Shown here in pieces: positions 1 to 64,000 of a stretch of DNA of 64,000 bases; positions within the stretch are counted from its first letter, which is position 1; the number at the start of each line of letters is the position of its first letter. The stretch comes from Gammaproteobacteria bacterium. GTDB taxonomy: Bacteria > Pseudomonadota > Gammaproteobacteria > Pseudomonadales > Porticoccaceae. The notes below the pieces were generated by a model that was not told the DNA's origin, searched no databases, and worked only from the letters and a program-made list of their open reading frames with translations. The translations under genes and the position numbers were made by a program. The stretch covers positions 82,465 to 146,464 of the forward strand of contig JADJET010000003.1 of NCBI GenBank assembly GCA_016708925.1, written 5' to 3'.

Positions 1-180
1 TGGTACAAGCCGGCGCACAACCGCGCCCGCATCCTCCCGGATTATTACCTGCACGAGACGGCGGACTGGCTGGTATTTCCCCACGAACTGGCGGGGCTCA
101 GCACCGACGAAATCCGCGCCGGCAAGGGCGCGCTGGGCGCCTTGCTGCTGAATTCCCCGCGGTTCGATCGAGAGCCCTGA
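1..180 (+). CDS. C-terminal fragment of an unidentified protein (gene starts upstream of window)
   Basis: Frame 1 is open from base 1 to TGA at 178-180 with strong G/C third-position bias (WYKPAHNRARILPDYYLHETADWLVFPHELAGLSTDEIRAGKG...). No family recognised. Confidence 0.35.
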   Translation, partial: WYKPAHNRARILPDYYLHETADWLVFPHELAGLSTDEIRAGKGALGALLLNSPRFDREP

Positions 181-216
181 CCGGCGGCGGCACAACCGTA
201 CCGCCGGTCGGGGCCA

Positions 217-1458
217 TCAGACACTCGCGATGGTGGCGACGCCCGCGGGCAGCGGCTCGGAGACCAGCACACCCTCGGCTTCCAGCGCGGCCACTTCGGC
301 CACCGTCACCCCGGCGAATTGCGAGAATACTTCGCGGTTGTGCTCGCCCAGATAGGGCGCCTGCAGATCCAGCGGCTCGGGAAAGTCGGAGAAGCGCAGC
401 GGAATACCCGGGATTTGCAGATCGCCGTAACCGCGATCATGAATGGTGCGCACCACTTCGCGCTCGATCAGATGGGGATGTTCCATGGCCTCGGGCACAC
501 TCAGCACCGGCGCCACCGGGACGTGCATGTCCTCCAGCAAACGCAGGGCATCGTCACGATCGTAGTCCCGGAGCCAGTCCTCGATGATGGCGACGATCTC
601 GAGGCGATTCTGGACGCGCTTGGCGTTGGTGTCGTAATTGGGGTTGTCCACCAGATCATCGCGACCCATCGCCTTGCACAGCGGCACCCACTGCCGCGCC
701 ATCACCACCATGAACAGGTAGCCATCGCGACATTTGAACAGGCCCAGCGGCGCCGCCGCGTAATGATGGTGGCCGGAACGCCTGGGCACGATCTTGCCCT
801 TGCTGCCCGAGTAGGCCTGCACATTGATCTCGTGGCTGTGGAAATAGGAATCCAGCAGCGAGATGTCGATGTACTGTCCGCGGCCGGTCTTGTAGCGGTA
901 CAGCAGCGCGGCGTTGATGGCGGCGAGCGCATGCACCCCCGCACTGACATCGCCGATGCCCAGCATCGGAAAATACGGCGGCTGATCGGGATCGCCGATC
1001 ATGTCCATGACGCCCGACACCGCCATGGCGATGTAATCGAAACCGGGCAGCTCGGAAAGCGGACCGGTCTGACCGAACGCCGAGAGCGAGCACATGATCA
1101 ATTCGGGATTGAGCTGGCGCGCCACGTCCCATCCGAGCCCCAACCGCGCAATCGCGCCCGGCGAAAAATTTTCGAGCAACACATCGCAGGATTTGACCAG
1201 TTCCTTGACGAGCACGAGTCCCTTGGGATTGCGAATATCCACGCAGACGCTTTTTTTGCCGCGATTCTGCTGAATGTAGTAACCGCTGCGGCCGGCGCGC
1301 CGGTGCGGCAATTGGTGAGTCGGATCGCCGGCGGGCGCGAGTTCCACCTTGATTACCTCGGCACCCATTTCCGCCAGCAGGCGGGTGGTGGTGGGGCCGG
1401 CCAGAAACTGGGTGAAATCCAGTATCCGGTAACCCTCCATCATATGCTTTGGTTGCAT
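217..1458 (-). CDS. family III CoA-transferase (CaiB/BaiF family), paralog 1 of 4
   Basis: 413 aa. Carries hallmark blocks of the CaiB/BaiF/Frc family: YRILDFTQFLAGP, GRSGYYIQQNRGKKS, ENFSPG, MCSLSAFGQTGPL, GFDYIA, GIGDVSAGVHA (catalytic Asp block). ATG at 1456-1458. Confidence 0.9.
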   Translation of the reverse strand: MQPKHMMEGYRILDFTQFLAGPTTTRLLAEMGAEVIKVELAPAGDPTHQLPHRRAGRSGYYIQQNRGKKSVCVDIRNPKGLVLVKELVKSCDVLLENFSPGAIARLGLGWDVARQLNPELIMCSLSAFGQTGPLSELPGFDYIAMAVSGVMDMIGDPDQPPYFPMLGIGDVSAGVHALAAINAALLYRYKTGRGQYIDISLLDSYFHSHEINVQAYSGSKGKIVPRRSGHHHYAAAPLGLFKCRDGYLFMVVMARQWVPLCKAMGRDDLVDNPNYDTNAKRVQNRLEIVAIIEDWLRDYDRDDALRLLEDMHVPVAPVLSVPEAMEHPHLIEREVVRTIHDRGYGDLQIPGIPLRFSDFPEPLDLQAPYLGEHNREVFSQFAGVTVAEVAALEAEGVLVSEPLPAGVATIASV

Positions 1459-1550
1459 ATTTATTTACCTCTGGCAGCTTGCGAAACTTGGACTTCCCGA
1501 CTTAAGGACACTTCCAAAAATCCATTTTTCGTCGGTCCCGCGCAGTGCCT

Positions 1551-1619
1551 CCCCCCGCGAAGGTGGGGGTTGGAACCCCGGGGTCTCAAAGCCTTCTGGA
1601 TGCCCGCCTGCGCGGGCAT
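1551..1619. repeat. REP-like cluster of GC-rich palindromes in the spacer between CoA-transferase paralogs 1 and 2
   Basis: CCCCC-N8-GGGGG (1552-1569), ACCCCGGGGT (1575-1584) and ATGCCCGC-ctgc-GCGGGCAT (1600-1619). The last translates as the ...PAQAGIQ... artefact peptide typical of REP-type extragenic palindromes in proteobacteria. Confidence 0.5.
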
Positions 1620-1654
1620 GACGATCATTCTCAGAACGTCGTTAATTTTAGAGC

Positions 1655-2869
1655 TCACACCGGCTTGGAAAACAGCACGTTGCGACTTTCGAGATCCCGC
1701 ACCTGTTCGGGCGAATACCTCAGAAAGCGCTGAAGAATTTCCGCATTGTGCTCACCCAGCAGCGGCGCCTGAATATTTTCGTCGACTTCGTATTTGGAAA
1801 ACCGCAGCGGCATGCCGGGAATCTGGAATTTCCCCAGGATGCGGTCGTCGATCGTGCGCACCGTGCGGCGCTCGATCATATGGGGATGCGCCATGGCTTC
1901 CGGCACCGACAGGATGGGCGCGCAGGGGATGCGGGCGCCTTCGAGAATTTCCAGCGCCGCGGCATCCGACGGCAGCGTCTGCAACCAGGCCTCGATGATC
2001 GCGATCATCTCCTCGCGATTGACCATGCGCGCGTCGTTATCCACGAATTTCGGGTCCGCGATCAGATCTTCGCGACCCATGGCACGGCACAACGGCGACC
2101 ACTGGTGCAACAGCGCCAGGATCATCAGGTGCCCGTCTTTCGCTTTGAAAATACCGCTCGGCCCCACTGCGTAGTGGTGCGAGCCGCTGCGGTGGGGTTG
2201 CACTTTTCCGCCGCTGGCGGAATAGGCTTGCACGCTCACTTCGTGGTAGTGGAAGTAGCTGTCGAGCAGCGAAATATCCAGCCACTGCCCGCCGCCGTCG
2301 CGCGCGCGTTCGAGCAGCGCATAACCGATCGCCGTGAGTGCGTGGACGCCGGTGCCGACATCGCCGAACGCCAGCATGGGCATCGATGGCGCCCGGTCGG
2401 GCTCGCCGATCAGATCGCTCACCGCCGCATAGGCCTGGGCGATGTAGTCGAAGCCCGGGTACGCGGCGAGCGGCCCTTGCTGGCCGAACGCCGAGATCGA
2501 ACACATGATGATCTCGGGATTGAGCTCCCGCACCACGTCCCAGCTCAGTCCGAGGCGGCCCACTACGCCCGGGGCAAAATTTTCGATGAACACATCGCAG
2601 TGCTTCAGCAGCTGCTTGATGATGTCCAGCCCCTCGGGCGTTTTCGGATCCAGACACAGGCTTTTCTTGCCGCGATTCTGCTGAATGAAATAGCCGCTGC
2701 GGCCATCGCGGCAGAACGGGAAATTCCGCACCGGCTCGCCGTGCGGGCCGATCTCCACCTTGATGACCTCGGCGCCCATCTGAACCATCAGATTGGTGGC
2801 GGCGGGGCCTGCCAGATACTGGGTCAGATCCAGCACCCGGTAGCCGTCCAGTACATGTTTCGGCTGCAT
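1655..2869 (-). CDS. family III CoA-transferase, paralog 2 of 4
   Basis: The track ORF 1655-3238 has a spurious N-terminal extension. Homology starts at MQPKHVLDGYRVLDLTQYLAGP (ATG 2867-2869), giving 404 aa with the same conserved blocks as paralog 1. Confidence 0.9.
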   Translation of the reverse strand: MQPKHVLDGYRVLDLTQYLAGPAATNLMVQMGAEVIKVEIGPHGEPVRNFPFCRDGRSGYFIQQNRGKKSLCLDPKTPEGLDIIKQLLKHCDVFIENFAPGVVGRLGLSWDVVRELNPEIIMCSISAFGQQGPLAAYPGFDYIAQAYAAVSDLIGEPDRAPSMPMLAFGDVGTGVHALTAIGYALLERARDGGGQWLDISLLDSYFHYHEVSVQAYSASGGKVQPHRSGSHHYAVGPSGIFKAKDGHLMILALLHQWSPLCRAMGREDLIADPKFVDNDARMVNREEMIAIIEAWLQTLPSDAAALEILEGARIPCAPILSVPEAMAHPHMIERRTVRTIDDRILGKFQIPGMPLRFSKYEVDENIQAPLLGEHNAEILQRFLRYSPEQVRDLESRNVLFSKPV

Positions 2870-2927
2870 CGTCACATTCCCATACTTTTCGTTTTTCGTT
2901 TTTCGCCCGGAAAATGCGCGGACGGCT

Positions 2928-4142
2928 TCAGTGCGCGGCGCTGACCAGCACCCCGCCCTGCTCCAGTTCCGCCACCTGCGCGGCCCCGTAGCCGAGCAGA
3001 CCGGTGAGGATCTCGGCATTGTGCTCGCCGAGCAACGGCGCCTGCAGCGACGGCAGCTCGGGATGGTTGGAAAAGCGCAGCGGCATGCCGGGAATATCGA
3101 ATTCGCCCAGCATCCGGTCGGACACGGTGCGCACGGTGCCGCGCGCGCGGTGGTGGGGATGCGCGACGGCCTGCGCCACGGTGAGGATCGGCGCCACCGG
3201 CACCCGCACCGCCTGCAGCGCCGCGATGGCGGCGGCATCGGTGGGGAAACTCTGCAACCAGCCTTCGATGAGCGCGATCAGTGCTTTCTGGTTCGCCACC
3301 CGCAGCTCGTTGGTCTTGAAGCGCTCATCCGTGATGAGGTCTTCCCGGCCCATCACCTTGCACAGCACCGGCCACTGGTGCAGCAGCGCCAGGATCATGA
3401 TGTAACCCTCGGGGCCGCGGAAAATGCCGGTCGGCGCCACCGCGTAATGGTGCGAACCGGCGCGGCGCGGCACCATGGCGCCGCCGCTCGCCGAATAGGC
3501 CTGCACATTCACCTCGTGGTGATGGAAATAGCAGTCGAGCAGCGAGATATCCAGATGCTGGCCGACCCCGGTGCGATGCACATCCAGCAGCGCAAACCCC
3601 AGCGCACAGGCCGCATGCACGCCGGTGGTGACATCGCCGATGGCGAGCATGGGCAGACTGGGCGGCCGGTCCGGCTCGCCGATCACCGACGTCACGCCGG
3701 CATAGGCCTGGGCAATGTAGTCGAAACCCGACAGGTGACTGAGCGGCCCGGTCTGGCCAAAGGCCGAAATCGAGCACATCACCAGTTTGGGATTCAGCTC
3801 GCGCACCACCTCCCAGCCAAAGCCGAGCCGCTCGATGACGCCGGGCGCATAATTCTCGATCAGCACATCGCACTGTTGGATGAGATCGCGGATCACCTGT
3901 TTGCTGCGCTCGTCCTTGAGATCGACGCACAGGCTCTTCTTGCCGCGATTCTGCTGCACGTAATAGGCGCTGCGCTTGTTCTTGCGGTACGGAAAGGCGC
4001 GGCTGGGATCGCCGAAAGGTGCCATTTCCACCTTGATGATGTCGGCCCCCATCTCCGCCATCAGGCGGGTGGCGCTGGGGCCGGCCAGATACTGAGTAAA
4101 ATCGATGATGCGGTATCCGGCCAGAATCGGTTTGGATGCCAT
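2928..4142 (-). CDS. family III CoA-transferase, paralog 3 of 4
   Basis: 404 aa. Blocks YRIIDFTQYLAGP, YYVQQNRGKKS, ENYAPG, MCSISAFGQTGPL, GFDYIAQAYAG, AIGDVTTGVHA. Confidence 0.9.
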   Translation of the reverse strand: MASKPILAGYRIIDFTQYLAGPSATRLMAEMGADIIKVEMAPFGDPSRAFPYRKNKRSAYYVQQNRGKKSLCVDLKDERSKQVIRDLIQQCDVLIENYAPGVIERLGFGWEVVRELNPKLVMCSISAFGQTGPLSHLSGFDYIAQAYAGVTSVIGEPDRPPSLPMLAIGDVTTGVHAACALGFALLDVHRTGVGQHLDISLLDCYFHHHEVNVQAYSASGGAMVPRRAGSHHYAVAPTGIFRGPEGYIMILALLHQWPVLCKVMGREDLITDERFKTNELRVANQKALIALIEGWLQSFPTDAAAIAALQAVRVPVAPILTVAQAVAHPHHRARGTVRTVSDRMLGEFDIPGMPLRFSNHPELPSLQAPLLGEHNAEILTGLLGYGAAQVAELEQGGVLVSAAH

Positions 4143-4199
4143 GCCCCTGCCCTCGTTGCAATCGGTTGTAATGTGCGGCTACGGGTTCCGATGCCGCCC

Positions 4200-5426
4200 T
4201 CACGCGGAGGCGGCAGGCACCGGTTCGCTGGCCAGCACACCACCGGCGGCGAGCGCGGCAATATCGCTGTCCGCATAGCCCAGTCCCTTCAGCACTTCGG
4301 CATTGTGTTCGCCCAGAAACGCGGCCTGCAGGTCGAGGAACTCCGGGTACGCCGAGAATCGTAGCGGTACGCCCGGAATCTTCAGCTTGCCGAAGGCGCG
4401 GTCGGTGATCGTGCGCACCGTCTGGCGCTCATTGTGATGCGGGTGCGCCATGGCCTCCGGCACGCTCAGCACCGGCGCCACCGGCACATGGTTCTCTTCG
4501 AGGATGCGCACCGCTTCTTCGTCGCTCGGGGTGGAGCGCAGCCAGGCTTCGATGGCGTCGATCAGCACCTGCTTGTGCTTGACCCGTCCGGCGTTGTCCG
4601 CAAAGCGCGGATCGGTCTTGAAATTTTCGCAGCCGATCACCTTCAGCAGGTTCTCCCACTGCGCGCCGATGGCAATGATCACCAGCCACTTATCCTTGCC
4701 CTTGAACATGCCGAGGGGCGCCACCGCGAAGTGGTGCGCACCCGAGCGGTGGGGTACGAGCTGGCCATTGCTGCCGTCATAGCCCTGGACATTGATCTCG
4801 TGGCAGTGGAACAGGCAGTCGAGCAGGGTGATATCCAGATGCTGACCACCACCACCCTTCTCGCGATGAAACAGCGCCGCGGTGATGGCGCCGTAGGCAT
4901 GGGCACCGGTGGACACATCGCCCATGCCGAGCCCGGGGAAATAGGGCGAGCCGTTCTCTTCGCCGATCATGTCGATCACCCCGGCGTAGGCCTGGGCGAT
5001 GTAGTCGAAGCCGGGCCGGTCCGACAGCGGTCCGGTCTGGCCGAAGGCCGAAATCGAGCACATGATGAGCTTGGGGTTGATCGCGCTCAGGGTCGCGTAG
5101 TCGATGTTGAGGCGTTTCATGACGCCTGGCGTGAAATTTTCCACCACCACGTCCACGTCCCGCACCAGCTTGTGGATCACTTCCTGGGCGCGCGGGTCGC
5201 GCAGATTGAGGCAGATCGACTGCTTGCCGCGATTCTGCTGGATGTAATAGCCGCTGCGACCGTCCTTGAGCGCCGGCATCAGGCGCACCATGTCGCCCAT
5301 GGGCGCAGCCTCCACCTTGATGACATCGGCCCCGGTCTCCGCCATCAGTCGGGTACAGGTCGGCCCCGCCAGCACATGGGTGAAATCCAGGACGCGAACC
5401 CCGTCGAGAACATGCTTTCTGGTCAT
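4200..5426 (-). CDS. family III CoA-transferase, paralog 4 of 4 (first gene of the array)
   Basis: 408 aa. Blocks VRVLDFTHVLAGP, GRSGYYIQQNRGKQS, ENFTPG, MCSISAFGQTGPL, GMGDVSTGAHA. Confidence 0.9.
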   Translation of the reverse strand: MTRKHVLDGVRVLDFTHVLAGPTCTRLMAETGADVIKVEAAPMGDMVRLMPALKDGRSGYYIQQNRGKQSICLNLRDPRAQEVIHKLVRDVDVVVENFTPGVMKRLNIDYATLSAINPKLIMCSISAFGQTGPLSDRPGFDYIAQAYAGVIDMIGEENGSPYFPGLGMGDVSTGAHAYGAITAALFHREKGGGGQHLDITLLDCLFHCHEINVQGYDGSNGQLVPHRSGAHHFAVAPLGMFKGKDKWLVIIAIGAQWENLLKVIGCENFKTDPRFADNAGRVKHKQVLIDAIEAWLRSTPSDEEAVRILEENHVPVAPVLSVPEAMAHPHHNERQTVRTITDRAFGKLKIPGVPLRFSAYPEFLDLQAAFLGEHNAEVLKGLGYADSDIAALAAGGVLASEPVPAASA

Positions 5427-5530
5427 TATTGCCCCCGTTGCTATCGCCGGCGGCGGGTGCCACGGTCGATAGGGTTGATTGGAAAGGTAGAAAATCAGGT
5501 CCGGGGCATGCTACGGCTAACGGGCGTAAA

Positions 5531-5580
5531 CGGCAAATTGCCTTGCAAAGGCCTGCCTTGAATACCTTGCCTTGAATACC
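5531..5580. promoter_or_regulatory. candidate operator: palindrome plus tandem TTGCCTTGAATACC repeats in a divergent promoter region
   Basis: GGCAAATTGCC palindrome (5531-5541), TTGCCTTGCAA, then cTGCCTTGAATACC (5553-5566) directly followed by TTGCCTTGAATACC (5567-5580). Lies between the CoA-transferase operon start (5426, minus) and the DUF1971 gene (5691, plus). Confidence 0.3.
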
Positions 5581-5690
5581 GCCCGGGGACGGGCTCAGCA
5601 ACCTGTTAGGCTGCAACGGCCAGGGGCACGGATCCCCCCTGTTCAACTGGAAGGATTTCCTGCGCTCAATCTACCCAGAGGGTTCCCCCC

Positions 5691-5981
5691 ATGAAAGCCC
5701 TGCCAGACGATGTCGTTGCCTACCAGCGTACACCCGAGTTTACGGAGCAATCCGTTCCCGCCGGATTGCTCAACAGCCACAGCACAAAAGCCGGCGTGTG
5801 GGGAAAGATCGTCGTCGTCGCGGGCACGCTGACCTACCGCATTCTGGAGCCGGTCATTGAAGAGGTGCTGCTCACACCCGAACTACCGGGCGTGGTGGAG
5901 CCGACGGTAAAACACGAAGTAGCGCCGCATGACGGAGTGAGATTTTATGTCGAGTTCCATCGGGCCGCGCCGCCACAGTGA
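5691..5981 (+). CDS. DUF1971 domain protein (TehB N-terminal-like, tellurite-resistance-related)
   Basis: 96 aa. Pattern YQRTPEFTEQSVPAGLLNSHSTKAGVWGKIVV..G.L.Y matches the DUF1971/YeaR-type small beta-barrel family. Confidence 0.65.
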   Translation: MKALPDDVVAYQRTPEFTEQSVPAGLLNSHSTKAGVWGKIVVVAGTLTYRILEPVIEEVLLTPELPGVVEPTVKHEVAPHDGVRFYVEFHRAAPPQ

Positions 5982-6046
5982 GGTTTCCTGTCTTGAAATC
6001 GCGTCGCGGCCAGGAGTGATCCCGTGGTAGCGGACCGTCCCCCGGG

Positions 6047-7462
6047 TCACATCAGCAACAGCCGGATATCGGACAGCAGTGCGACCAGCTGCGTGAGGAA
6101 ACGGCCACCGTCGCCGCCGTTGACGACGCGGTGATCGTAGGAAAGCGCGAGCGGCAACATTGTGCGGGGCATGAATTCGTGGCCGTTCCAGACCGGCTGC
6201 ACGGCGGCGCGGGAGACGCCGAGAATCCCGACTTCCGGCGTGTTCACGATAGGCGTAAAGCCACCCCCGCCGAGGGCGCCCAGGCTGGAGATGGTGAAGC
6301 AGGCGCCCTGCATCTCATTGGTCGTCAACTTGCCGGCGCGCGCCTTGTCGCCGAGTGCGGCGACTTCGGCGGCCAGTTCCCAGATACCCTTGCGATCCAC
6401 ATCGCGCACCACGGGCACCAGTAGCCCGCGCGGCGTGTCCACCGCCATGCCGAGATGAAAATATTCACGCTGCACGAAGTGTGCGCCGTCAGGCGCCAGG
6501 GCGCGATTGAGCACCGGGTTGTCGCGCAGCGCGATGGCGCAGGCTTTGAGAATGAACGGCACCGGGGTCAGCTTGACGCCGCGCGCCTCGGCCTCGCCCT
6601 TGCGCGTCTGGCGGAAGGTTTCGAGTTCGCTGATATCGGCAGCGTCGAACTGGGTGACGTGAGGAACGTTGAGCCAACTGCGGTGCATATTGGCGGCGGT
6701 GAGGCGGCCGATCTTGCTCAGTTCGCCCGGCGTCACCGGCCCGAATTTGGCGTAGTCCACGTCCGGCACTGCGGGGATGGCGCCGCCGCGCACCGCCGCA
6801 GCGACAGGCTGCGCCAGACGCTGGCGCACGAACGCCTGCACATCTTCTTTCTGGATCCGCTGCCGTGGCCCGGACCCCGCCACCCGGGCCAATTCCACAC
6901 CGAGTTCGCGCGCCAGACGCCGCACATAGGGGCCGGCATAAATTTCGGCGCTGGTCGCCGCAGGTGGCGGGTTTTGCGCTGCCGCTCCGCCCTCGGCGGC
7001 AGGCGCGGGTGTCGCCACGGCCGATGCCGCTGGAACCATGGGCTCAGGTTCCGGTGCGGATTCAGGTTCGGATTCGGCGGCACGGACAGCCGCGGGCGCG
7101 GACGCCGGCTTGGAGGCCTCGACCCGCGCCGGCTGGACGGACTTGGCGGCGCCGGATGTGGCCGCGCCCGCCGGGGTGGCGGGCGCGCCGGTTTCAGCAG
7201 GCGTCTTGGCGGCGACAGCGCCATCGACGGTGATTTCCAGCAGCGGAATACCGGCTTTTTTGATCTTGTCGCCTTCCGCGACCAGAAACCGTGCCACCAC
7301 TCCCGCCACCGGGGACGGCAGTTCCATGGTCGCTTTTTCGGATTCCAGCACCAGCAGGGTCTGATCGACCTCCACCCGGTCGCCCACCGCAACCGAGAGC
7401 TCGATCACCTCGACTTCTTCGGCGCCACCGAGATCGGGCACCCGTACTGTTTCGATTGTCAC
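6047..7462 (-). CDS. aceF: pyruvate dehydrogenase E2, dihydrolipoyllysine-residue acetyltransferase (single lipoyl domain)
   Basis: GTG at 7460-7462 preceded by AAGGAAG. Lipoyl domain (VLESEKATMELPSP), Ala/Pro linkers, E3-binding domain (YAGPYVRRLARELGV) and catalytic domain (SYDHRVVNGGDG). The track ORF 6047-8221 is an in-frame read-through into aceE. Confidence 0.9.
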   Translation of the reverse strand: MTIETVRVPDLGGAEEVEVIELSVAVGDRVEVDQTLLVLESEKATMELPSPVAGVVARFLVAEGDKIKKAGIPLLEITVDGAVAAKTPAETGAPATPAGAATSGAAKSVQPARVEASKPASAPAAVRAAESEPESAPEPEPMVPAASAVATPAPAAEGGAAAQNPPPAATSAEIYAGPYVRRLARELGVELARVAGSGPRQRIQKEDVQAFVRQRLAQPVAAAVRGGAIPAVPDVDYAKFGPVTPGELSKIGRLTAANMHRSWLNVPHVTQFDAADISELETFRQTRKGEAEARGVKLTPVPFILKACAIALRDNPVLNRALAPDGAHFVQREYFHLGMAVDTPRGLLVPVVRDVDRKGIWELAAEVAALGDKARAGKLTTNEMQGACFTISSLGALGGGGFTPIVNTPEVGILGVSRAAVQPVWNGHEFMPRTMLPLALSYDHRVVNGGDGGRFLTQLVALLSDIRLLLM

Positions 7463-7521
7463 CTGAGTGTGCTTCCTTGGAGTCTGTCGGTCCGCAACCC
7501 GCACGCGCCGGGCCGCACTGC

Positions 7522-10212
7522 TCACACCGTCAATGGGTCGGCCTTGTCGGGCGCGATGCCCAGTTTGGCCATCGCCGCGTTCACCACGCCGGCGTCGATG
7601 GCGCCGCTGCGCTGCAAACCGTGCAGGGCCGCGAGCGCAATATGGTTGCGGCCCACTTCGAAGAAATCGCGCAACCGTTCGCGGGTATCGCTGCGCCCGA
7701 AACCGTCGGTGCCCAGCACCTGGTAGTCGCCGGGAACAAATCCGCGCAGCTGTTCGCCGAGCGCCTTGACGTAATCGGTCGCCAGCACCACCGGGCCTTT
7801 GTGTCCTTTCAGCTGTTGCGTCAGATAAGGCACGTGCGGCTTTTTGTCGCTGTGGAGACGATTCCAGCGCAGCGCGGCCTGACCGTCGCGGGCCAGCTCG
7901 CCGACACTGGTGACGCTCCACACGTCCGCGCCGACGTCGAACTGCTCGCGCAAAATTCGCGCTGCGGCGCGCGCTTCGTTGAGCATCGCGCCCGCGCCCA
8001 GCAGCTGCACCCGATGCTTGGCGCGCGGCCCCGCTTCCAGCAAATAAATCCCGCGCACGATGCCGTCGGCGGCACCATCCGGCATGGCCGGGTGGGCGTA
8101 GTTCTCGTTCAGGGTGGTGATGTAGTAGAAGCAGTTTTCGCGGTCGGCAAACATGCGTTTGAGACCGTCCTGAACAATCACCGTGAGCTCGTAACCATAG
8201 GCCGGATCGTAGGCGCGACAATTGGGAATCACCCCGGCGAGCAGCTGGCTGTGGCCGTCCTGATGCTGCAAGCCCTCGCCGTTGAGGGTGGTGCGGCCCG
8301 AAGTGGCGCCGATCAGAAAACCGCGCGCCTGGGCATCGCCGGCGGCCCAGGCCAGATCGCCGATGCGCTGGAACCCGAACATCGAGTAGAAAATGTAAAA
8401 CGGGATCATCGGCAGATCGTAGCTGCTGTACGCGGTCGCCAAAGCGATCCAGGCCGCCATCGAACCCGCTTCGGTGATGCCCTCCTCCAGAATCTGGCCT
8501 TTCTTATCTTCCTTGTAGTAGAGAATCTGACCGGCGTCGTGGGGCACATAGCGCTGCCCGGCCGAGGAATAAATGCCGAGCTGACGGAACATGCCCTCCA
8601 TGCCGAAGGTACGTGCTTCGTCGGGCACGATGGGCACGATACGGGTGCCAATGGCCTTGTCCCGCACCAGTTGCTGAAGCATGCGCACGAACGCCATGGT
8701 GGTGGATATCTCGCGCTCGCCGGTACTTTCCAGCAACCGGTTGAACGTTTCCAGCGCGGGAATTTCCAGCGGCTGGAATTCACCGTGACGGGCCGGCAGG
8801 TAGCCACCCAGTTCCTCGCGGCGCCGGCGCATGTACGCCAGTTCGGGACTGTCTTCCGGCGGCCGGTAGTAGGGCGTGTCTTCGATGTGTTCATCCGGAA
8901 TCGGCAGGCCGAAGCGGTCGCGAAACTTCTTCAGATCGTCGAGCTGGATTTTCTTGACCGAGTGAGTGTCGTTGGACGCCTCGCCGGAGCTGCCCAGGCC
9001 ATAGCCTTTGACGGTCATGGCCAGAATGACGGTGGGCTTACCGCGCGTTTCGACGGCCTCGGCGTAGGCGGCATACACCTTGTAGGGATCGTGGCCGCCG
9101 CGATTGAGATACATGATGTCGTCGTCGCTGAGATCCGCGACCAGCGCGGCCAGCTCCGGGTATTTGCCGAAAAAATGCTCGCGCGTGTAGGCGCCGCCGT
9201 TGAACTTGTAGTTCTGCAATTCACCGTCGCAGACTTCATCCATGCGTTTTTGCAGCAGTCCGGCGCTGTCGCGCTCCAGCAGCGGATCCCAGAGCCGACC
9301 CCAGACCACCTTGAGCACATGCCAGCCGGCGCCGCGGAACACACCTTCCAGCTCCTGAATGATCTTGCTGTTGCCACGCACCAGGCCGTCGAGGCGCTGG
9401 AGGTTGCAGTTGACCACGAACGTCAGGTTTTCGAGCTGCTCGCGCCCGGCGAGGGAAATCGCGCCCAGGGTTTCCGGCTCGTCGCATTCGCCATCGCCGA
9501 GGAATGCCCATACCCGGCGATCGCCGCGCGGCACCAGTTCGCGCGCCGACAGGTAGCGCATGATGTGGGCTTGGTAGATCGCCTGAATCGGGCCGAGGCC
9601 CATGGATACCGTGGGAAACTGCCAGTACTCCGGCATCAGCCAGGGATGCGGATAGGACGACAGACCCTTGCCGTCGACCTCGCGCCGGAAATGATCGAGC
9701 TGCTCTTCGGTTATGCGGCCTTCGAGAAACGAGCGCGCATAGATACCGGGCGAACTGTGGCCCTGATAGTAGATGAGATCCTCAAGCTGCCCCTCGCGAC
9801 GCGCACGAAAGAAATAATTGAAGCCGACGTCATAGAGCGTGGCGGCCGACGAAAACGTCGCGATGTGGCCACCCAGACCTTCGTATTTCTTGTTGGCGCG
9901 CATCACCATCGCCAGTGCATTCCAGCGGATCAGCGAGCGGATGCGGCGCTCCATGAACAGATCGCCAGGCATGCGTTTTTCGCGGCTGACCGGAATCGTG
10001 TTGCAAAACGGCGTGGTGACGCCACCCGACAGGGGAATGCCGTTGCGCGCCGCGCGATCAATCAGCTGGCGCAGCAGGAACGCCGCCCGCTCCGGCCCCT
10101 GAAAACGCAGCACGGCGTCGAGGGAGTCGAGCCAGTCGCCGGTTTCCGCAGGATCGGTATCCTCCGGGAGCATCGACACGTCCGGGACATCGGGTTGTTG
10201 CGGTTCATTCAT
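7522..10212 (-). CDS. aceE: pyruvate dehydrogenase E1 component, homodimeric type
   Basis: About 896 aa. N-terminal block DPAETGDWLDSLDAVLRFQGPERAAFLL and a long ThDP-enzyme body. ATG 10210-10212 preceded by AGGAAA; an alternative TTG lies at 10233. Immediately upstream of aceF. Confidence 0.93.
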   Translation of the reverse strand: MNEPQQPDVPDVSMLPEDTDPAETGDWLDSLDAVLRFQGPERAAFLLRQLIDRAARNGIPLSGGVTTPFCNTIPVSREKRMPGDLFMERRIRSLIRWNALAMVMRANKKYEGLGGHIATFSSAATLYDVGFNYFFRARREGQLEDLIYYQGHSSPGIYARSFLEGRITEEQLDHFRREVDGKGLSSYPHPWLMPEYWQFPTVSMGLGPIQAIYQAHIMRYLSARELVPRGDRRVWAFLGDGECDEPETLGAISLAGREQLENLTFVVNCNLQRLDGLVRGNSKIIQELEGVFRGAGWHVLKVVWGRLWDPLLERDSAGLLQKRMDEVCDGELQNYKFNGGAYTREHFFGKYPELAALVADLSDDDIMYLNRGGHDPYKVYAAYAEAVETRGKPTVILAMTVKGYGLGSSGEASNDTHSVKKIQLDDLKKFRDRFGLPIPDEHIEDTPYYRPPEDSPELAYMRRRREELGGYLPARHGEFQPLEIPALETFNRLLESTGEREISTTMAFVRMLQQLVRDKAIGTRIVPIVPDEARTFGMEGMFRQLGIYSSAGQRYVPHDAGQILYYKEDKKGQILEEGITEAGSMAAWIALATAYSSYDLPMIPFYIFYSMFGFQRIGDLAWAAGDAQARGFLIGATSGRTTLNGEGLQHQDGHSQLLAGVIPNCRAYDPAYGYELTVIVQDGLKRMFADRENCFYYITTLNENYAHPAMPDGAADGIVRGIYLLEAGPRAKHRVQLLGAGAMLNEARAAARILREQFDVGADVWSVTSVGELARDGQAALRWNRLHSDKKPHVPYLTQQLKGHKGPVVLATDYVKALGEQLRGFVPGDYQVLGTDGFGRSDTRERLRDFFEVGRNHIALAALHGLQRSGAIDAGVVNAAMAKLGIAPDKADPLTV

Positions 10213-10343
10213 AGGATTTCCTGCTGTACCCAAGGTATCGGTCCTGACTTTTGCACACTAGGTTAAATAAGTTCGTCGTTCAATGGACACCCGCGAGAAA
10301 CCCCGTTGCCCGCTCGGTCCGGTCATCACAGGGACAGCTTCCG

Positions 10344-13223
10344 TCACCAGGGATAACCATAGCGACCGTCGCTGGCCCGGTTCAGATTCTGCACGGCATC
10401 CGCCGCCGCACGGTCGCCGGTTGCGATCCAGAGCCCCCGGCGCGGCTGCGGGCCAAACACCCGCCCGCATTCGCTCTTGAGATCGACCAGCGTTTCGGCG
10501 CGCACCGCTTCGGCAAGGCGCGGGCGGAAGTCGAAGTTGCGATAATCGAGCGCCAGGCTCTCGTTGTGGCGCGCGGCCTGTTCAAGCATGTTCTTCGGTC
10601 GCTCCTCGATGCCGGCCAAGGTGGCCTGCTTGAAGCGCTCGAGCTCCGCGTCGTCCATGGTGTCCAGCACCTGGCAGCGCGCCGCCAGGAACTGTTCCAT
10701 CTCGGCCATCAGACGGGGCGCGTCGGCGCGCGGCGACTGCGCATAGAACAGCATCCCGGGCACCCGATTGGACGGCATGAGCTGACTGCCGACCACATAG
10801 CCCAGTTGCTTCTCGGTGCGGATTTCCGTGTAAAAAGGTTCTTCGGTGATTTTCTGCAATAGTGCAAAGCGGGCGCGTTCGGCGAGGGTATCGGAAGCAC
10901 CTTGCAGATAGAGCAACGCGGCGCGATCCGGCTGCTCCGTCTCCACACCCCAGCGCGGCAACGTCGATTGCGGACGCAACCGGCGCACCTCATGATCGAG
11001 GCGGGGCGGACGCTCAGGCGCAATGGCAAGACGCGCCAATACCCGGCTCGCCATCCGCTGAGCGGTTTCCGCATCGACCATGCCGCCCGCATAGGCCTTG
11101 ACGCTGCCCGCGCCATAGAACCCGGCGATGAAATTTCGCAGTGTTTGCGGATCGACCGCCGCCAGTGCATGCGCCAACTCCAGCTCCCGAGGCGCATCGC
11201 GCAACAGCGGCGCGATTTCCGCGACGGCCAGTCGCACCGGCCACTCCTTGCGACTGTTGCGCCAGTTCCGGATCAGGGTTTCCTTCACGCGGGTGAAGCG
11301 CGCGGTGTCGAACTCTGGCTCCGCCAGCACACCCAGCAGGCGCTGCAACAGGATTTCCTGCTTGTCCGCATAGCCACTGACGCTGAGTTCGATACCGCCT
11401 TCCCAGCGCTTCAAACCGAAATCCAGTCCGGCCAGAAACGCGGGGTAGACTTCCGCGCTGAGCTGATCGCTGGCCAGCGCGAGATAGAGTTCTGTCATCG
11501 CGGCGCCCCGATGGCTCTCCGCGCGTGGGGCCAGAATCTGGGCGCTGAATACCGCGCGTGGGGTACCGAATTCCGCGTCACGATATTGCCAGAGGCGCAG
11601 CGCCGGGTGCTCGATCAGTAGCCGCGGCGGCTGCGACACACTGCCGCGCTCCGATACCGGAAAGTGTGCGGGAATATAGGGGTTGGAGCCCGGCAAGTGC
11701 AGCACGGTGGTTTCCGGTCCGGCATTCCAGGCAGCGGTTCGCTGTGGTGCGACCGGAGACACCGTATAGGGCGTCTGGTAATAGCGCGACGTGCGTTGGA
11801 GTTGATCGAATTCCGGCGCCATGACGGTAATAAGAGCGTTTTCCGGCCGCAGCTTCTCCGCCAGTGCCCGGATGAGATCGGCGTCAAAGCGTTCGTAGAG
11901 AAACGGACCGCGCAACACTTCCGCCGGCGGGTAGTCGCGCAGCGCCTCCGCGAGGGCAAGCGCCTGGTCGCTGGAGCGCGATTTTTCGAGAAACTGGAAT
12001 TCAGCATGCTGCATCACGCCGAATTCCGCGTACCGCCACGCCTCGATGCCGGACCCACGCACTTTGGCGATCCACGCCCACAGCTGATCCAGCACCTGGT
12101 CGCGCGCGGCGACGCCCGCCGGCGTCAGGGCAATGGAGATCGCAAACGCCGCGCCGCGCCGCGAATCGTAGCCGAGACCCGCGCTCAGGCTCTCCGCCAG
12201 ACCCTGGCGCTTCAGCTCGGCCAGCAGGCTGTGCTCGCTCTCGTCGCCCAGCAAATGCGCGAGAAACGTCGCCGGCTTCTCCTGCCAGTATTCACGCTGG
12301 GGCGGCAGCGGAAACAACAGCCCCAACTCGCGCTGGTCCTGATCGGGCCGCATTTCAATCAGCAGCGGTCCGGACTCCGGCAACAAGGGCTCGGCGTCCG
12401 TGGCAAGATCCGCCGGACGCCGGGGAATGGCGCCGAAGCGGGTTGCCACCATGGCTTGCAGCGCGTCGAGGGATTCACGCCCTACCACCGCCAGGGTCAT
12501 CAAATCCGCTGAATAGTGGCGCTGATAAAATGCGATCAGGTCGTCGCGCACCGGCCGGTTATCCAGATCCGCGAGGGTGTCGCGGTTACCCACCGAAAAT
12601 TTCGCGAGCGGGTGATCCGGGTTGATGACTTCGCTGATCACGTCGCTCTGGCGGCGGCCATCGTCGCGCAGCTTGAGGCGATACTCGGCCTCCACCGCCT
12701 GGCGCTCGCGTTCGACATAGTCGGGATCGAAGCGTGGCGCGATGAAAAACTGCGCGAAGCGATCCAGGGCGCCGTCCAGATGGGCCGGCTGGATGTCGAA
12801 GAAATAACTGGTTTGTTCCAGACTGGTATAGGCGTTGTGACTGCCGCCATGACTGCTGATGAATGCCTGATATTCCGCCGCCGCCGGATATTTTTCGGTG
12901 CCGAGAAACAGCATATGCTCCAGAAAATGCGCGAGACCCGCGCGGTCGGCCGGATTGTCGAAACTTCCCACGCCAACACTCAGCGCGGCCGCGCCCTTGT
13001 CGCTCTCGGCGTCCGACACCAGGAGCACGCTCAGACCGTTGTCGAGCTTCAGATAGCGGTAGTGGCGATCATCCGCCGGGCTGCGGTTTACCGCGATCGC
13101 ACCACCGTCAGCGACCGGCGCCGGCTGCCACCAGTCCAGTACGGGCGCAGCTGTGGCCAGCGACCACCACAACAACCCGGAAACCAAACACACTGCCCTG
13201 CCGGGCCGGAACACTGCAAACAT
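10344..13223 (-). CDS. M16 family zinc peptidase (pitrilysin/insulinase-like), secreted
   Basis: 959 aa from MFAVFRPGRAVCLVSGLLWWSLATA (signal peptide). Inverted zinc motif HFLEH. The ATG shares one base with the TGA of the upstream gene (TGATG at 13221-13225). Confidence 0.85.
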   Translation of the reverse strand: MFAVFRPGRAVCLVSGLLWWSLATAAPVLDWWQPAPVADGGAIAVNRSPADDRHYRYLKLDNGLSVLLVSDAESDKGAAALSVGVGSFDNPADRAGLAHFLEHMLFLGTEKYPAAAEYQAFISSHGGSHNAYTSLEQTSYFFDIQPAHLDGALDRFAQFFIAPRFDPDYVERERQAVEAEYRLKLRDDGRRQSDVISEVINPDHPLAKFSVGNRDTLADLDNRPVRDDLIAFYQRHYSADLMTLAVVGRESLDALQAMVATRFGAIPRRPADLATDAEPLLPESGPLLIEMRPDQDQRELGLLFPLPPQREYWQEKPATFLAHLLGDESEHSLLAELKRQGLAESLSAGLGYDSRRGAAFAISIALTPAGVAARDQVLDQLWAWIAKVRGSGIEAWRYAEFGVMQHAEFQFLEKSRSSDQALALAEALRDYPPAEVLRGPFLYERFDADLIRALAEKLRPENALITVMAPEFDQLQRTSRYYQTPYTVSPVAPQRTAAWNAGPETTVLHLPGSNPYIPAHFPVSERGSVSQPPRLLIEHPALRLWQYRDAEFGTPRAVFSAQILAPRAESHRGAAMTELYLALASDQLSAEVYPAFLAGLDFGLKRWEGGIELSVSGYADKQEILLQRLLGVLAEPEFDTARFTRVKETLIRNWRNSRKEWPVRLAVAEIAPLLRDAPRELELAHALAAVDPQTLRNFIAGFYGAGSVKAYAGGMVDAETAQRMASRVLARLAIAPERPPRLDHEVRRLRPQSTLPRWGVETEQPDRAALLYLQGASDTLAERARFALLQKITEEPFYTEIRTEKQLGYVVGSQLMPSNRVPGMLFYAQSPRADAPRLMAEMEQFLAARCQVLDTMDDAELERFKQATLAGIEERPKNMLEQAARHNESLALDYRNFDFRPRLAEAVRAETLVDLKSECGRVFGPQPRRGLWIATGDRAAADAVQNLNRASDGRYGYPW

Positions 13224-14350
13224 CAGAGAGTCTCCGCTGGCGTCGTCCCCGCAGCCGGATTGGCGAGGGGTACTTCGGAGCGATCCGACTCGCCCGGCGC
13301 GACTTCGTTCCGCGGCCAGGCGCCGTGCAGTGCCTTGATCAGGGTCGCGAGCGGAATCGCAAAGAACACGCCCCACAAACCCCAGAGCCCTCCGAACAGC
13401 AGTACCGCCAGAATGATCGCAACCGGGTGCAGGTTCACCGCATCGGAAAACAGGATCGGTACCAGCACATTGCCGTCGAGAAACTGGATCAGCCCGTAGG
13501 CCAGCGTCAGGATGAAAAAATCGCTGCCCCATCCCAGCTGCACATAGCCCACCAGAAATACCGGCACCGTCGCCACCGTCGCGCCGATGTAGGGCACGAT
13601 CACCGTCACACCCACCACCAATGCCAGCAGGGCCGCGTAATGGAGACCGAGCCACACGAAGACGATGTAGCTGACCACCGCGACAATCAGGATCTGGATG
13701 ACCTTGCCACGCACATAATTGGCCATCTGGACGTCCATTTCCTGCCACACCTGGCTCATCACGGGTCGATTGCGGGGCAGCAGACCCGTCAGCTGCACAA
13801 TAAGCTCCCGGCTGTCCTTGAGCATGAAAAACACCATCAACGGCACCAGCACCAGATACACCAGCAGGCCCACCAGATCCGAAAAACGACTCACGAAAAA
13901 CGACAGCATGGCCTCGGCAAAACCCGTGGCTTCACCGCTCACATACTGGATGACCTGCTCCAGCTGGGCGTGGGAAATCAGATGAGGATAACGCTCCGGG
14001 AGCAGCAATATCGCCGCATGTCCGTGGCGGATCATGGTCGGGAGCTCATTCACCAGATTGGTGGTCTGCTGTACCAGGATCGGAAACAGCACCACCGCGC
14101 TGGCGAACAGCAGTCCCATGAAACCCAGGAAGGCGAGCCACACCGCCAGAATGTGGGGAATGCGCAGACGCTCCAGGCGCGTCACGATGCCCTGCAACAG
14201 GAACGCCAGCACCAGCGCGGCCAGCAACGGGCCGATTACGTTCGAGAACCCGATAATCGCCACCAGAACCAGGGCAATCAGCAGCGCCAGCAACACCGCC
14301 TCTTCGTCGCCGAGATAACGGTGAACCCAATTGCCCAATACTTTCCACAT
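13223..14350 (-). CDS. AI-2E family transporter (PerM/YdiK, UPF0118)
   Basis: 375 aa from MWKVLGNWVHRYL (ATG 14348-14350). Multi-TM protein with the family-typical C-terminal block PVAIILAVLLFGGLWGLWGVFFAIPLA. Confidence 0.85.
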   Translation of the reverse strand: MWKVLGNWVHRYLGDEEAVLLALLIALVLVAIIGFSNVIGPLLAALVLAFLLQGIVTRLERLRIPHILAVWLAFLGFMGLLFASAVVLFPILVQQTTNLVNELPTMIRHGHAAILLLPERYPHLISHAQLEQVIQYVSGEATGFAEAMLSFFVSRFSDLVGLLVYLVLVPLMVFFMLKDSRELIVQLTGLLPRNRPVMSQVWQEMDVQMANYVRGKVIQILIVAVVSYIVFVWLGLHYAALLALVVGVTVIVPYIGATVATVPVFLVGYVQLGWGSDFFILTLAYGLIQFLDGNVLVPILFSDAVNLHPVAIILAVLLFGGLWGLWGVFFAIPLATLIKALHGAWPRNEVAPGESDRSEVPLANPAAGTTPAETL

Positions 14351-14515
14351 AGAACTACCTCTACTTTTTGGGCACGACCACCAACATGATTTGCGGGGAT
14401 GACGACCGACTCCCCTTGGGGGAATGCCGCGCATCCTGGACAATGAACCGATGCTACCATCGGCAGTCGAAATCACTCTTGCGCCGCTGCCACCGGCTCG
14501 CGCGGTCATCGAGGA

Positions 14516-15997
14516 ATGTGCACGTTGCGGACATCATCTTACTTTGCCCGAGGGCTTGCCGTCCCCTCCCTGATCCTCGCGCTGATCTTCCCAACCTTGG
14601 TCGCGGGCACGGAAATTCGGCTGCCGGAGCTCGGCGACAGCAGCTCCGGTCTGGTCAGCCTGAAGCAGGAACAGGATCTGGGACGCGCCTGGTTGATGGC
14701 GTTTCGCCGCCAGGTGCGCACCTACGACGATCCGCTGGTGCAGGACTATCTGGAACGGCTGCTATCCGGCCTCGCGAGCAGCAGTGAACTGCTTGACCGG
14801 AACCTGCAACTGGTGCTGGTGCGCAACACTTCCATCAATGCCTTCGCGGTACCGGGCGGCGTCGTGGGCGTGCATACCGGGCTTTTACTGCAAGCCCGCA
14901 CCGAACATCAATGCGCTTCGGTGCTCACGCACGAGCTCGCGCACCTTAGCCAGCGCCATTTCGCCCGTAGAATCGAGAGCCAGCGCCAGTCGACTACCGT
15001 GGGGCTGACGGGGCTGCTCGCCGGCCTGGTGCTCGCCGCCACCGGCGGCGCGCAAGCGGGGATGGCGGTGATGGCAACGACCCAGGCCGCCATGATCGAC
15101 CAGTCCCTCATTTTCAGCAGGCAACACGAACAGGAAGCGGACCGCGTCGGCATCGACACGCTCTACCGCGCCGGCATGGACCCGGCCGGAGCGGCGGAGA
15201 TGTTCGAGCAGATGCTGGCCGCGACCCGTTACACCGGACAGCGCCCGCCCGAATTCATGCTGACCCACCCATTGACCGAATCCCGGGTATCGGATATCCG
15301 GGCGCGCATCGCAAAATATTCGATACGCCAGTATCCGGACAATCTGGAATACCACCTGATGCGCGCCCGCATTCAGGCCACGTCGGCGGAGCGCCCCGAG
15401 CTGGCTGCCGCGCACTTCCGCGACGAGCTCTCCGGCAACTCGCTGTCCCGTATCGCGGCCCACTACGGCCTGGCGCTGGCGCAGAGCGCCATGGGCGATC
15501 ACGGCGGCGCGCGCGAACAGATCCACCAGCTGCTGGCCGACGACCCCGAGCGTCTGACCTACCGGCTGACAGCCATTGCCATTGAACGTGCCGCCGGTGC
15601 CACTGGCGTCGCCATCGCACAGGCGCAGCTACTGGCCGCCAAAGTGCCGGACCATTACCCCGTACGCATGGAGCTGGCGCAAAGTCTGCGCAGCGCCAAC
15701 CGGGTCGGCGAAGCCGAAGCCGTGCTGGCAAAACTTTCACGCGACCGTCCCAACGACCCCCAGGTGTGGTTCGAGCTGGCCGAAGTGAGCGGCCTGGCGG
15801 GGAATATCCCCAGCGTGCACATGGCACGCGCCGAGTATTTCATACTCAACGGCATATTCGACAAGACACGCGATCACTTGCGCTATGCGCGCAAGCTACA
15901 GGAGCGGAATTTCCGGCAGGTCGCTCTTATCGATCAGCGCCTGCAGGATCTGGAACATCTCGAAAAACAGCTTGGCGGTCCCGGCCGGCCCAGATAG
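14516..15997 (+). CDS. bepA: M48 family metalloprotease with TPR domain (BepA/YfgC-like)
   Basis: 493 aa. Signal peptide, HELAH zinc motif (THELAHLSQRH) and a C-terminal TPR-like helical region. The start could instead be TTG at 14525. Confidence 0.8.
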   Translation: MCTLRTSSYFARGLAVPSLILALIFPTLVAGTEIRLPELGDSSSGLVSLKQEQDLGRAWLMAFRRQVRTYDDPLVQDYLERLLSGLASSSELLDRNLQLVLVRNTSINAFAVPGGVVGVHTGLLLQARTEHQCASVLTHELAHLSQRHFARRIESQRQSTTVGLTGLLAGLVLAATGGAQAGMAVMATTQAAMIDQSLIFSRQHEQEADRVGIDTLYRAGMDPAGAAEMFEQMLAATRYTGQRPPEFMLTHPLTESRVSDIRARIAKYSIRQYPDNLEYHLMRARIQATSAERPELAAAHFRDELSGNSLSRIAAHYGLALAQSAMGDHGGAREQIHQLLADDPERLTYRLTAIAIERAAGATGVAIAQAQLLAAKVPDHYPVRMELAQSLRSANRVGEAEAVLAKLSRDRPNDPQVWFELAEVSGLAGNIPSVHMARAEYFILNGIFDKTRDHLRYARKLQERNFRQVALIDQRLQDLEHLEKQLGGPGRPR

Positions 15998-16021
15998 GAC
16001 CGCCCTTGGGCACGACAGCGG

Positions 16022-16258
16022 TCACCCCTTGTGGCTGCCGTCGCAGAGCGGCGCGTTGCGCGTCACCTTGCAGCCGCAGAAATACACCGTTTTCGCAGCC
16101 GGCGCCTCGTACTTCACCGGGTTGATGCCGGTTCCGGCATGGGCACCATCGCAAAATGGCTGTTTCGCGCTGCGCCCGCAGGCGCACCAGTAATAACCTT
16201 TACCTTCCTCAACAGCCACCGCGAAGGGTGTATCGGAAGCGCGGACTGGATCGGTCAT
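16022..16258 (-). CDS. CDGSH iron-sulfur domain protein
   Basis: 78 aa with two CDGSH-type motifs (CACGRSAKQPFCDGAH and CGCKVTRNAPLCDGSH). Confidence 0.85.
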   Translation of the reverse strand: MTDPVRASDTPFAVAVEEGKGYYWCACGRSAKQPFCDGAHAGTGINPVKYEAPAAKTVYFCGCKVTRNAPLCDGSHKG

Positions 16259-16302
16259 GGCAGTTCCCTCTCGGTTTCAACGGATGAAACCCGGCCGCTC
16301 CA

Positions 16303-17175
16303 TCAATAAGCAGCAGCACGGGCGATGATACGTTTGGCCTGCGTGTAGTGTGGCTTGTCGAGCATGATGCCGTCGAGGCCCACCACGCCGACATCGGGGC
16401 TCGCGTCGAAAGCCTCGACCACCCGCCGCGACCATTCCAGCTCTTTCTCGCCCACCGAAAACACCCGATTGATGGTGTCCACCTGATTGGGGTGAATCGC
16501 CATCATGGAGGTAAAGCCCGCCCGGCGCGCGCCCAGGGCTGCGGCTTCGAGACCGGCATCGTCCTTGTAGTCGGTAAACACGGTGTTGCAGGGTTCGATG
16601 CCGGCGGAAGCCGCCGCCGCGAGACAGAGCGCGCGCACGGTCCGGAACAGATCGTCCCAGGAACCGTCGGGCAGCAGATGGGTTTCGGCGCCGACATCGG
16701 CCGACAGATCGAACTCGCCCCAGCTCACATAGGCGAGGCGCGGACTGGCGCCGGTGAGACCCGCCAGATTGAGTACGCCCTGCCCGGTCTCGGTGCCGAT
16801 CACCAGCATCCGGATGTGCCCGCGCGGCACGCCCTCGCGCACTTCCAGCGCGCTCAGGTAATGGTCGAGCCGGATCACGTCCTCACGCGTGCGGTATTTG
16901 GGCAGCAGCACAAAATCGGGCGCGCCGCCCACCACGGCGGCCAGGTCGTCGAGGGTCATGGTGCCGTCGAGGGGATTGATGCGCACCAGCAACTTCTTGC
17001 GGCGGCTGCCCAGGGGGCGCGCATCGAGATAGGCCCGCGCCAGCCGGCGCGCCTCCTCCTTGCGCGACGGGGCCACCGAATCCTCGAGGTCGAGGATCAG
17101 GCCATCGGCGTTGGTGCCCTCGCCCTTGGCGATCTTCTTCTCGCTGTCGGCGGGCAGAAACAGCATGGAACGCAT
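16303..17175 (-). CDS. HpcH/HpaI aldolase / citrate lyase beta (CitE)-like acyl-CoA lyase
   Basis: 290 aa. RSMLFLPADS, ILDLEDSVAP, WGEFDLSADVG and AIHPNQVD blocks typical of CitE / malyl-CoA / citramalyl-CoA lyases. Confidence 0.8.
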   Translation of the reverse strand: MRSMLFLPADSEKKIAKGEGTNADGLILDLEDSVAPSRKEEARRLARAYLDARPLGSRRKKLLVRINPLDGTMTLDDLAAVVGGAPDFVLLPKYRTREDVIRLDHYLSALEVREGVPRGHIRMLVIGTETGQGVLNLAGLTGASPRLAYVSWGEFDLSADVGAETHLLPDGSWDDLFRTVRALCLAAAASAGIEPCNTVFTDYKDDAGLEAAALGARRAGFTSMMAIHPNQVDTINRVFSVGEKELEWSRRVVEAFDASPDVGVVGLDGIMLDKPHYTQAKRIIARAAAY

Positions 17176-17191
17176 GGTCGGCTCTCCGGAG

Positions 17192-17644
17192 TCAGGCGGA
17201 TTTCGTTTTCATCAGCGCGGTGCGTTTGCAGGTCGCGACCAGTTCGTCGTGCTGATTGAAGCCCTCGTGGAGAAAATTGACGATGCCCGAATCGGTGCGC
17301 TTCTGGCTGACACGTTTGGACAGAATCGTGGTACGGGCGTGGATGGTGTCACCGTGGAACACCGGACGCGGAAACGCCACGTCGGTCATCCCCAGATTGC
17401 CGAGCGTGGTGCCCAGAGTCAGCTCGGTGACCTGTACCCCCACCACCAGTGCCAGCGTGAACATGCTGTTGACGATCCGTTGGCCATGGATGCTGTTCTT
17501 GGAGAATTCGGCATCGAGGTGCAGCGGCTGAGTGTTCATGGTCAGGCAGCTGAACAGCGTGTTGTCATACTCGGAGACGGTGCGTCGCACCTCGTGGTCG
17601 AACACCTGCCCTTCGACGAAATCTTCAAAATGCAAACCGGCCAT
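17192..17644 (-). CDS. MaoC-like (R)-specific enoyl-CoA hydratase/dehydratase
   Basis: 150 aa hot-dog fold. Blocks NTQPLHLD..F.....HGQRIVNSMF and FPRPVFHGDTI. Lies 16 nt upstream of the CitE-like gene. Confidence 0.8.
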   Translation of the reverse strand: MAGLHFEDFVEGQVFDHEVRRTVSEYDNTLFSCLTMNTQPLHLDAEFSKNSIHGQRIVNSMFTLALVVGVQVTELTLGTTLGNLGMTDVAFPRPVFHGDTIHARTTILSKRVSQKRTDSGIVNFLHEGFNQHDELVATCKRTALMKTKSA

Positions 17645-17847
17645 CGCGCCATCCTCCGTAGTGTTGTGTCGGTGAGTCGTGCTTTATCCGTGAAGTTATA
17701 CAGCGTCCGCAAAATGCGAGCGCCCGGATTGTAGCACTTCATTTCCGACCCGCATCCGGCCGCACTGCTCCTGGCGGCGCGGCTCCTGGCAACGATTGTG
17801 CCCGACGCCGCCCCGGGTACAATCGTTGCCATCAAAGAGGAGTTGCC

Positions 17848-18546
17848 ATGAACCAGCCCATGACCCCGCTGCACCCCCATATCAGCGATTTCGAACAGGT
17901 TGTCCGCGCGCGCCGCTCGGTACGCGGATTTCTGCCGGACCCGGTGCCAGCGGACATCCTGCGCCATGTCTTCGAGTTGGCCCAACAGGCACCCTCCAAC
18001 TGCAATGTGCAGCCCTGGCAGGTGGTGGTCGCGTCCGGCGAATCCTGCCGCACCATCAGCCGCAAGCTGGTCGCGGCCGCGACCTCCGGCCGGCCGGTGA
18101 CCAGCGACTACCAGCGCGTCGAGGAATTTCCGGGCGTCATGCGCCGGCGTCAGATCGATACCGCGGTGTGTCTCTACGGACACATGGGCATCGCCCGCGA
18201 CGACCGCGACGGGCGGCGGATGGCGATGCTGCGCAACTACGAGTTCTTCGACGCCCCCCATATCGCCTTCATCGGCATGGACCGGATGTTTCACGAGACG
18301 GTGGCGCTCGACGTCGGCATGTACGCCCAGACCCTGATGCTGGCCATGACGGCCTACGGCATCGGCTCGTGCGCCCAGGCGGCCGTGAGCCGTTTTCCGG
18401 AAGTCGCGCGGGAACATTTCGGGCTGCCGGACAATATCGGCATTCTGATGGGGCTGTCGTTCGGCTACGAGGACACCGCGGTGCCGGCCAACCGCACCCG
18501 GGTGCCGCGCGCGGCGCTTGCGGAGCAGGTGCGCTTCGTGGAGTAA
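17848..18546 (+). CDS. nitroreductase family protein
   Basis: 232 aa. RRSVRGFLPDPVP...APSNCNVQPW signature of NAD(P)H-flavin nitroreductases. Confidence 0.85.
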   Translation: MNQPMTPLHPHISDFEQVVRARRSVRGFLPDPVPADILRHVFELAQQAPSNCNVQPWQVVVASGESCRTISRKLVAAATSGRPVTSDYQRVEEFPGVMRRRQIDTAVCLYGHMGIARDDRDGRRMAMLRNYEFFDAPHIAFIGMDRMFHETVALDVGMYAQTLMLAMTAYGIGSCAQAAVSRFPEVAREHFGLPDNIGILMGLSFGYEDTAVPANRTRVPRAALAEQVRFVE

Positions 18547-18569
18547 GCGCGGATCACCCTGCGCCGGGG

Positions 18570-19646
18570 TCAGTCCCCGGCGATCTGGCGCTCGCGAAAG
18601 TCCAACATGCGCTGCAAGGGCACCATGGCGCGGCGACCCAGTTCCGCGTCGACAAGAATTTCGTTGTCGCCGCGTTCCAGCGAATCGGCCAGATTGCGCA
18701 GGTGGTTCATCGCCATCCACGGGCAGTGGCCGCAACTGCGGCAGGTGGCGCCGTGGCCCGCCGTGGGCGCGATGATCAACTCCTTGGCGGGCGCGGCCTG
18801 CTGCATCTTGTAGAAAATGCCCTGGTCGGTGGCGACGATGCAACGCCGGTTGGGCAGGTTTCTGGCCGCCGCGATCAACTGCGAGGTGGAACCCACCGCG
18901 TCGGCGATGGCGATCACCGCCGCGGGCGACTCGGGATGCACCAGGATGGCGGCATCCGGATACACCTGCTTCAGATCCAGCAGACCACGCAGCTTGAATT
19001 CCTCGTGCACGACACAACTGCCGTCCCAGAGCAGCATGTCGGCCCCCGTCTGCTGTTGGACGTAGTGACCCAGGTGCTTGTCCGGCGCCCACAGAATCTT
19101 GTGTCCCTCGCCGTCGAGGTAATCGACCACATCGAGGGCGATGCTGGAGGTCACCACCCAGTCGGCACGCGCTTTCACCGCTGCCGAGGTATTGGCGTAG
19201 ACCACCACGGTGCGGTCGGGATGCTGATCGCAAAAAGCTGCGAACGCTTCCGCCGGACAGCCGATATCCAGGGAACAGGTCGCCTCCAGGGTCGGCATCA
19301 GCACGGTTTTTTCGGGGGTCAGAATCTTGGCGGTTTCCCCCATGAAACGTACCCCTGCCACCACCAGGGTCGCGGCCGGATGCCGCTTGCCGAAACGCGC
19401 CATTTCGAGGGAATCGGAAACGATGCCGCCAGTCTCCTCGGCGAGCGCCTGGATCGCCGGGTCGGTGTAGTAATGGGCGACGATGACCGCGTTCTTGGCC
19501 ACCAGCAGCTGCTTGATGCGGGCGATATCGGCGGCGCGCGCGGCCGGCGACTCGTGCTCCGGCGCCTGCATCCGGTCGAGATGCTGGATCACGATTTCCC
19601 GAAACCGGGCGCCGTCAGCGATCGCCAGACGTGAAGAATCAGCCAT
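18570..19646 (-). CDS. nadA: quinolinate synthase
   Basis: 358 aa from MADSSRL (ATG 19644-19646). Blocks [26 protein letters not shown] and CxxCxxM. The track ORF is extended upstream to 19799. Confidence 0.9.
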
Positions 19647-19812
19647 GGGAAAGCCGGATTGGAGGGTGTCGGCGGATTCTAGCACAGGGGCTCGGGCCGC
19701 CACTCGTGGACGAGTGGCCCGACGCGCACGGGGCGCAGAGAAAACCCTGAGGTGAGCCCGCCCGGTCGGGACCGTCGCCAGTGCAGTATGGCTGATCATG
19801 GGAGGGGAAAGT

Positions 19813-19888
19813 TGGTGGGCCGTGCTGGATTCGAACCAGCGACCAATTGGTTAAAAGCCAACTGCTCTACCAACTGAGCTAACGGCCC
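19813..19888 (-). tRNA. tRNA-Lys (anticodon UUU)
   Basis: Reverse complement reads GGGCCGTTAGCTCAGTTGGTAGAGCAGTTGGCTTTTAACCAATTGGTCGCTGGTTCGAATCCAGCACGGCCCACCA. Full cloverleaf, anticodon loop CTTTTAA, encoded CCA. Confidence 0.95.
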
Positions 19889-20046
19889 GAAAAAGAGGCG
19901 CTATCTTACTGCCAGTCCCCCAAAGGTCAAGCTGCCACACGCAAAAATCGGCGCGGATAACCGGCAAAATCGCCAACACCGACGGTGGCTCGGGCAGAAG
20001 CACCGCATGCACGTCATTTCACGCGCGAATCAAAGCGCCTGCGGCA

Positions 20047-20733
20047 TCAGCCCTGATACAGGGTTGGATCGGCAATGTCCGCTGCGGCGAACCCCGCCGC
20101 GCGCAACCGGCAACTGTCGCAGCGTCCGCAGGCCCGACCGGCAGCGTCCGACAAGTAACAGGATACCGTCATCGCGTAATCGACGCCGAGTTCGATGCCG
20201 CGCGCGATGATTTCGGCCTTGCTCAGGTCGATGAGCGGCGTGTGCAAGGAAAACCCGCGTCCCTCGACACCGGCCCGGGTCGCGAGATTGGCGGTGACTT
20301 CAAAGGCGCGGATAAATTCCGGTCGGCAATCCGGATAGCCGGAATAATCCACGGCGTTGACGCCGATGAACAGGTCGCGCGCGCCGAGCACTTCGGCCCA
20401 ACCCAGCGCGATGGCGAGGAAGATGGTGTTGCGGGCCGGCACATAGGTGACCGGAATGCCTGCGCTGTCCCCGGTGGTCGGGACGAGGATGCTGTCGTCG
20501 GTGAGCGCGGAACCGCCGATCGTGCGCAGATCCAGCACTACCGTCTTGTGCTCCACCGCTCCGAACACAGCGCTGATCCGGGCCGCGGCGGCAAGCTCCG
20601 CACGGTGGCGCTGCCCGTAGTCGAAACTCAGCGTGTAACAGCGATGCCCCGCGGCGCGTGCCATGGCAAGCAAAGTGGTGGAATCGAGTCCGCCGGACAC
20701 CAGCACCACGGCGGCAGAAGCGGTTTCAGTCAT
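20047..20733 (-). CDS. queC: 7-cyano-7-deazaguanine synthase
   Basis: 228 aa. [13 protein letters not shown]-loop and a C-terminal Cys cluster (CGRCDSC). Confidence 0.9.
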
Positions 20734-21384
20734 TCAGTGACCCGGCACATCGCCCCAGAGGTACTTGTGCAACTGTAATTGCAAACGCACCGAGAGGCGA
20801 TCGGCGAGCACCCAGTCCGCCAGCGCGCGTGCTTCGAGCTGACCCTGGCTCGGGGAAAACAACAGCTCCGCGCCAGTGGCGGCCAGCTTGTATTCATCGA
20901 TCTTCAGCCGTGCCCATTCATAATCGGTACGGTTGCAGATCACGAATTTGATCTCGTCCTTGGCGCTCAGGCATGCGATATTGGACCAGAGATTGCGTGC
21001 GACTTCGCCGGAACCCGGCGTTTTCAGATCCAGAATAATATGCACGCGCAGATCGACTTCCGCGACGGGCAGCGCCCCGCTGGTCTCCAGCGAGACCCGG
21101 TAACCAGCGTCGCAGAGGGCTTTCAACAGCGGCAGACACTCCGGCTGCGCCAGCGGTTCACCGCCGGTCACCGTGACATAGCGCGGATTGAAAGCGCCCA
21201 CCTCTTCCAACACGTCCGTCAGCGCCTTGCGTTCACCGCCGTGAAACGCGTACTGGGTGTCACAGTAGTGGCAACGCAGCGGACAGCCGGTCAGGCGCAC
21301 GAACACCGTTGGCAGCCCGGAGGTGGTAGTTTCGCCCTGGAGCGAATAGAAAATTTCGGTGATGCGCAAATGGGGTTCAGTCAT
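20734..21384 (-). CDS. queE: 7-carboxy-7-deazaguanine synthase (radical SAM)
   Basis: 216 aa from MTEPHLRITEIFYSLQGE. Radical-SAM cluster motif CPLRCHYCDT. Abuts queC with no gap. Confidence 0.9.
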   Translation of the reverse strand: MTEPHLRITEIFYSLQGETTTSGLPTVFVRLTGCPLRCHYCDTQYAFHGGERKALTDVLEEVGAFNPRYVTVTGGEPLAQPECLPLLKALCDAGYRVSLETSGALPVAEVDLRVHIILDLKTPGSGEVARNLWSNIACLSAKDEIKFVICNRTDYEWARLKIDEYKLAATGAELLFSPSQGQLEARALADWVLADRLSVRLQLQLHKYLWGDVPGH

Positions 21385-21453
21385 GGCTCGGAAACAAGAC
21401 CGCGATGCGCCGGGGTGCGGAGACAGAACGCAGGAAAATCCGCGCACAAAGCG

Positions 21454-22302
21454 TCAGAAATGGGTATCCAGATAACGTCGCGCCAGCGCGGCGACGCTGC
21501 CGCCCGCGAGAATTGCCTTCTCCAGGTGCGCGCGGGCGCGCGCCTTGTCGTTAAGCTGCATATAGAGCGTACCGAGCTTGTAGTGCGCATCGGCGGCCTT
21601 CGCGTGTGCCGGGTAGTTGTCGACCACCCGGTTAAACTGGGTTAGCGCCCCTTGCGCGTCGTTCTTGACCAGAGCGATCTCGCCCATCCAGTAGAGCGCA
21701 TTGGGAACATAGCTACTACCCGGATAGGTAGTGACGAAGGTCTGAAAATCCGCCTGGGCATCGTCCATTTTCCCCTGTTTCAACTGCTCGTAGGCGGCCT
21801 CATAGGCTGCCTGCTCACCCGGTTTCGTTGCCGGCGCCGCCACGGGGGGAGCCGCCGCACCGCCGGGAGCCGCCACCGGCGCCGGACTGTTGCCGAGCGG
21901 CGCCGCCGGAGCCAGCGTCCCGCCTGCCGGAACCGGCGGCGTCAATGGGGCAGTCGCCCGATCGGCCGTGGCCGCACCGCCTGTGACAATGGCTGACAGG
22001 CGACCATCCAGATCCAGGTAGTTGTCTTTTTGCTGTTGTTGCAGCAACTGGATCTGATGGTTTTGTTCTTCAAGCTGCCCGTGGAGTTCGCGAATCTCCT
22101 CTTGCAGCGCCTGTACCTGCACGAACAACTCAGAGACGCCCGCCGCACCGGCCGTCACCGCGCCCGAAGGCGCCGCAGCCGACCGGCCACTGAGCTCTAC
22201 CACCGGGACCGGCGCCGCGATGGCCGGCAGCGCAAGCGCAGCCAACAAGGCCGCGCCCACCGCCCACTGGCATCCTGATCGCGCTGGCCGGAGCATCCTC
22301 AT
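21454..22302 (-). CDS. cpoB: tol-pal system protein CpoB/YbgF
   Basis: 282 aa. Signal peptide, coiled-coil region (QALQEEIRELHGQLEEQNHQIQLLQQQ) and C-terminal TPR (YPGSSYVPNALYWMGE). Sits directly after pal. Confidence 0.8.
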   Translation of the reverse strand: MRMLRPARSGCQWAVGAALLAALALPAIAAPVPVVELSGRSAAAPSGAVTAGAAGVSELFVQVQALQEEIRELHGQLEEQNHQIQLLQQQQKDNYLDLDGRLSAIVTGGAATADRATAPLTPPVPAGGTLAPAAPLGNSPAPVAAPGGAAAPPVAAPATKPGEQAAYEAAYEQLKQGKMDDAQADFQTFVTTYPGSSYVPNALYWMGEIALVKNDAQGALTQFNRVVDNYPAHAKAADAHYKLGTLYMQLNDKARARAHLEKAILAGGSVAALARRYLDTHF

Positions 22303-22308
22303 GAGCGT

Positions 22309-22821
22309 TTACTTGAGCTCCACACGGCGATTCAGCGCCCAGGAAGATTCGTCGCCGCCAGCGGACGCCGGGCTTTCTTCGCCATAGCTGACGACTTCGA
22401 TGAGGCTGGTATCCACGCCGTTAAGCACCAGGAAATCCCGCACCGCATTGCCACGTCGTTCGCCCAGTGCCATGTTGTATTCGCGCGTACCGCGCTCGTC
22501 AGTGTGGCCTTCAAGCCGGATGTGTTTGGGATTGCCGCGCAGATTGGCAGCATGGCCCTGCAGGGCGGAACGCGATTCCGGCCGCAGCGTGGCTTTGTCG
22601 AAATCAAAATAGAACACGGTTTCCAGACCACCGGCGTCATAAGCATCGGCGCCACCGATCGAACCATCGCCGACAGTGCCGGTCGCCACGCCATTGCCGG
22701 AACCACTGCCACCAACGCCAGCGCCAACCGCGTCGCTGTCGGGAGTAGTGCTGGAGCACGCCGCCAGAAGAATCGCCACGAAACCGGCGAAAAACAAATT
22801 AGTGAGGGATTTCATAGTCAT
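22309..22821 (-). CDS. pal: peptidoglycan-associated lipoprotein Pal
   Basis: Lipobox LLAAC and an OmpA-like C-terminal domain (LEGHTDERGTREYNMALGERRGNAV, NRRVEL). ATG at 22819-22821 lies 11 nt after GGAG. Confidence 0.9.
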   Translation of the reverse strand: MTMKSLTNLFFAGFVAILLAACSSTTPDSDAVGAGVGGSGSGNGVATGTVGDGSIGGADAYDAGGLETVFYFDFDKATLRPESRSALQGHAANLRGNPKHIRLEGHTDERGTREYNMALGERRGNAVRDFLVLNGVDTSLIEVVSYGEESPASAGGDESSWALNRRVELK

Positions 22822-22910
22822 GAGAAAAAAAACTCCGTGATATTTAAGGGCATAAAAGCCGGGCACAATTTAGCTCGTTTAACCCCAAAACGCTAACAGT
22901 TTTGCCGTAG

Positions 22911-24251
22911 TCACTTCAGAAATGGCGACCAGGCAGGCTCCCGCACATCGCCCGACTGCGACGGCAGTACAAAACGCGCCCGTGCATCGACCGACACCAC
23001 CGCCAGCACCGTGCGCCGCCCCTGTCGAGAGGTGTACATGACCATGGCGCCGTTCGGTGCCACGGTGGGTGATTCGTCCAGCGCCGATTGCGTTAACAGC
23101 CGAAAATCGTTGGTCACCAGATCCTGGCTGGCGATAACGAATCCGCCACTCCCGCCACGATGCACCATCACCAGCGTACGGCCATCGGCGGCCAGCTGAG
23201 GCCGGGCGTTGTAGCTGCCGTTGAAGGTCACGCGCGTAAGCTGGTTGCTCCCCAAGGTCAGCTTGTAAATCTGCGGCGCACCGCCACGGTCCGAGGTAAA
23301 CAGCAAAGCCTTGCCATCCGGTGTCCAGGTAGGCTCGGTATCGATCGCGAAATGGTTGGTGAGCCGGGTAAAGGCTTTGCTCGCGAACGAATACAAATAG
23401 ATCTCGGGATTGCCGTCCTTGGAGAGAACCATGGCCAGACTGCGGCCATCGGGCGACCAGGCGGGAGCTCCGTTCAAGCCGCGGAAATTGGTCACTTGCT
23501 CACGCTGGGCATCCGACAGCCGCTGGCGAAAGACCGCCGGGCGTCGGGTTTCGAAGGAGACGTAGACCAGCTCGCGTCCGTCCGGGGACCAGCGCGGCGA
23601 CAGGATCGGCTGCTTCGACTTCAGCATCAGCCGTTCGCGCGCGCCATCGGCATCGGAAACCAGCAGACGATACACCCGCACACCGCCCTCCGCAGTCGCG
23701 GTGACGTAGGCGATGCGCGTGGAAAAAGCACCGCGAATCCCGGTAATCGCCTCGAACACCGTGTCGCTGATGTAATGAGCGATGTCGCGCAGCTCATTGT
23801 CGCTGCCCTCGATAAACTTGGTAAACACCTGCCGTTGACCCGCCACCTGGGCCAGACTGAAAGTCACTTTGATGCGCCCGGCGGCGGGGCGCTGCACATC
23901 CGCCACCACCACATACTCGATTCCCGCGACGCTCCAGTCGTGGTATCGGATCTCCGCCGTGCTGCGGGGAAACGCCAGCATGTTTTCCCGCGCCATGGTG
24001 CGGAACAACCCGCTACGATCGAGGTCGGCGGAAACAATGGCACTGATATCGCCCGGCAGCTGTCCACCGGGGAGCGTCATCGGCACCACCGCGATACGGG
24101 TGGGGTTATCCGCGCCATGAGTAATCTCGATCGACAGCTCGGCGCGCGCGGACAGCGCTGTGCACAGCAGTGCGAACGCCGCCGCCATACACCACCAGAT
24201 CCGGCGGCAACGCTGGGTATTCAACTGGCCAATGCTCGGATTTTCTTTCAT
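22911..24251 (-). CDS. tolB: Tol-Pal system beta-propeller protein TolB
   Basis: 446 aa. Repeated PxWSPDG propeller motifs ([41 protein letters not shown]). Confidence 0.9.
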
Positions 24252-25174
24252 TAGAGCCTCAAGTCTTCGGGTCTGAATACCAGGGTAAATTTGCGGAAAT
24301 TTTGCTCAAACAGCAATGGATCCTTGCGGGCCAACTCCTGCAAGCGATCGAAGCGCCCGGCCCGCTCCACCGCACCGACGGCGGACTGGTCAAACGCCGG
24401 GTCGCCACTGGATCGCGTCACCGCAACGGCCATCACCTGGCCGGTCGGCACGATCCGTATCTGTAGCTCCACCTGCATGTCGCGACGCGCACTCGGCGGC
24501 CTGCTCCAGTTCCCAGCGATGCGATCTCGCACATAGTCGCCATACGTCGAGACCGACTGCTGCGCCGCGGCCTGGGCCTGTTCGGCAGCCTGCTGCGCGG
24601 CCTGTTGTTGCTCCCGCTGGGCGCGCGCTGCCTGCTCAGCTTTTTCCCGCGCGGCCTTTTCTTTCGCGAGCTTTTCTTTTGCCGCTTTCGCTTGGTCCTT
24701 TGCCACTTGTTCCTTTGCCGCCTTCTCTTTCACGGCTTTTTCTGCCGCAGCCTTCTCCTGAGCGGCTTTCTGGAGCGCCCGCTTCTCCCTGACAGCGGTT
24801 TCCTGCGCCACCTTCTGTTTGGCCGCCTTTTCCTGCGCCACCTGTTCCGCGCGCTTCGCGGCGTTATCGTCCGTTGCCGGTTTCGGCTTCGGCGGCTCGG
24901 GCTTCGGTGGCTCGGGCTTGGGAGACTCAGGCTTGGGAGGCTCCGGCGCAGGAGGAGCCGGCTTGGGGGGCTCCGATTTGGCCGGAGCGGATTTTACCGG
25001 CTGCGGGGCGGGGCGCTCCACCTGCAACAACGTGGCTTCGATATAGCTTGGCTGCACCAGCTCCCGCCGCTGGAACTCGGGATGCCAGCCACTGATCAGC
25101 AAATAGAGCAGCCCCCCGTGCAGCAAAGTGCTGCACAGTACCGCGGTCCGATACCCGGATCCCCGTCGCGCCAT
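24251..25174 (-). CDS. tolA: cell envelope integrity protein TolA
   Basis: 307 aa. N-terminal TM helix, (E/K)PPKP repeats, a long Lys/Ala/Glu-rich helical domain II and a C-terminal domain III. Sits between tolR and tolB. Confidence 0.85.
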
Positions 25175-25603
25175 TCACCGTCGCCCCGACGGCGGATCGG
25201 TGACCAGTCCCACGCCTTTCACACCGGCCGCTTGCAGCCTGGCCATAAGCCCCACCACGGTGCCGTAATCTATCGTGCGATCAGCCCGCACCAGCACCGG
25301 TGTATCCGGTTTTTCGTTCAATACCTTGCGGACTCTCTCGACAATGACATCCACCGCTTCCGGCTGGCTCTTGCCGTTGCCGAGATTCAGGTGGTACACG
25401 CCGTCCTTGTCAATCCCGACCTCGATGGGCTCCTTGTCCTCCACCGGCTGCGCGGTCGCCTTGGGCAGATCCACCTTCACGCCCGTGGTGAGCAACGGTG
25501 CCGTGACCATGAAGACAATCAGCAGCACCAGCATCACGTCGATATAGGGAACGACATTGATTTCCGCTACCAGAGTGCGCTTTTGCTTGTTGTTGAAAGC
25601 CAT
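25175..25603 (-). CDS. tolR: protein TolR (ExbD family)
   Basis: 142 aa. INVVPYIDVMLVLLIVFM TM signature of ExbD/TolR. Confidence 0.87.
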   Translation of the reverse strand: MAFNNKQKRTLVAEINVVPYIDVMLVLLIVFMVTAPLLTTGVKVDLPKATAQPVEDKEPIEVGIDKDGVYHLNLGNGKSQPEAVDVIVERVRKVLNEKPDTPVLVRADRTIDYGTVVGLMARLQAAGVKGVGLVTDPPSGRR

Positions 25604-25615
25604 GATTCCGGCCTG

Positions 25616-26308
25616 CTACTTGCCGGTACTGTAAATGCGACGGTGCAGGATGCCGGAAAACTCCTCGGCAAAGGTCTGGTATCCGCCGTACACCTGCTCC
25701 ACGCGCGTGGCGAATCGGTTATAGGCGATAACGGCTGGAATCGCCGCGAACAGACCCATCGCGGTCGCCACCAGCGCTTCGGCAATGCCGGGGGCGACCG
25801 CCGCGAGGGTGGCTTGGTGCATGCCGGCGAGACCCCGGAACGCCTGCATGATGCCCCACACGGTGCCGAATAACCCGATATAGGGGCTCACCGACGCCAC
25901 GCTGGCAAGAAATGGCAGATGGGTGTTGAGCTTTTCCTCTTCCCGGGACAGCGCCACCCGCATCGCCCGCTCGACACCGGCGACGATAGAGTCCGGGTCG
26001 GCGCCACGCTGCTGGTTGAGGCGGTTGAACTCCCGGAAACCGGCGCGAAACACCGCCTCCACACCGGGGACATGCTGATTGCTCTGCAAACGCACATTGC
26101 CGTCATTGAACAACTGGTTGAGGTCGCCGCCCGACCAGAAGGTACTTTCGAACCGCTTGAGATCGGCCCCGGCGCCACGCAGATAAAGTCCGCGCTGCAC
26201 GATCATCACCCAGGACAGCGCCGACGCCCCGAACAGGATCAGCAGCACCAGTTTGACGGGAATGGTTGCGCCGACGATCAGCACCCAGAAAGACATTTCG
26301 TTTGTCAC
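25616..26308 (-). CDS. tolQ: protein TolQ (MotA/TolQ/ExbB family)
   Basis: 230 aa. SPYIGLFGTVWGIM and AEALVATAMGL blocks. Confidence 0.9.
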   Translation of the reverse strand: MTNEMSFWVLIVGATIPVKLVLLILFGASALSWVMIVQRGLYLRGAGADLKRFESTFWSGGDLNQLFNDGNVRLQSNQHVPGVEAVFRAGFREFNRLNQQRGADPDSIVAGVERAMRVALSREEEKLNTHLPFLASVASVSPYIGLFGTVWGIMQAFRGLAGMHQATLAAVAPGIAEALVATAMGLFAAIPAVIAYNRFATRVEQVYGGYQTFAEEFSGILHRRIYSTGK

Positions 26309-26325
26309 CCGTGACTCCTCAACTA

Positions 26326-26730
26326 TCAGGCATTGGCAAAAATTCTTGCGAGCAGCTCGCCCGGCATTCTCACGGGCTTCATGGTGCGACGGTCAGCACA
26401 AGCCACCTTGACCTGGCCCGCACACATTAATTCCCCATCGCGGTGGACACTCTGCTCGACCTCGAACCAGGCGCGACCGTGCTCCATCGCCAAAGCGGTA
26501 ACGACCAGGTCGTCATAGAGCTTTGCCGCGCGGTGGTAACGCACGCTGAGTGAATGCACCACAAAGATACTGTCATCGCCCCAAAAAGCGGGGTTCTCAA
26601 ACCCATGGTGGCGGAGCCATTCCGAACGCGCGCGCTCCATGTATTTCAGGTAATTCACGTAATACACGATGCCCTGGGCATCGGTATCCTCGATGTAAAC
26701 CCGCACCGGCAATTCGAAAATCGCGCTCAA
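26326..26730 (-). CDS. ybgC: tol-pal associated acyl-CoA thioesterase YbgC (4HBT hot-dog)
   Basis: 134 aa. [24 protein letters not shown] motif and the position upstream of tolQ. Confidence 0.8.
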
Positions 26731-27770
26731 GGCTGCAACAGACCCGGCTGTGACCCAAGGTCGCCTGTTACCGGATGCCGCAAACCAAAATGCTCGTAGG
26801 CAAGCCGGGTCGCGATCCGACCACGGGCGGTGCGCGCCAGATAGCCCTGCTGAATCAGGTAGGGTTCGAGCACATCTTCGATGGTATCGCGCTCTTCGCT
26901 CAACGCCGCCGCCAGACTGTCCACACCCACCGGCCCGCCATCGAATTTCTCGATGATGCTGCGCAGCAGACGCCGGTCGAGGTGATCGAAACCGGACTTG
27001 TCCACCTTGAGCATATCCAGGGCGACGTCGGCGATTCCCGCCAAGATGCGACCGTCGCCCCGCACTTCGGCGTAATCGCGCACCCGCCGCAACAGGCGGT
27101 TGGCGATGCGGGGCGTGCCGCGCGCCCGGCGCGCTACCTCCATGGCGCCGTCCACATCGATCTCGACGCCGAGAATCCCGGCGGCGCGGGTGACGATGGC
27201 GCCCAGTTCCTCGACGCTGTAAAACTCCAGCCGCTGCACGATACCGAAGCGATCCCGCAGCGGCGACGTCAGCAAACCCGCGCGCGTGGTGGCGCCGACC
27301 AGCGTGAAGGGCGGCAATTCAAGTTTGATCGAGCGCGCGGCCGGTCCTTCGCCGATCAGGATATCGAGCCGGTAATCCTCCATCGCCGGATAGAGGATCT
27401 CCTCCACCACCGGGCTCAGGCGATGAATCTCGTCGATGAACAGCACGTCGCCCGCTTCCAGATTGGTGAGCAGGGCCGCGAGATCGCCGGCACGCTCCAG
27501 CACCGGACCGGAGGTAGTCTTCAGGCGGGCGCCCATTTCACTGGCGATGATGTGCGCAAGCGTGGTCTTGCCGAGCCCCGGCGGGCCGAATACCAGGGTG
27601 TGGTCCAGGGGTTCCTTGCGGCTGCACGCGGCTTCGATGAATACCGCCATCTGCTCCCGCACCGCCGTCTGACCGATGTAGTCTTCGAGCCTCAGGGGGC
27701 GCAGCGCGCGATCGATGCGCTGTTCGGGGGCGGCGGCCTGGGGCGCTACGAGACGATCCGTTTCAATCAT
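26727..27770 (-). CDS. ruvB: Holliday junction branch migration DNA helicase RuvB
   Basis: 347 aa. Walker [16 protein letters not shown] and the RuvB arginine finger region. Confidence 0.95.
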
Positions 27771-27813
27771 CGGGCCAGCCCGGGAAATTGGCGGCTAGCA
27801 TACCGGTCCCGAA

Positions 27814-28431
27814 CTACTTTTTCACTACGCCACGCAAGGCTCTGCGGATCAGTTGCGCGCTGTCGGCCGCCTCCGCCGCCGGGCATTCGGCCAATGCCGC
27901 GGTCACCATCTGCGCCGCCTCGGCGGGTCGGTAACCGAGCGCCAGCAGCGCGCTCTCGGCCTCGCCGCTGGTATCCTGGCCATAGGACGCCGCATGCGAC
28001 GCACCATCGCCGGTCGCCACCGGACCCCAGGCCGCGATGCGGTCGCGCATTTCCACCAGCAGGCGCTCCGCTGTCTTGCGACCCACGCCAGGCAGCCTGA
28101 CCAGACGCGCGGTATCGCCGGCGCGGATCGCATGGATGAATTCCGCGACGGTCATTCCCGACAGCACAGCGAGCGCCAGCCGCGGGCCGACGCCGCTGAT
28201 GCGGATCAACTCCCGGAACAGGCGCCGCTCGGCGACGTCGCTGAACCCAAACAGTTGCTGGGCGTCTTCGCGCACCACGAAGTGGGTGTGCAGGGCGACC
28301 GGGCCGCCCACCTCCGGCAGGGCAAAATAAGTGTTGAGGGATACCAGCACCTCATAACCGACGCCTTGGACATCGACCAGCAACTCCTGGGCCTGCTTTT
28401 CCCGCAGTATGCCGCTAAGCGAACCAATCAC
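27814..28431 (-). CDS. ruvA: Holliday junction branch migration protein RuvA
   Basis: 205 aa. MIGSLSGIL start, HhH motifs (ISGVGPRLALAVLS, LPGVGRKTAERL). Confidence 0.9.
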   Translation of the reverse strand: MIGSLSGILREKQAQELLVDVQGVGYEVLVSLNTYFALPEVGGPVALHTHFVVREDAQQLFGFSDVAERRLFRELIRISGVGPRLALAVLSGMTVAEFIHAIRAGDTARLVRLPGVGRKTAERLLVEMRDRIAAWGPVATGDGASHAASYGQDTSGEAESALLALGYRPAEAAQMVTAALAECPAAEAADSAQLIRRALRGVVKK

Positions 28432-28473
28432 GTCCTGCCTCCACGATCCCGGATACGTCCTTGATACGCATCG

Positions 28474-28992
28474 CTAACTCTGCCAGCGCCCGCGGGCGTA
28501 ACGACCCGCGCCGACCCGGACCGCCGCCGCGACGCCGTGGACATGGCAAATCGCCACCGCGAGGGCATCGGCGGCATCGGCCGGCGGCACCGCGGGCAAT
28601 TGCAGCAGTTGTTTCACCATCAACTGCACCTGCTCCTTGGTGGCACCGCCGTTACCCACCACCGCCTGTTTGACGGTGCGCGCACTGTACTCGGCGACCG
28701 GCAAACCGGCATGGACGGCGGCGACCATGGCGGCGCCCCGGGCCTGGCCCAGGCGCAGCGCCGCGCGGGGATCGCGGGCAAAGAAAATATCTTCGATCGC
28801 CACGGCATCCGGGTGATAACGGGCAATGAGCTCGCTGACGCCGCTGAAAATATGGCCGAGGCGTTCTGCCAGCGTCGTCGCCGGCGGTCGCACCACACCA
28901 CTCGCAACGTAGCAGGGACTGACGCCGGAGCTCTCGACAACACCAAAACCGGTGCATCGGGACCCAGGATCTATGCCCAATATCACCGCCAT
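28474..28992 (-). CDS. ruvC: crossover junction endodeoxyribonuclease RuvC
   Basis: 172 aa from MAVILGIDPGS (ATG 28990-28992; an alternative TTG lies at 29010). Catalytic D/E residues in ILGIDPG and AIEDIF. Confidence 0.9.
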   Translation of the reverse strand: MAVILGIDPGSRCTGFGVVESSGVSPCYVASGVVRPPATTLAERLGHIFSGVSELIARYHPDAVAIEDIFFARDPRAALRLGQARGAAMVAAVHAGLPVAEYSARTVKQAVVGNGGATKEQVQLMVKQLLQLPAVPPADAADALAVAICHVHGVAAAVRVGAGRYARGRWQS

Positions 28993-29066
28993 GACGAATT
29001 CCGGCGACAACGAAAGAATGCCTTGTTTGCTCGCGGCAGCGTCCGGCGCGGCGCGACAGAAGTCAC

Positions 29067-29798
29067 CTAGGGCGCCGCCGACAAATCAGCGTTGGTGTAG
29101 ACATTCTGAACATCGTCCAGATCTTCGAGCTGGTCGATCAAGGCGATGACCGCCACGGCGCTTTCCGCGTCCGGCGCCACGGTAGTGAGGGGGATCATGG
29201 CGACCTCCGCATGTTCCGGCGCCAATCCCGCGGCCGTCATCGCCGCTTTCACCGCCGCAAAATCGTGCCAGCCACTCAGCACATCGACGGAGCCGTCCTC
29301 GTTGCTCACCACATCCTCGGCACCGGCTTCGAGCGCCACCTCGATAACCCTGTCCTCATCACAACCCGGCGGATAAGTAAGCTGGCCCCGGCGGTTGAAC
29401 AAATAGGCGACCGAGCCGTCGGTACCCAGGTTGCCGCCGCGCTTGCTGAACGCGTGCCGGACATCGGCCACGGTACGGTTGCGGTTGTCGGTGAGACACT
29501 CCACCAGCAGCGCGACGCCGCCCGCGCCATAGCCTTCATAGGTAACTTCTTCATAGTTTTCCGCGTCGCCGGCGCCCGCACCGCGCTGGATCGCCTTGTC
29601 GATGGTGTCCCTTTTCATGTTCACCGACAGCGCCTTGTCGATCGCGGTCCGCAAGCGCGGATTGTCGTCCGGCGTGCCGCCGCCGGTACGCGCCGCCGTC
29701 ACCAGTTCGCGAATCAGTTTGGTGAACAGCTTGCCGCGCTGGGCATCCTGGGCCGCCTTGCGATGCTTGATGTTTGCCCACTTGCTGTGGCCGGCCAT
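29067..29798 (-). CDS. YebC/PmpR family DNA-binding transcriptional regulator
   Basis: 243 aa from [23 protein letters not shown] (ATG 29796-29798), the canonical YebC N-terminus. The track ORF is over-extended to 29930. Confidence 0.9.
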
Positions 29799-29817
29799 GA
29801 AAAGAGTCTCCGGAAAA

Positions 29818-31619
29818 CTACTGCGGACGCAGGGCGATATGCAGATCCCGCAGCGCCTCGCCACCCACCGCACCCGGCGCGTCGGTGAGCAGGCACTGCG
29901 CCGACTGGGTCTTGGGAAAGGCGATGACATCGCGGATCGAGCCAGCGCCCAGCATCAGCATCACCAGTCGATCCAGACCGAACGCGATGCCGGCATGGGG
30001 CGGGCAGCCGTATTTGAGGGCATCCAGCAGAAAACCAAACTTCTCGCGCTGCTGGGCGGCGTCGATACCCAGGATGTCGAAGACGGCGGCCTGCAGCTCG
30101 GGACGGTGAATCCGCGCGGAACCGCCGCCCAGTTCGGTGCCGTTCAACACCATGTCGTAGGCGCGTGACAGCGCCGCGCCGGGATCGGCACGCAAGGCGT
30201 CGGGATCGCAGGAAGGCGCGGTAAACGGGTGATGAAGCGGAGTCCAGCCGCCGCGCCATCCCGTTCGAACATGGGAAAATCCACTACCCAGAGCGGTGCC
30301 CAGGCCCTGGTATACAAATTCAGATCCAGGCCCAGCTTGCAGCGCAGCGCCCCCAAGGATTCCGCCACCACTGTGGCCTTGTCGGCGCCGAAAAAGATCA
30401 GATCGCCGTTTTCCGCGCCGACGCGGTCGAGAATCGCGCGCCGCACGTCAATCGGCAGGAATTTCACGATGGGCGATTGCAGTCCCTCTTCCAGGTCGGC
30501 GCAATTGTTGACCTTGATGTAAGCCAGCCCGCGGGCGCCGTAACGCGCGACGAACGCCGTGTAATCGTCGATCTGCTTGCGGCTGAGCGTATTGCCGCCC
30601 GGCAGGCGCAGCGCGGTCACCCGTCCCGCCGGATCGGCGGCGGCCACGGCAAACACCTTTAATTCGACACCCGCCATCAGGTCCTTGATATCGACCAGTT
30701 CCAGCGGAATGCGCAGATCGGGCTTGTCGCTGCCAAAGCGCGCCATAGCGTCGGCGTAGGTCATGCGGGGAAATTCGCCGAGCTCGACGTCGAGCACTTC
30801 GGCAAACAGTCCCCGCACCATGGTCTCGACGAGCGCCATGAGATCGCCCTCGGCCAGGAAGGAGGTCTCGATGTCGATCTGGGTGAATTCAGGCTGACGG
30901 TCGGCGCGCAGATCCTCGTCGCGGAAACAGCGCGCGACCTGATAGTAGCGATCGAATCCGCTCACCATCAGCATTTGCTTGAACAACTGCGGCGATTGCG
31001 GCAGCGCAAAAAAGCGCCCCGGATGTGTGCGGCTGGGCACCAGATAATCGCGCGCACCCTCGGGCGTCGCCCGGGTCAGGATCGGCGTCTCGATGTCGAG
31101 AAAACCCTCGCGGTCGAGGAAGCGCCGCAACGCGCCGGTGACCCGGGCCCGCAGGCGCAGATTGCGCTGCATCTCGGGTCGGCGCAGATCCAGATAGCGA
31201 TGGTGCAGACGCACCTCTTCGCCCACCCGCGTGTGCTCGTCGAGCTGAAACGGTGGCGTCTCGGCGCTGTTGAGAATGTCGAGTGCGAGACCATAGACCT
31301 CGACCCGGCCCGTCGCCATGTCGGGATTCACGGTCTCGGGTGTCCGCGCCCGCACGCGCCCGGTCACGCGCAACACATATTCCCCGCGGACGCGATCCGC
31401 GGTATCGAAATGCACACCGCAGTCAGGGTCGAACACAACCTGGACGATACCGTCCCGATCGCGCAGATCGATGAAGATCACCCCACCGTGATCGCGGCGG
31501 CGATCCACCCAACCGCACAGCACCACTTCGCTGCCCGCCACGCTTTCACCGACCGCGCCGCAGTAGATCGAGCGTCCGATCTCCGCGTAGCCTGAGGTCA
31601 ACCGCCGATCATCGCTCAT
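29818..31619 (-). pseudogene. aspS: aspartate--tRNA ligase, interrupted by a -1 frameshift as assembled
   Basis: The N-terminal 460+ aa (ORF 30144-31619) end at ...[14 protein letters not shown]. The rest ([47 protein letters not shown]...) continues in another frame and joins ORF 29818-30195. The frames switch within gccgccgcgcc at 30247-30256. Confidence 0.9.
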
Positions 31620-31936
31620 GGGGTTGCTGCCGCAGGAGCAGTCGTTTTGGGGGCTGCGGCGCCGCTGTCGCCCGCAGGTTTGGCGCTGCCGGCACTATCC
31701 TCCTTTGCCGCCGGCTTGGTGTCGGCATCCGCCGTCAGATTGCGCTTTTTGTCGCCGGTCTTGAAATCGGTTTCATACCAGCCGCTGCCGCTCAACCGGA
31801 ACGCACTGGCAGTCAGCTTCTTTTTGAGGCTGGCATGACTGCACGCCGGACAGTCCACGAGCAGCGGGTCGGCGACCTTCTGGATCGCTTCGAGCTCGTG
31901 CCCACAGTCCTGGCAAACATATTCGTAGATCGGCAT
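31616..31936 (-). CDS. FmdB family zinc ribbon protein
   Basis: 106 aa. [16 protein letters not shown]...CPAC CxxC-CxxC ribbon. 4-nt overlap with the aspS start. Confidence 0.75.
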
Positions 31937-32291
31937 AGGAAGATCACCTCCAGAAAATTGCTGTCATTCCGTGCGGCGGCAGTGCCGGGGACAAGACGAC
32001 AAAATGGGGCGCATTATACTCCGTGCCCCCAGCCCCCGGAACCGGCGCGAGAACGCGCCAGAGTGCACCGAAAAGCGCACAAATACCGGGCGTGGCCGCA
32101 TCGCGGCGATGGAATTTGGTGATTTTTCGGGAAAAAACCAGCTTTGGCCGCAAAACTGCTTGCGAGCCTATTTTCAATGCTTTATATAGTTTCGCGGGCG
32201 CCTTGCATCCGCCGGATTGCCGGCTTTACCGGCGCGGAACCCGTCCAGATATTCAACTTCGATCAACAATTGGATCAACAAGGGATTATTT

Positions 32292-32732
32292 ATGGCTGCC
32301 ACAAAAACCGCCCCAAAGGCCCCGGCCAAAAAAGCCACCACGGCAAAACCCGCCGCGAAGGCAAAGCCGGCCGCCAAGGCTCCGGCAAAACCCGTTGCCG
32401 CACCACCCCGCAAGACCGCCGTCATCACCGAAAAACTCACCAAAGCGCAGATTCTCGCCGAGATGGCCACGAACACCGGCCTCAGCAAGAAGCAGGTCTC
32501 CGACGTACTGGGCGAACTCGGCTCCCTGATCGAGCGCCACATCAAGAAGCGCGGCGTGGGCGAATTCACCCTGCCCGGTCTGCTCAAGATCAAAACCGTG
32601 AAGAAGCCGGCGCGCAAGGCCCGCAAGGGCATCAATCCGTTCACCGGCAAGGAGGCAATGTTCCAGGCCCGCCCTGCCAGCACCGCCGTGAAAGTACTCG
32701 CGCTCAAAGCCTTGAAAGACATGACCAACTAG
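32292..32732 (+). CDS. HU family DNA-binding protein with N-terminal Ala/Lys/Pro-rich histone-H1-like tail
   Basis: 146 aa from MAATKTAPKAPAKKATTAKPAAKAKPAAKAPAKP (ATG 32292). The C-terminal 95 aa show the HU/IHF fold pattern (LSKKQVSDVL...F.LPGLLKIKTVKKPARKARKGINPFTGKE). Confidence 0.8.
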   Translation: MAATKTAPKAPAKKATTAKPAAKAKPAAKAPAKPVAAPPRKTAVITEKLTKAQILAEMATNTGLSKKQVSDVLGELGSLIERHIKKRGVGEFTLPGLLKIKTVKKPARKARKGINPFTGKEAMFQARPASTAVKVLALKALKDMTN

Positions 32733-32750
32733 GTCGAACGGCAGCTTTAC

Positions 32751-32778
32751 CCAGCCCCGGTTCGCCGGGGCTGGTTCC
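32751..32778 (+). terminator. rho-independent terminator after the HU-like gene
   Basis: Perfect 10-bp GC-rich stem CCAGCCCCGG / CCGGGGCTGG with a ttcg loop, followed by only a short TT tract. Confidence 0.55.
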
Positions 32779-32958
32779 AGATCAGTACGCAGCACTGCTC
32801 CCGCACTGCTTCAGCTCTTGGACTGCTACATTTCCGGCACAAAAATTCGCCGCACCAATCTGCATCTGCGCTACAGCTGCCACCGCCGTACCTACCGCCG
32901 CGGAGTCAGCCTGTTAGAATGAGCGCCCCTTCGCAACACCCCCGACCGGACCTATTCG

Positions 32959-34668
32959 ATGCGCGCCAGCCGTTTGCTCATGCCCACGCTCAAGGAAACG
33001 CCAGCGGAAGCGGAGATCATCAGCCATCAGCTGATGCTGCGCGCCGGCATGATCCGCAAACTCGCCGCCGGACTGTACAGCTGGCTGCCGCTGGGTCTGC
33101 GCGTCTTGCGCAAAGTGGAAGCCATCGTGCGCGAAGAGATGAACGCGGCCGGCGCGCAGGAAGTCCTGATGCCGGTGGTGCAGCCGGCCGACCTGTGGCA
33201 GGAATCGGGGCGCTGGGAACGGTACGGCCCCGAGTTGCTGCGTATCGAAGACCGGCACCAGCGCCCGTTCTGCCTCGGTCCCACCCACGAGGAAATCATC
33301 ACCGACCTGATGCGCAACGAGATTCGCAGCTATCGCGATCTGCCCGCCAACTTTTATCAGATCCAGACCAAGTTCCGCGACGAAATCCGCCCTCGCTTCG
33401 GCGTGATGCGGGCGCGTGAATTCATCATGAAGGACGCCTATTCGTTCCACGTCGATCAGGCCAGTCTCGCCGAAACCTATCAGCGCATGTACACGGCTTA
33501 CACCAACGTCTTCACGCGCCTGGGCGTCGAATTTCGCGCGGTACTCGCCGACACCGGCAGCATCGGCGGCAGTCACTCCCATGAATTTCACGTTCTCGCC
33601 GATGCCGGGGAGGATGCCATCGCGATTTCGGATACGAGCGATTACGCCGCCAATGTTGAATTAGCGCCGGCACTGCCGCCAGCACTGGCCCGACCCGGGC
33701 CGACCCAGCCACTTGAGGAAATCGCGACTCCGGGCCAGCACAGCATCGAGGCAGTGAGTGCTTTCCTGAAGCGCTCGCCGGCCCAGGTCCTGAAAACCTT
33801 GATCGTCAAGGGCAGCGCGCCCGGGCGTTTGGTCGCACTGGTGCTGCGCGGCGACCACCAACTCAACGCCATCAAGGCCGAGAAACTGCCCCAGGTCGAG
33901 AGCCCGCTGTGCCTGGCGACCGACGCCGAAATTCGCGCCGCAACCGGTTGCGGTCCCGGCTCCCTGGGACCGATAACGCTGCCGCTCGAACTGATTGCCG
34001 ATCACGCCGCCCTGGCCTGTGCGGATTTCGTGTGCGGCGCCAACCGGGATGGCCACCATCTGACGGGCGCGAACTGGGAGCGGGATTGTCCCACGCCCAT
34101 GGCAGCCGACATCCGCGACGTGGTGGCCGGCGATCCCAGTCCGGACGGGGCTGGAAAACTCGTCATCCGGCGCGGCATCGAAGTCGGGCATATTTTTCAG
34201 TTGGGCACCAAGTACAGCCAGGCGATGAATGCCCGCATAACCGACGAAGGCGGTCGCGAGCAGGTCATGGTGATGGGCTGCTACGGCATCGGTATCAGCC
34301 GTGCCGTGGCCGCCGCCATCGAACAGCATCACGACGCCCGCGGCATCGTCTGGCCGCCGGGCATGGCGCCTTTCGGGGTGGCCATCGTGCCCGTCAACGC
34401 GCACCAGTCCGATCTGGTGCGTGACACCGGCGAGGCGCTGTACGACGAGCTCGTTGCGGCAGGCCACGAGGTTCTGCTGATGGACCGTCCCAAAGCACGC
34501 TTGGGCGCGATGCTCGCCGATGTCGAACTCATCGGCATACCCACAGTCCTGGTGGTCGGCGAACGCGGGCTGGCGGAAGGCAACGTGGAATGCCGCAACC
34601 GTCGCGACGGCACCCAGACCGAGCTCAAAATCGACACGGTCGTGACTTGGCTGGCCACGCAATCCTGA
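32959..34668 (+). CDS. proS: proline--tRNA ligase
   Basis: 569 aa. [35 protein letters not shown]-terminus and class II motifs. Confidence 0.95.
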
Positions 34669-34692
34669 CTGTTTTCTTAAGTTTTCTATAAT
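34665..34692 (+). promoter_or_regulatory. candidate sigma70 promoter for the plus-strand lipid operon
   Basis: -35 CTGACT (34665-34670), 16-nt AT-rich spacer, perfect -10 TATAAT (34687-34692). Followed by a leader of about 310 nt up to GGAGG (34998-35002) and TTG 35011. Confidence 0.35.
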
Positions 34693-35010
34693 GTCCATCG
34701 ACTATGGTTGGTCCACGCCATGTGACTTGGGCCTTGGACCACACCACAAATGTCGGACAGCTGGCAGATCGGCTTTGACAAAGGAGAGACCCTCTGGCGT
34801 CGCGCATTGCGCGGTGTTCAGCCCGCCAAATGGTTGAGTAACAAGTGGCTGAAGCTGTCCGCCACCGCACGGTCACGCCGCATTCACAGCCTGGATTCAG
34901 GCCTACGCAACCTGGAGTTGCCCGCCCGTGATCGGATGTTGGCAGCGCGGGCCGTCATGACGGACGCCGCTGCACTCCGACTCTCGATACGTTAATCCGG
35001 AGGATTTCGC

Positions 35011-36764
35011 TTGCGCCTGGAACCGACGCCCACGCTCCACAGCCTCGCCTTTCGCGCCGCCGATTTCGCCACCCTGGCCGAAGCCCTGGACTACGCCGCC
35101 CTGGGCGCGACCGGGGCCAATTTCTATTCCGGCCAAGGCACGCTTCAGACACGGCTTTCATACCGTTCACTGCGCGCCGATGCCGTGGCGCTGGCCCGCA
35201 AGCTCCTCGCCCTGGGCCTGTCCCAAGGCGACCGCGTGGCGCTGGTTGCCGAAACCGATCCGCATTTCCTGCGTTTTTCTATGCCTGTCAGTACGCCGGA
35301 CTGGTTCCCGTCCCGCTGCCCGCCTCGGTCAAGCTCGGCGCGCATACGTCCTATGTCGCCCAGTTGCAACGCCTACTCGCGGGCAGCCACGCGAGCATCG
35401 CCGTGGCCTCCGAGGGCTATCTGCCGTTTCTGGAAGAAGCCAGCGCCGGTCTCGGCCTGCGCATGGTCGCGGATCCGGAGCGTTTTTATCGACTCCCGGC
35501 CGCTGAGCAGCAAGCGCTGCCCGCGCAGGATCCGGACAGCATTGCCTATATCCAGTACACCTCCGGCAGCACCCGCTTTCCACGGGGGGTAGTGATCCGG
35601 CAACACACGGCGATGGCCAATCTGGCTGGCATCATTCAGCACGGCGTCAAACTGATACCGGGGGACCGCTGCTTCTCGTGGCTGCCGTTCTATCACGACA
35701 TGGGGCTGGTGGGTTTCGTGCTGGTGCCCGTCGCCGCGCAGATCTCCGTCGACTACCTGGATACGCGCGACTTCGCCATGCGGCCACGGCAGTGGCTCAA
35801 TCTGATGACGCAAACCCGGGCGACCGTGTCCTTTGGGCCGCCCTTCGGCTACGACCTGTGCGCACGCCGGCTCGGCCCCGGCGAAGCGGAAAAGTACGAC
35901 TTGCGCCACTGGCGCGTGGCGGGCGTCGGCGCCGAGATGATCCGTCCCGAAACCCTGGATTATTTTGCGAAAACGTTGGCGCCGGCGGGATTCGACGCGC
36001 GCGCATTTCTGGCCTGCTACGGCATGGCCGAGTGCACACTCGGGATCAGCTTTTCACCGCTCGACTCGGGCCACAACACCGCGCTGGTGGACACCGACGA
36101 ACTCTACGAAAACAACCGCGTGGTGCTGCTCGACCCGGACAGCGCGACTGACGGCAGGGGACGGCGCTTCGTCGGCTGCGGGATTCCGCTGCCCGGCTAC
36201 GAAGTCGAGATCCGTAACGAGGATGGTGACGTACTGGGCGACCTCGAAAGCGGTGTCATCCATCTGCGCGGGCCCAGCGTCATGTCGGGCTACTTCGAAA
36301 TGCCCGAAGAAACCCGCGCCGTTCTGGACGAATGCGGCTGGTTGAACACCGGCGATATCGGTTATCTGGTCAACGGCGCCCTGACCATTACCGGCCGTCA
36401 GAAGGACCTCATCATCATTCGCGGCCGCAACATCTGGCCGCAGGATATCGAGCAACTGGCCGAAACCCAGCCTGAAGTCCGGCTCGATGGTGCGGTAGCG
36501 TTTGCCGCACCCGGAGCCGATGGCGACGAATGCGTGTTGATGGTGGAGTGTCGGGAAACCAAACCCGAGCGCCGCGCCGACCTCATCGCCCGACTCACGC
36601 GCCTGCTCCGGCAGGAACTAGCGCTTGAATGTCATATCGAGCTGGTGCCCAGAAGTTATCTGCCACGCACCTCGTCCGGCAAGTTGTCGCGCGCGCGGGC
36701 GCGCCTGATGTTCATCAACGAGTTGGCGATCGCGCCGGCTCTGGCCACGGCGGCATCGGCCTGA
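35011..36764 (+). pseudogene. fatty acyl-AMP ligase (FAAL-type AMP-dependent synthetase), -1 frameshift as assembled
   Basis: ORF 35011-35592 is homologous only up to ...VALVAETDPHFLRF. The sequence FYACQYAGLVPVPLPASVKLGAHTSYVAQLQRLLAGSH continues in the frame of ORF 35364-36764 (YIQYTSGSTRFPRGV, WLPFYHDMGL, SSGKLSR). The switch is at the T5 run 35274-35278. TTG start with GGAGG RBS. Confidence 0.8.
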
Positions 36765-37707
36765 GCGAACCCGCGGCGCCGCTCATTGCCATCACCGGCG
36801 CGACCGGCTTCATCGGCCGCAACCTCTGTTCCCGCCTGCGGGTGTCGGGGTTTCGGGTGCGCGCACTGGTGCGCTCCCCCGGCCAGGTGCCGTGGCTGGC
36901 GCGTGCCGGCATCGATATCCTTCCGGGTGATCTCGCCGCGCCGCCTGCGCTGCGGCAGTTGCTCGCCGGTAGTGCGGCCGTGATCCACTGCGCGGGCACT
37001 GTGCGCGGCCGCACCCCGGCCGATTTCGCGTCCGCCAATGTGCTGGGCTGCCAGCATCTGGTACAGGCCATCAAGGATTCGGACACTCCACCACGACTGT
37101 TGGCACTGTCGTCGCTGGCGGCGCGGGAACCACAGCTGTCGCACTACGCTGCCAGCAAATTTGCCGGCGAGCAGGTGGTGTCGGCGAGCGGCGATGCGGT
37201 CGCCTGGACCATCCTGCGGCCACCGGCCGTGTACCCGGCGACCGCGAACTGCTGCCGCTGTTTCGGCTGATGGCGCGCGGTATCGCGCCGCTGCCCGGCG
37301 GTCTCACGGACCGCGTCTCGATGCTCTACATCGACGATCTGGCAAGCGCCGTCATGTGCTGGCTGGCTACGGACTCGCCGCCACGACGGATTTTTACCCT
37401 CAGCGATCCCGCGGACGCGGGCTACAGTTGGGCGGATATCGTGCGCATCGCGGGCGTCGTGTGCGGGCGCCAGGTGCGACCCCTCCGGGTACCGTCCGTG
37501 GTGCTCGACGGGATCGCCGGAGTAAACTGGGCTGCCGCCGCGCTGTTGCGTTACGCGCCCATGCTGACGCCCAGCAAAGTACGGGAATTGCGCCATGCCG
37601 ACTGGACCTGCGACTGGCGCGAGCTGGGCGCCGCGCTTGACTGGCAACCGCGGGTCGATCTGGCCACCGGAATGCGCAACACTCTGCATGATGACGCTGG
37701 GCGTTAA
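36761..37707 (+). pseudogene. NAD-dependent epimerase/dehydratase-family SDR (possible reductase), -1 frameshift as assembled; start codon uncertain
   Basis: Rossmann motif ITGATGFIGRNL and catalytic YAASK. The first part (to ...ILRPPAVY) is in the frame of ORF 36629-37270, and the remainder (GDRELLPLFRLMARGIAPLPGG...) is in the frame of ORF 37270-37707. The switch is at 37234-37240 (tacccggcg). No ATG/GTG/TTG lies near the motif; the only candidate is a CTG overlapping the FAAL stop (CTGA). Confidence 0.65.
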
Positions 37708-37741
37708 CCAACAAACCACCCCTCCACGAGATGAGTGACGG

Positions 37742-38344
37742 ATGTCGTCGAAAAATCCCACTTCGATCCGCCTGTTCCGCAGCGACCTGCTGGAAGCCCT
37801 TACCCATGTGCATCCGCTCGTGCCGCTGCTGGTATGGACGCCCGTAATCAGCTGGTTGTTGTGGCGCGCGGTGACGATCCACGGGCTGTCGATCACCGAC
37901 CTGATTCCCGTGGCTGCGGCGGCGTTGCTGGTCTGGACTCTCACCGAATACGGCCTGCACCGCTTCGTGTTTCATTTCCCCGCCAAATCCCGGCTCGGCA
38001 AATGGCTGGTGTTTCTGTTTCACGGCGTCCATCACGAGTCCCCCCAGGACAAAACCCGGCTGGTGATGCCGCCGGCCGGTGCGATCCTGATCATGGCGAT
38101 GATCTGGCCGCTGTTCCAGTTGCTGATACCCGCTCCCTGGGCCGAGCCGTTCTGCGCGTTTTTCCTCATCGGCTATCTGGTGTACGACTACATTCATTAC
38201 GCCACCCATCATTTTCCGATGCGCCTTGAGCTGTTCCAGCAGATCAAGCGCCACCACATGAAACACCATTATTCCGGTCAGACCGGCCGCTACGGCGTCA
38301 GCTCGCCGCTCTGGGACATCGTGTTTCGCACCACCGGCCGTTAA
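37742..38344 (+). CDS. fatty acid hydroxylase superfamily protein, FA2H/Scs7-like (no cytochrome b5 domain)
   Basis: 200 aa membrane protein with four His boxes in FA2H-like order and context: HRFVFH, HGVHHESPQDKTRLVMPP, YDYIHYATHH, HHMKHHY...GVSSPLWDIVF. Confidence 0.75.
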   Translation: MSSKNPTSIRLFRSDLLEALTHVHPLVPLLVWTPVISWLLWRAVTIHGLSITDLIPVAAAALLVWTLTEYGLHRFVFHFPAKSRLGKWLVFLFHGVHHESPQDKTRLVMPPAGAILIMAMIWPLFQLLIPAPWAEPFCAFFLIGYLVYDYIHYATHHFPMRLELFQQIKRHHMKHHYSGQTGRYGVSSPLWDIVFRTTGR

Positions 38345-38382
38345 GCCGCCACTCATTGCCACGCCCCGGAACCCGCCTCGCC

Positions 38383-39333
38383 ATGCCCGAGTACTACCTG
38401 ATCCCCAAGCGCCTGATCAAACGCTGGCCGTCCCTGCGCCGGGCCGCGTGGGCGATGGAGGGCTACTTTTTCAAGGCGTTGATCGGCGGCGCTCGCCTGC
38501 TGCCCCCGGAACGCGCCGGGAAACTGCTGTCCTGGCTGTTCGGATTGGTCGGGCCCCACACCGCCAAGGCCGCCAAGGCCGACGCCAACCTGCGCTTTGT
38601 GCTGCCGCGACAAAGCGCGCGCGAACGCCGCGCCATGGTGAAGCAAATCTTTCGCAATCTCGGCCTGGCCACCGCCGAGCTGCTGTCCGCCAACCGCATC
38701 CTCGCCGAACGCGAGCGGCGCTTTGAATTTATCGCCGACCCCGTCACCACCGCGCTGCTGGCCGCGCACCAACCCATTCTCTTTGTCACCGCCCATATCG
38801 GCGCCTGGAATCTGGGTAACGCCATGGTTTCCCACTACGGATTTGAGGCCAGTTATCTTTACGCGAAGGAACCCAATCCCTACCTGCACGAACTGTTTTA
38901 CGGCATGCGCAAGATCCCGGGCATTCATCTTTACCCCAATACCGGAGGTCTGCTGCGCCTGCATCGGGAGCTGGCTGCCGGACGCAGCGTGGGACTGGTG
39001 GTGGACACCCGCCTGGATGAAGGCGAACTCATCCCCCTGTTCGGCGTTCCCGCGCCCACCAACACCCTCGCCGCCCGCCTCGCCCTGCGCACCCGGGTGC
39101 CGCTGATTCCGGTGCGGACCGAACGCTTGCCGAATCATCGCTATCGCATCACCGCCGGCCCGCCGATCAAGGTGCCTGAAGATATCCAGGAGGAGCTGCC
39201 GCGCGCGATCGCCATGACCGCCGAGATCAGCCGGCGCTTCGAAGCGTGGATCCGCACCGATCCCGCGCAGTGGGTCTGCCTCAAACGGCGCTGGCCCAAG
39301 GACGCAGCACCCGCGCTGGAGGCAAACCCCTAA
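38383..39333 (+). CDS. LpxL/HtrB/PatA-family lysophospholipid (lipid A-type) acyltransferase
   Basis: About 316 aa (an alternative TTG lies at 38356). Family layout: N-terminal anchor, catalytic HIGAWNL (HX4-type) block, VGLVVDTRLDEGELIPLFG and C-terminal PAQWVCLKRRW, as in Lip_A_acyltrans proteins. Confidence 0.75.
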   Translation: MPEYYLIPKRLIKRWPSLRRAAWAMEGYFFKALIGGARLLPPERAGKLLSWLFGLVGPHTAKAAKADANLRFVLPRQSARERRAMVKQIFRNLGLATAELLSANRILAERERRFEFIADPVTTALLAAHQPILFVTAHIGAWNLGNAMVSHYGFEASYLYAKEPNPYLHELFYGMRKIPGIHLYPNTGGLLRLHRELAAGRSVGLVVDTRLDEGELIPLFGVPAPTNTLAARLALRTRVPLIPVRTERLPNHRYRITAGPPIKVPEDIQEELPRAIAMTAEISRRFEAWIRTDPAQWVCLKRRWPKDAAPALEANP

Positions 39334-39435
39334 ACGGCCAGGGCCGAGCGCGAAACCGCCACCGTGCCAATGCTAAACTCGCACCCTCGACCACGCGCGT
39401 CCTGTGCATCACGCCATTCCGACCGGTTCCATTCC

Positions 39436-40379
39436 ATGCATGTGATCAACAAGCACGTCACCAAACGGCTGGTTCGGCTCGCCAGTCACGTCCTGCCGGA
39501 AGAGCGCGGACTCGCGCTCGAACGCTGGCGTCGCGGCCGCGAGGAGTACTGGAAATACCAACGTTGCGATCACGTCTTCGCCTCCTATGGCAAGAGCGGA
39601 CGCACTGGGTGCGCGCCATGCTGTCGCGCTATTTCCAGCTCGCCTGCAACATTCCGGAAAATATCCTGTTCGGCTTCGACAACTACCACAAGATAAATCC
39701 GGCAGTACCGAAAATATTTTTTACCCATGACAACTATTTGCGCACTTACACCGGCAATCTCGATTCCAAGAAAGATTTCTACGCCAAAAAAACCGTGCTG
39801 CTGGCGCGCCGCCCCCAGGATGTCGCGGTGTCGCAGTTCTTCCAGTGGAAGCATCGCATGCGCCCGTACAAAAAGGCACTGAACCTGTACCCGAGCCACG
39901 GCGCCGATATTTCCCTCTACGACTTCGTGATGGACGAACACCAGGGCCTGCCTCACATCATCGAATTCATGAATCTGTGGGAACGTGAATTGCCCAAAAT
40001 CCGCGTGTCCCTGTTGTTGCGCTACGAAGACCTGCGCGCCACGCCGCACCCGGAATTGAGCCGGCTGGTGGCGTTTCTGGGCATGCAGCCCGATGCCGCC
40101 GCCATCGCCGACGCGGTCGAGTTCGCCACGGTGGAAAATCTGCGCAAAAAGGAAGAGACCAATTATTTCTGGCGCAGCGGCAGCCGCCTCAAGGCCGCCG
40201 ATCCGAGTAACCCGGACTCCTACAAGGTACGTCGCGCCAAGGTCGGCGGCTACCGGGATTATTTCGACGATCGGCAACTCGCGGAAATCGACGGGCTGGT
40301 CGCGGCACGGCTCGCACCGAGCTTTGGTTACAGCGAAACGCCCGCGGTCACCGCGCCGCGAGATGCCGTTCGTGACTGA
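39436..40379 (+). pseudogene. sulfotransferase paralog 1, -1 frameshift as assembled
   Basis: The N-terminus MHVINKHV...YGKSGRT (frame of ORF 39364-39696) continues as WVRAMLSRYFQ... in the frame of ORF 39246-40379. The switch is at 39605-39606 (cgcac-tgggtg, versus ACC TGG in the paralogs). PAPS motifs GKSGRTW and RRPQDVAVS. Confidence 0.75.
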
Positions 40380-41304
40380 TTACCTTCGCATCGCGCGGCA
40401 CGCCGGCGTCGCTGTTTGTCCTTTGGCATCGCGCGAGCACCGCAAGGCATCCGAACGCTGGCTGCGCGGCTGGCTGGAATACCGCCGCCTGCAACCGGCG
40501 GACTGGGTGTTGATGTCCTGGGGCAAGAGCGGCCGGACCTGGCTGCGGGTGATGCTGTCGCGTTTTTACCAGGTACGCTACGGTCTACCGGCCTCCGAAT
40601 TGCTCGATTTCGACAATTTCCACCGGCGCAATCCGGCGGCGCCGCGCGTGTTCTTCACCCACAACAATTACCTGCGCGACTACACCGGCAACTGGCAATC
40701 GAAAGCACATTTCGCCGGCAAAAAAATCGTTTTGCAGGTACGCGACCCGCGCGATGTCGCGGTGTCGCAATTCTTTCAGTGGCAGTTCCGCATCCAGCCG
40801 CGCAAGAAATTTCTCAACGACTATCCGCCCCACGGCGCCGATATCGGCGTTTTCGATTTCGTCATGAATCCGCAAGTGGGCTTGCCGCGCATCATCGACT
40901 ACTTCAACGACTGGGCCGCATCGCGGGCCGAAGTCGCCGACCTGCTGCTGGTGCGCTACGAAGACATGCGCAGCGATCCGGGGCGGGAATTGCGACGCAT
41001 TCTGAGCTTCACCGGCACACCGGGGACCGAAGACGAGATCGCCGAAGCGGTCAATTTTGCCGCCTACGACAATATGAAAAAGCTGGAAGCGGACGGTTTC
41101 TTCCGCAACAGCGGCGCGCGCGTGAAAGCCGGCGATACCAATAATCCCGAGTCCTTCAAGGTGCGACGCGCCAAGGTCGGGGGTTACCGGGATTATTTCG
41201 ACGACGATCAATGTCGCACGCTCGACGCATTGATGACGAAGCTGGACCCCGTGTTCGGCTACGACGCCGCGCCTGCGCCAGCAACCGGCGTGGCGGCGGG
41301 GTAG
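40363..41304 (+). CDS. sulfotransferase paralog 2
   Basis: 313 aa from MPFVTDYLRIARH (ATG 40363), overlapping paralog 1 by 17 nt. 5'-PSB loop GKSGRTWLRVMLS, 3'-PB block VRDPRDVAVSQFF, and C-terminal NPESFKVRRAKVGGYRDYFDD. Confidence 0.8.
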   Translation: MPFVTDYLRIARHAGVAVCPLASREHRKASERWLRGWLEYRRLQPADWVLMSWGKSGRTWLRVMLSRFYQVRYGLPASELLDFDNFHRRNPAAPRVFFTHNNYLRDYTGNWQSKAHFAGKKIVLQVRDPRDVAVSQFFQWQFRIQPRKKFLNDYPPHGADIGVFDFVMNPQVGLPRIIDYFNDWAASRAEVADLLLVRYEDMRSDPGRELRRILSFTGTPGTEDEIAEAVNFAAYDNMKKLEADGFFRNSGARVKAGDTNNPESFKVRRAKVGGYRDYFDDDQCRTLDALMTKLDPVFGYDAAPAPATGVAAG

Positions 41305-42047
41305 CGCACGGTCTCCATCGCCGCGCGTTCGGGGGCCTGTCCGTTCCGTCGCCAACACAGGGCAACGCGATAACCCGGGATGTCCGCCACCCGCCGCCGC
41401 TGCCAACCGGCCACGATTGTCGCCGCGATGGCGCTGGATTCCGGATCGGAAAATCCCGCCAGGCCGTAGCCGAGCGCTTTGAAATACGCTTCCCGCGCGG
41501 TCCAGATATCGTAAAACGCTGCGCACTGCGCGGTACCCGACAAGCTACCGAGCGCCGCGCATTCGTCGGCGGAAAAAAAACGCCGCGCCAGCGCCGGCAA
41601 CCGATCCCTCGGCGCGACATGTTCCACGTCCACGCCAAGTTCACACTGCCAACCCAGCGCGCAGACCACCAGATCCGCGCTGTGGGACAGGTTGAATGCC
41701 AGCGGCAGCGCGGGCCAGACGAGCGCGGGCTTGCCGCGTCGGTCGCGCGCAAACCGCCAGTCCGCCAGCGGCAGCGGATAGCGCCGGGAGAGCGCCCCGC
41801 GCAACAGCAGCCGCGCCAGCACGGCCCGGTGCCGATCGGCGGGATCGGCGAAGCGCACGCAATGCGCTGCTTCAGCACTGGAGAGAAGTGCGCGGCTCGT
41901 CCGGGACTTCAGGACATCGGAACATGCGCTAGGTCGTGCCAGCCACAACTGGACCGCGCCGTCGGCAAAACTTCGATACGGCTGTTCCGGCAATCCGGGA
42001 AGATTCGGACAGGCAGCCGGCACAATATCAGCCGCAAGAAACCTCAA
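41259..42047 (-). CDS. Sfp-type 4'-phosphopantetheinyl transferase
   Basis: 262 aa. GKPAL, FNLSHS, GVDVE and WTAREAYFKALG motifs. TTG start overlaps the upstream stop (TTGA). The 3' end overlaps convergent sulfotransferase 2 by 46 nt. Confidence 0.75.
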   Translation of the reverse strand: MRFLAADIVPAACPNLPGLPEQPYRSFADGAVQLWLARPSACSDVLKSRTSRALLSSAEAAHCVRFADPADRHRAVLARLLLRGALSRRYPLPLADWRFARDRRGKPALVWPALPLAFNLSHSADLVVCALGWQCELGVDVEHVAPRDRLPALARRFFSADECAALGSLSGTAQCAAFYDIWTAREAYFKALGYGLAGFSDPESSAIAATIVAGWQRRRVADIPGYRVALCWRRNGQAPERAAMETVRYPAATPVAGAGAAS

Positions 42048-42760
42048 AAACGCTGCACCTGTTTGCCGACGATGCGATCGCGAATCCGCCAGTAGAGTGT
42101 GTCCGGATTCACCACCACGATGAACACGCGGCGCAGACGGCCTTCGGGACAGGTGATCGGCTGCACCGCGTGCCAGCAGTGGTCGGTGCGCTGGAAGAGC
42201 GTCGATTGATTGCCGATAAATGGCGCCTCCTGGATGGCGACGAATTCCTCCAGTGCCGGCGCCGAGTCGTAATTCAGGCGCCCGGCATCATCGAGGATCA
42301 AGGTGCCGCCGCCCCACTCCGGCAGCCAGTCGCCCTCGGGGTTGAAGTAGAAAAGCTGGGAGCCATATTCGCGCCTGGCATCGCAATGGGGCGAAACCGA
42401 ACACCCGGTCGGTGTGTAATGCCAGTGGAACCGGAAAGTAGGCCGTCCACAGCGAAACAGCCGCGCGATCTGTTCGCGGTAACCGGAGTTGCACAGCTCG
42501 TCGATAAAGGCGCGCCAGGGCGCCGGCACCGGGGTATCGGGCGTGAATTCGAGGGAGTAGCGGTCGTGAGGCGCCTGGCCCGCACGGCGCCGATAACCGA
42601 CTTTTTGTTCGAACAGATCGAGCCCGGGCATGTTCGCGAGCAGCGCGGCGTAACCCTCGGGCGTCACCAGATCCGCCATACCGAGCCAGGGAAAAGGTTT
42701 GCGCCGGGCGAAATCCGCGGCATCGACGGCCGCGAGTTTGTCGAGAGCGAGATAGCGCAT
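42044..42760 (-). CDS. 2OG-Fe(II) oxygenase-like protein
   Basis: 238 aa. HxD...H facial-triad candidates (SPHCDA ... HCWHAV) in the context YFNPEGDWLPEWGGGTLILDD ... R.VFIV, typical of prolyl-hydroxylase-like 2OG oxygenases. Confidence 0.55.
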   Translation of the reverse strand: MRYLALDKLAAVDAADFARRKPFPWLGMADLVTPEGYAALLANMPGLDLFEQKVGYRRRAGQAPHDRYSLEFTPDTPVPAPWRAFIDELCNSGYREQIARLFRCGRPTFRFHWHYTPTGCSVSPHCDARREYGSQLFYFNPEGDWLPEWGGGTLILDDAGRLNYDSAPALEEFVAIQEAPFIGNQSTLFQRTDHCWHAVQPITCPEGRLRRVFIVVVNPDTLYWRIRDRIVGKQVQRF

Positions 42761-42763
42761 GGT

Positions 42764-43741
42764 TCAGGCAGCCTCCAACCGGATTTTGTTCAGGACATCC
42801 AACGCATCGTGGCGCAAGTGATTGCGTGCCATCTCGGCGCGCAACAAGTCTTCGGTTACCGAACCGTTATCGAGACATTCCCGCACCAGCGTGAAAAACA
42901 GCCGCTCCTGGGCCGGGTCCGGGTGGCGGGCGTAGCGGCCGAGCAGCGCGTATTCGCCGAGTAGACGCGCGCGCACCCGGTTGAGCCCGGCGAGCAGGGG
43001 CTTGTCTTTCAGTTTGTCGGCGGGCGTGAAGTCGACCGGGAGCCCGGTTTTCCAGGGCTGGGTGCGGCGTTTGGTGTTGTGGAGCATTTTCGTCTGCGGC
43101 GTGAGGCGATCGAAATCGTTCCACTCGGGCTCCAGCCAGCCGATGTTCTCGGGTCGCTCGTGCGCCAGCACCATCCAGTCCTTGTAGTCGCGCGTGAAAC
43201 TGAACAGTTCACCGAACTCCCGCTCGCAATCCCAGTGCCGCAACCGCGCGCAGTCCAGCAGCATCACGCTGGTGGCCACCTGAAACCCTTTTTCGTCGCG
43301 CCCGGAGCGCCGCCGGCCCATCACCGCCGCGCCCTGCATGTCGCGGGTCAGCAGTTCGTGGATATCGCCGACCGCGAACACATCGGGATCGATCACCACG
43401 GCGCGGCCGCGATACCCGGCGAGTTGCGGCGCCAGGAAGCGCAGCGGCGTGAACGACTGCAGATCGTCCATGCGCCAGGTGCGGGTGGTGCCGCCACGCA
43501 GGAACTCCTGCCCCTCGCGTACGGCCAGGAAGGGATAATCCTTCACATGAATGAATTCCACCGTGAAAGTGTCGGCATGGCGGGAGTTGCGCCTCAGCGC
43601 ATGAGCCGCCACCAGGGCGCCGAGCCACTGCCGGTCATTGGTATGGATGAAGACCCGCAGTTCCTCTGGGGTCCGGGTGTCGCTCGGGGAATTTTCTGCC
43701 ACTGTCATCTGTGCTGTCTCGATTCGCGGGGATTCCGCCAT
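42764..43741 (-). CDS. DXD-motif nucleotide-sugar transferase-like protein (GT8-like), paralog A
   Basis: 325 aa. VFIHTNDRQWLGALVAAHAL, AVVIDPDVFAVGDI (DXD-like) and TSVMLLDCARLRHW resemble GT-A/GT8 blocks. Clear paralog of 46747-47640. Assignment is tentative. Confidence 0.4.
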   Translation of the reverse strand: MAESPRIETAQMTVAENSPSDTRTPEELRVFIHTNDRQWLGALVAAHALRRNSRHADTFTVEFIHVKDYPFLAVREGQEFLRGGTTRTWRMDDLQSFTPLRFLAPQLAGYRGRAVVIDPDVFAVGDIHELLTRDMQGAAVMGRRRSGRDEKGFQVATSVMLLDCARLRHWDCEREFGELFSFTRDYKDWMVLAHERPENIGWLEPEWNDFDRLTPQTKMLHNTKRRTQPWKTGLPVDFTPADKLKDKPLLAGLNRVRARLLGEYALLGRYARHPDPAQERLFFTLVRECLDNGSVTEDLLRAEMARNHLRHDALDVLNKIRLEAA

Positions 43742-43762
43742 CAGGGTGATGCTTAGGAGAAT

Positions 43763-44725
43763 TTACTTGAACAGGCCGCGTCGATGAAGACGCCAGAAGA
43801 AAGCCCAACCGTAAACCAGCGGGTGGCGGCGCACCTTGTCCGGAATCAATACCGGCTGCCCCGAGTGACGCTCGAGCTTCCAGGCCAGGTAATCCAGTCC
43901 GCCGGCAAAGGTGAACAGCGCCTTGGTGAGCCGCAGCAGGGAGCGCACCTTGCCGTGCACGCCGCGCAAGCGCCATGCGATCCGCGCACGCAACCGGGCA
44001 CCCGGCGGGATGGTTGCGGCATAGCATAAGCCCGTCGCATCCTCGACCAGGCGAAATCCATGGGGCAACCGCGCGGCAACCCGTTGGGTGAGGTCGCGGT
44101 AAAAAGGCTCGCCCCAGGCAGCCAGTTCCCGGGTCCGTCCGCCCTGCTCCGCGCGCAGCTCGGTGCCGTAGCTCAGTGCCAGGCTTTGCCGCCAGAGATC
44201 GCTGACCGGGCCTGCGGGCGGCACCAGCGGCAGCGCGCGACTCAACAGAGTGGTTGCGGCCAGTTCCTGGTCCGCCCTGAGCAGATCGCTGTAGTCGGGC
44301 GCACCGGACCGAGCATCGTGTTCCCGCGCATGGACCAGCGCCACCGGCTGGCAGAACCGCCCCCAGAAATAACTCTCGAAAGTGCGCGGCGACAGGCCGC
44401 GCTGAAAATCGGCGCGCGACACCACCGCGTATTTGCATCGCAAGGTGCGACCCTGCTCAGCCACTTCGGCGTAATAGACATTGGGCGGCAACAGCCAGTT
44501 GGCCAGGGTGCGTCCGGCACTCTGACCCGAGTGCCGGTAACCCGACACAATTACATAGAGGTCCACCAGCCCGTCGTGGAAATCGCCGCTGCGCAGGCAG
44601 GAACCGTACAGAATGATGGCGACCACGGCATCGCCGTGGCGTTCGCGCAGCACGGCGAGCAGCGGCGCCAGCGCCTGCTGACCAGCCGGCTCCACCTGCG
44701 TCACGTCCACCACCGGCGACGTCAC
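43763..44725 (-). CDS. Tam41/Mmp37-like nucleotidyltransferase (candidate phosphatidate cytidylyltransferase-type enzyme)
   Basis: 320 aa. ILYGSCLRSGD...DLYVIV (pol-beta NTase-like), then NVYYAEV...CKYAVVS...YFWGRFCQPV. This mirrors the Tam41 GVYFN...KYGVV...YLAGRLQKPV block as I remember it. GTG start overlaps the upstream stop (GTGA). Confidence 0.45.
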   Translation of the reverse strand: MTSPVVDVTQVEPAGQQALAPLLAVLRERHGDAVVAIILYGSCLRSGDFHDGLVDLYVIVSGYRHSGQSAGRTLANWLLPPNVYYAEVAEQGRTLRCKYAVVSRADFQRGLSPRTFESYFWGRFCQPVALVHAREHDARSGAPDYSDLLRADQELAATTLLSRALPLVPPAGPVSDLWRQSLALSYGTELRAEQGGRTRELAAWGEPFYRDLTQRVAARLPHGFRLVEDATGLCYAATIPPGARLRARIAWRLRGVHGKVRSLLRLTKALFTFAGGLDYLAWKLERHSGQPVLIPDKVRRHPLVYGWAFFWRLHRRGLFK

Positions 44726-45696
44726 AGGCGCAGAAACCGCAGCGGCCCGGCCGCCGTGATGACCACGGGACCCGCGGCGCGGGCGACCGCGACGATTTCG
44801 CCATCGAGATTGAAACTGCCGTCCATATCCAGAGCGATGCGCGCTGCCCGCTGGCTATGGTAGCCGGCGTCGGGGACCACGGCACGCCCGGGGCGTCCGC
44901 GCAGGATGCCGGGAAAACTTCTGAGCAAGCGGCGCGCACGACCCTCGATCAGACTCCACTTGAGCGGCCCGGCGCCCTTGCCCCAGAACGGTCGCAAGCC
45001 GAGGAACAGTCGGTCGAGAGTGCTCACCGCCAGAATCAACGCGTCGCATTCCAGCGCCTCGCCAACGTCCGAGCGCACCGCCACCGGTAGTGGCTGCCAG
45101 AACTCGGGGTCGCGGCGCACCAGTCCCCAGAGCGTGCGCACCATGCCCAGACCCAGGCTGAAGTCATCGCGCAGCCCCCGCGCGTGCAGTTCGCGATGAG
45201 CGTAGGCGGTGCCCTGCATGATGACGCCGGTGCCGAAAAACATGCCGTAGCGCGGCGGCTGCGCGCCCGGATCGACCCGCAAGACATGGCGCTCGACGAT
45301 GAGGCCTTCGGTCGCGCAGCCGGTCTCTGCCCAGGCCTGCAAGCGGCGCAGCGCCGTTTGCAGCGAGCCGTAAATCCCCACATCGCCCGCCGTCATGTTG
45401 GCGGTGCCGCCCGGCAGCAGCGCCAGCAGCGGCAAATCGGCTAATGAAAAATGCGCGAACAACTGGGCAAAAACCGCCGCCGCCGTGCCATCGCCGCCGT
45501 TGATCACCAGCAATCGGAGCGGCGCTCCGGCCAGCATCCCGAGTACCCCCGGGATGTCTTCCGCGGCGTCGGTGATGAAGTGGCGAAACCGCGGGTCCCC
45601 ATCCAGTGCCGCCGCCACCACGCCCAGGCGGTCCCGGTTGTGGCCGCTGTTGCGGTTGCTGATGACGGCGATCACCGGCTGCGGATTTCCGGTCAC
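44722..45696 (-). CDS. diacylglycerol kinase catalytic-domain lipid kinase (YegS/LCB5/ceramide-kinase-like)
   Basis: 324 aa. IAVISNRNSG, VINGGDGT, LPGGTANM and C-terminal NLDGE, the DAGK_cat signature. GTG start overlaps the upstream stop. Confidence 0.65.
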   Translation of the reverse strand: MTGNPQPVIAVISNRNSGHNRDRLGVVAAALDGDPRFRHFITDAAEDIPGVLGMLAGAPLRLLVINGGDGTAAAVFAQLFAHFSLADLPLLALLPGGTANMTAGDVGIYGSLQTALRRLQAWAETGCATEGLIVERHVLRVDPGAQPPRYGMFFGTGVIMQGTAYAHRELHARGLRDDFSLGLGMVRTLWGLVRRDPEFWQPLPVAVRSDVGEALECDALILAVSTLDRLFLGLRPFWGKGAGPLKWSLIEGRARRLLRSFPGILRGRPGRAVVPDAGYHSQRAARIALDMDGSFNLDGEIVAVARAAGPVVITAAGPLRFLRL

Positions 45697-46685
45697 TGGA
45701 CGGCAGTATTGCCGGAGGTGTTGCCGGGCATGTTGCCATAGCCGAATACGGGGTCCAGCCCGCCAGCGATCCGCGCATCGATGCGCGCGACTTCTTCATC
45801 GGTGCAGTAGTCACGATAGCCGCCGACCTTGGCGCGACGCACTTTGTAACTGTCCGGATTGTCGCGGTCCCGCGCCGCCAGCCGCCCACCGGTCAGGCGC
45901 AACGGCCCCAGATGCAGCCCACCCTGACTCTCGCGCGCCTTCATCTTGTCGTAAGAGGCGTAGGCCACGGCGTCGCCGACCACCTGTTCGCCCGCCGCGA
46001 CACCCATGAAATCCAGCAGCACCCGCAACTGGTTTTCGGGATCACGGCGCAGATCCTCGTAGCGCAGCACATGCAGGCGCTTGATGTGGGGAATCTCCGC
46101 CGCCCAGGTATTCATGAAGCTCAGTGCGTCGCCGAGACTGCCGCCATAATCGCTCATCAGGTAATCGAATACGCCGATGTCGGAACCGGCCGGTGGATAC
46201 TTGTTGATCTTTTTCTTGTCCGGCTTCATGCGGAATTTCCACTGGAAATAATTCGACACCGAGACATCCCGCGGGTCGCGCACCATCAGCACCACGGGCT
46301 TGTCGTAGAACGGCGCCTTCGAATCCGGCACTCCGGTGAAATCCTTGATGTAGTTGTCGTGGGTAAAAAATATTTTCGGAATCTTCGCATTCAGGTTATG
46401 AAAATTATCGAAACCGAGCACCAGGTTTTCCGGCAGGCGGTACATCAAGCGAAACACCTGGGACAGCATCACCCGCAGCCAGGTGCGCCCGCTCTTGCCG
46501 AACGACACCACCGCGATATCGCAAGCGCGCAGCGTCGCGTACTGTTCCGCGCCCCGCAGTTTGCGCTCCTCCACCAGGCGCGCGCCTTCGTCCAGGCGGC
46601 GCAGACGCCAGTGCAACAGACGTCGCGAACCCTTTTTGGCGAGGGTGCGGACCAGTTGCCTTGCGCTTTGAATCACAACACTCAT
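45693..46685 (-). CDS. sulfotransferase paralog 3
   Basis: 330 aa. FGKSGRTWLRVMLS, VRDPRDVSVSNYF and NPDSYKVRRAKVGGYRDYCTD, the same three blocks as paralogs 1 and 2. Confidence 0.8.
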   Translation of the reverse strand: MSVVIQSARQLVRTLAKKGSRRLLHWRLRRLDEGARLVEERKLRGAEQYATLRACDIAVVSFGKSGRTWLRVMLSQVFRLMYRLPENLVLGFDNFHNLNAKIPKIFFTHDNYIKDFTGVPDSKAPFYDKPVVLMVRDPRDVSVSNYFQWKFRMKPDKKKINKYPPAGSDIGVFDYLMSDYGGSLGDALSFMNTWAAEIPHIKRLHVLRYEDLRRDPENQLRVLLDFMGVAAGEQVVGDAVAYASYDKMKARESQGGLHLGPLRLTGGRLAARDRDNPDSYKVRRAKVGGYRDYCTDEEVARIDARIAGGLDPVFGYGNMPGNTSGNTAVQ

Positions 46686-46746
46686 GAGGATATCCGGTGA
46701 CGAAGAGCAGCGTTAACGGTCAGCGGTGGGAACCGCCTTACCCGGC

Positions 46747-47640
46747 TCAGGTGGCTGTCCGTGCCAGCACTTCAAAAGCATCCGGGCGCAAGTGGTGGCG
46801 GGCGATTTCGTCGCGCAGGCGGGCGGCATCGACGACATTGCGATCCATGCATTCGCGCAGCAGCCCGAAAAAAAACCGCTCCTGCGCGGGGTCCGGGTGC
46901 TGCCGGTAGCTGCCGGCGAAGCGATAGTCGCCAAACAGCGCCCGGCGGGCGCGCCGCAACCAGTGCCGCGGTGGAAACAGGCGAAAGCTGTCGGCGGGGC
47001 GGAAATCGACCTTGAGCCCCGTCTTCCAGGGCTGCGTCCAGCGCTTGGTGTTGTGGAGCATCTTGGTCTCGGCCGTGAGGTGGTCAAAGTCGTTCCAGAC
47101 ATCTTCCAGCGGGCCGATGCTGGCGCGGTCCTCCAGGCGCAGGGAAATCCAGTCCATGTAATCGCGTGCGCCGCTGAACAGCGCGGCGAAATCGCGCTCC
47201 AGGTTCCAGTGCCGCAGTTTTTCGCAGTCGAGCAGCATCACGCTCGACGCAAAGGCGCCGCGCCTGCCCTTGTTGCCGGACTTGGGGCGACACAGGATCG
47301 CCTTGCCGCCCATGTCACGCGACAGCAGATCCCAGACATCGCCGACCGCGAACACATCCGGATCGATCACCAGCGCGCGACCGCGATAGTTCATCAGCTC
47401 CGGCGGCGCAAAGCGCAACGGCGTGAACGACTGGAGATCGTCGTTGACCCAGGGACGCCATTCGCCGGAGCGGCGATACAACTGCCCTTCCCGGCTCTGC
47501 AGGCTTGGAAAATCAGCGGCATTCATCGGCCGAATGTCGAATTTTTCGTTGTGACGGGAGTTGCGGCGCAGCGCATATTCCGCCACCACGGCACCCAGCG
47601 ACTGCCTGTGATTGCTCTGGATGAAAACGCAATGGTCCAC
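46747..47640 (-). CDS. DXD-motif nucleotide-sugar transferase-like protein (GT8-like), paralog B; first gene of the minus-strand operon
   Basis: 297 aa, GTG start 47638-47640. Collinear with paralog A (ALVIDPDVFAVGDV, SSVMLLDCEKLRHW, MLHNTKRWTQPWKTGL, HPDPAQERFFF). Confidence 0.4.
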   Translation of the reverse strand: MDHCVFIQSNHRQSLGAVVAEYALRRNSRHNEKFDIRPMNAADFPSLQSREGQLYRRSGEWRPWVNDDLQSFTPLRFAPPELMNYRGRALVIDPDVFAVGDVWDLLSRDMGGKAILCRPKSGNKGRRGAFASSVMLLDCEKLRHWNLERDFAALFSGARDYMDWISLRLEDRASIGPLEDVWNDFDHLTAETKMLHNTKRWTQPWKTGLKVDFRPADSFRLFPPRHWLRRARRALFGDYRFAGSYRQHPDPAQERFFFGLLRECMDRNVVDAARLRDEIARHHLRPDAFEVLARTAT

Positions 47641-47725
47641 TGCGGTGCGGCCTCGCCCATGACCCCAAGTCAGGGTGGAATGGTAGCAGTTTGGGCTTCC
47701 TCAGACATCGTAAGACGGAGTCCAA

Positions 47726-47803
47726 GGCGGGGGGGAAGACCGAGGGTGGGGTTGGAGGGCGGGGCGGGCGGTTTTTGTTTTGAGGAGGGGGGGGGGGTGG
47801 GCG
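47726..47803 (+). repeat. G-rich tract with G7 and G11 homopolymers (potential G-quadruplex / slipped-strand tract)
   Basis: GGCGGGGGGGAAGACCGAGGGTGGGGTTGGAGGGCGGGGCGGGCGG TTTTTGTTTTGAGGA GGGGGGGGGGG TGGGCG. G7 at 47729-47735 and G11 at 47787-47797. Lies 90-160 nt upstream of the minus-strand operon start. Confidence 0.9.
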
Positions 47804-48374
47804 AAATTGCCTTGAGTTGCCCAAGACGGAAAAAAGAATGGTCGAGACCCTCGGTAGTATTCCTATGATGATTTGATGGAGATCTACCGCCCAGCGGACC
47901 GACATCGAACGAAGCATGACGAGGCTCATGTTCAATTCATTGAGAATGAGCCTTGTCGAAAACGAAGAGGACAGCTAGCCTTGGAGTAACAGAAAGACGT
48001 TGACACCAGGGGCGCCTGGGACTGGCGGGTGGGGCGGGCCGGCATTTGACGGCGGCGCGGTGGGCGTGAGAAGCGTTTAGCTTTTAGGGGCCGCGCAATT
48101 ACACCCCTTTGGAGCCACTGCGCGTTTCCAGGCCTGGCGCGCGCATTTGTCGGTTGGTTCAGCGACCCCATGTTCTTGATACCTTGGAACCCCGTCGCCG
48201 CGGTAAACTAGTTATAGGGGACACTCTCGCAAGCAGGCAGGGTCTGGTCTCGCATTGTAGCGTGAACAGCGGAAGCCCCAGGTCAAATCTTGCGCTGTCG
48301 CATCCCCCGGAGGCACGCGACCAACGGCCGGCGCAAAGTGAATCGCGTGCCTGGCGCGGGACATGGTCCGCACC

Positions 48375-49733
48375 TCAGAGCATCCCCAGGCCGATGAAGG
48401 TGGCCGCGCCGGCCAAATAACCGGCCAATGCCAGCGCGCTGATGCGCTTGAAATACCAGAAAAAATCGATGCGCTCCATGCCCATCGCCGCGACGCCCGC
48501 CGCGGAACCAATGATCAGGCAGCTGCCGCCGGTCCCCGCGCAGAAGGCCAGCAGCTCCCAGAATTTGCCGTCCTGGACAAAGTACTGCAGCCACTGTGCA
48601 TCGCCGCCGGCGCCGGCCAGGGCTTCCGGGCTGATTAGCGGATACATCTTCATGGCGCCCGCTACCAGGGGCACGTTGTCGACGACGGAGGACAGCAGGC
48701 CGACAGCGATGTTGATCGCGTAGATGTTGCCCAGGCTCTCGCGCAGATAGGTGGCCACCTGATTCAGGTGTCCCGCGGTCGCCAGGCTGGACACCGCAAG
48801 CAGAATGCCCAGAAAGAACAGCACGCTGGTGGTATCGACGCGCCGCAATACGCCCACCACCGAGAGCGGGTGCTTGTCCTCCTGATTCTTGTCGCGGTGC
48901 AGGATCTCGGTGGTCACCCAGAGTACCGACAGTCCGAACAGCATGCCCATGTAAGGGGGCAAATGGGTCACTGTTTTGAACGCCGGCACGAACACCAGTG
49001 CGCCGATGCCCATGAAGAACACCAGCCTGCGCTCGAAGGGTGTGGTCGGATCGCCGATTTCCTCGAGTGACGGGCTGCGTACCGGGCGTTCAATCTCGCC
49101 CTTGAGCCGCACACTCACCAGCAGCAGAGGCACCAATATGCAGATCAGACTGGGCAGGAACAGCTGCTCAATGATGCTTACCGTAGTGATCTGACCGCCG
49201 ATCCACAGCATGGTGGTGGTGACGTCCCCGATCGGCGACCAGGCACCGCCCGCATTGGCAGCGATCACCACCATGCCCGCGTAGAACCAGCGCTCTTGCT
49301 GATCACGAATCAGCTTGCGCAACAGGGAAATCATGACGATGGTGGTAGTGAGATTGTCGAGCGCCGCCGATATGAAGAAGGTAATGAAACAGAGCACCCA
49401 CAACAGGCGGACTCTGTTGTGGGTGACGATGCGATCAGTGATGACCTTGAAACCCTCATGGGCATCGACCAGCTCCACGATGGTCATGGCGCCGAGCAGG
49501 AAGAACAGAATCTCGGCGATCTCGCCGAGATGGTGACGCAGTTCAGCGGCGATTCCGTGGAGTTCGTCGGGTGCGCTGGTGAAAATCTGGTCGGCGCCAA
49601 ACACCAGGATGGTCCAGCACAGCACCGCGGTGAGAATCGCCGAGGCGGCCTTGTCGATCTTGATGGGGTGTTCCAGCGCGATACACAGATATCCAACCAC
49701 GAACACTGCGGCCATCAAGAGGTAGGCTGACAT
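48375..49733 (-). CDS. nhaD: Na+/H+ antiporter NhaD
   Basis: 452 aa from MSAYLLMAAVFVVGY (ATG 49731-49733). NhaD/ArsB-superfamily blocks AALDNLTTTIVM, ANAGGAWSPIGDVTTTMLW and SSVVDNVPLV. Confidence 0.85.
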   Translation of the reverse strand: MSAYLLMAAVFVVGYLCIALEHPIKIDKAASAILTAVLCWTILVFGADQIFTSAPDELHGIAAELRHHLGEIAEILFFLLGAMTIVELVDAHEGFKVITDRIVTHNRVRLLWVLCFITFFISAALDNLTTTIVMISLLRKLIRDQQERWFYAGMVVIAANAGGAWSPIGDVTTTMLWIGGQITTVSIIEQLFLPSLICILVPLLLVSVRLKGEIERPVRSPSLEEIGDPTTPFERRLVFFMGIGALVFVPAFKTVTHLPPYMGMLFGLSVLWVTTEILHRDKNQEDKHPLSVVGVLRRVDTTSVLFFLGILLAVSSLATAGHLNQVATYLRESLGNIYAINIAVGLLSSVVDNVPLVAGAMKMYPLISPEALAGAGGDAQWLQYFVQDGKFWELLAFCAGTGGSCLIIGSAAGVAAMGMERIDFFWYFKRISALALAGYLAGAATFIGLGML

Positions 49734-49846
49734 GGACGACAGTTCTCCAGGCAGGATTTCGCTGCTTCCCGCCCGCTGGCGGCGGAAGCCGGAGCGGAAT
49801 CGGGGTAAAGAATAACGGATCTTGCTCCGCATTCCCGGACGCGCTA

Positions 49847-50088
49847 CTAAGCGACATCGTTAGCCTCAAATGCTGCCGGGCTCAGATAGCCCAGTTTTGC
49901 GTGAAGCCGTATCCGATTGTAATACACGTCAATATGTTGAGACGCCATATTCTTGGTTTGCGCGCGTGTCGGGAATTTTTCTCCATGAATCGCTTCGACC
50001 TTGAAACTGTGGCTCCAACTCTCCATCGCCGCATTGTCGTAGCAACGCCTTTCTTGCTCATGTGGCAAATCAGGCCGTGTTCACGCTA
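49847..50088 (-). mobile_element. IS3-family transposase remnant (C-terminal end of OrfB/integrase core only)
   Basis: The CYDNAAMESWSHSFKVEAIHGEKFPTRAQTKNMASQHIDVYYNRIRLHAKLGYLSPAAFE block is the classic IS3 OrfB C-terminus. Upstream, REHGLICHMSKKG lies in another frame (indel near 50041-50050) behind a TAG. No catalytic core and no inverted repeats were identified. Confidence 0.7.
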
Positions 50089-50102
50089 GCACGATACGAC
50101 AA

Positions 50103-50338
50103 AGGGGTCTCGTCTCGCATTGCAGTATCACCGCCACCTACACCTACGATGCCTGCCCTTTCAGCATTGGCCGCCTCTGTACCCGGGTGGACGCGAGCGG
50201 CAGCTACGCCTTCGCCCACGATGCCTATGGCAATCCGATCCGGCAGGACCACACCACGGGAGCGTCACTTGCACCACCCGCTATGGCTACGATGCCGTCA
50301 CGATGAACCGCAGCCCCCAAACCGGTCGATGGCGCGGC
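50103..50338 (+). pseudogene. Rhs/YD-repeat protein fragment (degraded, frameshifted)
   Basis: RGLVSHCSITATYTYDACPFSIGRLCTRVDASGSYAFAHDAYGNPIRQD, then after a frame change TTRYGYDAVTMNRSPQTGRW. This is the YD-repeat pattern (xxYxYDxxGxL) with no start or proper end. Confidence 0.5.
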
Positions 50339-51172
50339 CTATTCGACAGAGCTCGGAAGCTTGCGCAATGAGTAAACATCGAACCGTGTGGTTTTTCCGG
50401 TAACCGCAAAGGTGGGTTCGCGCCCGGCAAGCGGGGCCGCGTGGCGAGCGCGCTTTACCACCACCCGGTACTGCGCCCGCTCAAGAGCTAACTCCAAGAG
50501 CTCGTCCCCGTCGTGGTCGGCACCAACCAGACGCTGTAGAACCTGCATTTCTTTGCGTACCAAGGCGCTTTTGTGACGCTCCGGAAACATCGGGTCGAGA
50601 CAGATTACATCAGGCTGATCGGCGGTCGCCAACCAGATCCGAGCATCTGCGGCGACCAATGACATACGTTCGACCGCCGCCCGGATTCCAACGTTCGAGC
50701 TCTCCTGCCGGGCGCGGCGCAAACCGTCTTCCAGCAGGGCTGCAACGACGGGATGCCGCTCGACCATGACCACCCGCGCACCCAATCCTGCCAGTACGAA
50801 GGCATCCTCACCCAACCCCGCCGTAAGGTCCGCTATCAGCAGTTCAGACGTGTGCTTGATGCCTGCCGCGCGCGCGATTGCCTGGCCCACACCGCCGCCA
50901 TGATGATACCGATGTCGGATGCGACCGCCGGTAAAATCGCAGACGATGGCTCCGAAGTGGCCTTCGGAACTGAGCAACGCGAGGCCTTCACCACTGAGAC
51001 TCAGGATGAAGGGTGTTATGTTCTGGGCCGCGACCCCGGGACCCAGGAACGCCAGCCCCAAACTCCTGGCGAGCTCCCTCCCAGCCGCCAGATTGAGACG
51101 GTCGGCGGCGACGACAACCAGCGGGACTGAGCTCGGGATCACGGCTGGGCCCGCCGACAGATCACGCGGCAC
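50339..51172 (-). CDS. rsmJ: 16S rRNA (guanine1516-N2)-methyltransferase RsmJ-like class I SAM methyltransferase
   Basis: 277 aa (GTG start; the N-terminus may be shorter). LIADLTAGLGEDAFVLAGLGARVVMVERHP SAM-binding block, DVICLDPMFP and YRVVVKR, as in the RsmJ/DUF548 family. Confidence 0.72.
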   Translation of the reverse strand: MPRDLSAGPAVIPSSVPLVVVAADRLNLAAGRELARSLGLAFLGPGVAAQNITPFILSLSGEGLALLSSEGHFGAIVCDFTGGRIRHRYHHGGGVGQAIARAAGIKHTSELLIADLTAGLGEDAFVLAGLGARVVMVERHPVVAALLEDGLRRARQESSNVGIRAAVERMSLVAADARIWLATADQPDVICLDPMFPERHKSALVRKEMQVLQRLVGADHDGDELLELALERAQYRVVVKRARHAAPLAGREPTFAVTGKTTRFDVYSLRKLPSSVE

Positions 51173-51389
51173 AGACTTGCACCATGTTCAAAAACACAAC
51201 GCCGTCAACGTTTAATCTCGGCATTCCGAGTCTCCAGATCAAGACGGCAAAAACCGCAGGGATGGTCAATGAGCGATATCCCGGCGGCAACGTGGCGATC
51301 GCGCTCCGTGGCCGTGCAAGCCGTTGATCCTAGCCTTTCGGGGCCGGCTGCGGCTAGAATGCAGATCACAGTTTGAGAGGCCCGGGCCG

Positions 51390-51824
51390 ATGCGGCTATT
51401 CCTGTTTTTTGCGTTGGGGCCGATGCTCATTGCTGCCGGGTGCGGCCGGTACGAAGTCACCCTCAACGATCAGCCACTCCACAGCTTGCCGCGTCTCTTC
51501 ACAGACTATCGTATTGACGACCCAGCACTGCGCGATTGCGTCGCCCAAACCATTCGCGACAACAAAATTGCCGCCGGCCACGATCTCACCCGTCTGCTGT
51601 GTACCCACGCCGGCATTGTGGATCTCAGGGGACTGGAGATTTTCGGGTCGCTGGAAATCCTGAATCTGGCGGACAACAACATAACCACCATCGAGCCGCT
51701 ACTTTCACTGCCTTCCCTCGCGCAGCTCGACCTAAGCGCCAATCCCGGTCTCAATTGCACAGAGGGAGGCGCCTTGACGACCCGCGGCGTTGTTGTTGTA
51801 CTGCCGGCGCAGTGCCAGAAATAG
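51390..51824 (+). CDS. leucine-rich repeat lipoprotein
   Basis: 144 aa from MRLFLFFALGPMLIAAGC (lipobox). LRR units LRGLEIFGSLEILNLADNNITTIEPLLSLPSLAQLDLSANP. Confidence 0.65.
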   Translation: MRLFLFFALGPMLIAAGCGRYEVTLNDQPLHSLPRLFTDYRIDDPALRDCVAQTIRDNKIAAGHDLTRLLCTHAGIVDLRGLEIFGSLEILNLADNNITTIEPLLSLPSLAQLDLSANPGLNCTEGGALTTRGVVVVLPAQCQK

Positions 51825-51855
51825 CTATTACCTGGGCTGGGAAGCGACGCCTCAG

Positions 51856-51878
51856 TTACCCACAATTTCTGTGGATAA
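51856..51878. promoter_or_regulatory. inverted pair of DnaA-box-like 9-mers
   Basis: TTACCCACA (51856-51864, one mismatch to TTATCCACA) and TGTGGATAA (51870-51878, a perfect reverse-complement box) separated by 5 nt. A third box, TGTGGAAAA (one mismatch), lies at 52059-52067. Confidence 0.4.
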
Positions 51879-51970
51879 CTTTGTTGATAAAGATAATAAA
51901 CCGCGCCAAACACCTTGCGTTTGGCGGCACCATTACAGAATGACTATTTTTTCACCAAATTTAAATTTTT

Positions 51971-52012
51971 ATAAAAATCAAATAGTTATGGTTGTCTCAA
52001 ATAAAAATCAAA
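51971..52012 (+). repeat. 12-nt direct repeat ATAAAAATCAAA x2 in the AT-rich island
   Basis: Identical 12-mers at 51971-51982 and 52001-52012, 30 bp apart, inside the most AT-rich stretch of the window. Confidence 0.85.
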
Positions 52013-52195
52013 GGGTTGCGTCGTTTTTATAAAACAGCACTAACGCTTTCGCTCCAACTGTGGAAAACAAATCTGCGGCCCCAGGGTGGGCCTAGGGGAG
52101 GCCGTGCACAATTGCAAGCCCTCCCGCCCCGGAATGGACACACAAGCGCCCAAATATGAGTCATGGTGTTATGCCGGGGGAGGCCAACAGGACGA

Positions 52196-52909
52196 TCAGT
52201 CGAACCGCAATCCCAGCCGCTGACCAATCAGCTCGTAGGACTCCACCACCCGACCCAGGTCCTGACGGAATCGATCCTTGTCCAGTTTTTCCAGCGTATC
52301 GCGATCCCACACCCGGCAACCATCGGGAGTCACCTCGTCACCAAGCATCAACGCGCCGTTCATCAGCCCAAACTCCAGCTTGTAGTCCACCAGCACCATG
52401 CCGCCAGCGAGAAACAGGGGCGTAAGGATGTCGTTGATGCGGAAAGTAAGCTCTTTCATTCGCGCCACTTGCCAGGCTTCAGCCCAACCCAGGCTGTGGA
52501 TGTGGTACTCGTTGACCATGGGATCGCCGAGCGCATCGCTTTTGAGAAAGAATTCAAAGGTCGGCGGGGAGAGTACGCGCCCCTCGTCGATGCCATAGCG
52601 ACGGCACAGACTGCCCGCGGCAAGATTGCGGACCACGCATTCCAACGGCAGCATCGTCAGCCGTTTGACTAGCGTCTCGCGATCATCCAGCAGACGCACG
52701 AAGTGCGTTGGGATACCCGCCACCGCGAGCTTCTCCATGACGAAGGCATTGAACTTGTTATTCACCGACCCTTTGCGTTCCAGCTGCTCACGCTTCTTGC
52801 CGTCGAAGGCGGACGTATCGTCACGAAACAGCATCACCAGATGTTCCGGGTCGTCGGTCGCAAAGACCGATTTGGCCTTGCCGCGATAGAGCTCCTCGCG
52901 TTTTTCCAT
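52196..52909 (-). CDS. purC: phosphoribosylaminoimidazole-succinocarboxamide synthase
   Basis: 237 aa. [18 protein letters not shown] and [10 protein letters not shown] blocks of SAICAR synthetase. Confidence 0.95.
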
Positions 52910-52936
52910 AGTACTTGCCCCTCTCGGCTAGGTGGA

Positions 52937-53695
52937 TCAATACAGTTCCTGCCAGCCGAAACCTTCGTCCTGACTGGCATAAAGTACCTGATCAAGGTGC
53001 CCGGTCACCGGCGCCAACGCTTGCCGTACCAGCTCCGGGCTGTTGTTGTGCTGACTGATGTGCCCGACGACGAGCGTACGCAGCACGTCACCGCCAAGCC
53101 GCTGCAACAGGTCCGCCGTCTGGCCGTTGCTGAGATGACCCCAATCACCGCCCACCCGGCGTTTGAGCGCATCGGGATAGGACCCGGCGGCCAACAGCGC
53201 ACGATCATGATTGGCTTCGAGCAACAATCCATGGCAGTGCCGATAGCGCTCCACAACATGGGGCGTGACGCTACCCAGATCGGTCAGGATACCCAGCTTG
53301 TGATCCGCCGCCGCGAAGATGTACTGGACCGGCTCGCGTGCATCGTGGGGAACTGCCACAGCCTCCACCTCGAGACCGGCCAATTCCACCCGGGCGCCGC
53401 TGGCAATCACCCGAACCGGGTCATCGCGTCCGACGCCCACAGCACGCGCAGTGCCAGCCGTCATCAACACCGGGATGCCAAACCGCCGCGCCAGTGGCAA
53501 TACGCCGCTCACATGGTCGCCGTGCTCGTGGGTAACCAGGATTGCGGTCAGATCGGCGGGCGCACGCCCCAGCACGGCAAGTCTCCGGCAGGTCTCGCGT
53601 ACCGAAAACCCGCAATCGACCAACACACAGGCGTCACCAGTCTCCACGAGCGCAGCGTTGCCACGGCTCCCACTACCCAGGGAAGCGAACCGCAT
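52937..53695 (-). CDS. MBL-fold metallo-hydrolase (YycJ/PhnP-like)
   Basis: 252 aa. LGSGSRGNA, VLVDCG and THEHGDHVSG (HxHxDH) motifs. Confidence 0.8.
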   Translation of the reverse strand: MRFASLGSGSRGNAALVETGDACVLVDCGFSVRETCRRLAVLGRAPADLTAILVTHEHGDHVSGVLPLARRFGIPVLMTAGTARAVGVGRDDPVRVIASGARVELAGLEVEAVAVPHDAREPVQYIFAAADHKLGILTDLGSVTPHVVERYRHCHGLLLEANHDRALLAAGSYPDALKRRVGGDWGHLSNGQTADLLQRLGGDVLRTLVVGHISQHNNSPELVRQALAPVTGHLDQVLYASQDEGFGWQELY

Positions 53696-53701
53696 CGGCA
53701 G

Positions 53702-54739
53702 TCAGGCCAGGTTGGCACGGATCCGCTTGAGCAACTCGAGCACCCGGGTTCGTTCCAGTGCATCCTTCTCGCCGTTGACGCGCACCTGAACACCCTGGTC
53801 GGTGTCGTGCAGCTCGATCCGATAATTCGCCGCGACCGGTGCTTCGCGATCGGCTTTGCCGGCGCCCAGCATGCGCGCAAAAAATCCGGGCTTCTCCCGT
53901 TCGACATCCTCCTTGAGATTGACATAGAAAAGCCCGCGGGTACGATCCTGGTCGACAAGCAGGAACTCGTCACGGGACACCGAATGGGCGACTGACGCCC
54001 AGGACCGGTCATACCCCAACTTGATCAGCAGATAGGGCTCGGCGTCCGTGGTAGCAACCACCGCAACCTTGGCGCCACTGCCAATGGATTGCGCCAACAG
54101 CGATACGGAGCCGGCATTCGCGTCTCCCGCCAAACCACTGGCGATGAAGTCCGCCATGGCGCTCTCACGCTCATCCGCGAGCGAAGATTCTGGCCACGGG
54201 GGGACCGGGCCGTCTTTTGCCATGACCGCGTGGCCGACGGAGACCTCCGTGGTATCGGCCTGCATACCCTGCTCGAGGCGCAAGCGGTAGCGGTGGAGCT
54301 TGCCCGGATCGTCGTCAAACTCGATCCAAACCGTTTCAATCAAACCTTCCGCCGCATCGGCCCGGGCGACTCCAATATCGTTGGAGTTCAGCATGTTGCG
54401 CACCCGCGGCCACACTTCCGCCGGTGCACGGTTGATCCACACCCAGCGCTTGTCACCGAGCGACTGGACCTTGATTTCCTCTTCCAGCAGGGACGTCCCC
54501 AGCGGCTGTGGCCGCGGAATGCCCTGCCTCGACTCGGGGATCAACGGCTCCGCGACAGTGGGGATGACATACAGCTCCCCGAGCGCCTGACCGTCCAGAC
54601 CTTCGGGCACCTTGATGACCGGGTGTTCGCGAGCAACCAGATAGTCGTCGGCGCGGTTATGAAAAAGCCCGTCCTTCGCGAACATCCCACAACCAGGCAG
54701 AGTCAGCGCGAAGCAAAGTATTACCCCGAATCGTTTCAT
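53702..54739 (-). CDS. bamC: outer membrane protein assembly factor BamC (NlpB)
   Basis: 345 aa from MKRFGVILCFALTLPGC (lipobox; ATG 54737-54739, 8 nt after GAGG). Sits immediately downstream of dapA as in E. coli dapA-nlpB, with two helix-grip-like domains (YRLRLEQG). Confidence 0.75.
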   Translation of the reverse strand: MKRFGVILCFALTLPGCGMFAKDGLFHNRADDYLVAREHPVIKVPEGLDGQALGELYVIPTVAEPLIPESRQGIPRPQPLGTSLLEEEIKVQSLGDKRWVWINRAPAEVWPRVRNMLNSNDIGVARADAAEGLIETVWIEFDDDPGKLHRYRLRLEQGMQADTTEVSVGHAVMAKDGPVPPWPESSLADERESAMADFIASGLAGDANAGSVSLLAQSIGSGAKVAVVATTDAEPYLLIKLGYDRSWASVAHSVSRDEFLLVDQDRTRGLFYVNLKEDVEREKPGFFARMLGAGKADREAPVAANYRIELHDTDQGVQVRVNGEKDALERTRVLELLKRIRANLA

Positions 54740-54843
54740 CAGCATCACCTCGTACGGGACACCTTTCCCGAAACATCCTGCCGGATTGGCATCATCTCCG
54801 CATCGGTCATGGTGCGCGCCACAACACTGAACAACATGATCCG

Positions 54844-55722
54844 TCACAAGAGTCCGGCGCCCTGCATCGCTTCCCTCACCCTCGCGTGCAGGCCTGGAGA
54901 GAGTGGCGTCAACGGCAACCGGATGACATCCGCCATCAACCCGAGCTGGGCCACCGCCCATTTCGCCGGAATCGGATTCGACTCCAGGAACAACGCCCGA
55001 TGCAGCGGGAGGAGCCGGGCATTGATTGCCTCTGCCCGTTCCCGATCACCAGCCAGCGCCGCCGCACAAAGATCGCGCATCTGCTCCGGTGCGACATTGG
55101 CCGTGACTCCAATGTTGCCCTTGCCACCCAGCAGCATCAGATCCATGGCGGTGGCGTCGTCGCCGGAATACACCGCGAAGTCCTCCGGGCAGCGGGCGAC
55201 CAGATCGCGAGCGCGCCCAAGATCTCCGGTAGCCTCCTTGATACCGACGATATTGGGTACCTGCGCCAGCCTTACCACGGTGTCCGTCAGCATGTCGCAG
55301 CTCGTCCGGCCCGGCACATTGTAGAGAATCTGGGCAATATCCACGGCCTCGGCGATCGCCCGGTGGTGCCGATACAAACCTTCCTGCGTCGGCTTGTTGT
55401 AATACGGCGTAACCAGCAGGCACGCATCCGCGCCGCGTTCCCGCGCCCCGGTGGTCAGCTCAATGGCCTCGGTGGTGCTGTTGGCCCCGGTCCCGGCAAT
55501 GATGGGCAAACGCCCGGCCGCTTGCTCGACACAGACCTCTACAACCCGCAGATGTTCCTCGACCGACAAAGTCGGCGACTCACCCGTGGTGCCGACCGCG
55601 ACGATCGCCGCGGTACCGGCCGCCTGATGCCAATCCACCAGCCGGCGCAGTGCCGGATAATCTATCGCCTCGCTCCCCGGCAGCATGGGGGTAACCAAGG
55701 CAACGATGCTGCCGATAATCAT
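54844..55722 (-). CDS. dapA: 4-hydroxy-tetrahydrodipicolinate synthase
   Basis: 292 aa from [23 protein letters not shown] and YNVPGRT motifs. Confidence 0.95.
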
Positions 55723-55858
55723 TGGGGCTCCGCGATTTTTTCCCATGGTAGCCATGGCATTCATGACACACAAGCGACAGTGAACATACCGGACGCATTC
55801 AACCGGCGCCGCAAAAAAGAAAAGCGCCCCCGAATGTTCGGGAGCGCTTTGCCGCGAT

Positions 55859-55934
<76 letters not shown>

Positions 55935-56028
55935 AAGCCTCTATAAAAAACACGCCGCACCGGCGCGCGAGGAGCGGCATTCTAGGCAAGCCCCCGGAGG
56001 GGTGTCAACTTGAGTCGCGCGGCACGCG

Positions 56029-57543
56029 TCAACCCTCTGCGCCGGCGTTATCTCCATGCGTGCCCCGCAGCGCCGCAAAGTCCTGCTGCCACTGTTTGAG
56101 CTGCTTTTTCGACGGGCCACCCACATGTGCCAGCGCCGCGCGCAGACGGGCGCGCACCAGATCCGGGCCCAGGATCACCATGCTGTCGAACAGCGGCGGC
56201 GCCGAGGTCGCCCCGGCCACCGCGACATACAGCGGGGCGGTGAAATCCCGCAGTTTGTGGCCCATGGCCACCGCCAGTTCATTCAGCGCCTGATAAATCG
56301 GATCGCGCCGCCAGTCACCGAGCGCTTCGAGCGTCCAGGCGGAAAATTGCAGGATGCGGGCGCAGTCATCGGTGCTGAGCGTCTTGTGGGCGAACGCATC
56401 GGCGCCGAGCGCGGGCAGTCCCGATAACAGAAAGCTGGCGATGGGTGCGATATCGCTGAACTTTTCCACTCGATCCTTGATGAGCGGCACCACGCGTTCG
56501 AGGTGATTGCGGTTCAACGCCCAGGCCGCGACGCGATCCGCGAAAGCCGCATCGTCGAGGTTTTCCCGAATCCAGCGCCCGTTCAGCCAGTCGAGCTTCG
56601 CGGTATCGAAGACGGGACCGCCCAGATGCACCTTGTCGAGATCGAAGTGCGCGAGCATTTCGTCCAGCGTAAATTTCTCGGCTTCGTCCGGCATGGCCCA
56701 ACCCATGCGTCCGAGATAATTGAGCAGGGCTTCCGGCAGATAACCCATCGCCCGATAGTAGTTGATGCTGGTGGGATTCTTGCGCTTGCTGAGCTTGCTC
56801 TGATCGGGATTGCGCAGCAGCGGCAGATGACACAGTTCCGGCATCTGCCAACCGAAATACCGGTACAGCAACTGATGTTTGGGTGCGGAGTTGATCCACT
56901 CCTCACCGCGGATGACGTGAGTGATGCCCATGAGGTGATCGTCCACCACGTTCGCCAGATGATAGGTGGGCAGGCCATCGGCTTTCAGCAACACCTGCAT
57001 GTCGACCTGCGACCAGGCGATCTCGATTTCCCCCCGCAACCGATCCTGCAAGCGGCACACGCCGTCCGCCGGGATCTTCATGCGGATCACATGGGGCTCG
57101 CCCCGCGCCAGCCGCGCCTGTATTTCGGCATCCGTGAGCTGGAGTCCCCGGCCGTCATATTTCGGCGTCTCGCCCCGGGCAAGCTGAGCGCGGCGCATCG
57201 CGTCCAGCTCATCGGGCGTGGCGAAACAGAGAAAGGCGTCGCCCTGGGCCACAAGCTGTTCGGCATAGCCGCGATAGGTATCGCCGCGCTCACTCTGTCG
57301 GTACGGACCGTGTGGACCGCCCACATCCGGGCCTTCGTCCCAGTGCAGCCCGAGCCAGCGCAGGGCATCCAGGATCATGGTTTCCGACGCCGCCGTGCTG
57401 CGCGCGCGGTCCGTATCCTCGATGCGCAGAATGAACTGGCCGCCGTGGCGGCGCGCGAAACAATAATTGAAAAGCGCGATGTAAGCGGTGCCCACATGGG
57501 GATCGCCCGTGGGCGACGGCGCGACGCGGGTACGAACAGTCAT
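56029..57543 (-). CDS. gltX: glutamate--tRNA ligase
   Basis: 504 aa. [16 protein letters not shown] (HIGH region) and KLSKRK (KMSKS). Confidence 0.95.
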
Positions 57544-57595
57544 GGGGCTGTGTCCGAACTTCAGGGGCGCGGATTATAAACCGCAGCTCCCACCG

Positions 57596-59563
57596 TCAGC
57601 GGGGTTCGGGACGACCCAGCAAGAATCCCTGGCCGGCATCGACGCCGAGTCCGGCACAGATGCTCCATTCGGTTTCCTGCTCGATGCCTTCGACCAGCAA
57701 GGGAATCTCCCGGGCCCGCATCAACTCGGCCATGAATTTCAGGTAAAACTGATTATCGCGATGCTGATCGATATCGCGGGTGATGCCCCGGTGGACCTTG
57801 ACATGCGCCAGCGGCAGACTGCCCAGATAAGCAAAATTGGATGATTCCAGCCCGAAGTGATCGAGCGCAAAACCGCTGCCATGGCTGCCCACCAGGCGCT
57901 GAAAGTCGCGCGTCGCACCTTCGGCAACCGCAAGTGCCCGCTCGGGCACCTCAAATACCAGACGGTTGGCGAGCGCCCGATTGACCGCCAGAAACTCACC
58001 CAACCAACCGTGAAAACCAGCCGACTGAACCGACTGGATACTGAGATTCACCGCGTACATCGGCAAATCGAGGTCGGTGCGCGCGGCCAGCAGTTCCAGC
58101 ACCAGGCGATCATAGGCAGCGGCGCGCCCGACCCGCTCCACCATGGGCAGCAACACACCCGCAGCGATGGCGTGCACCCCCGCCTCGGTCCACATCCGGC
58201 TGTAGACCTCGCAGCCGATCAGGTTGCGTCCCGGCACGCCCACCGTGGGCTGATAGAGCAACTCGAGGGCACGCCGCTCCAGCAGGCGCTCGATCAGATC
58301 GATCCAGTCGAAGCCTGGACGCGACACCAGCGGAATCGCACCGGCATCAGCGGCGCCATGGAGAAGGTAATTGGGCGCCGCCCCGGTCGCAACCTGGCGC
58401 AATGCCTGATCCGCTTCCCCCAGCAAATCGGTTTCACGATCGATGGCGGGGCTGTAGCTGTAGCCCATGCGAAACCGCGGCGGAAGTCTTTCCCGGTGCG
58501 GAAAAGCCACGGCTTCGGCGCAGCGCAGCGCGCGCAGCGCCGCCACGCCCGCTTCCCTGGCATCCAGATCAGGGACAAAAACCGCGAATTCGGCGCCCTG
58601 CCGGCGCGCCACCTGGGCTCCGGGATACTGCGCCATTCCTGCCCGCAAGCTATCGCCAATCGCCGCCAGTAAAGCATTGCCCTCCAGGCGACCGGCCAGA
58701 TCGTTAACCCGCGCGAGATCATCCAGCGCAATGATCGCCAGCATCCCACGCCGCGCTTCCATGTCGTCGGCAATGAGAGCGTTCATCCGCGCATCAAAGT
58801 CCGCGCGATTGGCGAGACCCGTCACCGGGTCAACCGCTGCGGCGCGCCGCAGGTCCGCAATCATGCCCGCCTGACTCGCGAACAGCTGACCCAGGCGATG
58901 CGCCATGCGGTTCATGGCATCGACGACGGACCGCAACTCGCGCGCCCGCGGCAACGTTTCCTGGACAACGAACTGCTGCTCGCGAATAGCGTCCGCCTGC
59001 GCTTCGATGCGCCGCAGCGGTCGCAGCAACCAGCGCAAACCGATGATGCCAAGCCCGCAAAGCAGCATTGTGGCCACGGAGAACCACAGCAATTGCTCCC
59101 ATGCCAACTGCCATAGCTGGCAATAGGTCTGGCCCGGATTGCTGACCACCACGACCTCGCCCAAGCGGTTCCAGCCAGTCGATACCTCGGCACGACCGGT
59201 GTACTCGGGCAACGCCATCAGCGCGACAAACCAGTCCGGTATGCCGAGATCCCGTACCGGAAACTCCCTCGCCAAACGAATATCGCCGCCGGGCCCCTGA
59301 AACTGGATCTGCTGGTAATACCCGCCATCGGAAATGGCGTTAAACAGCACTTCCTGGAGCGTCGGATCCGCAGCGATGTCCCCCTGAGACAACGCCAGCG
59401 CAATGGACGTCGCGGCGTCCTGAGCGTGAACCGCCATCTGCTGCTCCACCAGGGCACGCGTATTGGAGAGACTGATCGCGCTGTTGACGCCATACAGCAA
59501 CAGCGTCAGCGTCAGCACGGCCAACACCAACTGTCGAAAAAGAGTCACGCACGCACCTGTCAA
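57596..59563 (-). CDS. lapD: LapD-like inner-membrane c-di-GMP receptor (LapD/MoxY N-terminal domain, HAMP, degenerate GGDEF, EAL-like)
   Basis: 655 aa. Two TM helices flank a periplasmic domain, followed by a HAMP region. The GGDEF position reads RQGAEF and the EAL position reads EVY. Divergent from a LapG-type protease gene. Confidence 0.7.
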   Translation of the reverse strand: MTGACVTLFRQLVLAVLTLTLLLYGVNSAISLSNTRALVEQQMAVHAQDAATSIALALSQGDIAADPTLQEVLFNAISDGGYYQQIQFQGPGGDIRLAREFPVRDLGIPDWFVALMALPEYTGRAEVSTGWNRLGEVVVVSNPGQTYCQLWQLAWEQLLWFSVATMLLCGLGIIGLRWLLRPLRRIEAQADAIREQQFVVQETLPRARELRSVVDAMNRMAHRLGQLFASQAGMIADLRRAAAVDPVTGLANRADFDARMNALIADDMEARRGMLAIIALDDLARVNDLAGRLEGNALLAAIGDSLRAGMAQYPGAQVARRQGAEFAVFVPDLDAREAGVAALRALRCAEAVAFPHRERLPPRFRMGYSYSPAIDRETDLLGEADQALRQVATGAAPNYLLHGAADAGAIPLVSRPGFDWIDLIERLLERRALELLYQPTVGVPGRNLIGCEVYSRMWTEAGVHAIAAGVLLPMVERVGRAAAYDRLVLELLAARTDLDLPMYAVNLSIQSVQSAGFHGWLGEFLAVNRALANRLVFEVPERALAVAEGATRDFQRLVGSHGSGFALDHFGLESSNFAYLGSLPLAHVKVHRGITRDIDQHRDNQFYLKFMAELMRAREIPLLVEGIEQETEWSICAGLGVDAGQGFLLGRPEPR

Positions 59564-59675
59564 AAGGGATGCGGCAGTCTAGCCAAACGTGCGGAGCATT
59601 GCCAAATGCGCGCTCTGTCACAGTTCGGCAGTGACGTCGACGGCACAACCACAGCCCGGTGCTAGCATCCCCCGC

Positions 59676-60365
59676 ATGAGCAAATCCTCCCGTTCAATAC
59701 TGAACTCGGCTGCCAGCCGACGCGGCTGCACGCTGCTGTTGATATGCGCTTGCGTTCTGCTAGGAAATACGACCCACGCCGACCCGGCACTGGTCGACTG
59801 GAACGAATCAACTCGGTTTGATGACTGGTATATGCAGGGCGATGCGGCCCGGCTGCAACGCTGGAGAGATATTATCGCCAGCGGTCAGCACCTGGATGAA
59901 GCGGAAAAATTGAGTCTGGCAAACGATTTCTTCAACGGCGCCCGCTTCGTGTCCGACGCGGAGCTCTACGGTGTCGCGGATTACTGGGCAACGCCCACCG
60001 AATTCATCGCGCGCGACGCCGGCGACTGCGAGGATTTCGCCATCGCCAAGTACTTCACGCTGAAAGCGATGGGCATGGATGTCGCCAAACTGCGCATAAC
60101 CTATGTGAAGTCGCTGACGCTGGATCAGGCCCACATGGTGTTGGCCTATTACCCGACACCGGATGCGGAACCGCTGATTCTCGACAACCTCAATCGCCTC
60201 ATCAAGTCGGCCGGCCAGCGTCGCGACTTGCGTCCGGTGTACAGCTTTAACGCCGAGGCGCTGTGGCTCTCACGCACCCGCAACGAGCAGATCAAGACCG
60301 GAAGCCCCTCGCAGCTGAACCAATGGCGCCAGATGGTGGCGCGCCTGGACCCTGAATTGCGTTAA
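59676..60365 (+). CDS. lapG: transglutaminase-like cysteine peptidase (BTLCP/DUF920, LapG-like)
   Basis: 229 aa from MSKSSRSIL (ATG 59676). Signal peptide, catalytic-Cys context ARDAGDCEDFAIAKYFTL, and HMVLAYY...LILDN. Confidence 0.75.
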   Translation: MSKSSRSILNSAASRRGCTLLLICACVLLGNTTHADPALVDWNESTRFDDWYMQGDAARLQRWRDIIASGQHLDEAEKLSLANDFFNGARFVSDAELYGVADYWATPTEFIARDAGDCEDFAIAKYFTLKAMGMDVAKLRITYVKSLTLDQAHMVLAYYPTPDAEPLILDNLNRLIKSAGQRRDLRPVYSFNAEALWLSRTRNEQIKTGSPSQLNQWRQMVARLDPELR

Positions 60366-60405
60366 ACCACCGCTGCCGCCCCATGACCGTGGCCGACGAC
60401 GCTGG

Positions 60406-61197
60406 TTACGCGGGAACACTCGCAACACCAGCAACTATGTCGAGCACGCGCAATTCCTCGAGGAGTTGCACACCGCCTGCGACCACGGCGTCGACATCCT
60501 CCCGTCCCAGCTCATCGGCAATCTGTCGCAACACGGCGGCGCCGGTGCCGCCTGCCACCGGTGGTGCGGACTGCAACAGATCCAGCAGGCGGGCAGTGAC
60601 CGCATTGGCTTCCAGGAATTTCACCTCGTCGCCGCGATTGCGGTACACCACCAAAAACGTGGGCTGCGGCGGCGGCGCGGCCGGCTGATACGTCTGCCCC
60701 AGCCGATGCACGGGATAGCGGTAGGAAAGGCTCCACGCCAGCGGTGACACCAGCGGCCGCCCGCACAGCAAATCTCCCGCGGGATCGACGCCGACCTCTG
60801 GATAGTCGATCTCCGCCACCTCCAGCGCGAGCTCCACCCACTCGTAATGCGCCAGCTCCAGCAGGAAATCGGGATCGCCGACGGCGGGTTCGTATTCGTT
60901 CTGAAGATACGTGATGAATTCGCGGCCGATCTCGAGAAAATACGGCGATTCCGCACGATGCCGAACCATGAAGTCTCGCACCAGGACATCGGTGCGCGCC
61001 GGTCCCAGGATATCGCACAGTACCGGGAAACCACTGCGGATAAAGCCGGCGATGTTGTTGAAAACAAGCTCCCGGTAAATCCGCACACGCCGCGGTTCGA
61101 CGCCGGGCGGCGCCGGATTGCGATCCGGATCGCGCAGATGCGCGACAAACTGGCGCTGCACGCGCCGAAACTCCGGCAATGCAGCGCAATCGCTCAT
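60406..61197 (-). CDS. hvfC: DUF2063 protein, HvfC/MbnC-like RiPP maturation partner
   Basis: 263 aa. [12 protein letters not shown]...YRELVFNNI...L..FP N-terminal DUF2063 block. ATGA overlap with the upstream DUF692 gene. Confidence 0.7.
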
Positions 61198-62048
61198 GCC
61201 GTCACCACAGCCAGGCGCCGCGCAGCCAAAGTCGCCGTCTGGATCGCGCCGATCTTGGCGACTTCCGCCAGGAGCAGTTCCACCGGCGGGATATTGAAGT
61301 CGCGCTCAAGCAGCGTCGGAAAAACCCCAAAGCGCCGATAGGCCGATTGCAGCAGCGCCCACACCGGGTCGATCACGTCGGCACCGTGGGTATCCACGAG
61401 CAGATCCTCGGCTTCGACGAAATGGCCGGCGATATGGCCGTAGGCAATGCGCGCGCCGGGAATCTGCGCCAGGAACGCTTCCGGGTCGTAACCGTGATTG
61501 ACGCTGTTGACATAGACATTGTTGATGTCGAGCAGCAGATCGCAATCCGCTTCAATCAATACCGCGTTGAGAAATTCGATCTCGCTCATGTCGCACAGCG
61601 GCGCGGCATAGTAGGAGACGTTTTCGATTGCGATGCGGCGTTCGAGCATATCCTGCACCTGGCGGATACGCGCCGCCACATGGTGGACGGCTTCGGCGGT
61701 AAACGGCATCGGGAGCAAGTAGTAGAGGTGGCCCTGATCGCTACAGTAGCTCAGGTGTTCGGAGTAAGAGAGGACACGATGGCGCCGGAGAAATTCCTTG
61801 ATCCCGGCGAGCAGCTCCCGGTCAAGCGCATCGGCGGAACCCAGGGAGAGGGACAAGCCGTGACAGACGAAGGGAAAGCGCTCGGTATACTCCGCCAGTT
61901 GGCGCCCCAACCGGCCACCGACACGCATCCAGTTCTCGGGCGCGACCTCCAGAAACTGCACGTCCGCGGCGGTGCGGGACGACAGCGGACCCAGTAGGGT
62001 CCGCCGCAGCCCCAGACCGGAACCCGCCAGCGGGATCGCGGCCGACAT
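61194..62048 (-). CDS. hvfB: DUF692 (UPF0276) multinuclear non-heme iron oxidative enzyme, HvfB/MbnB-like
   Basis: 284 aa from [16 protein letters not shown] (ATG 62046-62048). [26 protein letters not shown] and [10 protein letters not shown] blocks of the TIM-barrel DUF692 family. Confidence 0.8.
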
Positions 62049-62056
62049 GTCAGGAC

Positions 62057-62401
62057 TCAGGGCTTGACGTCGGAGCCCGCCGGTTTGGTGTCGGACTCCG
62101 CGGCCTGGCCTTCCGCGTCGGCTTTGGCCGCTGCTTTGCCGCCTCCACACTTGCCCTCGCCGGCCGTCTTGGCCTTCTCCCCGCCACAATTGCCCTCGTG
62201 CGCTTTCTTCATACTTTCGCCACACTTGCCCTCACCGCACTTGCCCTCGGTCATGGCCTTCTCGGCGAGGTTGTAGCCGCCACTGAGGCTGTTGGCGTGA
62301 AAGGGATTTTCGGCCGCCCGCGCCAGGGGCGCCAGTGCTACCGATGCGAGGAAAGCGGCGCCGACGGCTGCAGCAATGGGGTTTTTCGTCTGTGTTGCCA
62401 T
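62057..62401 (-). CDS. hvfA: secreted EGKCG-repeat RiPP precursor (HvfA-type metallophore precursor)
   Basis: 114 aa. Sec signal [29 protein letters not shown], then [14 protein letters not shown] and four Cys in [11 protein letters not shown]...EGNCGG...EGKCGG, with a low-complexity K/A/E tail. Confidence 0.75.
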
Positions 62402-62433
62402 GATGGATATCCTTTGGTTGTTGGCGCCAGATC

Positions 62434-62460
62434 ATTGGTGCCAGGTTTATTGGTGCCAAG
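62434..62460. promoter_or_regulatory. tandem near-palindromic repeats ATTGGTGCCA(G/A)G upstream of hvfA
   Basis: Copies at 62434-62445 and 62449-62460 (15-bp register), 33-60 nt upstream of the hvfA ATG. The core TTGGTGCCAA is a near-perfect palindrome. Confidence 0.3.
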
Positions 62461-62620
62461 TCATCGGCTCAGTGTTGGTCGCCGTGACGGCCACTCCCTT
62501 ACACGCAGGGGCCGCAGGTATGATTGACGCCGCAAGGGAAAGTTGCAACCGCACCCGCCAGCAAAGCGAAGCCGGCGCCTGCGCTATCATTGCCGCCCCT
62601 CAAAAAGGCGGCCGCGCTCC

Positions 62621-63094
62621 GTGTCAGCCGAATCCGTATCTACCGCTGTAACCAGTCACTACGCTGCGCTCCCCGCGGCCCCGCTCTGGCGCCGCCTCGC
62701 GGCGCTGGTCTACGACGGCCTGCTGCTGATTGCGCTGGGTTTTGCGTACAGCGGAATTATCTTGACGGTTCAGGCGCAATTTTTCGGCGCCCGTGAGGCA
62801 CAGCCGCTGGGCGGACCTGGGCTTGCGGGGCTGTGGCTGTGCCTGTCGCTGTATTACATCTGGTGCTGGCGCCGCGCCGGCCAGACGCTGGGCATGAAAA
62901 CCTGGCGGCTGCGGCTGCAACGGCCGGACGGCAGCCCGCCCACCTGGCGCCAAGCCTGGCTGCGCTGCCTGCTGGCACCGTTGTCGCTGGTTTCGGTGGT
63001 GGGTTATCTGTGGTGCCTGTGGAGTCGCTCCGGGGATTGCCTGCACGATCTCGGCAGCGGGACGCGTCTGGTGGTGCTGCCGAAATCCCGTTAG
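62621..63094 (+). CDS. RDD family membrane protein
   Basis: About 157 aa from GTG 62621 (start uncertain; the track ORF starts at 62543). PLWRRLAALVYDGLLL, GQTLGMKTWRLRL and HDLGSGTRLV fit the RDD family pattern. Confidence 0.7.
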   Translation: MSAESVSTAVTSHYAALPAAPLWRRLAALVYDGLLLIALGFAYSGIILTVQAQFFGAREAQPLGGPGLAGLWLCLSLYYIWCWRRAGQTLGMKTWRLRLQRPDGSPPTWRQAWLRCLLAPLSLVSVVGYLWCLWSRSGDCLHDLGSGTRLVVLPKSR

Positions 63095-63123
63095 TCGCCC
63101 GACTTTCATTACCGCCGCGGCGG

Positions 63124-64000
63124 TCAGGCCGCTCGGCGCAACAACACCAATCCCACCGCAAGGCAAACGAGCACAGGCGCCATCACCGCCCAGAAGGGCG
63201 CAAATCCGAACACCAGGCTCGAAGGGCCGAGCAGCTTCAGGCTGGTCTGAAACACCACGCCGACCAGCACGCCGGAAAACACCCGGAATCCGGTGGTGGA
63301 TTCCCGCAGCGGTCCGAACACGAAAGATACCGCGACCAGCAACAGGCTGAAAATGACCGCCGGTTGCAGAACCTTGGACCAATAGGCGAGCTGGTATGCG
63401 CCCGCTTGCAGGCCCTGGCGTTCCAGGTAATCGGCATAGCTGCCCAACCGGCGCATCGGCAGCGCATCCGGCGCCATCATCGTCAGGGTGAGCAGATCCG
63501 GCGAGAGATCGGTGTCCCAGCGGCGGGTCGCGAAGCGGTCGGTCTCGGTGGCGGTGTCGTTCAGACGCGTGATGACGCCATCCTCCTCGACCCAGTGATC
63601 GCCGCGAAAATTGGCGCGCGCCGCGAAACTCGCTTCCCGCAGCCGGTAGTCGGCGTCAAAACGGTAACGCGCGACTCCCGCCAAATGCCCACCGGGATAG
63701 ATGGCGTTGAAGTGTATGAACTCATCGCCCTCGCGATTCCACACGCCGCTGCGCGCCGAAAAAGTTTCCTTCTCGCCGAGCAATGCCATTTTGCGGCTCT
63801 CGGCCCACTGTCCCGACACCGGCACCACAAATTCGCCGAGCAGACCGCCGACGACGATCAGCAGCAGCACGGGCCGCGCCGCGAAACCCGCGATCCGCAG
63901 CAGTGATACGCCCGCCGTGCGCATCACGACCAGTTCGCTGCTGCCGGCCAGACTGCCCAGGCCGACCAGGGCACCGATCAGCACGGCGAATGGCAGGCTG
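63124..64000 (-). CDS. lptG: LPS export ABC transporter permease LptG (N-terminus beyond window end)
   Basis: C-terminal 290+ aa. SELVVMRTAGVS, the periplasmic beta-jellyroll region, and a C-terminal TM bundle matching the YjgP/YjgQ family. Confidence 0.85.
   Translation of the reverse strand, partial: SLPFAVLIGALVGLGSLAGSSELVVMRTAGVSLLRIAGFAARPVLLLIVVGGLLGEFVVPVSGQWAESRKMALLGEKETFSARSGVWNREGDEFIHFNAIYPGGHLAGVARYRFDADYRLREASFAARANFRGDHWVEEDGVITRLNDTATETDRFATRRWDTDLSPDLLTLTMMAPDALPMRRLGSYADYLERQGLQAGAYQLAYWSKVLQPAVIFSLLLVAVSFVFGPLRESTTGFRVFSGVLVGVVFQTSLKLLGPSSLVFGFAPFWAVMAPVLVCLAVGLVLLRRAA

Follow-up and report, generated by a model that had tools for sequence, protein, structure and literature searches.

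The question raised by this locus is what two convergent operons, together holding enzymes of acyl activation, acyl transfer and hydroxylation, glycosyltransferase-like proteins and three sulfotransferases, might make. They lie in a window (the whole stretch of DNA analysed) of 64 kb from an uncultured gammaproteobacterium. A first-pass annotation had described thirteen genes here and had suggested that they build a sulfated, hydroxylated lipid or glycolipid. All thirteen were found, in the same order, on the same strands and at essentially the same coordinates.

The thirteen genes and their products

35011-36764, plus strand: AasR-type fatty acyl-AMP ligase (FAAL; a specialised acyl-ACP synthetase); PF00501, 1e-57, and NF006624; frameshifted
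36761-37707, plus strand: CerR-type NAD(P)-dependent reductase of the SDR/epimerase family; PF01370, 9e-24; frameshifted; start CTG 36761 or ATG 36629
37742-38344, plus strand: membrane di-iron fatty acid/sphingolipid hydroxylase (FA2H/Sur2 superfamily); PF04116, 1.4e-21
38356-39333, plus strand: LpxL/PatA-family acyltransferase; PF03279, 7e-37
39436-40379, plus strand: sulfotransferase 1 (ST1), PAPS-type; PF00685, with an N-terminal YGKSGRTW loop; frameshifted at 39605
40363-41304, plus strand: sulfotransferase 2 (ST2), PAPS-type; PF00685, 1.7e-23
41259-42047, minus strand: Sfp/HetI-type 4'-phosphopantetheinyl transferase (PPTase); PF01648 and PF22624
42044-42760, minus strand: probable Fe(II)/2-oxoglutarate (2OG) oxygenase; PF13640, 1.8e-4, a sub-gathering score
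42764-43741, minus strand: GT8-fold glycosyltransferase-like protein A; AlphaFold2 model and Foldseek
43763-44725, minus strand: CpgC-type Tam41/Mmp37-fold nucleotidyltransferase; AlphaFold2 model and Foldseek
44722-45696, minus strand: CpgB-type (ceramide kinase) lipid kinase of the DAGK_cat fold; PF00781, 3.6e-10
45693-46685, minus strand: sulfotransferase 3 (ST3), PAPS-type; PF00685, 9e-20
46747-47640, minus strand: GT8-fold glycosyltransferase-like protein B, a paralogue of A (57% identity)

The tight packing reported earlier is real: there are 4-nt overlaps at 44722-25 (kinase and Tam41-like genes), 45693-96 and 42044-47, a 17-nt overlap of ST1 with ST2 (40363-79), and a 46-nt overlap of the 3' ends of the two operons (41259-41304). 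The FAAL/SDR junction at 36761-64 is also present; a CTG codon stands at 36761, however, so that the start of the SDR is uncertain, ATG 36629 being the sole canonical start in frame further upstream. The sulfotransferase genes are, as had been noted, lower in GC, though modestly (0.589-0.613, against 0.646 for proS, 0.629 for rsmJ and 0.632 for the whole window). Because the GC3 of ST2 and ST3 is still high, at 0.77, this reflects amino-acid composition and not foreign origin.

Profile searches bore out most of the family assignments, with Pfam matches to AMP-binding/FAAL, Epimerase/SDR, FA_hydroxylase, Lip_A_acyltrans, Sulfotransfer_1 (three times), ACPS and DAGK_cat. The oxygenase gave the weak, sub-gathering match to 2OG-FeII_Oxy_3; its PHCD (HxD) motif, distal WH and R..FIVV motif persist in homologues as distant as 42% identity, and its gene always comes after that of GT-like A. 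Neither GT-like protein, nor the Tam41-like protein, had any Pfam or NCBIfam match, and it was the predicted structures that upheld these calls. The model of GT-like A (pLDDT 81.8) has XXYLT1, a GT8 protein, GlyE, LgtC and glycogenin as its best Foldseek matches (E 3e-9 and below); its DPD and HNTKR.TQPWK motifs are invariant, and it has more than 5600 homologues. The Tam41-like model (pLDDT 88.5) matches Tam41 structures 6ig4 and 7ecd best (E 4.5e-10), and PF09139 is carried by many of its homologues of about 50% identity. A non-PAPS family for the sulfotransferases is not borne out: each belongs to PF00685 and retains the GKSGRTW loop together with two further motifs, FFTH(D/N)NY and one of the RDPRDV type. 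The closest PDB matches of ST3 are cytosolic sulfotransferases and StaL.

Three of the genes are each frameshifted by a 1-nt deletion in the window sequence, which the first-pass annotation had overlooked: FAAL in a T-run (35274-35278), SDR in a C-run (37234-37236), and ST1 at 39605, where one C is missing from what is CC in six aligned relatives. A start for ST1 at 39246 was rejected; six-frame translation, which reveals the YGKSGRTW-loop N-terminus, places the true start at ATG 39436. The breaks look like assembly or sequencing indels rather than decay, since the essential gene aspS in the same window is likewise frameshifted and the relatives are intact: seven metagenome-assembled genomes have the same cluster order with undamaged FAAL, SDR and ST1, save one with a separate SDR break of its own.

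Likeness to known sphingolipid loci

The earlier view that this gene set is unlike any characterised pathway is in part mistaken. The FAAL scores 763 bits on NF006624 (cut-off 600) and is 48% identical over its full length to the AasR homologue of E. coli BL21 (E 2e-172); the SDR is 40% identical, also over its full length, to the product of the BL21 epimerase gene directly after AasR. This pair belongs to the BL21 yghO-spt cluster, whose genes are named aasR, epi, acpR and spt (PMC9386255), and it has the order and the 4-nt overlap of the island pair. In Caulobacter, AcpR is acylated by AasR for Spt (PMC9386255). The kinase/Tam41 pair is like Caulobacter CpgB and CpgC in domain type and adjacency: CpgB is a ceramide kinase by assay, its neighbour CpgC carries a Tam41 domain, and both are needed for ceramide phosphoglycerate. 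Caulobacter CC_1161, like the island protein, has a Tam41 domain.

The third line of evidence comes from gene neighbourhoods. Beside acpR-spt in other Gammaproteobacteria are relatives, at roughly 29-67% identity, of the FAAL, SDR, hydroxylase, LpxL-type acyltransferase, sulfotransferases, GT8-like proteins, kinase/Tam41 pair and PPTase. A homologue of a sulfotransferase, GT8-like, Tam41 or DAGK protein occurs in 12 of the 31 spt loci that span at least 10 kb. In loci L019 and L021, AcpR-Spt adjoins FAAL (60-61%), SDR (50%), an LpxL-type acyltransferase, a hydroxylase (64-65%) and a second LpxL-type protein, and the L019 Spt passes the NCBI Spt equivalog model (614 bits, cut-off 500). L075 and L084 have, within 21 kb, ST3-like, ST2-like and third sulfotransferases, LptF2, LptG2, AcpR, Spt and YghO, together with FAAL, SDR, LpxL, hydroxylase and LpxL. 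L041 combines an ST2-like gene and two GT8-like genes with LptF2, LptG2, AcpR and Spt; L061 has AcpR, Spt, a GT8-like gene and an ST2-like gene; and in L079 and L097 the kinase/Tam41 pair lies beside spt, with YghO.

Taken family by family, relatives of the hydroxylase (59-65% identity) occur in spt loci L019, L021, L075, L077, L081 and L084, adjoined in all but L081 by an LpxL-type gene; LpxL-type homologues in spt loci are 39-46% identical to the island protein. Relatives of ST2 (59-65%) adjoin acpR-spt in L041, L061, L064, L073, L075, L076 and L084, those of ST3 (58-64%) are found in spt loci L064, L073, L075, L076 and L084, and those of GT-like B (59-64%) adjoin acpR-spt in L029, L039, L041, L049 and L061. 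PPTase genes come after spt in L044, L051 and L053-L055, and lie within the clusters of L010, L013 and L014. The kinase/Tam41 pair is conserved in L010, L012, L013, L014, L017, L018 and L020, and L010 retains separate orthologues of all three sulfotransferases.

The whole island is syntenic in the seven related genomes at 69-98% protein identity, the PPTase being least conserved (69-84%, against 82-98% for the others) and ST1 96-98% identical. It is also syntenic in L017, at 42-79% identity.

The lipid anchor and its alternatives

Together, the AasR/CerR-type pair, the CpgB/CpgC architecture and the relatives beside acpR-spt make ceramide the most likely lipid anchor, an option absent from the first-pass annotation. 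We consider it probable that the island encodes most of a bacterial sphingolipid pathway, together with a set of enzymes for tailoring the head group with sugar and sulfate. This evidence agrees with the earlier broad proposal of an anionic membrane lipid bearing sulfate, hydroxyl and sugar groups, and the best reading of the product is a sulfated, glycosylated, hydroxylated (phospho)sphingolipid.

A sulfated lipopolysaccharide or lipid A, also put forward earlier, stays as a weaker rival, and an unlikely one. The GT8 enzymes would extend the core, as WaaI/J/O/R and LgtC do, the sulfotransferases would act on core or lipid A at the cytoplasmic face before the MsbA flip, and the LpxL-type enzyme would attach a secondary acyl chain, provided by FAAL and an ACP, for the hydroxylase to modify. 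The GT8 fold, with LgtC among the best structural matches, agrees with this, as does PF03279 in the acyltransferase, whose best NCBIfam matches are lipid A lauroyl acyltransferases; the protein falls, however, below the cut-off of every NCBIfam lipid A acyltransferase model. In some genomes, island genes do lie among LPS-type genes (Wzy_C/WaaL-like, GT9, GT4, GT2, LptF/G and an MsbA-like ABC transporter), and none of the thirteen island genes encodes a dedicated exporter. The known sphingolipid loci in Caulobacter and E. coli BL21, however, characteristically carry Lpt paralogues themselves, and the kinase/Tam41 pair fits a ceramide head-group pathway, just as the FAAL and SDR are close to the AasR/CerR-type pair and linked to acpR-spt in many loci. 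Moreover, there is no Kdo or heptose gene among the thirteen, and the island is flanked by proS on one side and an antiporter on the other, outside any waa region.

A glycerolipid anchor, in essence what the first-pass annotation had proposed first, is improbable. Here, the kinase would convert diacylglycerol to phosphatidic acid and the Tam41-fold enzyme would yield CDP-diacylglycerol, feeding a sulfated glyco- or phosphoglycolipid. Tam41, the top structural match, is a CDP-diacylglycerol synthase, and in vitro CpgB phosphorylates diacylglycerol and ceramide to a similar extent; deletion of cpgB in Caulobacter, however, leaves phosphatidic acid levels unchanged. The main gap in the ceramide reading is that the 64-kb window has no spt, acpR or YghO-type (bCerS-type) ceramide synthase gene, and none lies in the 20-kb loci from L002-L008 and L017, the nearest relatives; the lack of spt in the window also speaks for a glycerolipid. 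Yet a glycerolipid would leave the AasR/CerR-type pair, the PPTase and the repeated acpR-spt-yghO linkage of all modules unexplained, and the island contains no CDP-alcohol phosphatidyltransferase.

That the operons are unrelated neighbours, a plus-strand ceramide or acyl-lipid module beside a minus-strand module for a sulfated glycan or small molecule, acting on a non-lipid acceptor, with some genes decaying, is very doubtful. The ST1-GT8A-2OG trio does stand alone in Mangrovimicrobium sediminis, L017 has degraded copies of GT8A and the 2OG gene, and three window genes are frameshifted. Sequence error is, however, the best explanation of those frameshifts, both operons contain sulfotransferases, and the minus-strand operon holds the kinase/Tam41 lipid pair. 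The two modules also stay linked in L002-L008, in L017 and partly in L012, and each occurs beside spt.

A putative route to a sulfated glycosphingolipid

For the ceramide-based product, a pathway may be proposed from homology and gene neighbourhood. The PPTase is presumed to activate a dedicated ACP, AcpR, on which the AasR-type FAAL would then load a fatty acid. Spt and a ceramide synthase, both assumed to be encoded elsewhere in the genome, outside the window, would give an oxo-ceramide for reduction by the CerR-type SDR. The FA_hydroxylase may hydroxylate the acyl chain or the long-chain base, and the LpxL-type acyltransferase would probably esterify a hydroxyl, either forming an acyloxyacyl group or acting on a sugar. 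The CpgB-type kinase would phosphorylate the ceramide, and the CpgC-type Tam41-fold enzyme would activate or extend the phosphate. Hexoses would be added by the two GT8-fold enzymes and a further hydroxyl by the 2OG oxygenase, and the three cytoplasmic PAPS-dependent sulfotransferases would sulfate the head group, the hydroxyls or both. The finished anionic lipid would then be flipped and taken to its destination, probably the outer membrane, in related genomes via the Lpt paralogues encoded beside spt.

In keeping with this reading, lipidomes from the Black Sea contain sulfate-bearing ceramides of unknown genetic origin, and our literature searches found no description of bacterial genes for sulfated-sphingolipid biosynthesis. 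If the present reading is true, the island would supply such genes, for a sulfated glycosphingolipid made by bacteria.

Composition of the island and quality of its sequence

All 13 genes that the first-pass annotation placed in the island were recovered by ORF listing and translation, and most of its family assignments agree with Pfam. The plus-strand order is FAAL, SDR, hydroxylase, LpxL-type acyltransferase, ST1 and ST2; transcription of the minus strand runs through GT-like B, ST3, the DAGK-fold kinase, the Tam41-like protein, GT-like A, the 2OG-like protein and the PPTase. The 2OG-like protein has only a weak match, with the HxD...H triad kept, and neither Pfam nor NCBIfam gives a match for GT-like A, GT-like B or the Tam41-like protein; the first and the last of these were placed by fold. 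The overlaps reported at the gene junctions are all present; the one exception is the start of the SDR gene at 36761, which is uncertain, the codon there being CTG. Rfam, promoter and terminator scans of the sequence added nothing.

Island genes with Pfam matches
FAAL, plus strand: PF00501
SDR, plus strand: PF01370
Hydroxylase, plus strand: PF04116
LpxL-type acyltransferase, plus strand: PF03279
Sulfotransferases ST1 and ST2 (plus strand) and ST3 (minus strand): PF00685 each
PPTase, minus strand: PF01648
DAGK-fold kinase, minus strand: PF00781
2OG-like protein, minus strand: PF13640, weak (E 1.8e-4)

The FAAL also scores 763 bits against NCBIfam NF006624 (cut-off 600). For the sulfotransferases, dependence on PAPS was judged by a Pfam score above gathering, the 5'-PSB loop, the catalytic His and the 3'-PB motif. 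All three are of the PAPS type, as had been proposed: PF00685 is matched at 55-84 bits against a cut-off of 22, and the nucleotide-binding and catalytic motifs are kept (GKSGRTW, FFTH(D/N)NY and R(D/R)P(R/Q)DV), in ST1 only once a 1-nt deletion is repaired.

Sequence searches of the PDB with GT-like A and the Tam41-like protein returned no match, so structure prediction was needed, and AlphaFold2 models were made from homologue alignments. Both are confident, with pLDDT values of 81.8 (GT-like A) and 88.5 (Tam41-like). In Foldseek, the GT-like A model retrieves GT8 enzymes (XXYLT1, an Anaerococcus GT8 protein, GlyE, LgtC, LARGE1 and glycogenin) with E-values down to 3e-9; the TM-scores to these structures are only 0.4-0.57 and PF01501 is not matched, while DPD and HNTKR.TQPWK are invariant. 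Its family, made up of hypothetical proteins, is very large, strongly conserved and not covered by a Pfam model; it comprises over 5600 clusters (at 90% or about 70% identity) and, in a library clustered at 50%, 1022 representatives. The Tam41-like model retrieves the Tam41 CDP-DAG synthases 6ig4 and 7ecd (E 4.5e-10, TM 0.5-0.59); 1708 homologues were found, and PF09139 is present in many homologues at approximately 50% identity.

Three island genes are broken, each by the loss of a single base.

Breaks in island genes
35274-35278, plus strand: T-run in the FAAL gene, 1-nt deletion
37234-37236, plus strand: C-run in the SDR gene, 1-nt deletion
39605, plus strand: ST1 gene, 1-nt deletion, C where relatives have CC

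When repaired, ST1 begins at a true ATG start at 39436 and contains the YGKSGRTW phosphosulfate-binding loop; unrepaired, it appears truncated at its N-terminus. The whole cluster lies beside proS in seven related MAGs of uncultured Gammaproteobacteria, some labelled Porticoccaceae and one from groundwater, whose proteins are 69-98% identical to those of the window (69-84% for the PPTase, the lowest, and 82-98% for the rest). In these MAGs, FAAL, SDR and ST1 are unbroken at the sites of the breaks. The essential aspS gene of the window (30144-31936, minus strand) is also frameshifted, near 30245, so that its C-terminal ~115 residues, including motif 3, lie in another frame. Since the relatives are intact, the three breaks are all 1-nt deletions and aspS is affected too, pseudogenization of the island was rejected and the breaks are treated as assembly or sequencing indels, not decay. 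Together, the aspS break and the island indels point to an error-prone assembly, possibly of long-read origin. One of the closest relatives (L004, a Microflora Danica MAG) has an SDR frameshift of its own, at residue 205/206 (L004:15201-16137), a site that differs from the break in the window. The exact ST3 protein was found elsewhere only in one short wastewater-metagenome contig.

Two further observations concern the window outside the island. Four tandem CoA-transferase family III (PF02515) paralogues occupy 217-5426 on the minus strand (approximately 217-1458, 1655-3100, 2931-4178 and 4200-5426). At 52703-53995 and 54089-55324 on the plus strand are adjoining ORFs of 430 and 411 amino acids that have coding-like GC3 and no Pfam match.

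Related loci and the link to bacterial sphingolipid genes

Contexts of GT-like A and Tam41-like homologues were taken from Mangrovimicrobium, Thiogranum, Pseudohaliea and several metagenomic genomes. A set of genes recurs in them. It consists of the DAGK/Tam41 pair, up to three sulfotransferases (at least one), GT8-like paralogues to the number of two or three, a PPTase, a 2OG-like protein and Elm1-like proteins. In the cultured organisms Thiogranum longum and Pseudohaliea rubra, the kinase/Tam41 pair is accompanied by sulfotransferases and by genes of the GT8-like type. Frequent neighbours of the set are Wzy_C, GT2, GT4, LptF/G and MsbA-like transporter genes, and it was these LPS-type neighbours that made a sulfated LPS core the first idea. 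As a rival to a sphingolipid, sulfated LPS has support both from these neighbours and from the GT8 and LpxL families of the island. Against membership of LPS core or late lipid A acylation pathways, the LpxL-type protein falls below the cut-off of every NCBIfam lipid A acyltransferase model, including LpxL and LpxM (best 142 versus 273), and no waa, kdt or GT9 gene was found by Pfam among the 13 island proteins.

Proteins of the Mito_fiss_Elm1 (DUF1022) and Wzy_C (O-antigen-ligase-like) families recur beside the kinase/Tam41 and sulfotransferase genes in six related loci (L012, L013, L014, L018, L019 and L020); they could be involved in lipid glycosylation or in the ligation of a polymer to a lipid. 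The Thiogranum-type loci L018 and L020 contain YghO (the ceramide synthase type), FAAL, SDR, NTP_transf_3, Metallophos, DAGK and Tam41 genes, and are the only type with the NTP_transf_3 and Metallophos genes. Next to the Thiogranum FAAL, a gene of 381 aa shares 51% identity with YghO.

There is evidence that the genes for ST1, GT-like A and the 2OG-like protein form a sub-module. In the cultured Mangrovimicrobium sediminis (L009:9055-11625) only this trio is present, beside a PLD-family gene, and there it may serve as a minimal module for a sulfated sugar on a different acceptor. In the JGI metagenome locus L017, the same island lies beside proS with 42-79% protein identity, and 11 of its genes are intact; GT-like A is cut to a 77-aa fragment and the 2OG-like gene is disrupted, its reading frame shifting after 170 aa (L017:15137-16015). 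This degradation suggests that GT-like A and the 2OG-like protein work together and are dispensable.

The first-pass annotation held that no known pathway resembles the island, and this does not survive comparison with bacterial sphingolipid genes. In Caulobacter crescentus, CC_1160 (CpgB) is a DAGK-type ceramide kinase by assay; the adjoining CC_1161 (CpgC) has a Tam41 domain, and both are required for ceramide phosphoglycerate. The same region has AasR (acyl-ACP synthetase) beside CerR (an epimerase-family reductase), together with AcpR (a dedicated ACP), Spt (serine palmitoyltransferase), bCerS and Lpt paralogues. The equivalents in E. coli BL21(DE3) are listed in PMC9386255, and lie there in the order yghO, FAAL, epimerase, ACP, spt, lptG, lptF. 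By BLAST, the FAAL of the window is 48% identical to the BL21 AasR homologue over its full length (E 2e-172) and the SDR is 40% identical to the epimerase, also over its full length; the FAAL-SDR order and the 4-nt overlap are identical in the two. The island SDR is thus a predicted CerR-type reductase. The kinase and the Tam41-like protein resemble CpgB and CpgC in domains, folds and adjacency, a likeness at that level that makes a ceramide-type substrate a prediction. It should be noted that CpgB also phosphorylates DAG in vitro, and for this reason a glycerolipid anchor is a rival, though less probable, reading.

In part, the island belongs to a known kind, the bacterial sphingolipid locus. 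What is new, as far as has been checked, is the sulfation and GT8-like tailoring set, together with its union with the CpgB/CpgC-type pair. The first-pass observation was largely right, and its general chemical inference reasonable.

Absence and linkage of spt, acpR and yghO

What the sphingolipid model chiefly lacks is spt, acpR and a gene of the YghO type, which are absent both from the window and from the loci of its closest relatives. No spt was found in the 64-kb window (by a Pfam search of the remaining large ORFs and by tblastn with the E. coli protein) or in the related loci L002-L018; a motif scan and tblastn found no AcpR in the window, where the PPTase is present; and tblastn with E. 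coli YghO found no YghO/bCerS-type gene there. All three are also missing from the closest relatives' 20-kb loci. Three candidates for a concealed link were rejected. The 270 nt that precede ST1 are not a hidden ACP; read in another frame, they encode the true start of the ST1 protein. The aminotransferase of the related locus L010, considered as Spt, has only 32% identity and adjoins a threonine-dehydrogenase-like ADH; it is probably Kbl. The lptG gene that runs off the end of the window (63124-64000, minus strand) is probably the housekeeping copy; as a sphingolipid paralogue with spt just beyond the end it was rejected, having 25-30% identity to spt-linked LptG2 and the wrong gene order.

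Elsewhere, Spt lies beside orthologous modules, in L019 and in L021-L100. The contexts of more distant SDR homologues gave the loci L017-L020, amongst which L019 combines ACP, Spt, FAAL (61%), SDR (50%), an LpxL-type gene, a fatty acid hydroxylase (64%) and a second LpxL-type gene. Its Spt is 59% identical to that of BL21 and scores 614 bits against the NCBI Spt equivalog model (cut-off 500). A metagenome scan anchored on this Spt gave 80 loci, and genes were counted over the 31 of at least 10 kb.

Genes found in the 31 spt loci of at least 10 kb
AcpR: 29
LptF paralogue: 19
YghO: 15 (present also in L012, L018 and L020)
FAAL: 12
SDR: 11
Sulfotransferase, 58-65% identical to ST2 or ST3: 7
GT8-like gene, 59-64% identical to GT-like B: 5
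Hydroxylase and LpxL-type gene together: 5
DAGK and Tam41 pair: 2
PPTase: 2

Two Tara Oceans scaffolds (L075 and L084) hold within 21 kb three sulfotransferases, LptF2, LptG2, AcpR, Spt, YghO, FAAL, SDR, LpxL, hydroxylase and LpxL, and a further spt locus (L041) has an ST2-like gene, two GT8-like genes, LptF2, LptG2, AcpR and Spt. Thus nearly all of the island families occur directly beside acpR-spt somewhere. A rival and less probable reading takes the island as two unrelated modules that are neighbours by chance. The idea that the LpxL-type acyltransferase substitutes for YghO, the two being mutually exclusive, was refuted by the presence of both in L075, L077 and L084.

Directly 3' of spt in L019 is an EPSP-synthase-family (enolpyruvyl transferase) gene (L019:4489-5841), and an ORF of similar length has the same position in L084 (L084:11200-12456). 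The enolpyruvyl transferase could be linked to the glycerate/pyruvate-derived head groups of Caulobacter.

A proposed pathway and its counterparts

From homology and gene neighbourhood, a pathway may be proposed as follows. The PPTase would activate AcpR and FAAL would load it; an oxo-ceramide for reduction by the SDR would come from Spt and a ceramide synthase, whose genes would have to lie outside the window. The hydroxylase would introduce a hydroxyl on the acyl chain or the base, and the LpxL-type acyltransferase may esterify that hydroxyl or a sugar, since six spt loci have a hydroxylase gene and in five of them an LpxL-type gene adjoins it. At C1, phosphorylation by the kinase would be followed by activation or extension by the Tam41-like enzyme; the GT8-like enzymes would add hexoses, the 2OG-like protein would probably hydroxylate, and the three PAPS-type sulfotransferases would add sulfate.

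The predicted product would resemble that of the Caulobacter CC_1152-CC_1168 locus (AasR, CerR, AcpR, Spt, bCerS, CpgA-D and LptC2/F2/G2) in being a sphingolipid of the outer membrane, anionic and built in the cytoplasm. Both regions have an adjoining acyl-ACP synthetase and SDR reductase and an adjoining DAGK-type kinase and Tam41 protein, and the Metallophos and NTP_transf_3 genes of related gammaproteobacterial loci recall CC_1158 and CpgD, as do their Lpt paralogues those of Caulobacter. In contrast, the island lacks spt, acpR and bCerS, and its 13 proteins have no Pfam match for CpgA (CDP-alcohol transferase, PF01066) or CpgD (cytidylyltransferase); it adds three sulfotransferases, two GT8-fold proteins, a 2OG oxygenase, an FA2H-type hydroxylase, an LpxL-type acyltransferase and its own PPTase. 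The negative charge, carried by phosphoglycerate in Caulobacter, would here be carried by sulfate. The yghO-aasR-epi-acpR-spt-lptG2F2 cluster of E. coli BL21(DE3)/B shares the FAAL/SDR pair and has YghO homologues (46-54% identity) in loci related to the island; it has no sulfotransferase, GT8-like, kinase/Tam41, hydroxylase or LpxL-type gene, whereas acpR, spt and yghO are what the window lacks.

Eukaryotic sulfatide (3-O-sulfogalactosylceramide) is made by CGT and then the PAPS-dependent sulfotransferase CST/Gal3ST1. The proposed logic is common to both: ceramide is glycosylated and then sulfated from PAPS to give an anionic glycosphingolipid, with FA2H-type 2-hydroxylation as well. The enzymes, however, are unrelated in sequence, the island sulfotransferases being of the cytosolic SULT type (PF00685) and not of the Gal3ST family; and sulfatide is made in the Golgi lumen, whereas the island process would be cytoplasmic, with three sulfotransferases and a phosphate-activation step. 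Sulfolipid-1 of Mycobacterium tuberculosis (Stf0, Pks2, PapA1/2, FadD23, MmpL8) is similar in using a FAAL for a sulfur-containing envelope lipid; the difference noted in the first-pass annotation holds, as the Stf0, Pks2/PKS, PapA and MmpL8 families are absent from the island's Pfam and NCBIfam matches. Bacteroidetes sulfonolipids (capnine) are ceramide analogues, but their C-S sulfonate comes from cysteate via a PLP condensing enzyme and is not a sulfate ester made from PAPS.

Bacterial sphingolipids were long held to be rare, and their biosynthetic genes have been defined only since about 2019. As head groups, sugars, phosphoglycerol, phosphoglycerate and phosphoethanolamine are known. No bacterial route to a sulfated glycolipid or sphingolipid came up in searches of the literature. 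Sulfate-bearing 1-deoxyceramides have been detected in Black Sea lipidomes, where biosynthetic genes were not assigned. We tentatively propose, at somewhat less than an even chance, that many environmental Gammaproteobacteria make an outer-membrane lipid of a class not yet described. This (phospho)sphingolipid, a bacterial counterpart of sulfatide, would bear several sulfates as well as sugars and hydroxyls, and possibly three acyl chains. A dedicated trio of PAPS sulfotransferases, with a new GT8-like family, would assemble it in the cytoplasm, Lpt paralogues would export it, and sulfate would replace phosphate as surface charge; the genes would also be those missing for marine sulfated ceramides. 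If this is true, sulfated glycans would join the known head groups, and the candidate genes would be those of three conserved orthogroups of sulfotransferases, of the GT8-like family that lacks a Pfam model and of a coupled 2OG oxygenase; they would give a candidate genetic origin for environmental sulfated ceramides without known producers. It would also suggest that the surface charge of some Gram-negative bacteria is based on sulfate, with a bearing on how they economise on phosphorus, resist cationic peptides and are recognised by phages or hosts.

Follow-up and report, generated by a model that had tools for sequence, protein, structure and literature searches.

A predicted CpgB/CpgC-type kinase and Tam41-fold nucleotidyltransferase pair, a candidate source of CDP-ceramide, in a Porticoccaceae-like marine gammaproteobacterium

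In Caulobacter crescentus, CpgB (CCNA_01218 / CC_1160) and CpgC (CCNA_01219 / CC_1161) begin the synthesis of ceramide (di)phosphoglycerate, one step each. Ceramide kinase activity was shown for CpgB, which in vitro also phosphorylates diacylglycerol (DAG) at a comparable rate, and phosphatidate (PA) levels are unchanged in the cpgB deletion (PMC10331486). CC_1161 carries an InterPro CDP-DAG-synthase domain (PMC11324152); upon its deletion ceramide phosphate is kept and CPG is lost (PMC11324152, PMC9393093), and cpgA is dispensable for the first head-group step (PMC9393093). The preliminary description of the locus studied here suggested a CDP-activated lipid as the product of the pair; production of an NDP-activated ceramide by CpgC had already been proposed by Olea-Ozuna et al. 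in 2024 (PMC11324152). Both the pair and the idea are in print, and the locus adds a new member. In papers of 2025 and 2026 the mechanism of the CpgC step is still described as unidentified, and our literature search found neither an enzyme assay of any CpgC-type protein nor the term "CDP-ceramide".

[quoted passage not shown] The same two-step logic, when an alcohol is phosphorylated and a CDP derivative is then made for phosphodiester transfer, is known from LicA/LicC, a soluble kinase and nucleotidyltransferase pair that converts choline to CDP-choline. The pair studied here differs from LicA/LicC in the folds of both enzymes and in its predicted substrate, a lipid of the membrane.

The pair is encoded within a window of 64,000 nucleotides (the whole stretch of DNA that was analysed) and comprises the following features:

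44722..45696, minus strand: predicted CpgB-type lipid (ceramide) kinase, 324 aa, with a DAGK_cat domain and a GGDG motif
43763..44725, minus strand: predicted CpgC-type Tam41-fold nucleotidyltransferase (P0002), 320 aa, with NTase and winged-helix domains and a C-terminal tail rich in cationic and aromatic residues
44722..44725, minus strand: GTGA stop/start overlap of the kinase and Tam41-like genes, read in the sequence

Both genes are real and intact. Their GC3 values (0.82 and 0.78) are usual for coding sequence of the host genome, and hundreds of homologues align with the kinase and the Tam41-like protein along the full length. The TGA stop codon of the kinase gene (44724-44722) shares bases with the GTG start codon of the Tam41-like gene (44725-44723), and the kinase gene in turn overlaps the sulfotransferase gene upstream of it (45693..46685) by another GTGA. 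A four-nucleotide [AG]TGA overlap is possible in 58/87 related loci and the gap is at most 30 nt in 23 more; thus, in 81/87 loci the two genes either overlap in this way or are separated by 30 nt or less. Such an overlap would couple the translation of both enzymes. The two minus-strand ORFs, the GTGA overlap, and the motifs listed in the preliminary description (NGGDGT, LPGGTANM, and NLDGE in the kinase; YGS...D-L-Y and NVYY...KYAVVS...FWGRFCQPV in the second protein) were all recovered on reading the sequence, and its picture of a tightly coupled kinase-then-nucleotidyltransferase module is borne out.

The pairing is conserved: the gene immediately preceding that for the Tam41-like protein encodes a kinase homologue in 10/10 alphaproteobacterial loci and 76/80 gammaproteobacterial loci, the remaining four being interrupted by a contig end. 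One natural fusion (P0518, 662 aa) combines the DAGK_cat and Tam41-like domains. An apparent kinase-NTase fusion in another locus (L093) was rejected as a chance open frame in high-GC DNA, the two matches being in different frames.

The kinase matches the Pfam DAGK_cat model (PF00781) above the cut-off (E 3.6e-10, 39.9 bits), as the preliminary description had anticipated. The NCBIfam lipid-kinase models all score far below their cut-offs, and the best solved relative, YegS, is matched only at E 0.0087 over 55 residues. Bacterial ceramide kinases have been characterized by a DAGK_cat/LCB5 domain, a GGDG ATP motif, and the lack of the CxxxCxxC motif of eukaryotic CERK (PMC10331486). The same combination is seen here: the kinase has the domain and the motif (NGGDGT, residues 65-70), and its translation contains no CxxxCxxC. 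It is 35% identical over 255 residues (E 1e-25) to the Phenylobacterium kinase in the cpgB position (P0392). Judged by sequence comparison, the kinase is nearer to cpgB-position kinases than to lipid kinases of the YegS/DgkB type.

The relationship of the second protein to Tam41 is more distant. Its match to the Pfam family Tam41_Mmp37 (PF09139; E 0.036, 13.8 bits) is under the 24-bit cut-off, and a six-frame search of its own genome with this model yielded no match. A profile of 25 homologues, on the other hand, matches Schizosaccharomyces pombe Tam41 (6IG2/6IG4) at E 3e-4. One family member (P0409) reaches 34.3 bits against PF09139, above the cut-off, and matches 6IG2 at 3.7e-6 and 7ECD at 0.015, and many other homologues have precomputed PF09139 matches. 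Since the protein itself is under the cut-off but close family members pass, we assign it to a divergent subfamily within the Tam41 fold and do not call it a Pfam-defined Tam41; the fold relationship in the initial Tam41 assignment stands. Identity to the Tam41/Mmp37 enzymes of S. pombe and Firmicutes is 17–18%.

In Tam41, an NTase domain and the winged-helix domain that comes after it jointly form the CTP pocket; the protein has the same two-domain layout, and its nearest structural matches are Tam41 enzymes, which transfer CMP. The NTase motif G41-S42...D55-L-Y57 is invariant in the family and has a single acidic residue, with none second at the DxD position. For Tam41, a review reports that only a single acidic residue is left of the canonical NTase triad and that CTP is held by basic residues (PMC11646218), a description that the sequence fits. 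Four residues, K98, R123, Y186, and R191, do not vary within the family, and each aligns with an identical residue in S. pombe Tam41. The protein is a true Tam41-fold relative. Its residues 241-320 are predicted to be helical and contain 18 K+R, 3 D+E, and 11 aromatic residues; these cationic, aromatic C-terminal helices may anchor it to the membrane. In Tam41, membranes are bound through an amphipathic C-terminal segment of positive charge. Sequence alone does not show its nucleotide preference.

This is a large family, with 1658 clusters at 50% identity, and its alphaproteobacterial and gammaproteobacterial branches are homologous along the full length (hhalign E 5e-79). The alphaproteobacterial profile alone finds no solved structure and the combined profile finds Tam41 only at E 0.04, so the sequence link to Tam41 rests on the gammaproteobacterial profile and on single members. 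The earlier statement that bacterial Tam41 homologs are essentially uncharacterised has to be dropped: the structure of a Firmicutes Tam41 was solved (7ECD) and its CDP-DAG synthase activity is reported in a review (PMC11646218), and in Caulobacter knockouts of CpgC, to which the present subfamily corresponds, have phenotypes (PMC9393093, PMC11324152).

The link to CpgC comes from gene order. In tblastn, the Tam41-like protein is 34% identical (E 2e-25) to a Phenylobacterium (Caulobacterales) protein (P0370) encoded between the kinase gene and spt; the connection to CpgC of C. crescentus runs via this synteny and the published description, not via direct sequence comparison. In Phenylobacterium and in a Dongia relative (loci L089 and L092), genes for an AMP-ligase, a CerR-like SDR, and Spt are followed, in convergent orientation, by genes for the Tam41-like protein, the kinase, and a CDP-alcohol phosphatidyltransferase; bCerS and a cpgD-like gene are located about 5 kb further on in Phenylobacterium. 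This layout matches the published Caulobacter map from CC_1165 to CC_1152 with its cpgA-cpgB-cpgC-spt order (PMC11324152). The pair thus resembles CpgB/CpgC in the DAGK-fold kinase immediately upstream of a Tam41-like protein of about 300 aa and in the neighbors of its Phenylobacterium member, although identity is only about 31–35%. In the Thiogranum locus (L048), the kinase gene is preceded by a seemingly unknown ORF of 313 aa, which turned out to be an antisense reading of a CC_1158-type metallophosphoesterase gene.

As in the CpgB/CpgC system, the pair is confined to ceramide-synthesising genomes. A sample of 401 Pseudomonadota genomes gave 17 strong matches to the Tam41-like protein, from nine families; every one falls in a bCerS-positive genome, and none were found in the 369 bCerS-negative genomes, although genomes of relatives do not count as independent. 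The same nesting holds among the sampled gammaproteobacterial genomes, and about 15 gammaproteobacterial loci have bCerS and CpgD-like genes right next to the pair. In the Caulobacteraceae sample, 6/41 genomes encode the Tam41-like protein.

These data bear on the leading option of the preliminary description, DAG salvage, in which the kinase would produce phosphatidate and the Tam41-like enzyme would convert it to CDP-diacylglycerol in parallel to CdsA. Eukaryotic and Firmicutes Tam41 do make CDP-DAG (PMC7018664, PMC11646218), CpgB accepts DAG in vitro, and some family members are named "phosphatidate cytidylyltransferase" in UniRef. Against this stand the restriction to genomes with the ceramide synthase, the synteny with spt and cerR, the constant PA levels in the cpgB deletion, the block of a sphingolipid step in the cpgC deletion (PMC10331486, PMC9393093), and the presence of a canonical CdsA (CTP_transf_1; C18:165053-165835) in the same genome. 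We regard DAG salvage as highly improbable. Given the genomic context and the co-occurrence with bCerS, the substrate of the pair is most likely ceramide, not diacylglycerol; of the substrates listed initially, ceramide-1-phosphate is retained and phosphatidate is disfavored by the same evidence. The context is likewise that of sphingolipids rather than of cardiolipin or PG, as for Tam41/Mmp37, and the predicted substrate is ceramide-1-phosphate rather than phosphatidate. As the genome has its own CdsA, the Tam41-like protein is an addition and not a replacement, in line with the initial proposal of a lipid-activation module separate from CdsA.

Unlike in Caulobacter, the pair is located apart from spt and bCerS. 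In its own genome, spt, a CC_1158-like metallophosphoesterase gene, and CpgD-like and bCerS-like genes are found at C3:32-37 kb, on the same contig; spt, the ceramide synthase gene, and the CpgD-like gene are about 50 kb upstream of the window, and spt and bCerS about 90 kb from the pair. The pair itself is surrounded by an island of GT8-like genes, three sulfotransferase genes, and genes for a 2OG oxygenase, a PPTase, an LpxL-like acyltransferase, and a fatty-acid hydroxylase; Wzy_C-like and ELM1-like genes are further neighbors. The features discussed below are:

46747..47640, minus strand: second GT8-like paralogue, first gene of the minus-strand operon, 55–60% identity to P0004 homologues, no Pfam match
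45693..46685, minus strand: sulfotransferase 3 (Pfam Sulfotransfer_1, E 8.8e-20), with the GTGA overlap with the kinase gene
42764..43741, minus strand: glycosyltransferase-like protein of GT8 fold, encoded immediately downstream of the pair and assigned from an AF2 model, no Pfam match
35011..37707, plus strand: acyl-ACP-synthetase-like AMP-ligase and CerR-like SDR (Pfam AMP-binding, Epimerase/NAD_binding_4), each split over two frames in the assembly

Such an arrangement raises the question of whether the pair was recruited to another hydroxylated lipid of the island, made with the AMP-ligase, SDR, fatty-acid hydroxylase, and LpxL-like acyltransferase, whose phosphate it would activate. The distance from spt and bCerS and the placement among the acyltransferase, hydroxylase, and sulfotransferase genes are in keeping with recruitment. 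However, the AMP-ligase and SDR are of ceramide-pathway types, and their homologues adjoin spt in Phenylobacterium, Dongia-like, and other alphaproteobacterial loci; moreover, the bCerS nesting among gammaproteobacteria and the loci with the pair directly beside bCerS and CpgD-like genes speak for ceramide. We consider recruitment improbable. Two other roles were considered and dropped. In the first, the NTase would be a sulfate adenylyltransferase and the kinase an APS kinase, together forming a non-canonical PAPS route that supplies the three sulfotransferases; this conflicts with the canonical APS kinase of the genome and with the Tam41 fold of the NTase. Modification of LPS core or lipid A, suggested by the LpxL-like, Wzy_C-like, and ELM1-like neighbors, was set aside since in alphaproteobacteria the pair travels with spt and bCerS.

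The AF2 model of the GT8-like protein downstream of the pair (pLDDT 78) matches XXYLT1, LgtC, GlyE, and glycogenin (E 6e-9 to 1e-5), its D118-P-D120 motif is invariant across 22 homologues, and the two GT8-like proteins of the window are paralogues (about 55% identity). GT8 enzymes use UDP-sugars. Hence, these neighbors would lengthen a head group, and a CDP-lipid is not expected as their donor, contrary to the initial idea that flanking GT-like proteins couple the CDP-lipid to a head group. A further difference from Caulobacter concerns cpgA (CDP-alcohol phosphatidyltransferase): no copy was found in the genome or, for the 80 gammaproteobacterial loci, in the 10 kb around the pair. Given this and the position of the pair away from spt and bCerS in a glycosyltransferase and sulfotransferase setting, the final head group here is probably not CPG2.

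On balance, we favor, with some reserve, the reading that cpgB and cpgC of Caulobacter have their orthologues in these two genes and that the Tam41-like protein makes CDP-ceramide from ceramide-1-phosphate and CTP. [quoted passage not shown] The Tam41-fold protein would then transfer CMP from CTP to this lipid, as Tam41 does to phosphatidate, releasing CDP-ceramide and pyrophosphate. Transfer of the activated ceramide phosphate to a hydroxyl acceptor would start a phosphodiester-linked head group, which, more speculatively, the neighboring GT8-like glycosyltransferases and PAPS sulfotransferases may extend and sulfate. No candidate was identified for the transferase consuming CDP-ceramide.

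Alternatively, the Tam41-like protein might build the head group itself with no release of free CDP-ceramide, either by joining glycerate or another alcohol directly to ceramide-1-phosphate, as first drawn by Zik et al., or by using a nucleotide-activated head group, like NTase-fold phosphotransferases. In genetic studies, cpgB and cpgC are the only genes placed ahead of CPG, with no separate transferase found (PMC9393093, PMC11324152); near the pair, gammaproteobacterial loci contain no CDP-alcohol transferase, and the CpgD-like cytidylyltransferase of the genome is a possible source of a CDP-activated head group. Yet direct esterification without activation is energetically unfavourable (PMC11324152), CPG is kept in a cpgD deletion, so CDP-glycerate is unnecessary for the first step (PMC12275187), and the nearest structures, as noted above, belong to CMP-transferring enzymes. 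Direct head-group synthesis therefore appears unlikely, if less so than DAG salvage or recruitment.

The family is common among abundant marine gammaproteobacteria, where it is linked to sulfotransferases and glycosyltransferases. Among relatives in culture, Halioglobus japonicus, Pseudohaliea rubra DSM 19751, and Litorirhabdus singularis IMCC14734 have the locus. We tentatively suggest, as a possibility only, that in Porticoccaceae-, Halieaceae-, and Thiogranum-type marine gammaproteobacteria CpgB-CpgC makes CDP-ceramide for a CpgA-free pathway in which GT8-like, GT2, and ELM1-like glycosyltransferases, an O-antigen-ligase-like protein, and several PAPS sulfotransferases yield a sulfated glyco-phosphosphingolipid, perhaps an LPS-like sulfated glycan on a sphingolipid anchor. 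We know of no such class of sulfated glyco-phosphosphingolipids in bacteria.

In the synthesis of phosphosphingolipid head groups in bacteria, the CpgC step is the one for which the chemistry is still called unidentified. The Tam41 fold, the strict pairing with the kinase, the natural fusion, and the nesting within ceramide-synthesising genomes make the CDP-ceramide hypothesis concrete and easy to test. If it is true, the Tam41 fold would be shown to act on a second lipid, and CDP-ceramide would be, to our knowledge, the first CDP-activated sphingolipid intermediate described. The linkage to sulfotransferases and glycosyltransferases in marine gammaproteobacteria points to undescribed outer-membrane lipids.

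Five minus-strand ORFs follow each other head to tail in the window (G+C content ~63%), from 47640 down to 42764:

46747-47640, minus strand: 297-aa protein, GT8-like paralogue, first of the five ORFs, no Pfam family
45693-46685, minus strand: sulfotransferase
44722-45696, minus strand: P0001, 324-aa kinase, Pfam DAGK_cat (E 3.6e-10)
43763-44725, minus strand: P0002, 320 aa, Tam41_Mmp37 match below threshold, Tam41 fold in the model
42764-43741, minus strand: P0004, 325 aa, no Pfam match, GT8-like model

All motifs cited in the preliminary description were found in the P0001 and P0002 translations, and the overlap it noted was read directly in the sequence: the kinase stop codon and the GTG start of the P0002 gene have four bases, GTGA, in common. 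Another GTGA overlap joins the sulfotransferase gene to the kinase gene. A CitMHS-family (ion transporter superfamily) permease is encoded just upstream of the operon (48375-49832).

The kinase and P0002 genes are intact, unlike the frame-split genes nearby. Genes lying in two frames within the window are those of an AMP-ligase (35011-36764), a CerR-like SDR (36629-37707), and the first sulfotransferase pair (39246-41304); spt, outside the window on the same contig (C3:32687-33846), is also frame-split, and two extra APS-kinase matches on other contigs (C20:10988-11311 and C4:3338-3751) each contain one TGA. Such split or stop-bearing, otherwise full-length genes look like assembly indel errors rather than decay.

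By predicted fold and family-level sequence, P0002 is Tam41-like. The protein itself scores under the 24-bit cut-off of the Pfam family Tam41_Mmp37 (PF09139; 13.8 bits, E 0.036), the check suggested in the preliminary description, whereas another family member, P0409, passes it and matches Schizosaccharomyces pombe Tam41 (6IG2, E 3.7e-6) and a Firmicutes Tam41 (7ECD, E 0.015). No NCBIfam match above cut-off was obtained for P0001 or P0002. More than 1600 homologues of P0002 were retrieved in the first search, many with a precomputed PF09139 match. For a profile of 25 gammaproteobacterial homologues, the best solved relative is S. pombe Tam41 (6IG2/6IG4, E 3e-4), the alignment spanning the blocks NVxY, KYxV, GRFxxPV, and LSY...R. 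The structural likeness anticipated earlier was borne out by a Foldseek search with the AlphaFold model of P0002 (pLDDT 88, pTM 0.86), which placed five Tam41 chains on top (E 4e-10 to 7e-9, query-normalised TM 0.48-0.51), followed by aminoglycoside nucleotidyltransferases (1e-5, TM 0.3). The residues G41-S42...D55-L-Y57 are invariant in the family and retain one acid only where DxD is usual, which a review lists as a peculiarity of Tam41 (PMC11646218). The last 80 residues of P0002 are helical, with 18 K+R against 3 D+E and 11 aromatic residues, and this tail appears to resemble the basic membrane-binding tail of Tam41 (PMC7018664).

The preliminary description had proposed examining the co-occurrence of the pair across genomes, and the pairing is indeed widespread. 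Scanning one genome per species yielded at least 568 loci encoding a P0002 relative. The best 80 of these are all gammaproteobacterial, judged by sequence; 76 have a P0001 homologue immediately upstream, and a contig end interrupts the other four. Among 401 sampled Pseudomonadota genomes, 17 strong matches to the P0002 family fall into nine families. The kinase-then-Tam41-like order also holds in ten out of ten loci examined from other classes (Stakelama, Erythrobacter, Qipengyuania, Alteraurantiacibacter, Phenylobacterium, Methylopila, Commensalibacter, and a Dongia relative). Of 87 loci, 58 could have a 4-nt [AG]TGA overlap, and 23 more have a gap of at most 30 nt. The 662-aa representative protein P0518, with DAGK_cat (residues 19-127) fused to a Tam41-like domain (358-661), could be a natural CpgB-CpgC fusion or else an indel product in a metagenomic contig; a fusion is consistent with the two domains acting consecutively. 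Three loci (L060, L078, L080) belong to MAGs that carry the labels Enterobacteriaceae, Bacteroidia, and Roseovarius, while their gene content and identity levels are Halieaceae-like; gene transfer seems a less likely explanation than mis-binned contigs.

In the Phenylobacterium and Dongia-like loci, the genes are ordered AMP-ligase, SDR, and 405-aa class I/II aminotransferase (Spt); convergent to Spt are the Tam41-like protein, the kinase, a CDP-alcohol phosphatidyltransferase, and a metallophosphoesterase, and a few kb beyond lie a 380-aa GNAT-like protein (bCerS) and a MobA-like cytidylyltransferase. C. crescentus has the same order in its published gene map: CC_1165 (acyl-ACP synthetase), CC_1164 (cerR), CC_1162 (spt), CC_1161 (cpgC), CC_1160 (cpgB), CC_1159 (cpgA), CC_1158 (phosphoesterase), CC_1154 (bCerS), and CC_1152 (cpgD) (PMC11324152). 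The gamma and alpha profiles of the P0002 family align over 292 columns (probability 100, E 5e-79). P0001 shares 35% identity with the kinase that occupies the cpgB position in Phenylobacterium (E 1e-25), versus E 0.0087 at best for YegS. The pair is a CpgB-CpgC module, of a known kind, in a distinctive genomic setting; its observation is confirmed and its earlier interpretation partly supported.

The predicted lipid substrate of the pair is most likely ceramide rather than diacylglycerol, because four lines of evidence agree. Firstly, a bCerS-like gene is present in all 17 of the 401 genomes with a Tam41-like protein, whereas none of the 369 bCerS-negative genomes has one (bCerS occurs in 32); related genomes in this sample are non-independent, yet nine families are represented. 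Secondly, the genome itself (assembly completeness 89%) has ceramide genes: the AMP-ligase and CerR-like SDR in the window and, ~50 kb before it on the same contig, the frame-broken spt, a CC_1158-like metallophosphoesterase, a CpgD-like cytidylyltransferase, and a bCerS-like gene. Thirdly, it encodes an ordinary CdsA. Finally, deletion of cpgC in Caulobacter retains ceramide phosphate and abolishes ceramide phosphoglycerate (PMC9393093).

Two Caulobacteraceae loci (L103 and L104) encode the AMP-ligase, CerR, Spt, and bCerS; the kinase, Tam41-like protein, cpgA, and cpgD were not found within 20 kb around spt, and neither whole genome (G410, G408) matches the Tam41-like family profile. On this evidence, the phospho-head-group module seems to be an optional extension of ceramide synthesis.

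In the best-supported reading, the kinase would form ceramide-1-phosphate, the Tam41-fold enzyme would move CMP from CTP onto it to give CDP-ceramide, and a separate transferase, or the Tam41-fold enzyme itself, would hand ceramide phosphate to an acceptor hydroxyl. Biochemical precedent exists for the first of these three steps only, and the least secure part of the scheme is what would consume the putative CDP-ceramide. In Caulobacter, cpgA is dispensable for the first head-group step; neither the present genome nor the 10 kb on each side of the pair in any of the 80 gamma loci yielded a cpgA homologue. CpgC was described as having 'no conserved domains' by Zik et al. (2022; PMC9393093), an InterPro CDP-DAG-synthase domain was reported in CC_1161 by Olea-Ozuna et al. 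(2024; PMC11324152), who also proposed that CpgC makes an NDP-activated ceramide, and the CpgC step is still called 'unidentified' in papers dated 2025 and May 2026. The term 'CDP-ceramide' did not occur in the literature searched. The core of the preliminary description's idea, putative lipid activation by a kinase and a Tam41-like enzyme, is therefore sound but already published.

The pair does not adjoin cpgA in loci of Porticoccaceae-like, Halieaceae, or Thiogranum type. Across the 80 gamma loci, neighbours no more than 10 kb away from the pair are GT8-like paralogues (57 loci), sulfotransferases (52), ELM1-like proteins (52), an exported protein of unknown function (45), 2OG oxygenase (36), PPTase (34), GT2 (27), and a Wzy_C-like protein (27); none of the ten loci from other classes showed a sulfotransferase. 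In Halieaceae-type loci, the exported protein (~310 aa, signal peptide, no Pfam family) is encoded directly upstream of the kinase; it is absent from the window, where the sulfotransferase occupies its position. Pfam Mito_fiss_Elm1 matches (E 2e-57) occur near the pair in Halieaceae, beside GT2 and Wzy_C (O-antigen-ligase-like) genes:

L017:8008-9051, L065:8080-9015, L073 about 8185-9018: ~310-aa exported protein
L017:12908-14029 and 17667-18992: Mito_fiss_Elm1 proteins

The ELM1-like, GT2, and Wzy_C neighbours hint that a glycan may be assembled on the lipid or attached to it by ligation. The P0004 model matches the GT8 enzymes XXYLT1, LgtC, GlyE, and glycogenin (E 6e-9 to 1e-5), and a protein-atlas lead is likewise consistent with GT8. 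P0004 and the 46747-47640 protein, ~55% identical, are paralogues of GT8 fold in which a DPD motif is invariant; three or four such copies occur in Halieaceae loci. The donors of GT8 enzymes are UDP-sugars, and the GT8-like proteins would thus extend the head group rather than take a CDP-lipid as donor, leaving the earlier suggestion that they couple the CDP-lipid to a head group unsupported as written. A reasonable guess is that the final product would be a sulfated glyco-phosphosphingolipid.

Follow-up and report, generated by a model that had tools for sequence, protein, structure and literature searches.

A probable captophorin cluster of the hvfABC type from an uncultured Porticoccaceae-like gammaproteobacterium of wastewater

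Pairs made up of an MNIO enzyme and a DUF2063 (PME-type 1) partner yield 5-thiooxazoles as their product (PMC13097082; bioRxiv 10.64898/2026.06.05.730506). Copper binding is common to the four systems with EGKCG-type precursors that have been expressed and characterised (oxazolin, fontiphorin, gonophorin and bulbicupramide). Oxazolin, fontiphorin and gonophorin carry 5-thiooxazoles on their EGKCG repeats (PMC13097082), while mmrABC from Microbulbifer modifies each EGKCG Cys once, with a loss of 4 Da, and yields a product that binds Cu(I) (PMC12538549). Homologue products are recognised by the loss of 4 Da per Cys, absorbance near 302–305 nm and an alkylatable thiol (PMC13097082, PMC12538549, bioRxiv 10.64898/2026.06.05.730506). 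The class is very common: one report catalogues about 2,000 Buf_EGKCG/oxazolin precursors (PMC12452194), and another lists 'captophorin' clusters numbering more than 20,000 (PMC13097082). An earlier note on the DNA examined here had described the class as one with few studied members and none known from this lineage, a view overtaken by these catalogues and by the description of Microbulbifer mmrABC.

The locus is found in an uncultured wastewater Porticoccaceae-like gammaproteobacterium and was examined within a 64-kb window, which is the whole stretch of DNA that was analysed. It is very probably an hvfABC (equivalent to mmrABC or fonABC-type) captophorin cluster that makes a periplasmic copper-buffering peptide. 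The three genes are arranged on the minus strand in the order hvfA, hvfB, hvfC (Table 1). The spacing described in the earlier note was confirmed, with the hvfB ATG (62048) located 8 nt after the hvfA stop codon and an ATGA in which the hvfB stop overlaps the hvfC start (61194–61197). The assignment as an HvfA/HvfB/HvfC-type MNIO RiPP cluster also held, as all three products scored above the cutoff of a curated model: HvfB with NF003818 (HvfB subfamily; 426.4 bits, cutoff 360), HvfC with NF050145 (301.5 bits, cutoff 142) and the precursor with NF050137 (KCGExKCG_twice, an HvfA-family domain model; 31.5 bits, cutoff 19.5). The precursor fell below the cutoff of the Haemophilus HvfA equivalog NF050188 (32.4 bits vs 95). 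Adjacent and co-oriented genes for precursor, MNIO and partner were found in identical order in 11 related loci, and the trio was kept in every related locus examined. Given this conservation across more than 10 related loci, the gene arrangement is not due to chance.

Table 1. Positions of the features of the hvfABC locus in the 64-kb window
Feature	Position	Strand	Basis
Promoter-like element TTGCAA-N17-AATCAT upstream of hvfA	62520..62548	-	Conservation
Probable 5' UTR, about 90–110 nt	62402..62513	-	Sequence
hvfA, 114-aa EGKCG-repeat (oxazolin/captophorin-type) precursor	62057..62401	-	ORF and NF050137
Predicted Sec-type signal peptide, residues 1–29	62315..62401	-	Sequence reading and homology
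NPF..L..GY block, residues 32–43	62273..62308	-	Alignment
Core, residues 52–86	62144..62248	-	Cys-motif layout
hvfB, MNIO (DUF692) multi-iron oxidase, 284 aa	61194..62048	-	PF05114, NF003818
hvfC, DUF2063 N-domain and NGO1945_C (RRE-like) partner, 263 aa	60406..61197	-	PF09836, PF22106, NF050145

HvfB matched PF05114 (E 1e-102) and 3BWW, the structure of a diiron-containing HvfB homologue from H. somni (E 1e-76). In the alignment with 3BWW, the metal-ligand residues were all kept (H63, H98, E142, D174, N177, H205, D219, H221 and E248). N177, D219 and H221 correspond to HvfB N175, D242 and H244, which are essential and include site-3 activity residues (bioRxiv 10.64898/2026.07.17.739211). HvfC matched PF09836 (E 4e-24), PF22106 (E 1e-30) and the NGO1945 structure 3DEE (E 4.5e-9). 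The orthologues in Microbulbifer thermotolerans are 67% (HvfB) and 50% (HvfC) identical. Public records give these genes only generic names ('hypothetical protein', 'DUF692 domain-containing protein' and 'putative DNA-binding domain-containing protein'), as they would if HvfA were a low-complexity protein of the periplasm that receives no modification, with hvfBC inactive or acting elsewhere. This explanation is scarcely credible when the catalytic ligand set of HvfB is intact, the genes are translationally coupled, and strong purifying conservation is seen throughout the clade for the Cys motifs as well as for all three genes.

A total of 148 homologues of the precursor were found at E<=1e-3, several of them named 'HvfA family ... 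RiPP metallophore', and Microbulbifer proteins were amongst those named. The reading of HvfA as a 114-aa Sec-signal precursor was supported by inspection of the n, h and c regions and by alignment with homologues, which revealed a basic n-region (K6), a hydrophobic h-region and an A-R-A/A site at residues 27–29/30. Cleavage by signal peptidase I is predicted after A27-R28-A29, and cleavage of the signal peptide of a homologous HvfA has been seen experimentally (PMC11252979). In an alignment of 30 homologues, the h-region was at least 90% conserved and N32, P33, F34, L39, G42 and Y43 were invariant columns. The NPF..L..GY block, noted previously as a conserved leader-like feature, was present in 115 of 120 homologues. 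It lies downstream of the predicted cleavage site and would be retained on the mature peptide, and it is likely to be the recognition region for the RRE-like domain of HvfC (cf. PMC12538549, PMC11252979).

As had been claimed, the cysteines of the precursor, exactly four in number, are confined to the motif region. The core contains one double cassette (C55, C60) followed by an isolated EGNCG (C72) and an isolated EGKCG (C85), with a Met/His-containing linker (ESMKKAH) between Cys motifs. This layout is identical in the close clade (P0001–P0015), and amongst close homologues the third Cys site varies (EGNCS, EGNCA). The C-terminus is a 28-residue acidic tail that lacks Cys. No Pfam match to the precursor was found, including to DUF2282. 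AlphaFold gave a mean pLDDT of 48, and the precursor is therefore predicted to be disordered; with this value and no strands, the beta-helix fold reported for mid-size Buf_EGKCG proteins was rejected.

Microbulbifer mmrABC (PMC12538549) resembles this cluster in consisting of three genes only, with neither DoxX nor a protease, and MmrA likewise has a conserved N-terminal region (a signal-like stretch and NPF..L..GY) followed by EGKCG units. However, MmrA contains 5–8 Cys in regular double-EGKCG cassettes, whereas the four here fall into a single double cassette and two isolated motifs, one of them EGNCG, and are followed by the 28-residue acidic tail. The hvfABC(X) system of Haemophilus influenzae (oxazolin; PMC11252979, bioRxiv 10.64898/2026.06.05.730506), on which the NCBIfam models were built, shares the Sec signal, the double-cassette motif, the HvfB-family MNIO and the HvfC partner. 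It differs in having DoxX (HvfX) in the operon and a precursor whose three repeats are accompanied by a disulfide pair in the N-terminal part (C38/C43), where the precursor here lacks Cys. The fonABC genes of Fontimonas thermophila (fontiphorin) and the ngo genes of Neisseria gonorrhoeae (gonophorin) also encode an MNIO and PME-type 1 pair (PMC13097082), a likeness of gene types and motifs; FonA has seven modification sites, against four candidate sites here. The bufferins Buf1 (DUF2282) and Buf2 (PMC11626156, PMC12452194) have Sec-exported precursors with closely related MNIO and DUF2063 partners, and share the 5-thiooxazole chemistry and periplasmic copper buffering proposed here. However, HvfB scored below the cutoff of the BufB model NF050167 (264.8 bits vs 310), the DUF2282 or Buf_6/12Cys domain of bufferin precursors is absent from the precursor, and the sigma/anti-sigma and DoxX genes often found in Buf1 clusters are missing.

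Methanobactin MbnABC is more distant. There too Cys is turned into a heterocycle that binds copper through oxidation by an MNIO, as proposed here, and Cu(I) binding is shared with characterised relatives of this cluster (PMC11252979, PMC12538549), so the modified peptide might be considered a chalkophore that is released outside the cell for copper acquisition. We regard this as very unlikely. HvfB belongs to a different MNIO subfamily (42.8 bits with the MbnB equivalog TIGR04159, cutoff 325), the partner is a DUF2063 protein rather than MbnC, and the methanobactin product is an oxazolone/thioamide made from a precursor with a leader peptide instead of a Sec signal. Methanobactin also has dedicated export and uptake machinery, and MbnA, MbnC, an MbnT-type TonB receptor, a MATE exporter and a leader protease were all absent amongst the ORFs scanned across the 64-kb window. 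The Sec signal peptide and 85-aa product of this cluster point to residence in the periplasm.

For a periplasmic copper-buffering peptide, the following pathway can be proposed. HvfA would be translated with its Sec signal peptide. While it is still in the cytoplasm, HvfC would bind its conserved N-terminal region, either the signal-peptide h-region, the NPF..L..GY block or both, through the RRE-like C-domain and offer the flexible core to HvfB. This enzyme, an MNIO that depends on O2 and would be active with a mixed-valent diiron cluster, would perform a four-electron oxidation (-4 Da) of each E-G-x-C-G Cys to a 5-thiooxazole. The earlier note had expected oxazolone/thioamide or related groups; the product of this branch has since been reassigned to the 5-thiooxazole, and the expected -4 Da per Cys, like the absorbance near 302–305 nm, stands for MNIO and DUF2063 pairs. 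Modified HvfA would then leave by the Sec route, with cleavage after A29, to give a disordered peptide of 85 residues in the periplasm. Its thiooxazole thiolate/N ligands, up to four in number, would be expected to bind approximately two Cu(I) and buffer periplasmic copper. By analogy with the characterised homologues, from which we infer the Cys modification, the number of the four sites used, the Sec export and the copper binding, the product would be a Sec-exported multi-site metal-binding peptide.

The two isolated motifs deserve separate consideration. At motif position 3, FonBC accepts A, R or T, while position 5 must hold a small residue, and EGNCG is therefore a plausible substrate. 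However, a substrate with a single EGKCG repeat was not modified by FonBC in vitro, and for this reason C72 and C85 may be poor substrates. With its isolated motifs and Asn variant, the precursor is a natural test case for the need of HvfBC-type enzymes for tandem repeats.

The neighbourhood of the cluster was examined using a Pfam scan of essentially all large ORFs in the 64-kb window. No DoxX, sigma or anti-sigma gene was found, in agreement with what had been noted from the sequence. DoxX was also absent from all related loci examined, and Microbulbifer mmr is likewise without it (PMC12538549). Its absence is the norm for the clade and no peculiarity of this genome; DoxX (HvfX) is frequent in HvfABC-type clusters but does not define them. 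The order hvfABC-lapG-lapD-gltX was constant in every Porticoccaceae-like locus, including those that differ on the other flank, and the flanks here (lapG/RDD) differ from those in Microbulbifer (hrpA/mlaA). The constant order, together with an A-A-A-V stretch in HvfA that resembles the LapG di-alanine motif, raises the question of a functional tie to the adjacent LapG/LapD c-di-GMP biofilm switch, with HvfA, for example, a LapG substrate or modulator. However, lapG is convergent with hvfC and hence not co-transcribed with it, and A-A-A-V lies inside the signal-peptide h-region. The stretch is also conserved to the same degree in Microbulbifer, Cellvibrionaceae and Halioxenophilus, in which the trio is located between hrpA and mlaA and lapGD is not nearby. 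The functional link is extremely unlikely and was rejected, the adjacency being most simply explained as inherited synteny.

Upstream of hvfA, both hexamers of the promoter-like element (Table 1) and the 17-nt spacing were kept in all seven clade loci examined, whereas the spacer differed in sequence and the element in its distance from the ATG (72–118 nt). The spacer is an ordinary 17 nt with no MerR-type signature. Metatranscriptome contigs stop at 62460–62492, just downstream of the element, which we infer to be the hvfA promoter. An alternative sigma-70-like sequence, TTGGCA-17-AATGAT (62459–62431), was rejected; it lacks conservation, and of the five contigs of hvfA RNA three end upstream of it (at 62473, 62488 and 62492), and the TTGCAA-N17-AATCAT element (62548–62520) is therefore preferred. 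A sigma-54 promoter formed from the TGGCAC repeats (62428–62458) was also rejected, as there is no TTGC at the required spacing; these repeats are present in close relatives only and are missing from loci L010 and L011. A GCAACTT...TCA sequence that can be read as RpoE/ECF-type has ambiguous spacing. The probable 5' UTR contains TGGCACCAA-type tandem repeats (62420–62470) and the RBS AAAGGA. A riboswitch or other structured 5' UTR was rejected, with no Rfam match at E<=1, a single-sequence fold z of -0.58 and a consensus fold of only 4 pairs (-1.8 kcal/mol).

RNA from hvfA was assembled in six metatranscriptomes of wastewater or bioreactors, which come from at least three studies. Positions 56000–64000 were compared in four of the six runs, and in these hvfA was the only transcript assembled from that stretch, with none from the flanking genes. 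In-situ transcription of this EGKCG cluster lacking DoxX is established here, as are its gene content, family membership, ligand residues, operon coupling and conservation. It bears on a point left by the Microbulbifer study, where expression of the mmr genes was undetectable in culture, even under copper stress, and a protective role was not demonstrated (PMC12538549).

The apparently strong transcription of hvfA in ordinary wastewater and bioreactor communities with no known copper stress would also suit a different role, in which the main task of the thiooxazole thiols is redox chemistry or protection from oxidative stress in the envelope, or the binding of a soft metal other than copper. 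Amongst the large ORFs of the 64-kb window there was no regulator responsive to copper and no gene for copper efflux or an oxidase, and MNIO-PME1 clusters have been tied both to metals and to oxidative stress, with metal specificity and physiological role left open (PMC13097082). Against this, every characterised member binds copper (PMC11252979, PMC12538549, PMC13097082) and bufferins are protective in copper stress (PMC12452194; PMC11626156). We consider this role unlikely and favour copper buffering.

The cluster is a correctly identified further case of a well-described class for which curated annotation models exist. As these models cover all three genes and the near relative mmrABC has already been reconstituted, the identification carries little weight as a discovery. 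It is of use for annotation, public MAG records still giving generic names to these genes. What is new here is the conserved promoter-like element, the transcription of hvfA in situ and a predicted-disordered precursor at the low end, with four sites. A more specific proposal, which we offer tentatively and consider doubtful, is that the wastewater Porticoccaceae-like clade has a minimal four-site disordered captophorin with a conserved Met/His linker (ESMKKAH) between thiooxazole sites and constitutive, high-level expression from an ordinary sigma-70-type promoter, as opposed to induction by copper. If true, isolated single E-G-x-C-G sites would be processed in vivo, and constitutive expression of a minimal captophorin would suggest a housekeeping role in the envelope, such as constant buffering of copper or redox state in metal-rich sludge.

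Three closely packed genes on the minus strand (60406-62401) encode a precursor (hvfA), an MNIO (DUF692) enzyme (hvfB) and a DUF2063 partner (hvfC). Their ORF coordinates agree with the spacing described in the earlier note, with the enzyme starting 8 nt after the precursor and the partner coupled to it by ATGA. The identification as an HvfA/HvfB/HvfC-type MNIO RiPP cluster was also right, with the HvfB, HvfC and KCGExKCG_twice models all passed. The enzyme falls in PF05114 (MbnB_TglH_ChrH; Pfam, E 1e-102) and scored 426 bits against the HvfB cutoff of 360, remaining under the cutoffs of the BufB (265 vs 310 bits), MbnB (43 vs 325 bits), ApyH and ChrH models. When tested for membership of the methanobactins and bufferins, the cluster fell into neither. 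The enzyme matched the Histophilus somni HvfB homologue 3BWW (E 1e-76) and retains the ligand motifs HGLS, EHLS, ENVS, LDINN, HIAGH, VDTHG and LERDF, including counterparts of HvfB N175, D242 and H244, mutation of which inactivates HvfB (bioRxiv 10.64898/2026.07.17.739211). The partner belongs to PF09836 and PF22106 (HvfC_N and HvfC_C in newer Pfam labels), scored 301 bits against the HvfC cutoff of 142 and matched the Neisseria NGO1945 structure 3DEE. The precursor reached 31.5 against a cutoff of 19.5 for the HvfA-family domain model KCGExKCG_twice and was under that of the narrow Haemophilus HvfA equivalog (32 vs 95).

Features of the hvfABC locus and its flanks
Feature	Position	Strand	Description
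lapD	57596-59563	minus	GGDEF-EAL c-di-GMP receptor LapD
lapG	59589-60365	plus	BTLCP cysteine protease LapG, directly downstream of hvfC
hvfC	60406-61197	minus	263-aa ORF; ATG overlaps hvfB stop as ATGA
hvfB	61194-62048	minus	284-aa ORF; ATG at 62048, 8 nt past hvfA stop
hvfA	62057-62401	minus	114-aa ORF
hvfA promoter-like element	62548-62520	minus	conserved hexamers and 17-nt spacing
RDD-family membrane protein gene	62543-63094		divergent from hvfA

Reading of the precursor sequence bore out the Sec-type signal peptide (K6, a hydrophobic stretch and A27-R28-A29|A30), the block that follows it (N32-P-F-x4-L-x2-G-Y43) and the confinement of Cys to EGKCG-type motifs. There are exactly four Cys, namely C55 and C60 in a double cassette, C72 in EGNCG and C85 in EGKCG. 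A search recovered 148 precursor homologues, the nearest originating in metagenomes of wastewater and groundwater and in MAGs that bear a Gammaproteobacteria or Porticoccaceae label. The remoter ones are named proteins of Microbulbifer, Gilvimarinus, Cellvibrionaceae, Porticoccus and Halioxenophilus, and a number of them already carry the annotation 'HvfA family oxazolone/thioamide-modified RiPP metallophore'. In an alignment of 30 precursors the invariant columns were M1, A12, G14, A16 and A19 in the signal peptide and, beyond it, N32, P33, F34, L39, G42, Y43 and the E-G-x-C-G motifs. Among 120 homologues, 115 carried the NPF..L..GY block, motifs totalled 607 EGKCG, 36 EGSCG and 23 EGNCG, and Cys numbered 2 to 9 per precursor (mode 6), placing the four-Cys layout here at the low end of the family range. 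This layout, together with an ESMKKAH linker and a Cys-free acidic tail, is kept across the immediate clade (P0001-P0015). Repeat number varies at the strain level: among near-identical precursors (89-96% identity) whole cassettes are gained, as in P0004 with an additional 10-residue cassette (6 Cys, 124 aa), or lost, as in P0007 with one EGKCG fewer (3 Cys, 109 aa). The linker (62198-62215, residues 63-68 of HvfA), between the double cassette and EGNCG, contains one Met and one His, which most members of the close clade keep and which could be extra soft-metal ligands. AlphaFold run on the precursor alignment predicted disorder (mean pLDDT 48), in contrast to mid-size members of the family, for which a beta-helix has been reported (PMC12452194).

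HvfB-type enzymes perform a four-electron oxidation of each EGKCG Cys. An initial assignment of the products as oxazolone/thioamide (PMC11252979), the chemistry cited in the earlier note, has been superseded for the MNIO and DUF2063 branch: two groups have since reassigned them to 5-thiooxazoles (PMC13097082; bioRxiv 10.64898/2026.06.05.730506). In characterised systems the HvfC-type partner binds to the precursor and brings the MNIO into an active mixed-valent diiron state (bioRxiv 10.64898/2026.07.17.739211), a homologous precursor is exported via Sec with removal of its signal peptide (PMC11252979), and products of characterised homologues bind copper (PMC11252979, PMC12538549, PMC13097082). 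By analogy, HvfC would bind HvfA and turn HvfB to the mixed-valent diiron state, HvfB would oxidise each EGKCG-motif Cys by four electrons to a 5-thiooxazole, and HvfA would be exported via Sec and its signal peptide cut off. We infer that the product would be an 85-residue periplasmic peptide with at most four thiooxazoles. FonBC, the MNIO and partner of Fontimonas thermophila fonABC (fontiphorin), tolerates motifs with Ala, Arg or Thr in position 3, provided that position 5 is Gly or Ala, which makes processing of the EGNCG site plausible. Modification of the isolated C72 and C85 is uncertain, as FonBC left a single-repeat substrate unmodified in vitro.

Upstream of hvfA, alignment of seven clade loci revealed conservation only of TTGCAA and AAT[C/G]AT, separated by a fixed 17-nt spacer. 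As the hexamers and spacing are conserved whereas neither the spacer sequence nor the distance to the ATG (72-118 nt) is, this element is a candidate sigma-70-type promoter. In related records the RDD product is shorter (157 aa), and the promoter-like element then falls within about 219 bp of intergenic DNA. The probable 5' UTR includes tandem TGGCACCAA/TGGCGCCAA repeats (62420-62470, period 14-16 nt). Repeats of the TGGCACCAA type occur only in close relatives and not in remoter ones, and the window and related locus L004 have one 15-nt copy more than L001, from a 95%-identical groundwater MAG. The 5' UTR had no match in Rfam, and its fold was neither significant nor conserved.

Contigs from six metatranscriptomes (wastewater, bioreactor and biofilm; at least three studies) covered hvfA, those aligned in full spanning 62129-62492 at a word depth of 2-12; coverage of hvfB was weak. 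In the four of six runs compared over 56000-64000, essentially hvfA alone was assembled, the only other match being a 34-nt fragment of a mostly unrelated contig. All five contigs reaching the upstream region stop a short way downstream of the proposed -10, at 62460-62492. Although contig depth is a crude measure, the uneven coverage, confined to hvfA, points to RNA rather than contaminating DNA and suggests that the hvfA message is comparatively abundant in situ, whereas expression of the Microbulbifer mmr cluster was reported as undetectable. Two MAG assemblies at NCBI (GCA_016712905.1, GCA_016718945.1) and two from ENA encode an identical precursor in the same gene order, and DNA runs with the locus were from activated-sludge, wastewater and anaerobic-digester metagenomes. 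Near-identical enzyme and partner records are labelled only 'DUF692 domain-containing protein' and 'putative DNA-binding domain-containing protein'.

By gene content the window is core chromosome, including PDH E1 and E2, an M16 peptidase, tolQRAB-pal-cpoB, ruvABC, aspS, proS, purC, dapA, bamC, gltX and lptG. A Pfam scan of essentially all its large ORFs found no DoxX, ECF sigma, anti-sigma, copper efflux or oxidase gene, bearing out the reported lack of DoxX and sigma/anti-sigma genes, and DoxX was in none of the related loci compared. The trio is flanked by the divergent RDD-family gene and by the convergent lapG followed by lapD; the window has no LapA-like giant adhesin gene. The order hvfABC-lapG-lapD-gltX is kept in the Porticoccaceae-like loci L004-L011, including remoter ones with a changed upstream flank, and is absent in the Microbulbifer and Cellvibrionaceae loci. 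Because the trio lies between hrpA and mlaA in Microbulbifer, one Cellvibrionaceae MAG and Halioxenophilus, the adjacency to lapGD is read, on gene order, as probable inherited synteny. Elsewhere in the window, four consecutive CoA-transferase family III paralogues (217-5426, minus strand) each match PF02515 at about E 1e-108 to 1e-114. In a gene group at 35364-47640, possibly specifying a sulfated lipid or glycolipid, two sulfotransferases (40093-41304; 45693-46685) lie alongside an AMP-binding enzyme, a 4'-phosphopantetheinyl transferase, a lipid A-type acyltransferase and a DAG-kinase-like protein. The group also has an ORF with a weak 2OG-Fe(II) oxygenase match and several without a Pfam match. 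Leucine-rich repeats, which are uncommon in bacteria, were matched (LRR_4, LRR_8) in a 166-aa ORF (51324-51824) between an rsmJ-like gene (50339-51172) and purC (52196-52909).

The novelty for this lineage implied in the earlier note was not upheld, the closest studied system being Microbulbifer mmrABC (bulbicupramide), which likewise has three genes and lacks DoxX and a protease. The two precursors have a conserved N-terminal region in common, and the enzyme and partner are 67% and 50% identical, respectively, to their M. thermotolerans orthologues. Nor is the class rare, as had also been implied: about 2,000 Buf_EGKCG/oxazolin precursors are known (PMC12452194), and the wider class of captophorins, which has been ranked among the most populous of RiPP classes, accounts for more than 20,000 RefSeq clusters (PMC13097082). 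The hvfABC locus is a further cluster of an already described class, and its points of interest are minor ones, namely a low-end four-site precursor with isolated motifs, a conserved promoter-like element and evidence of transcription in situ.
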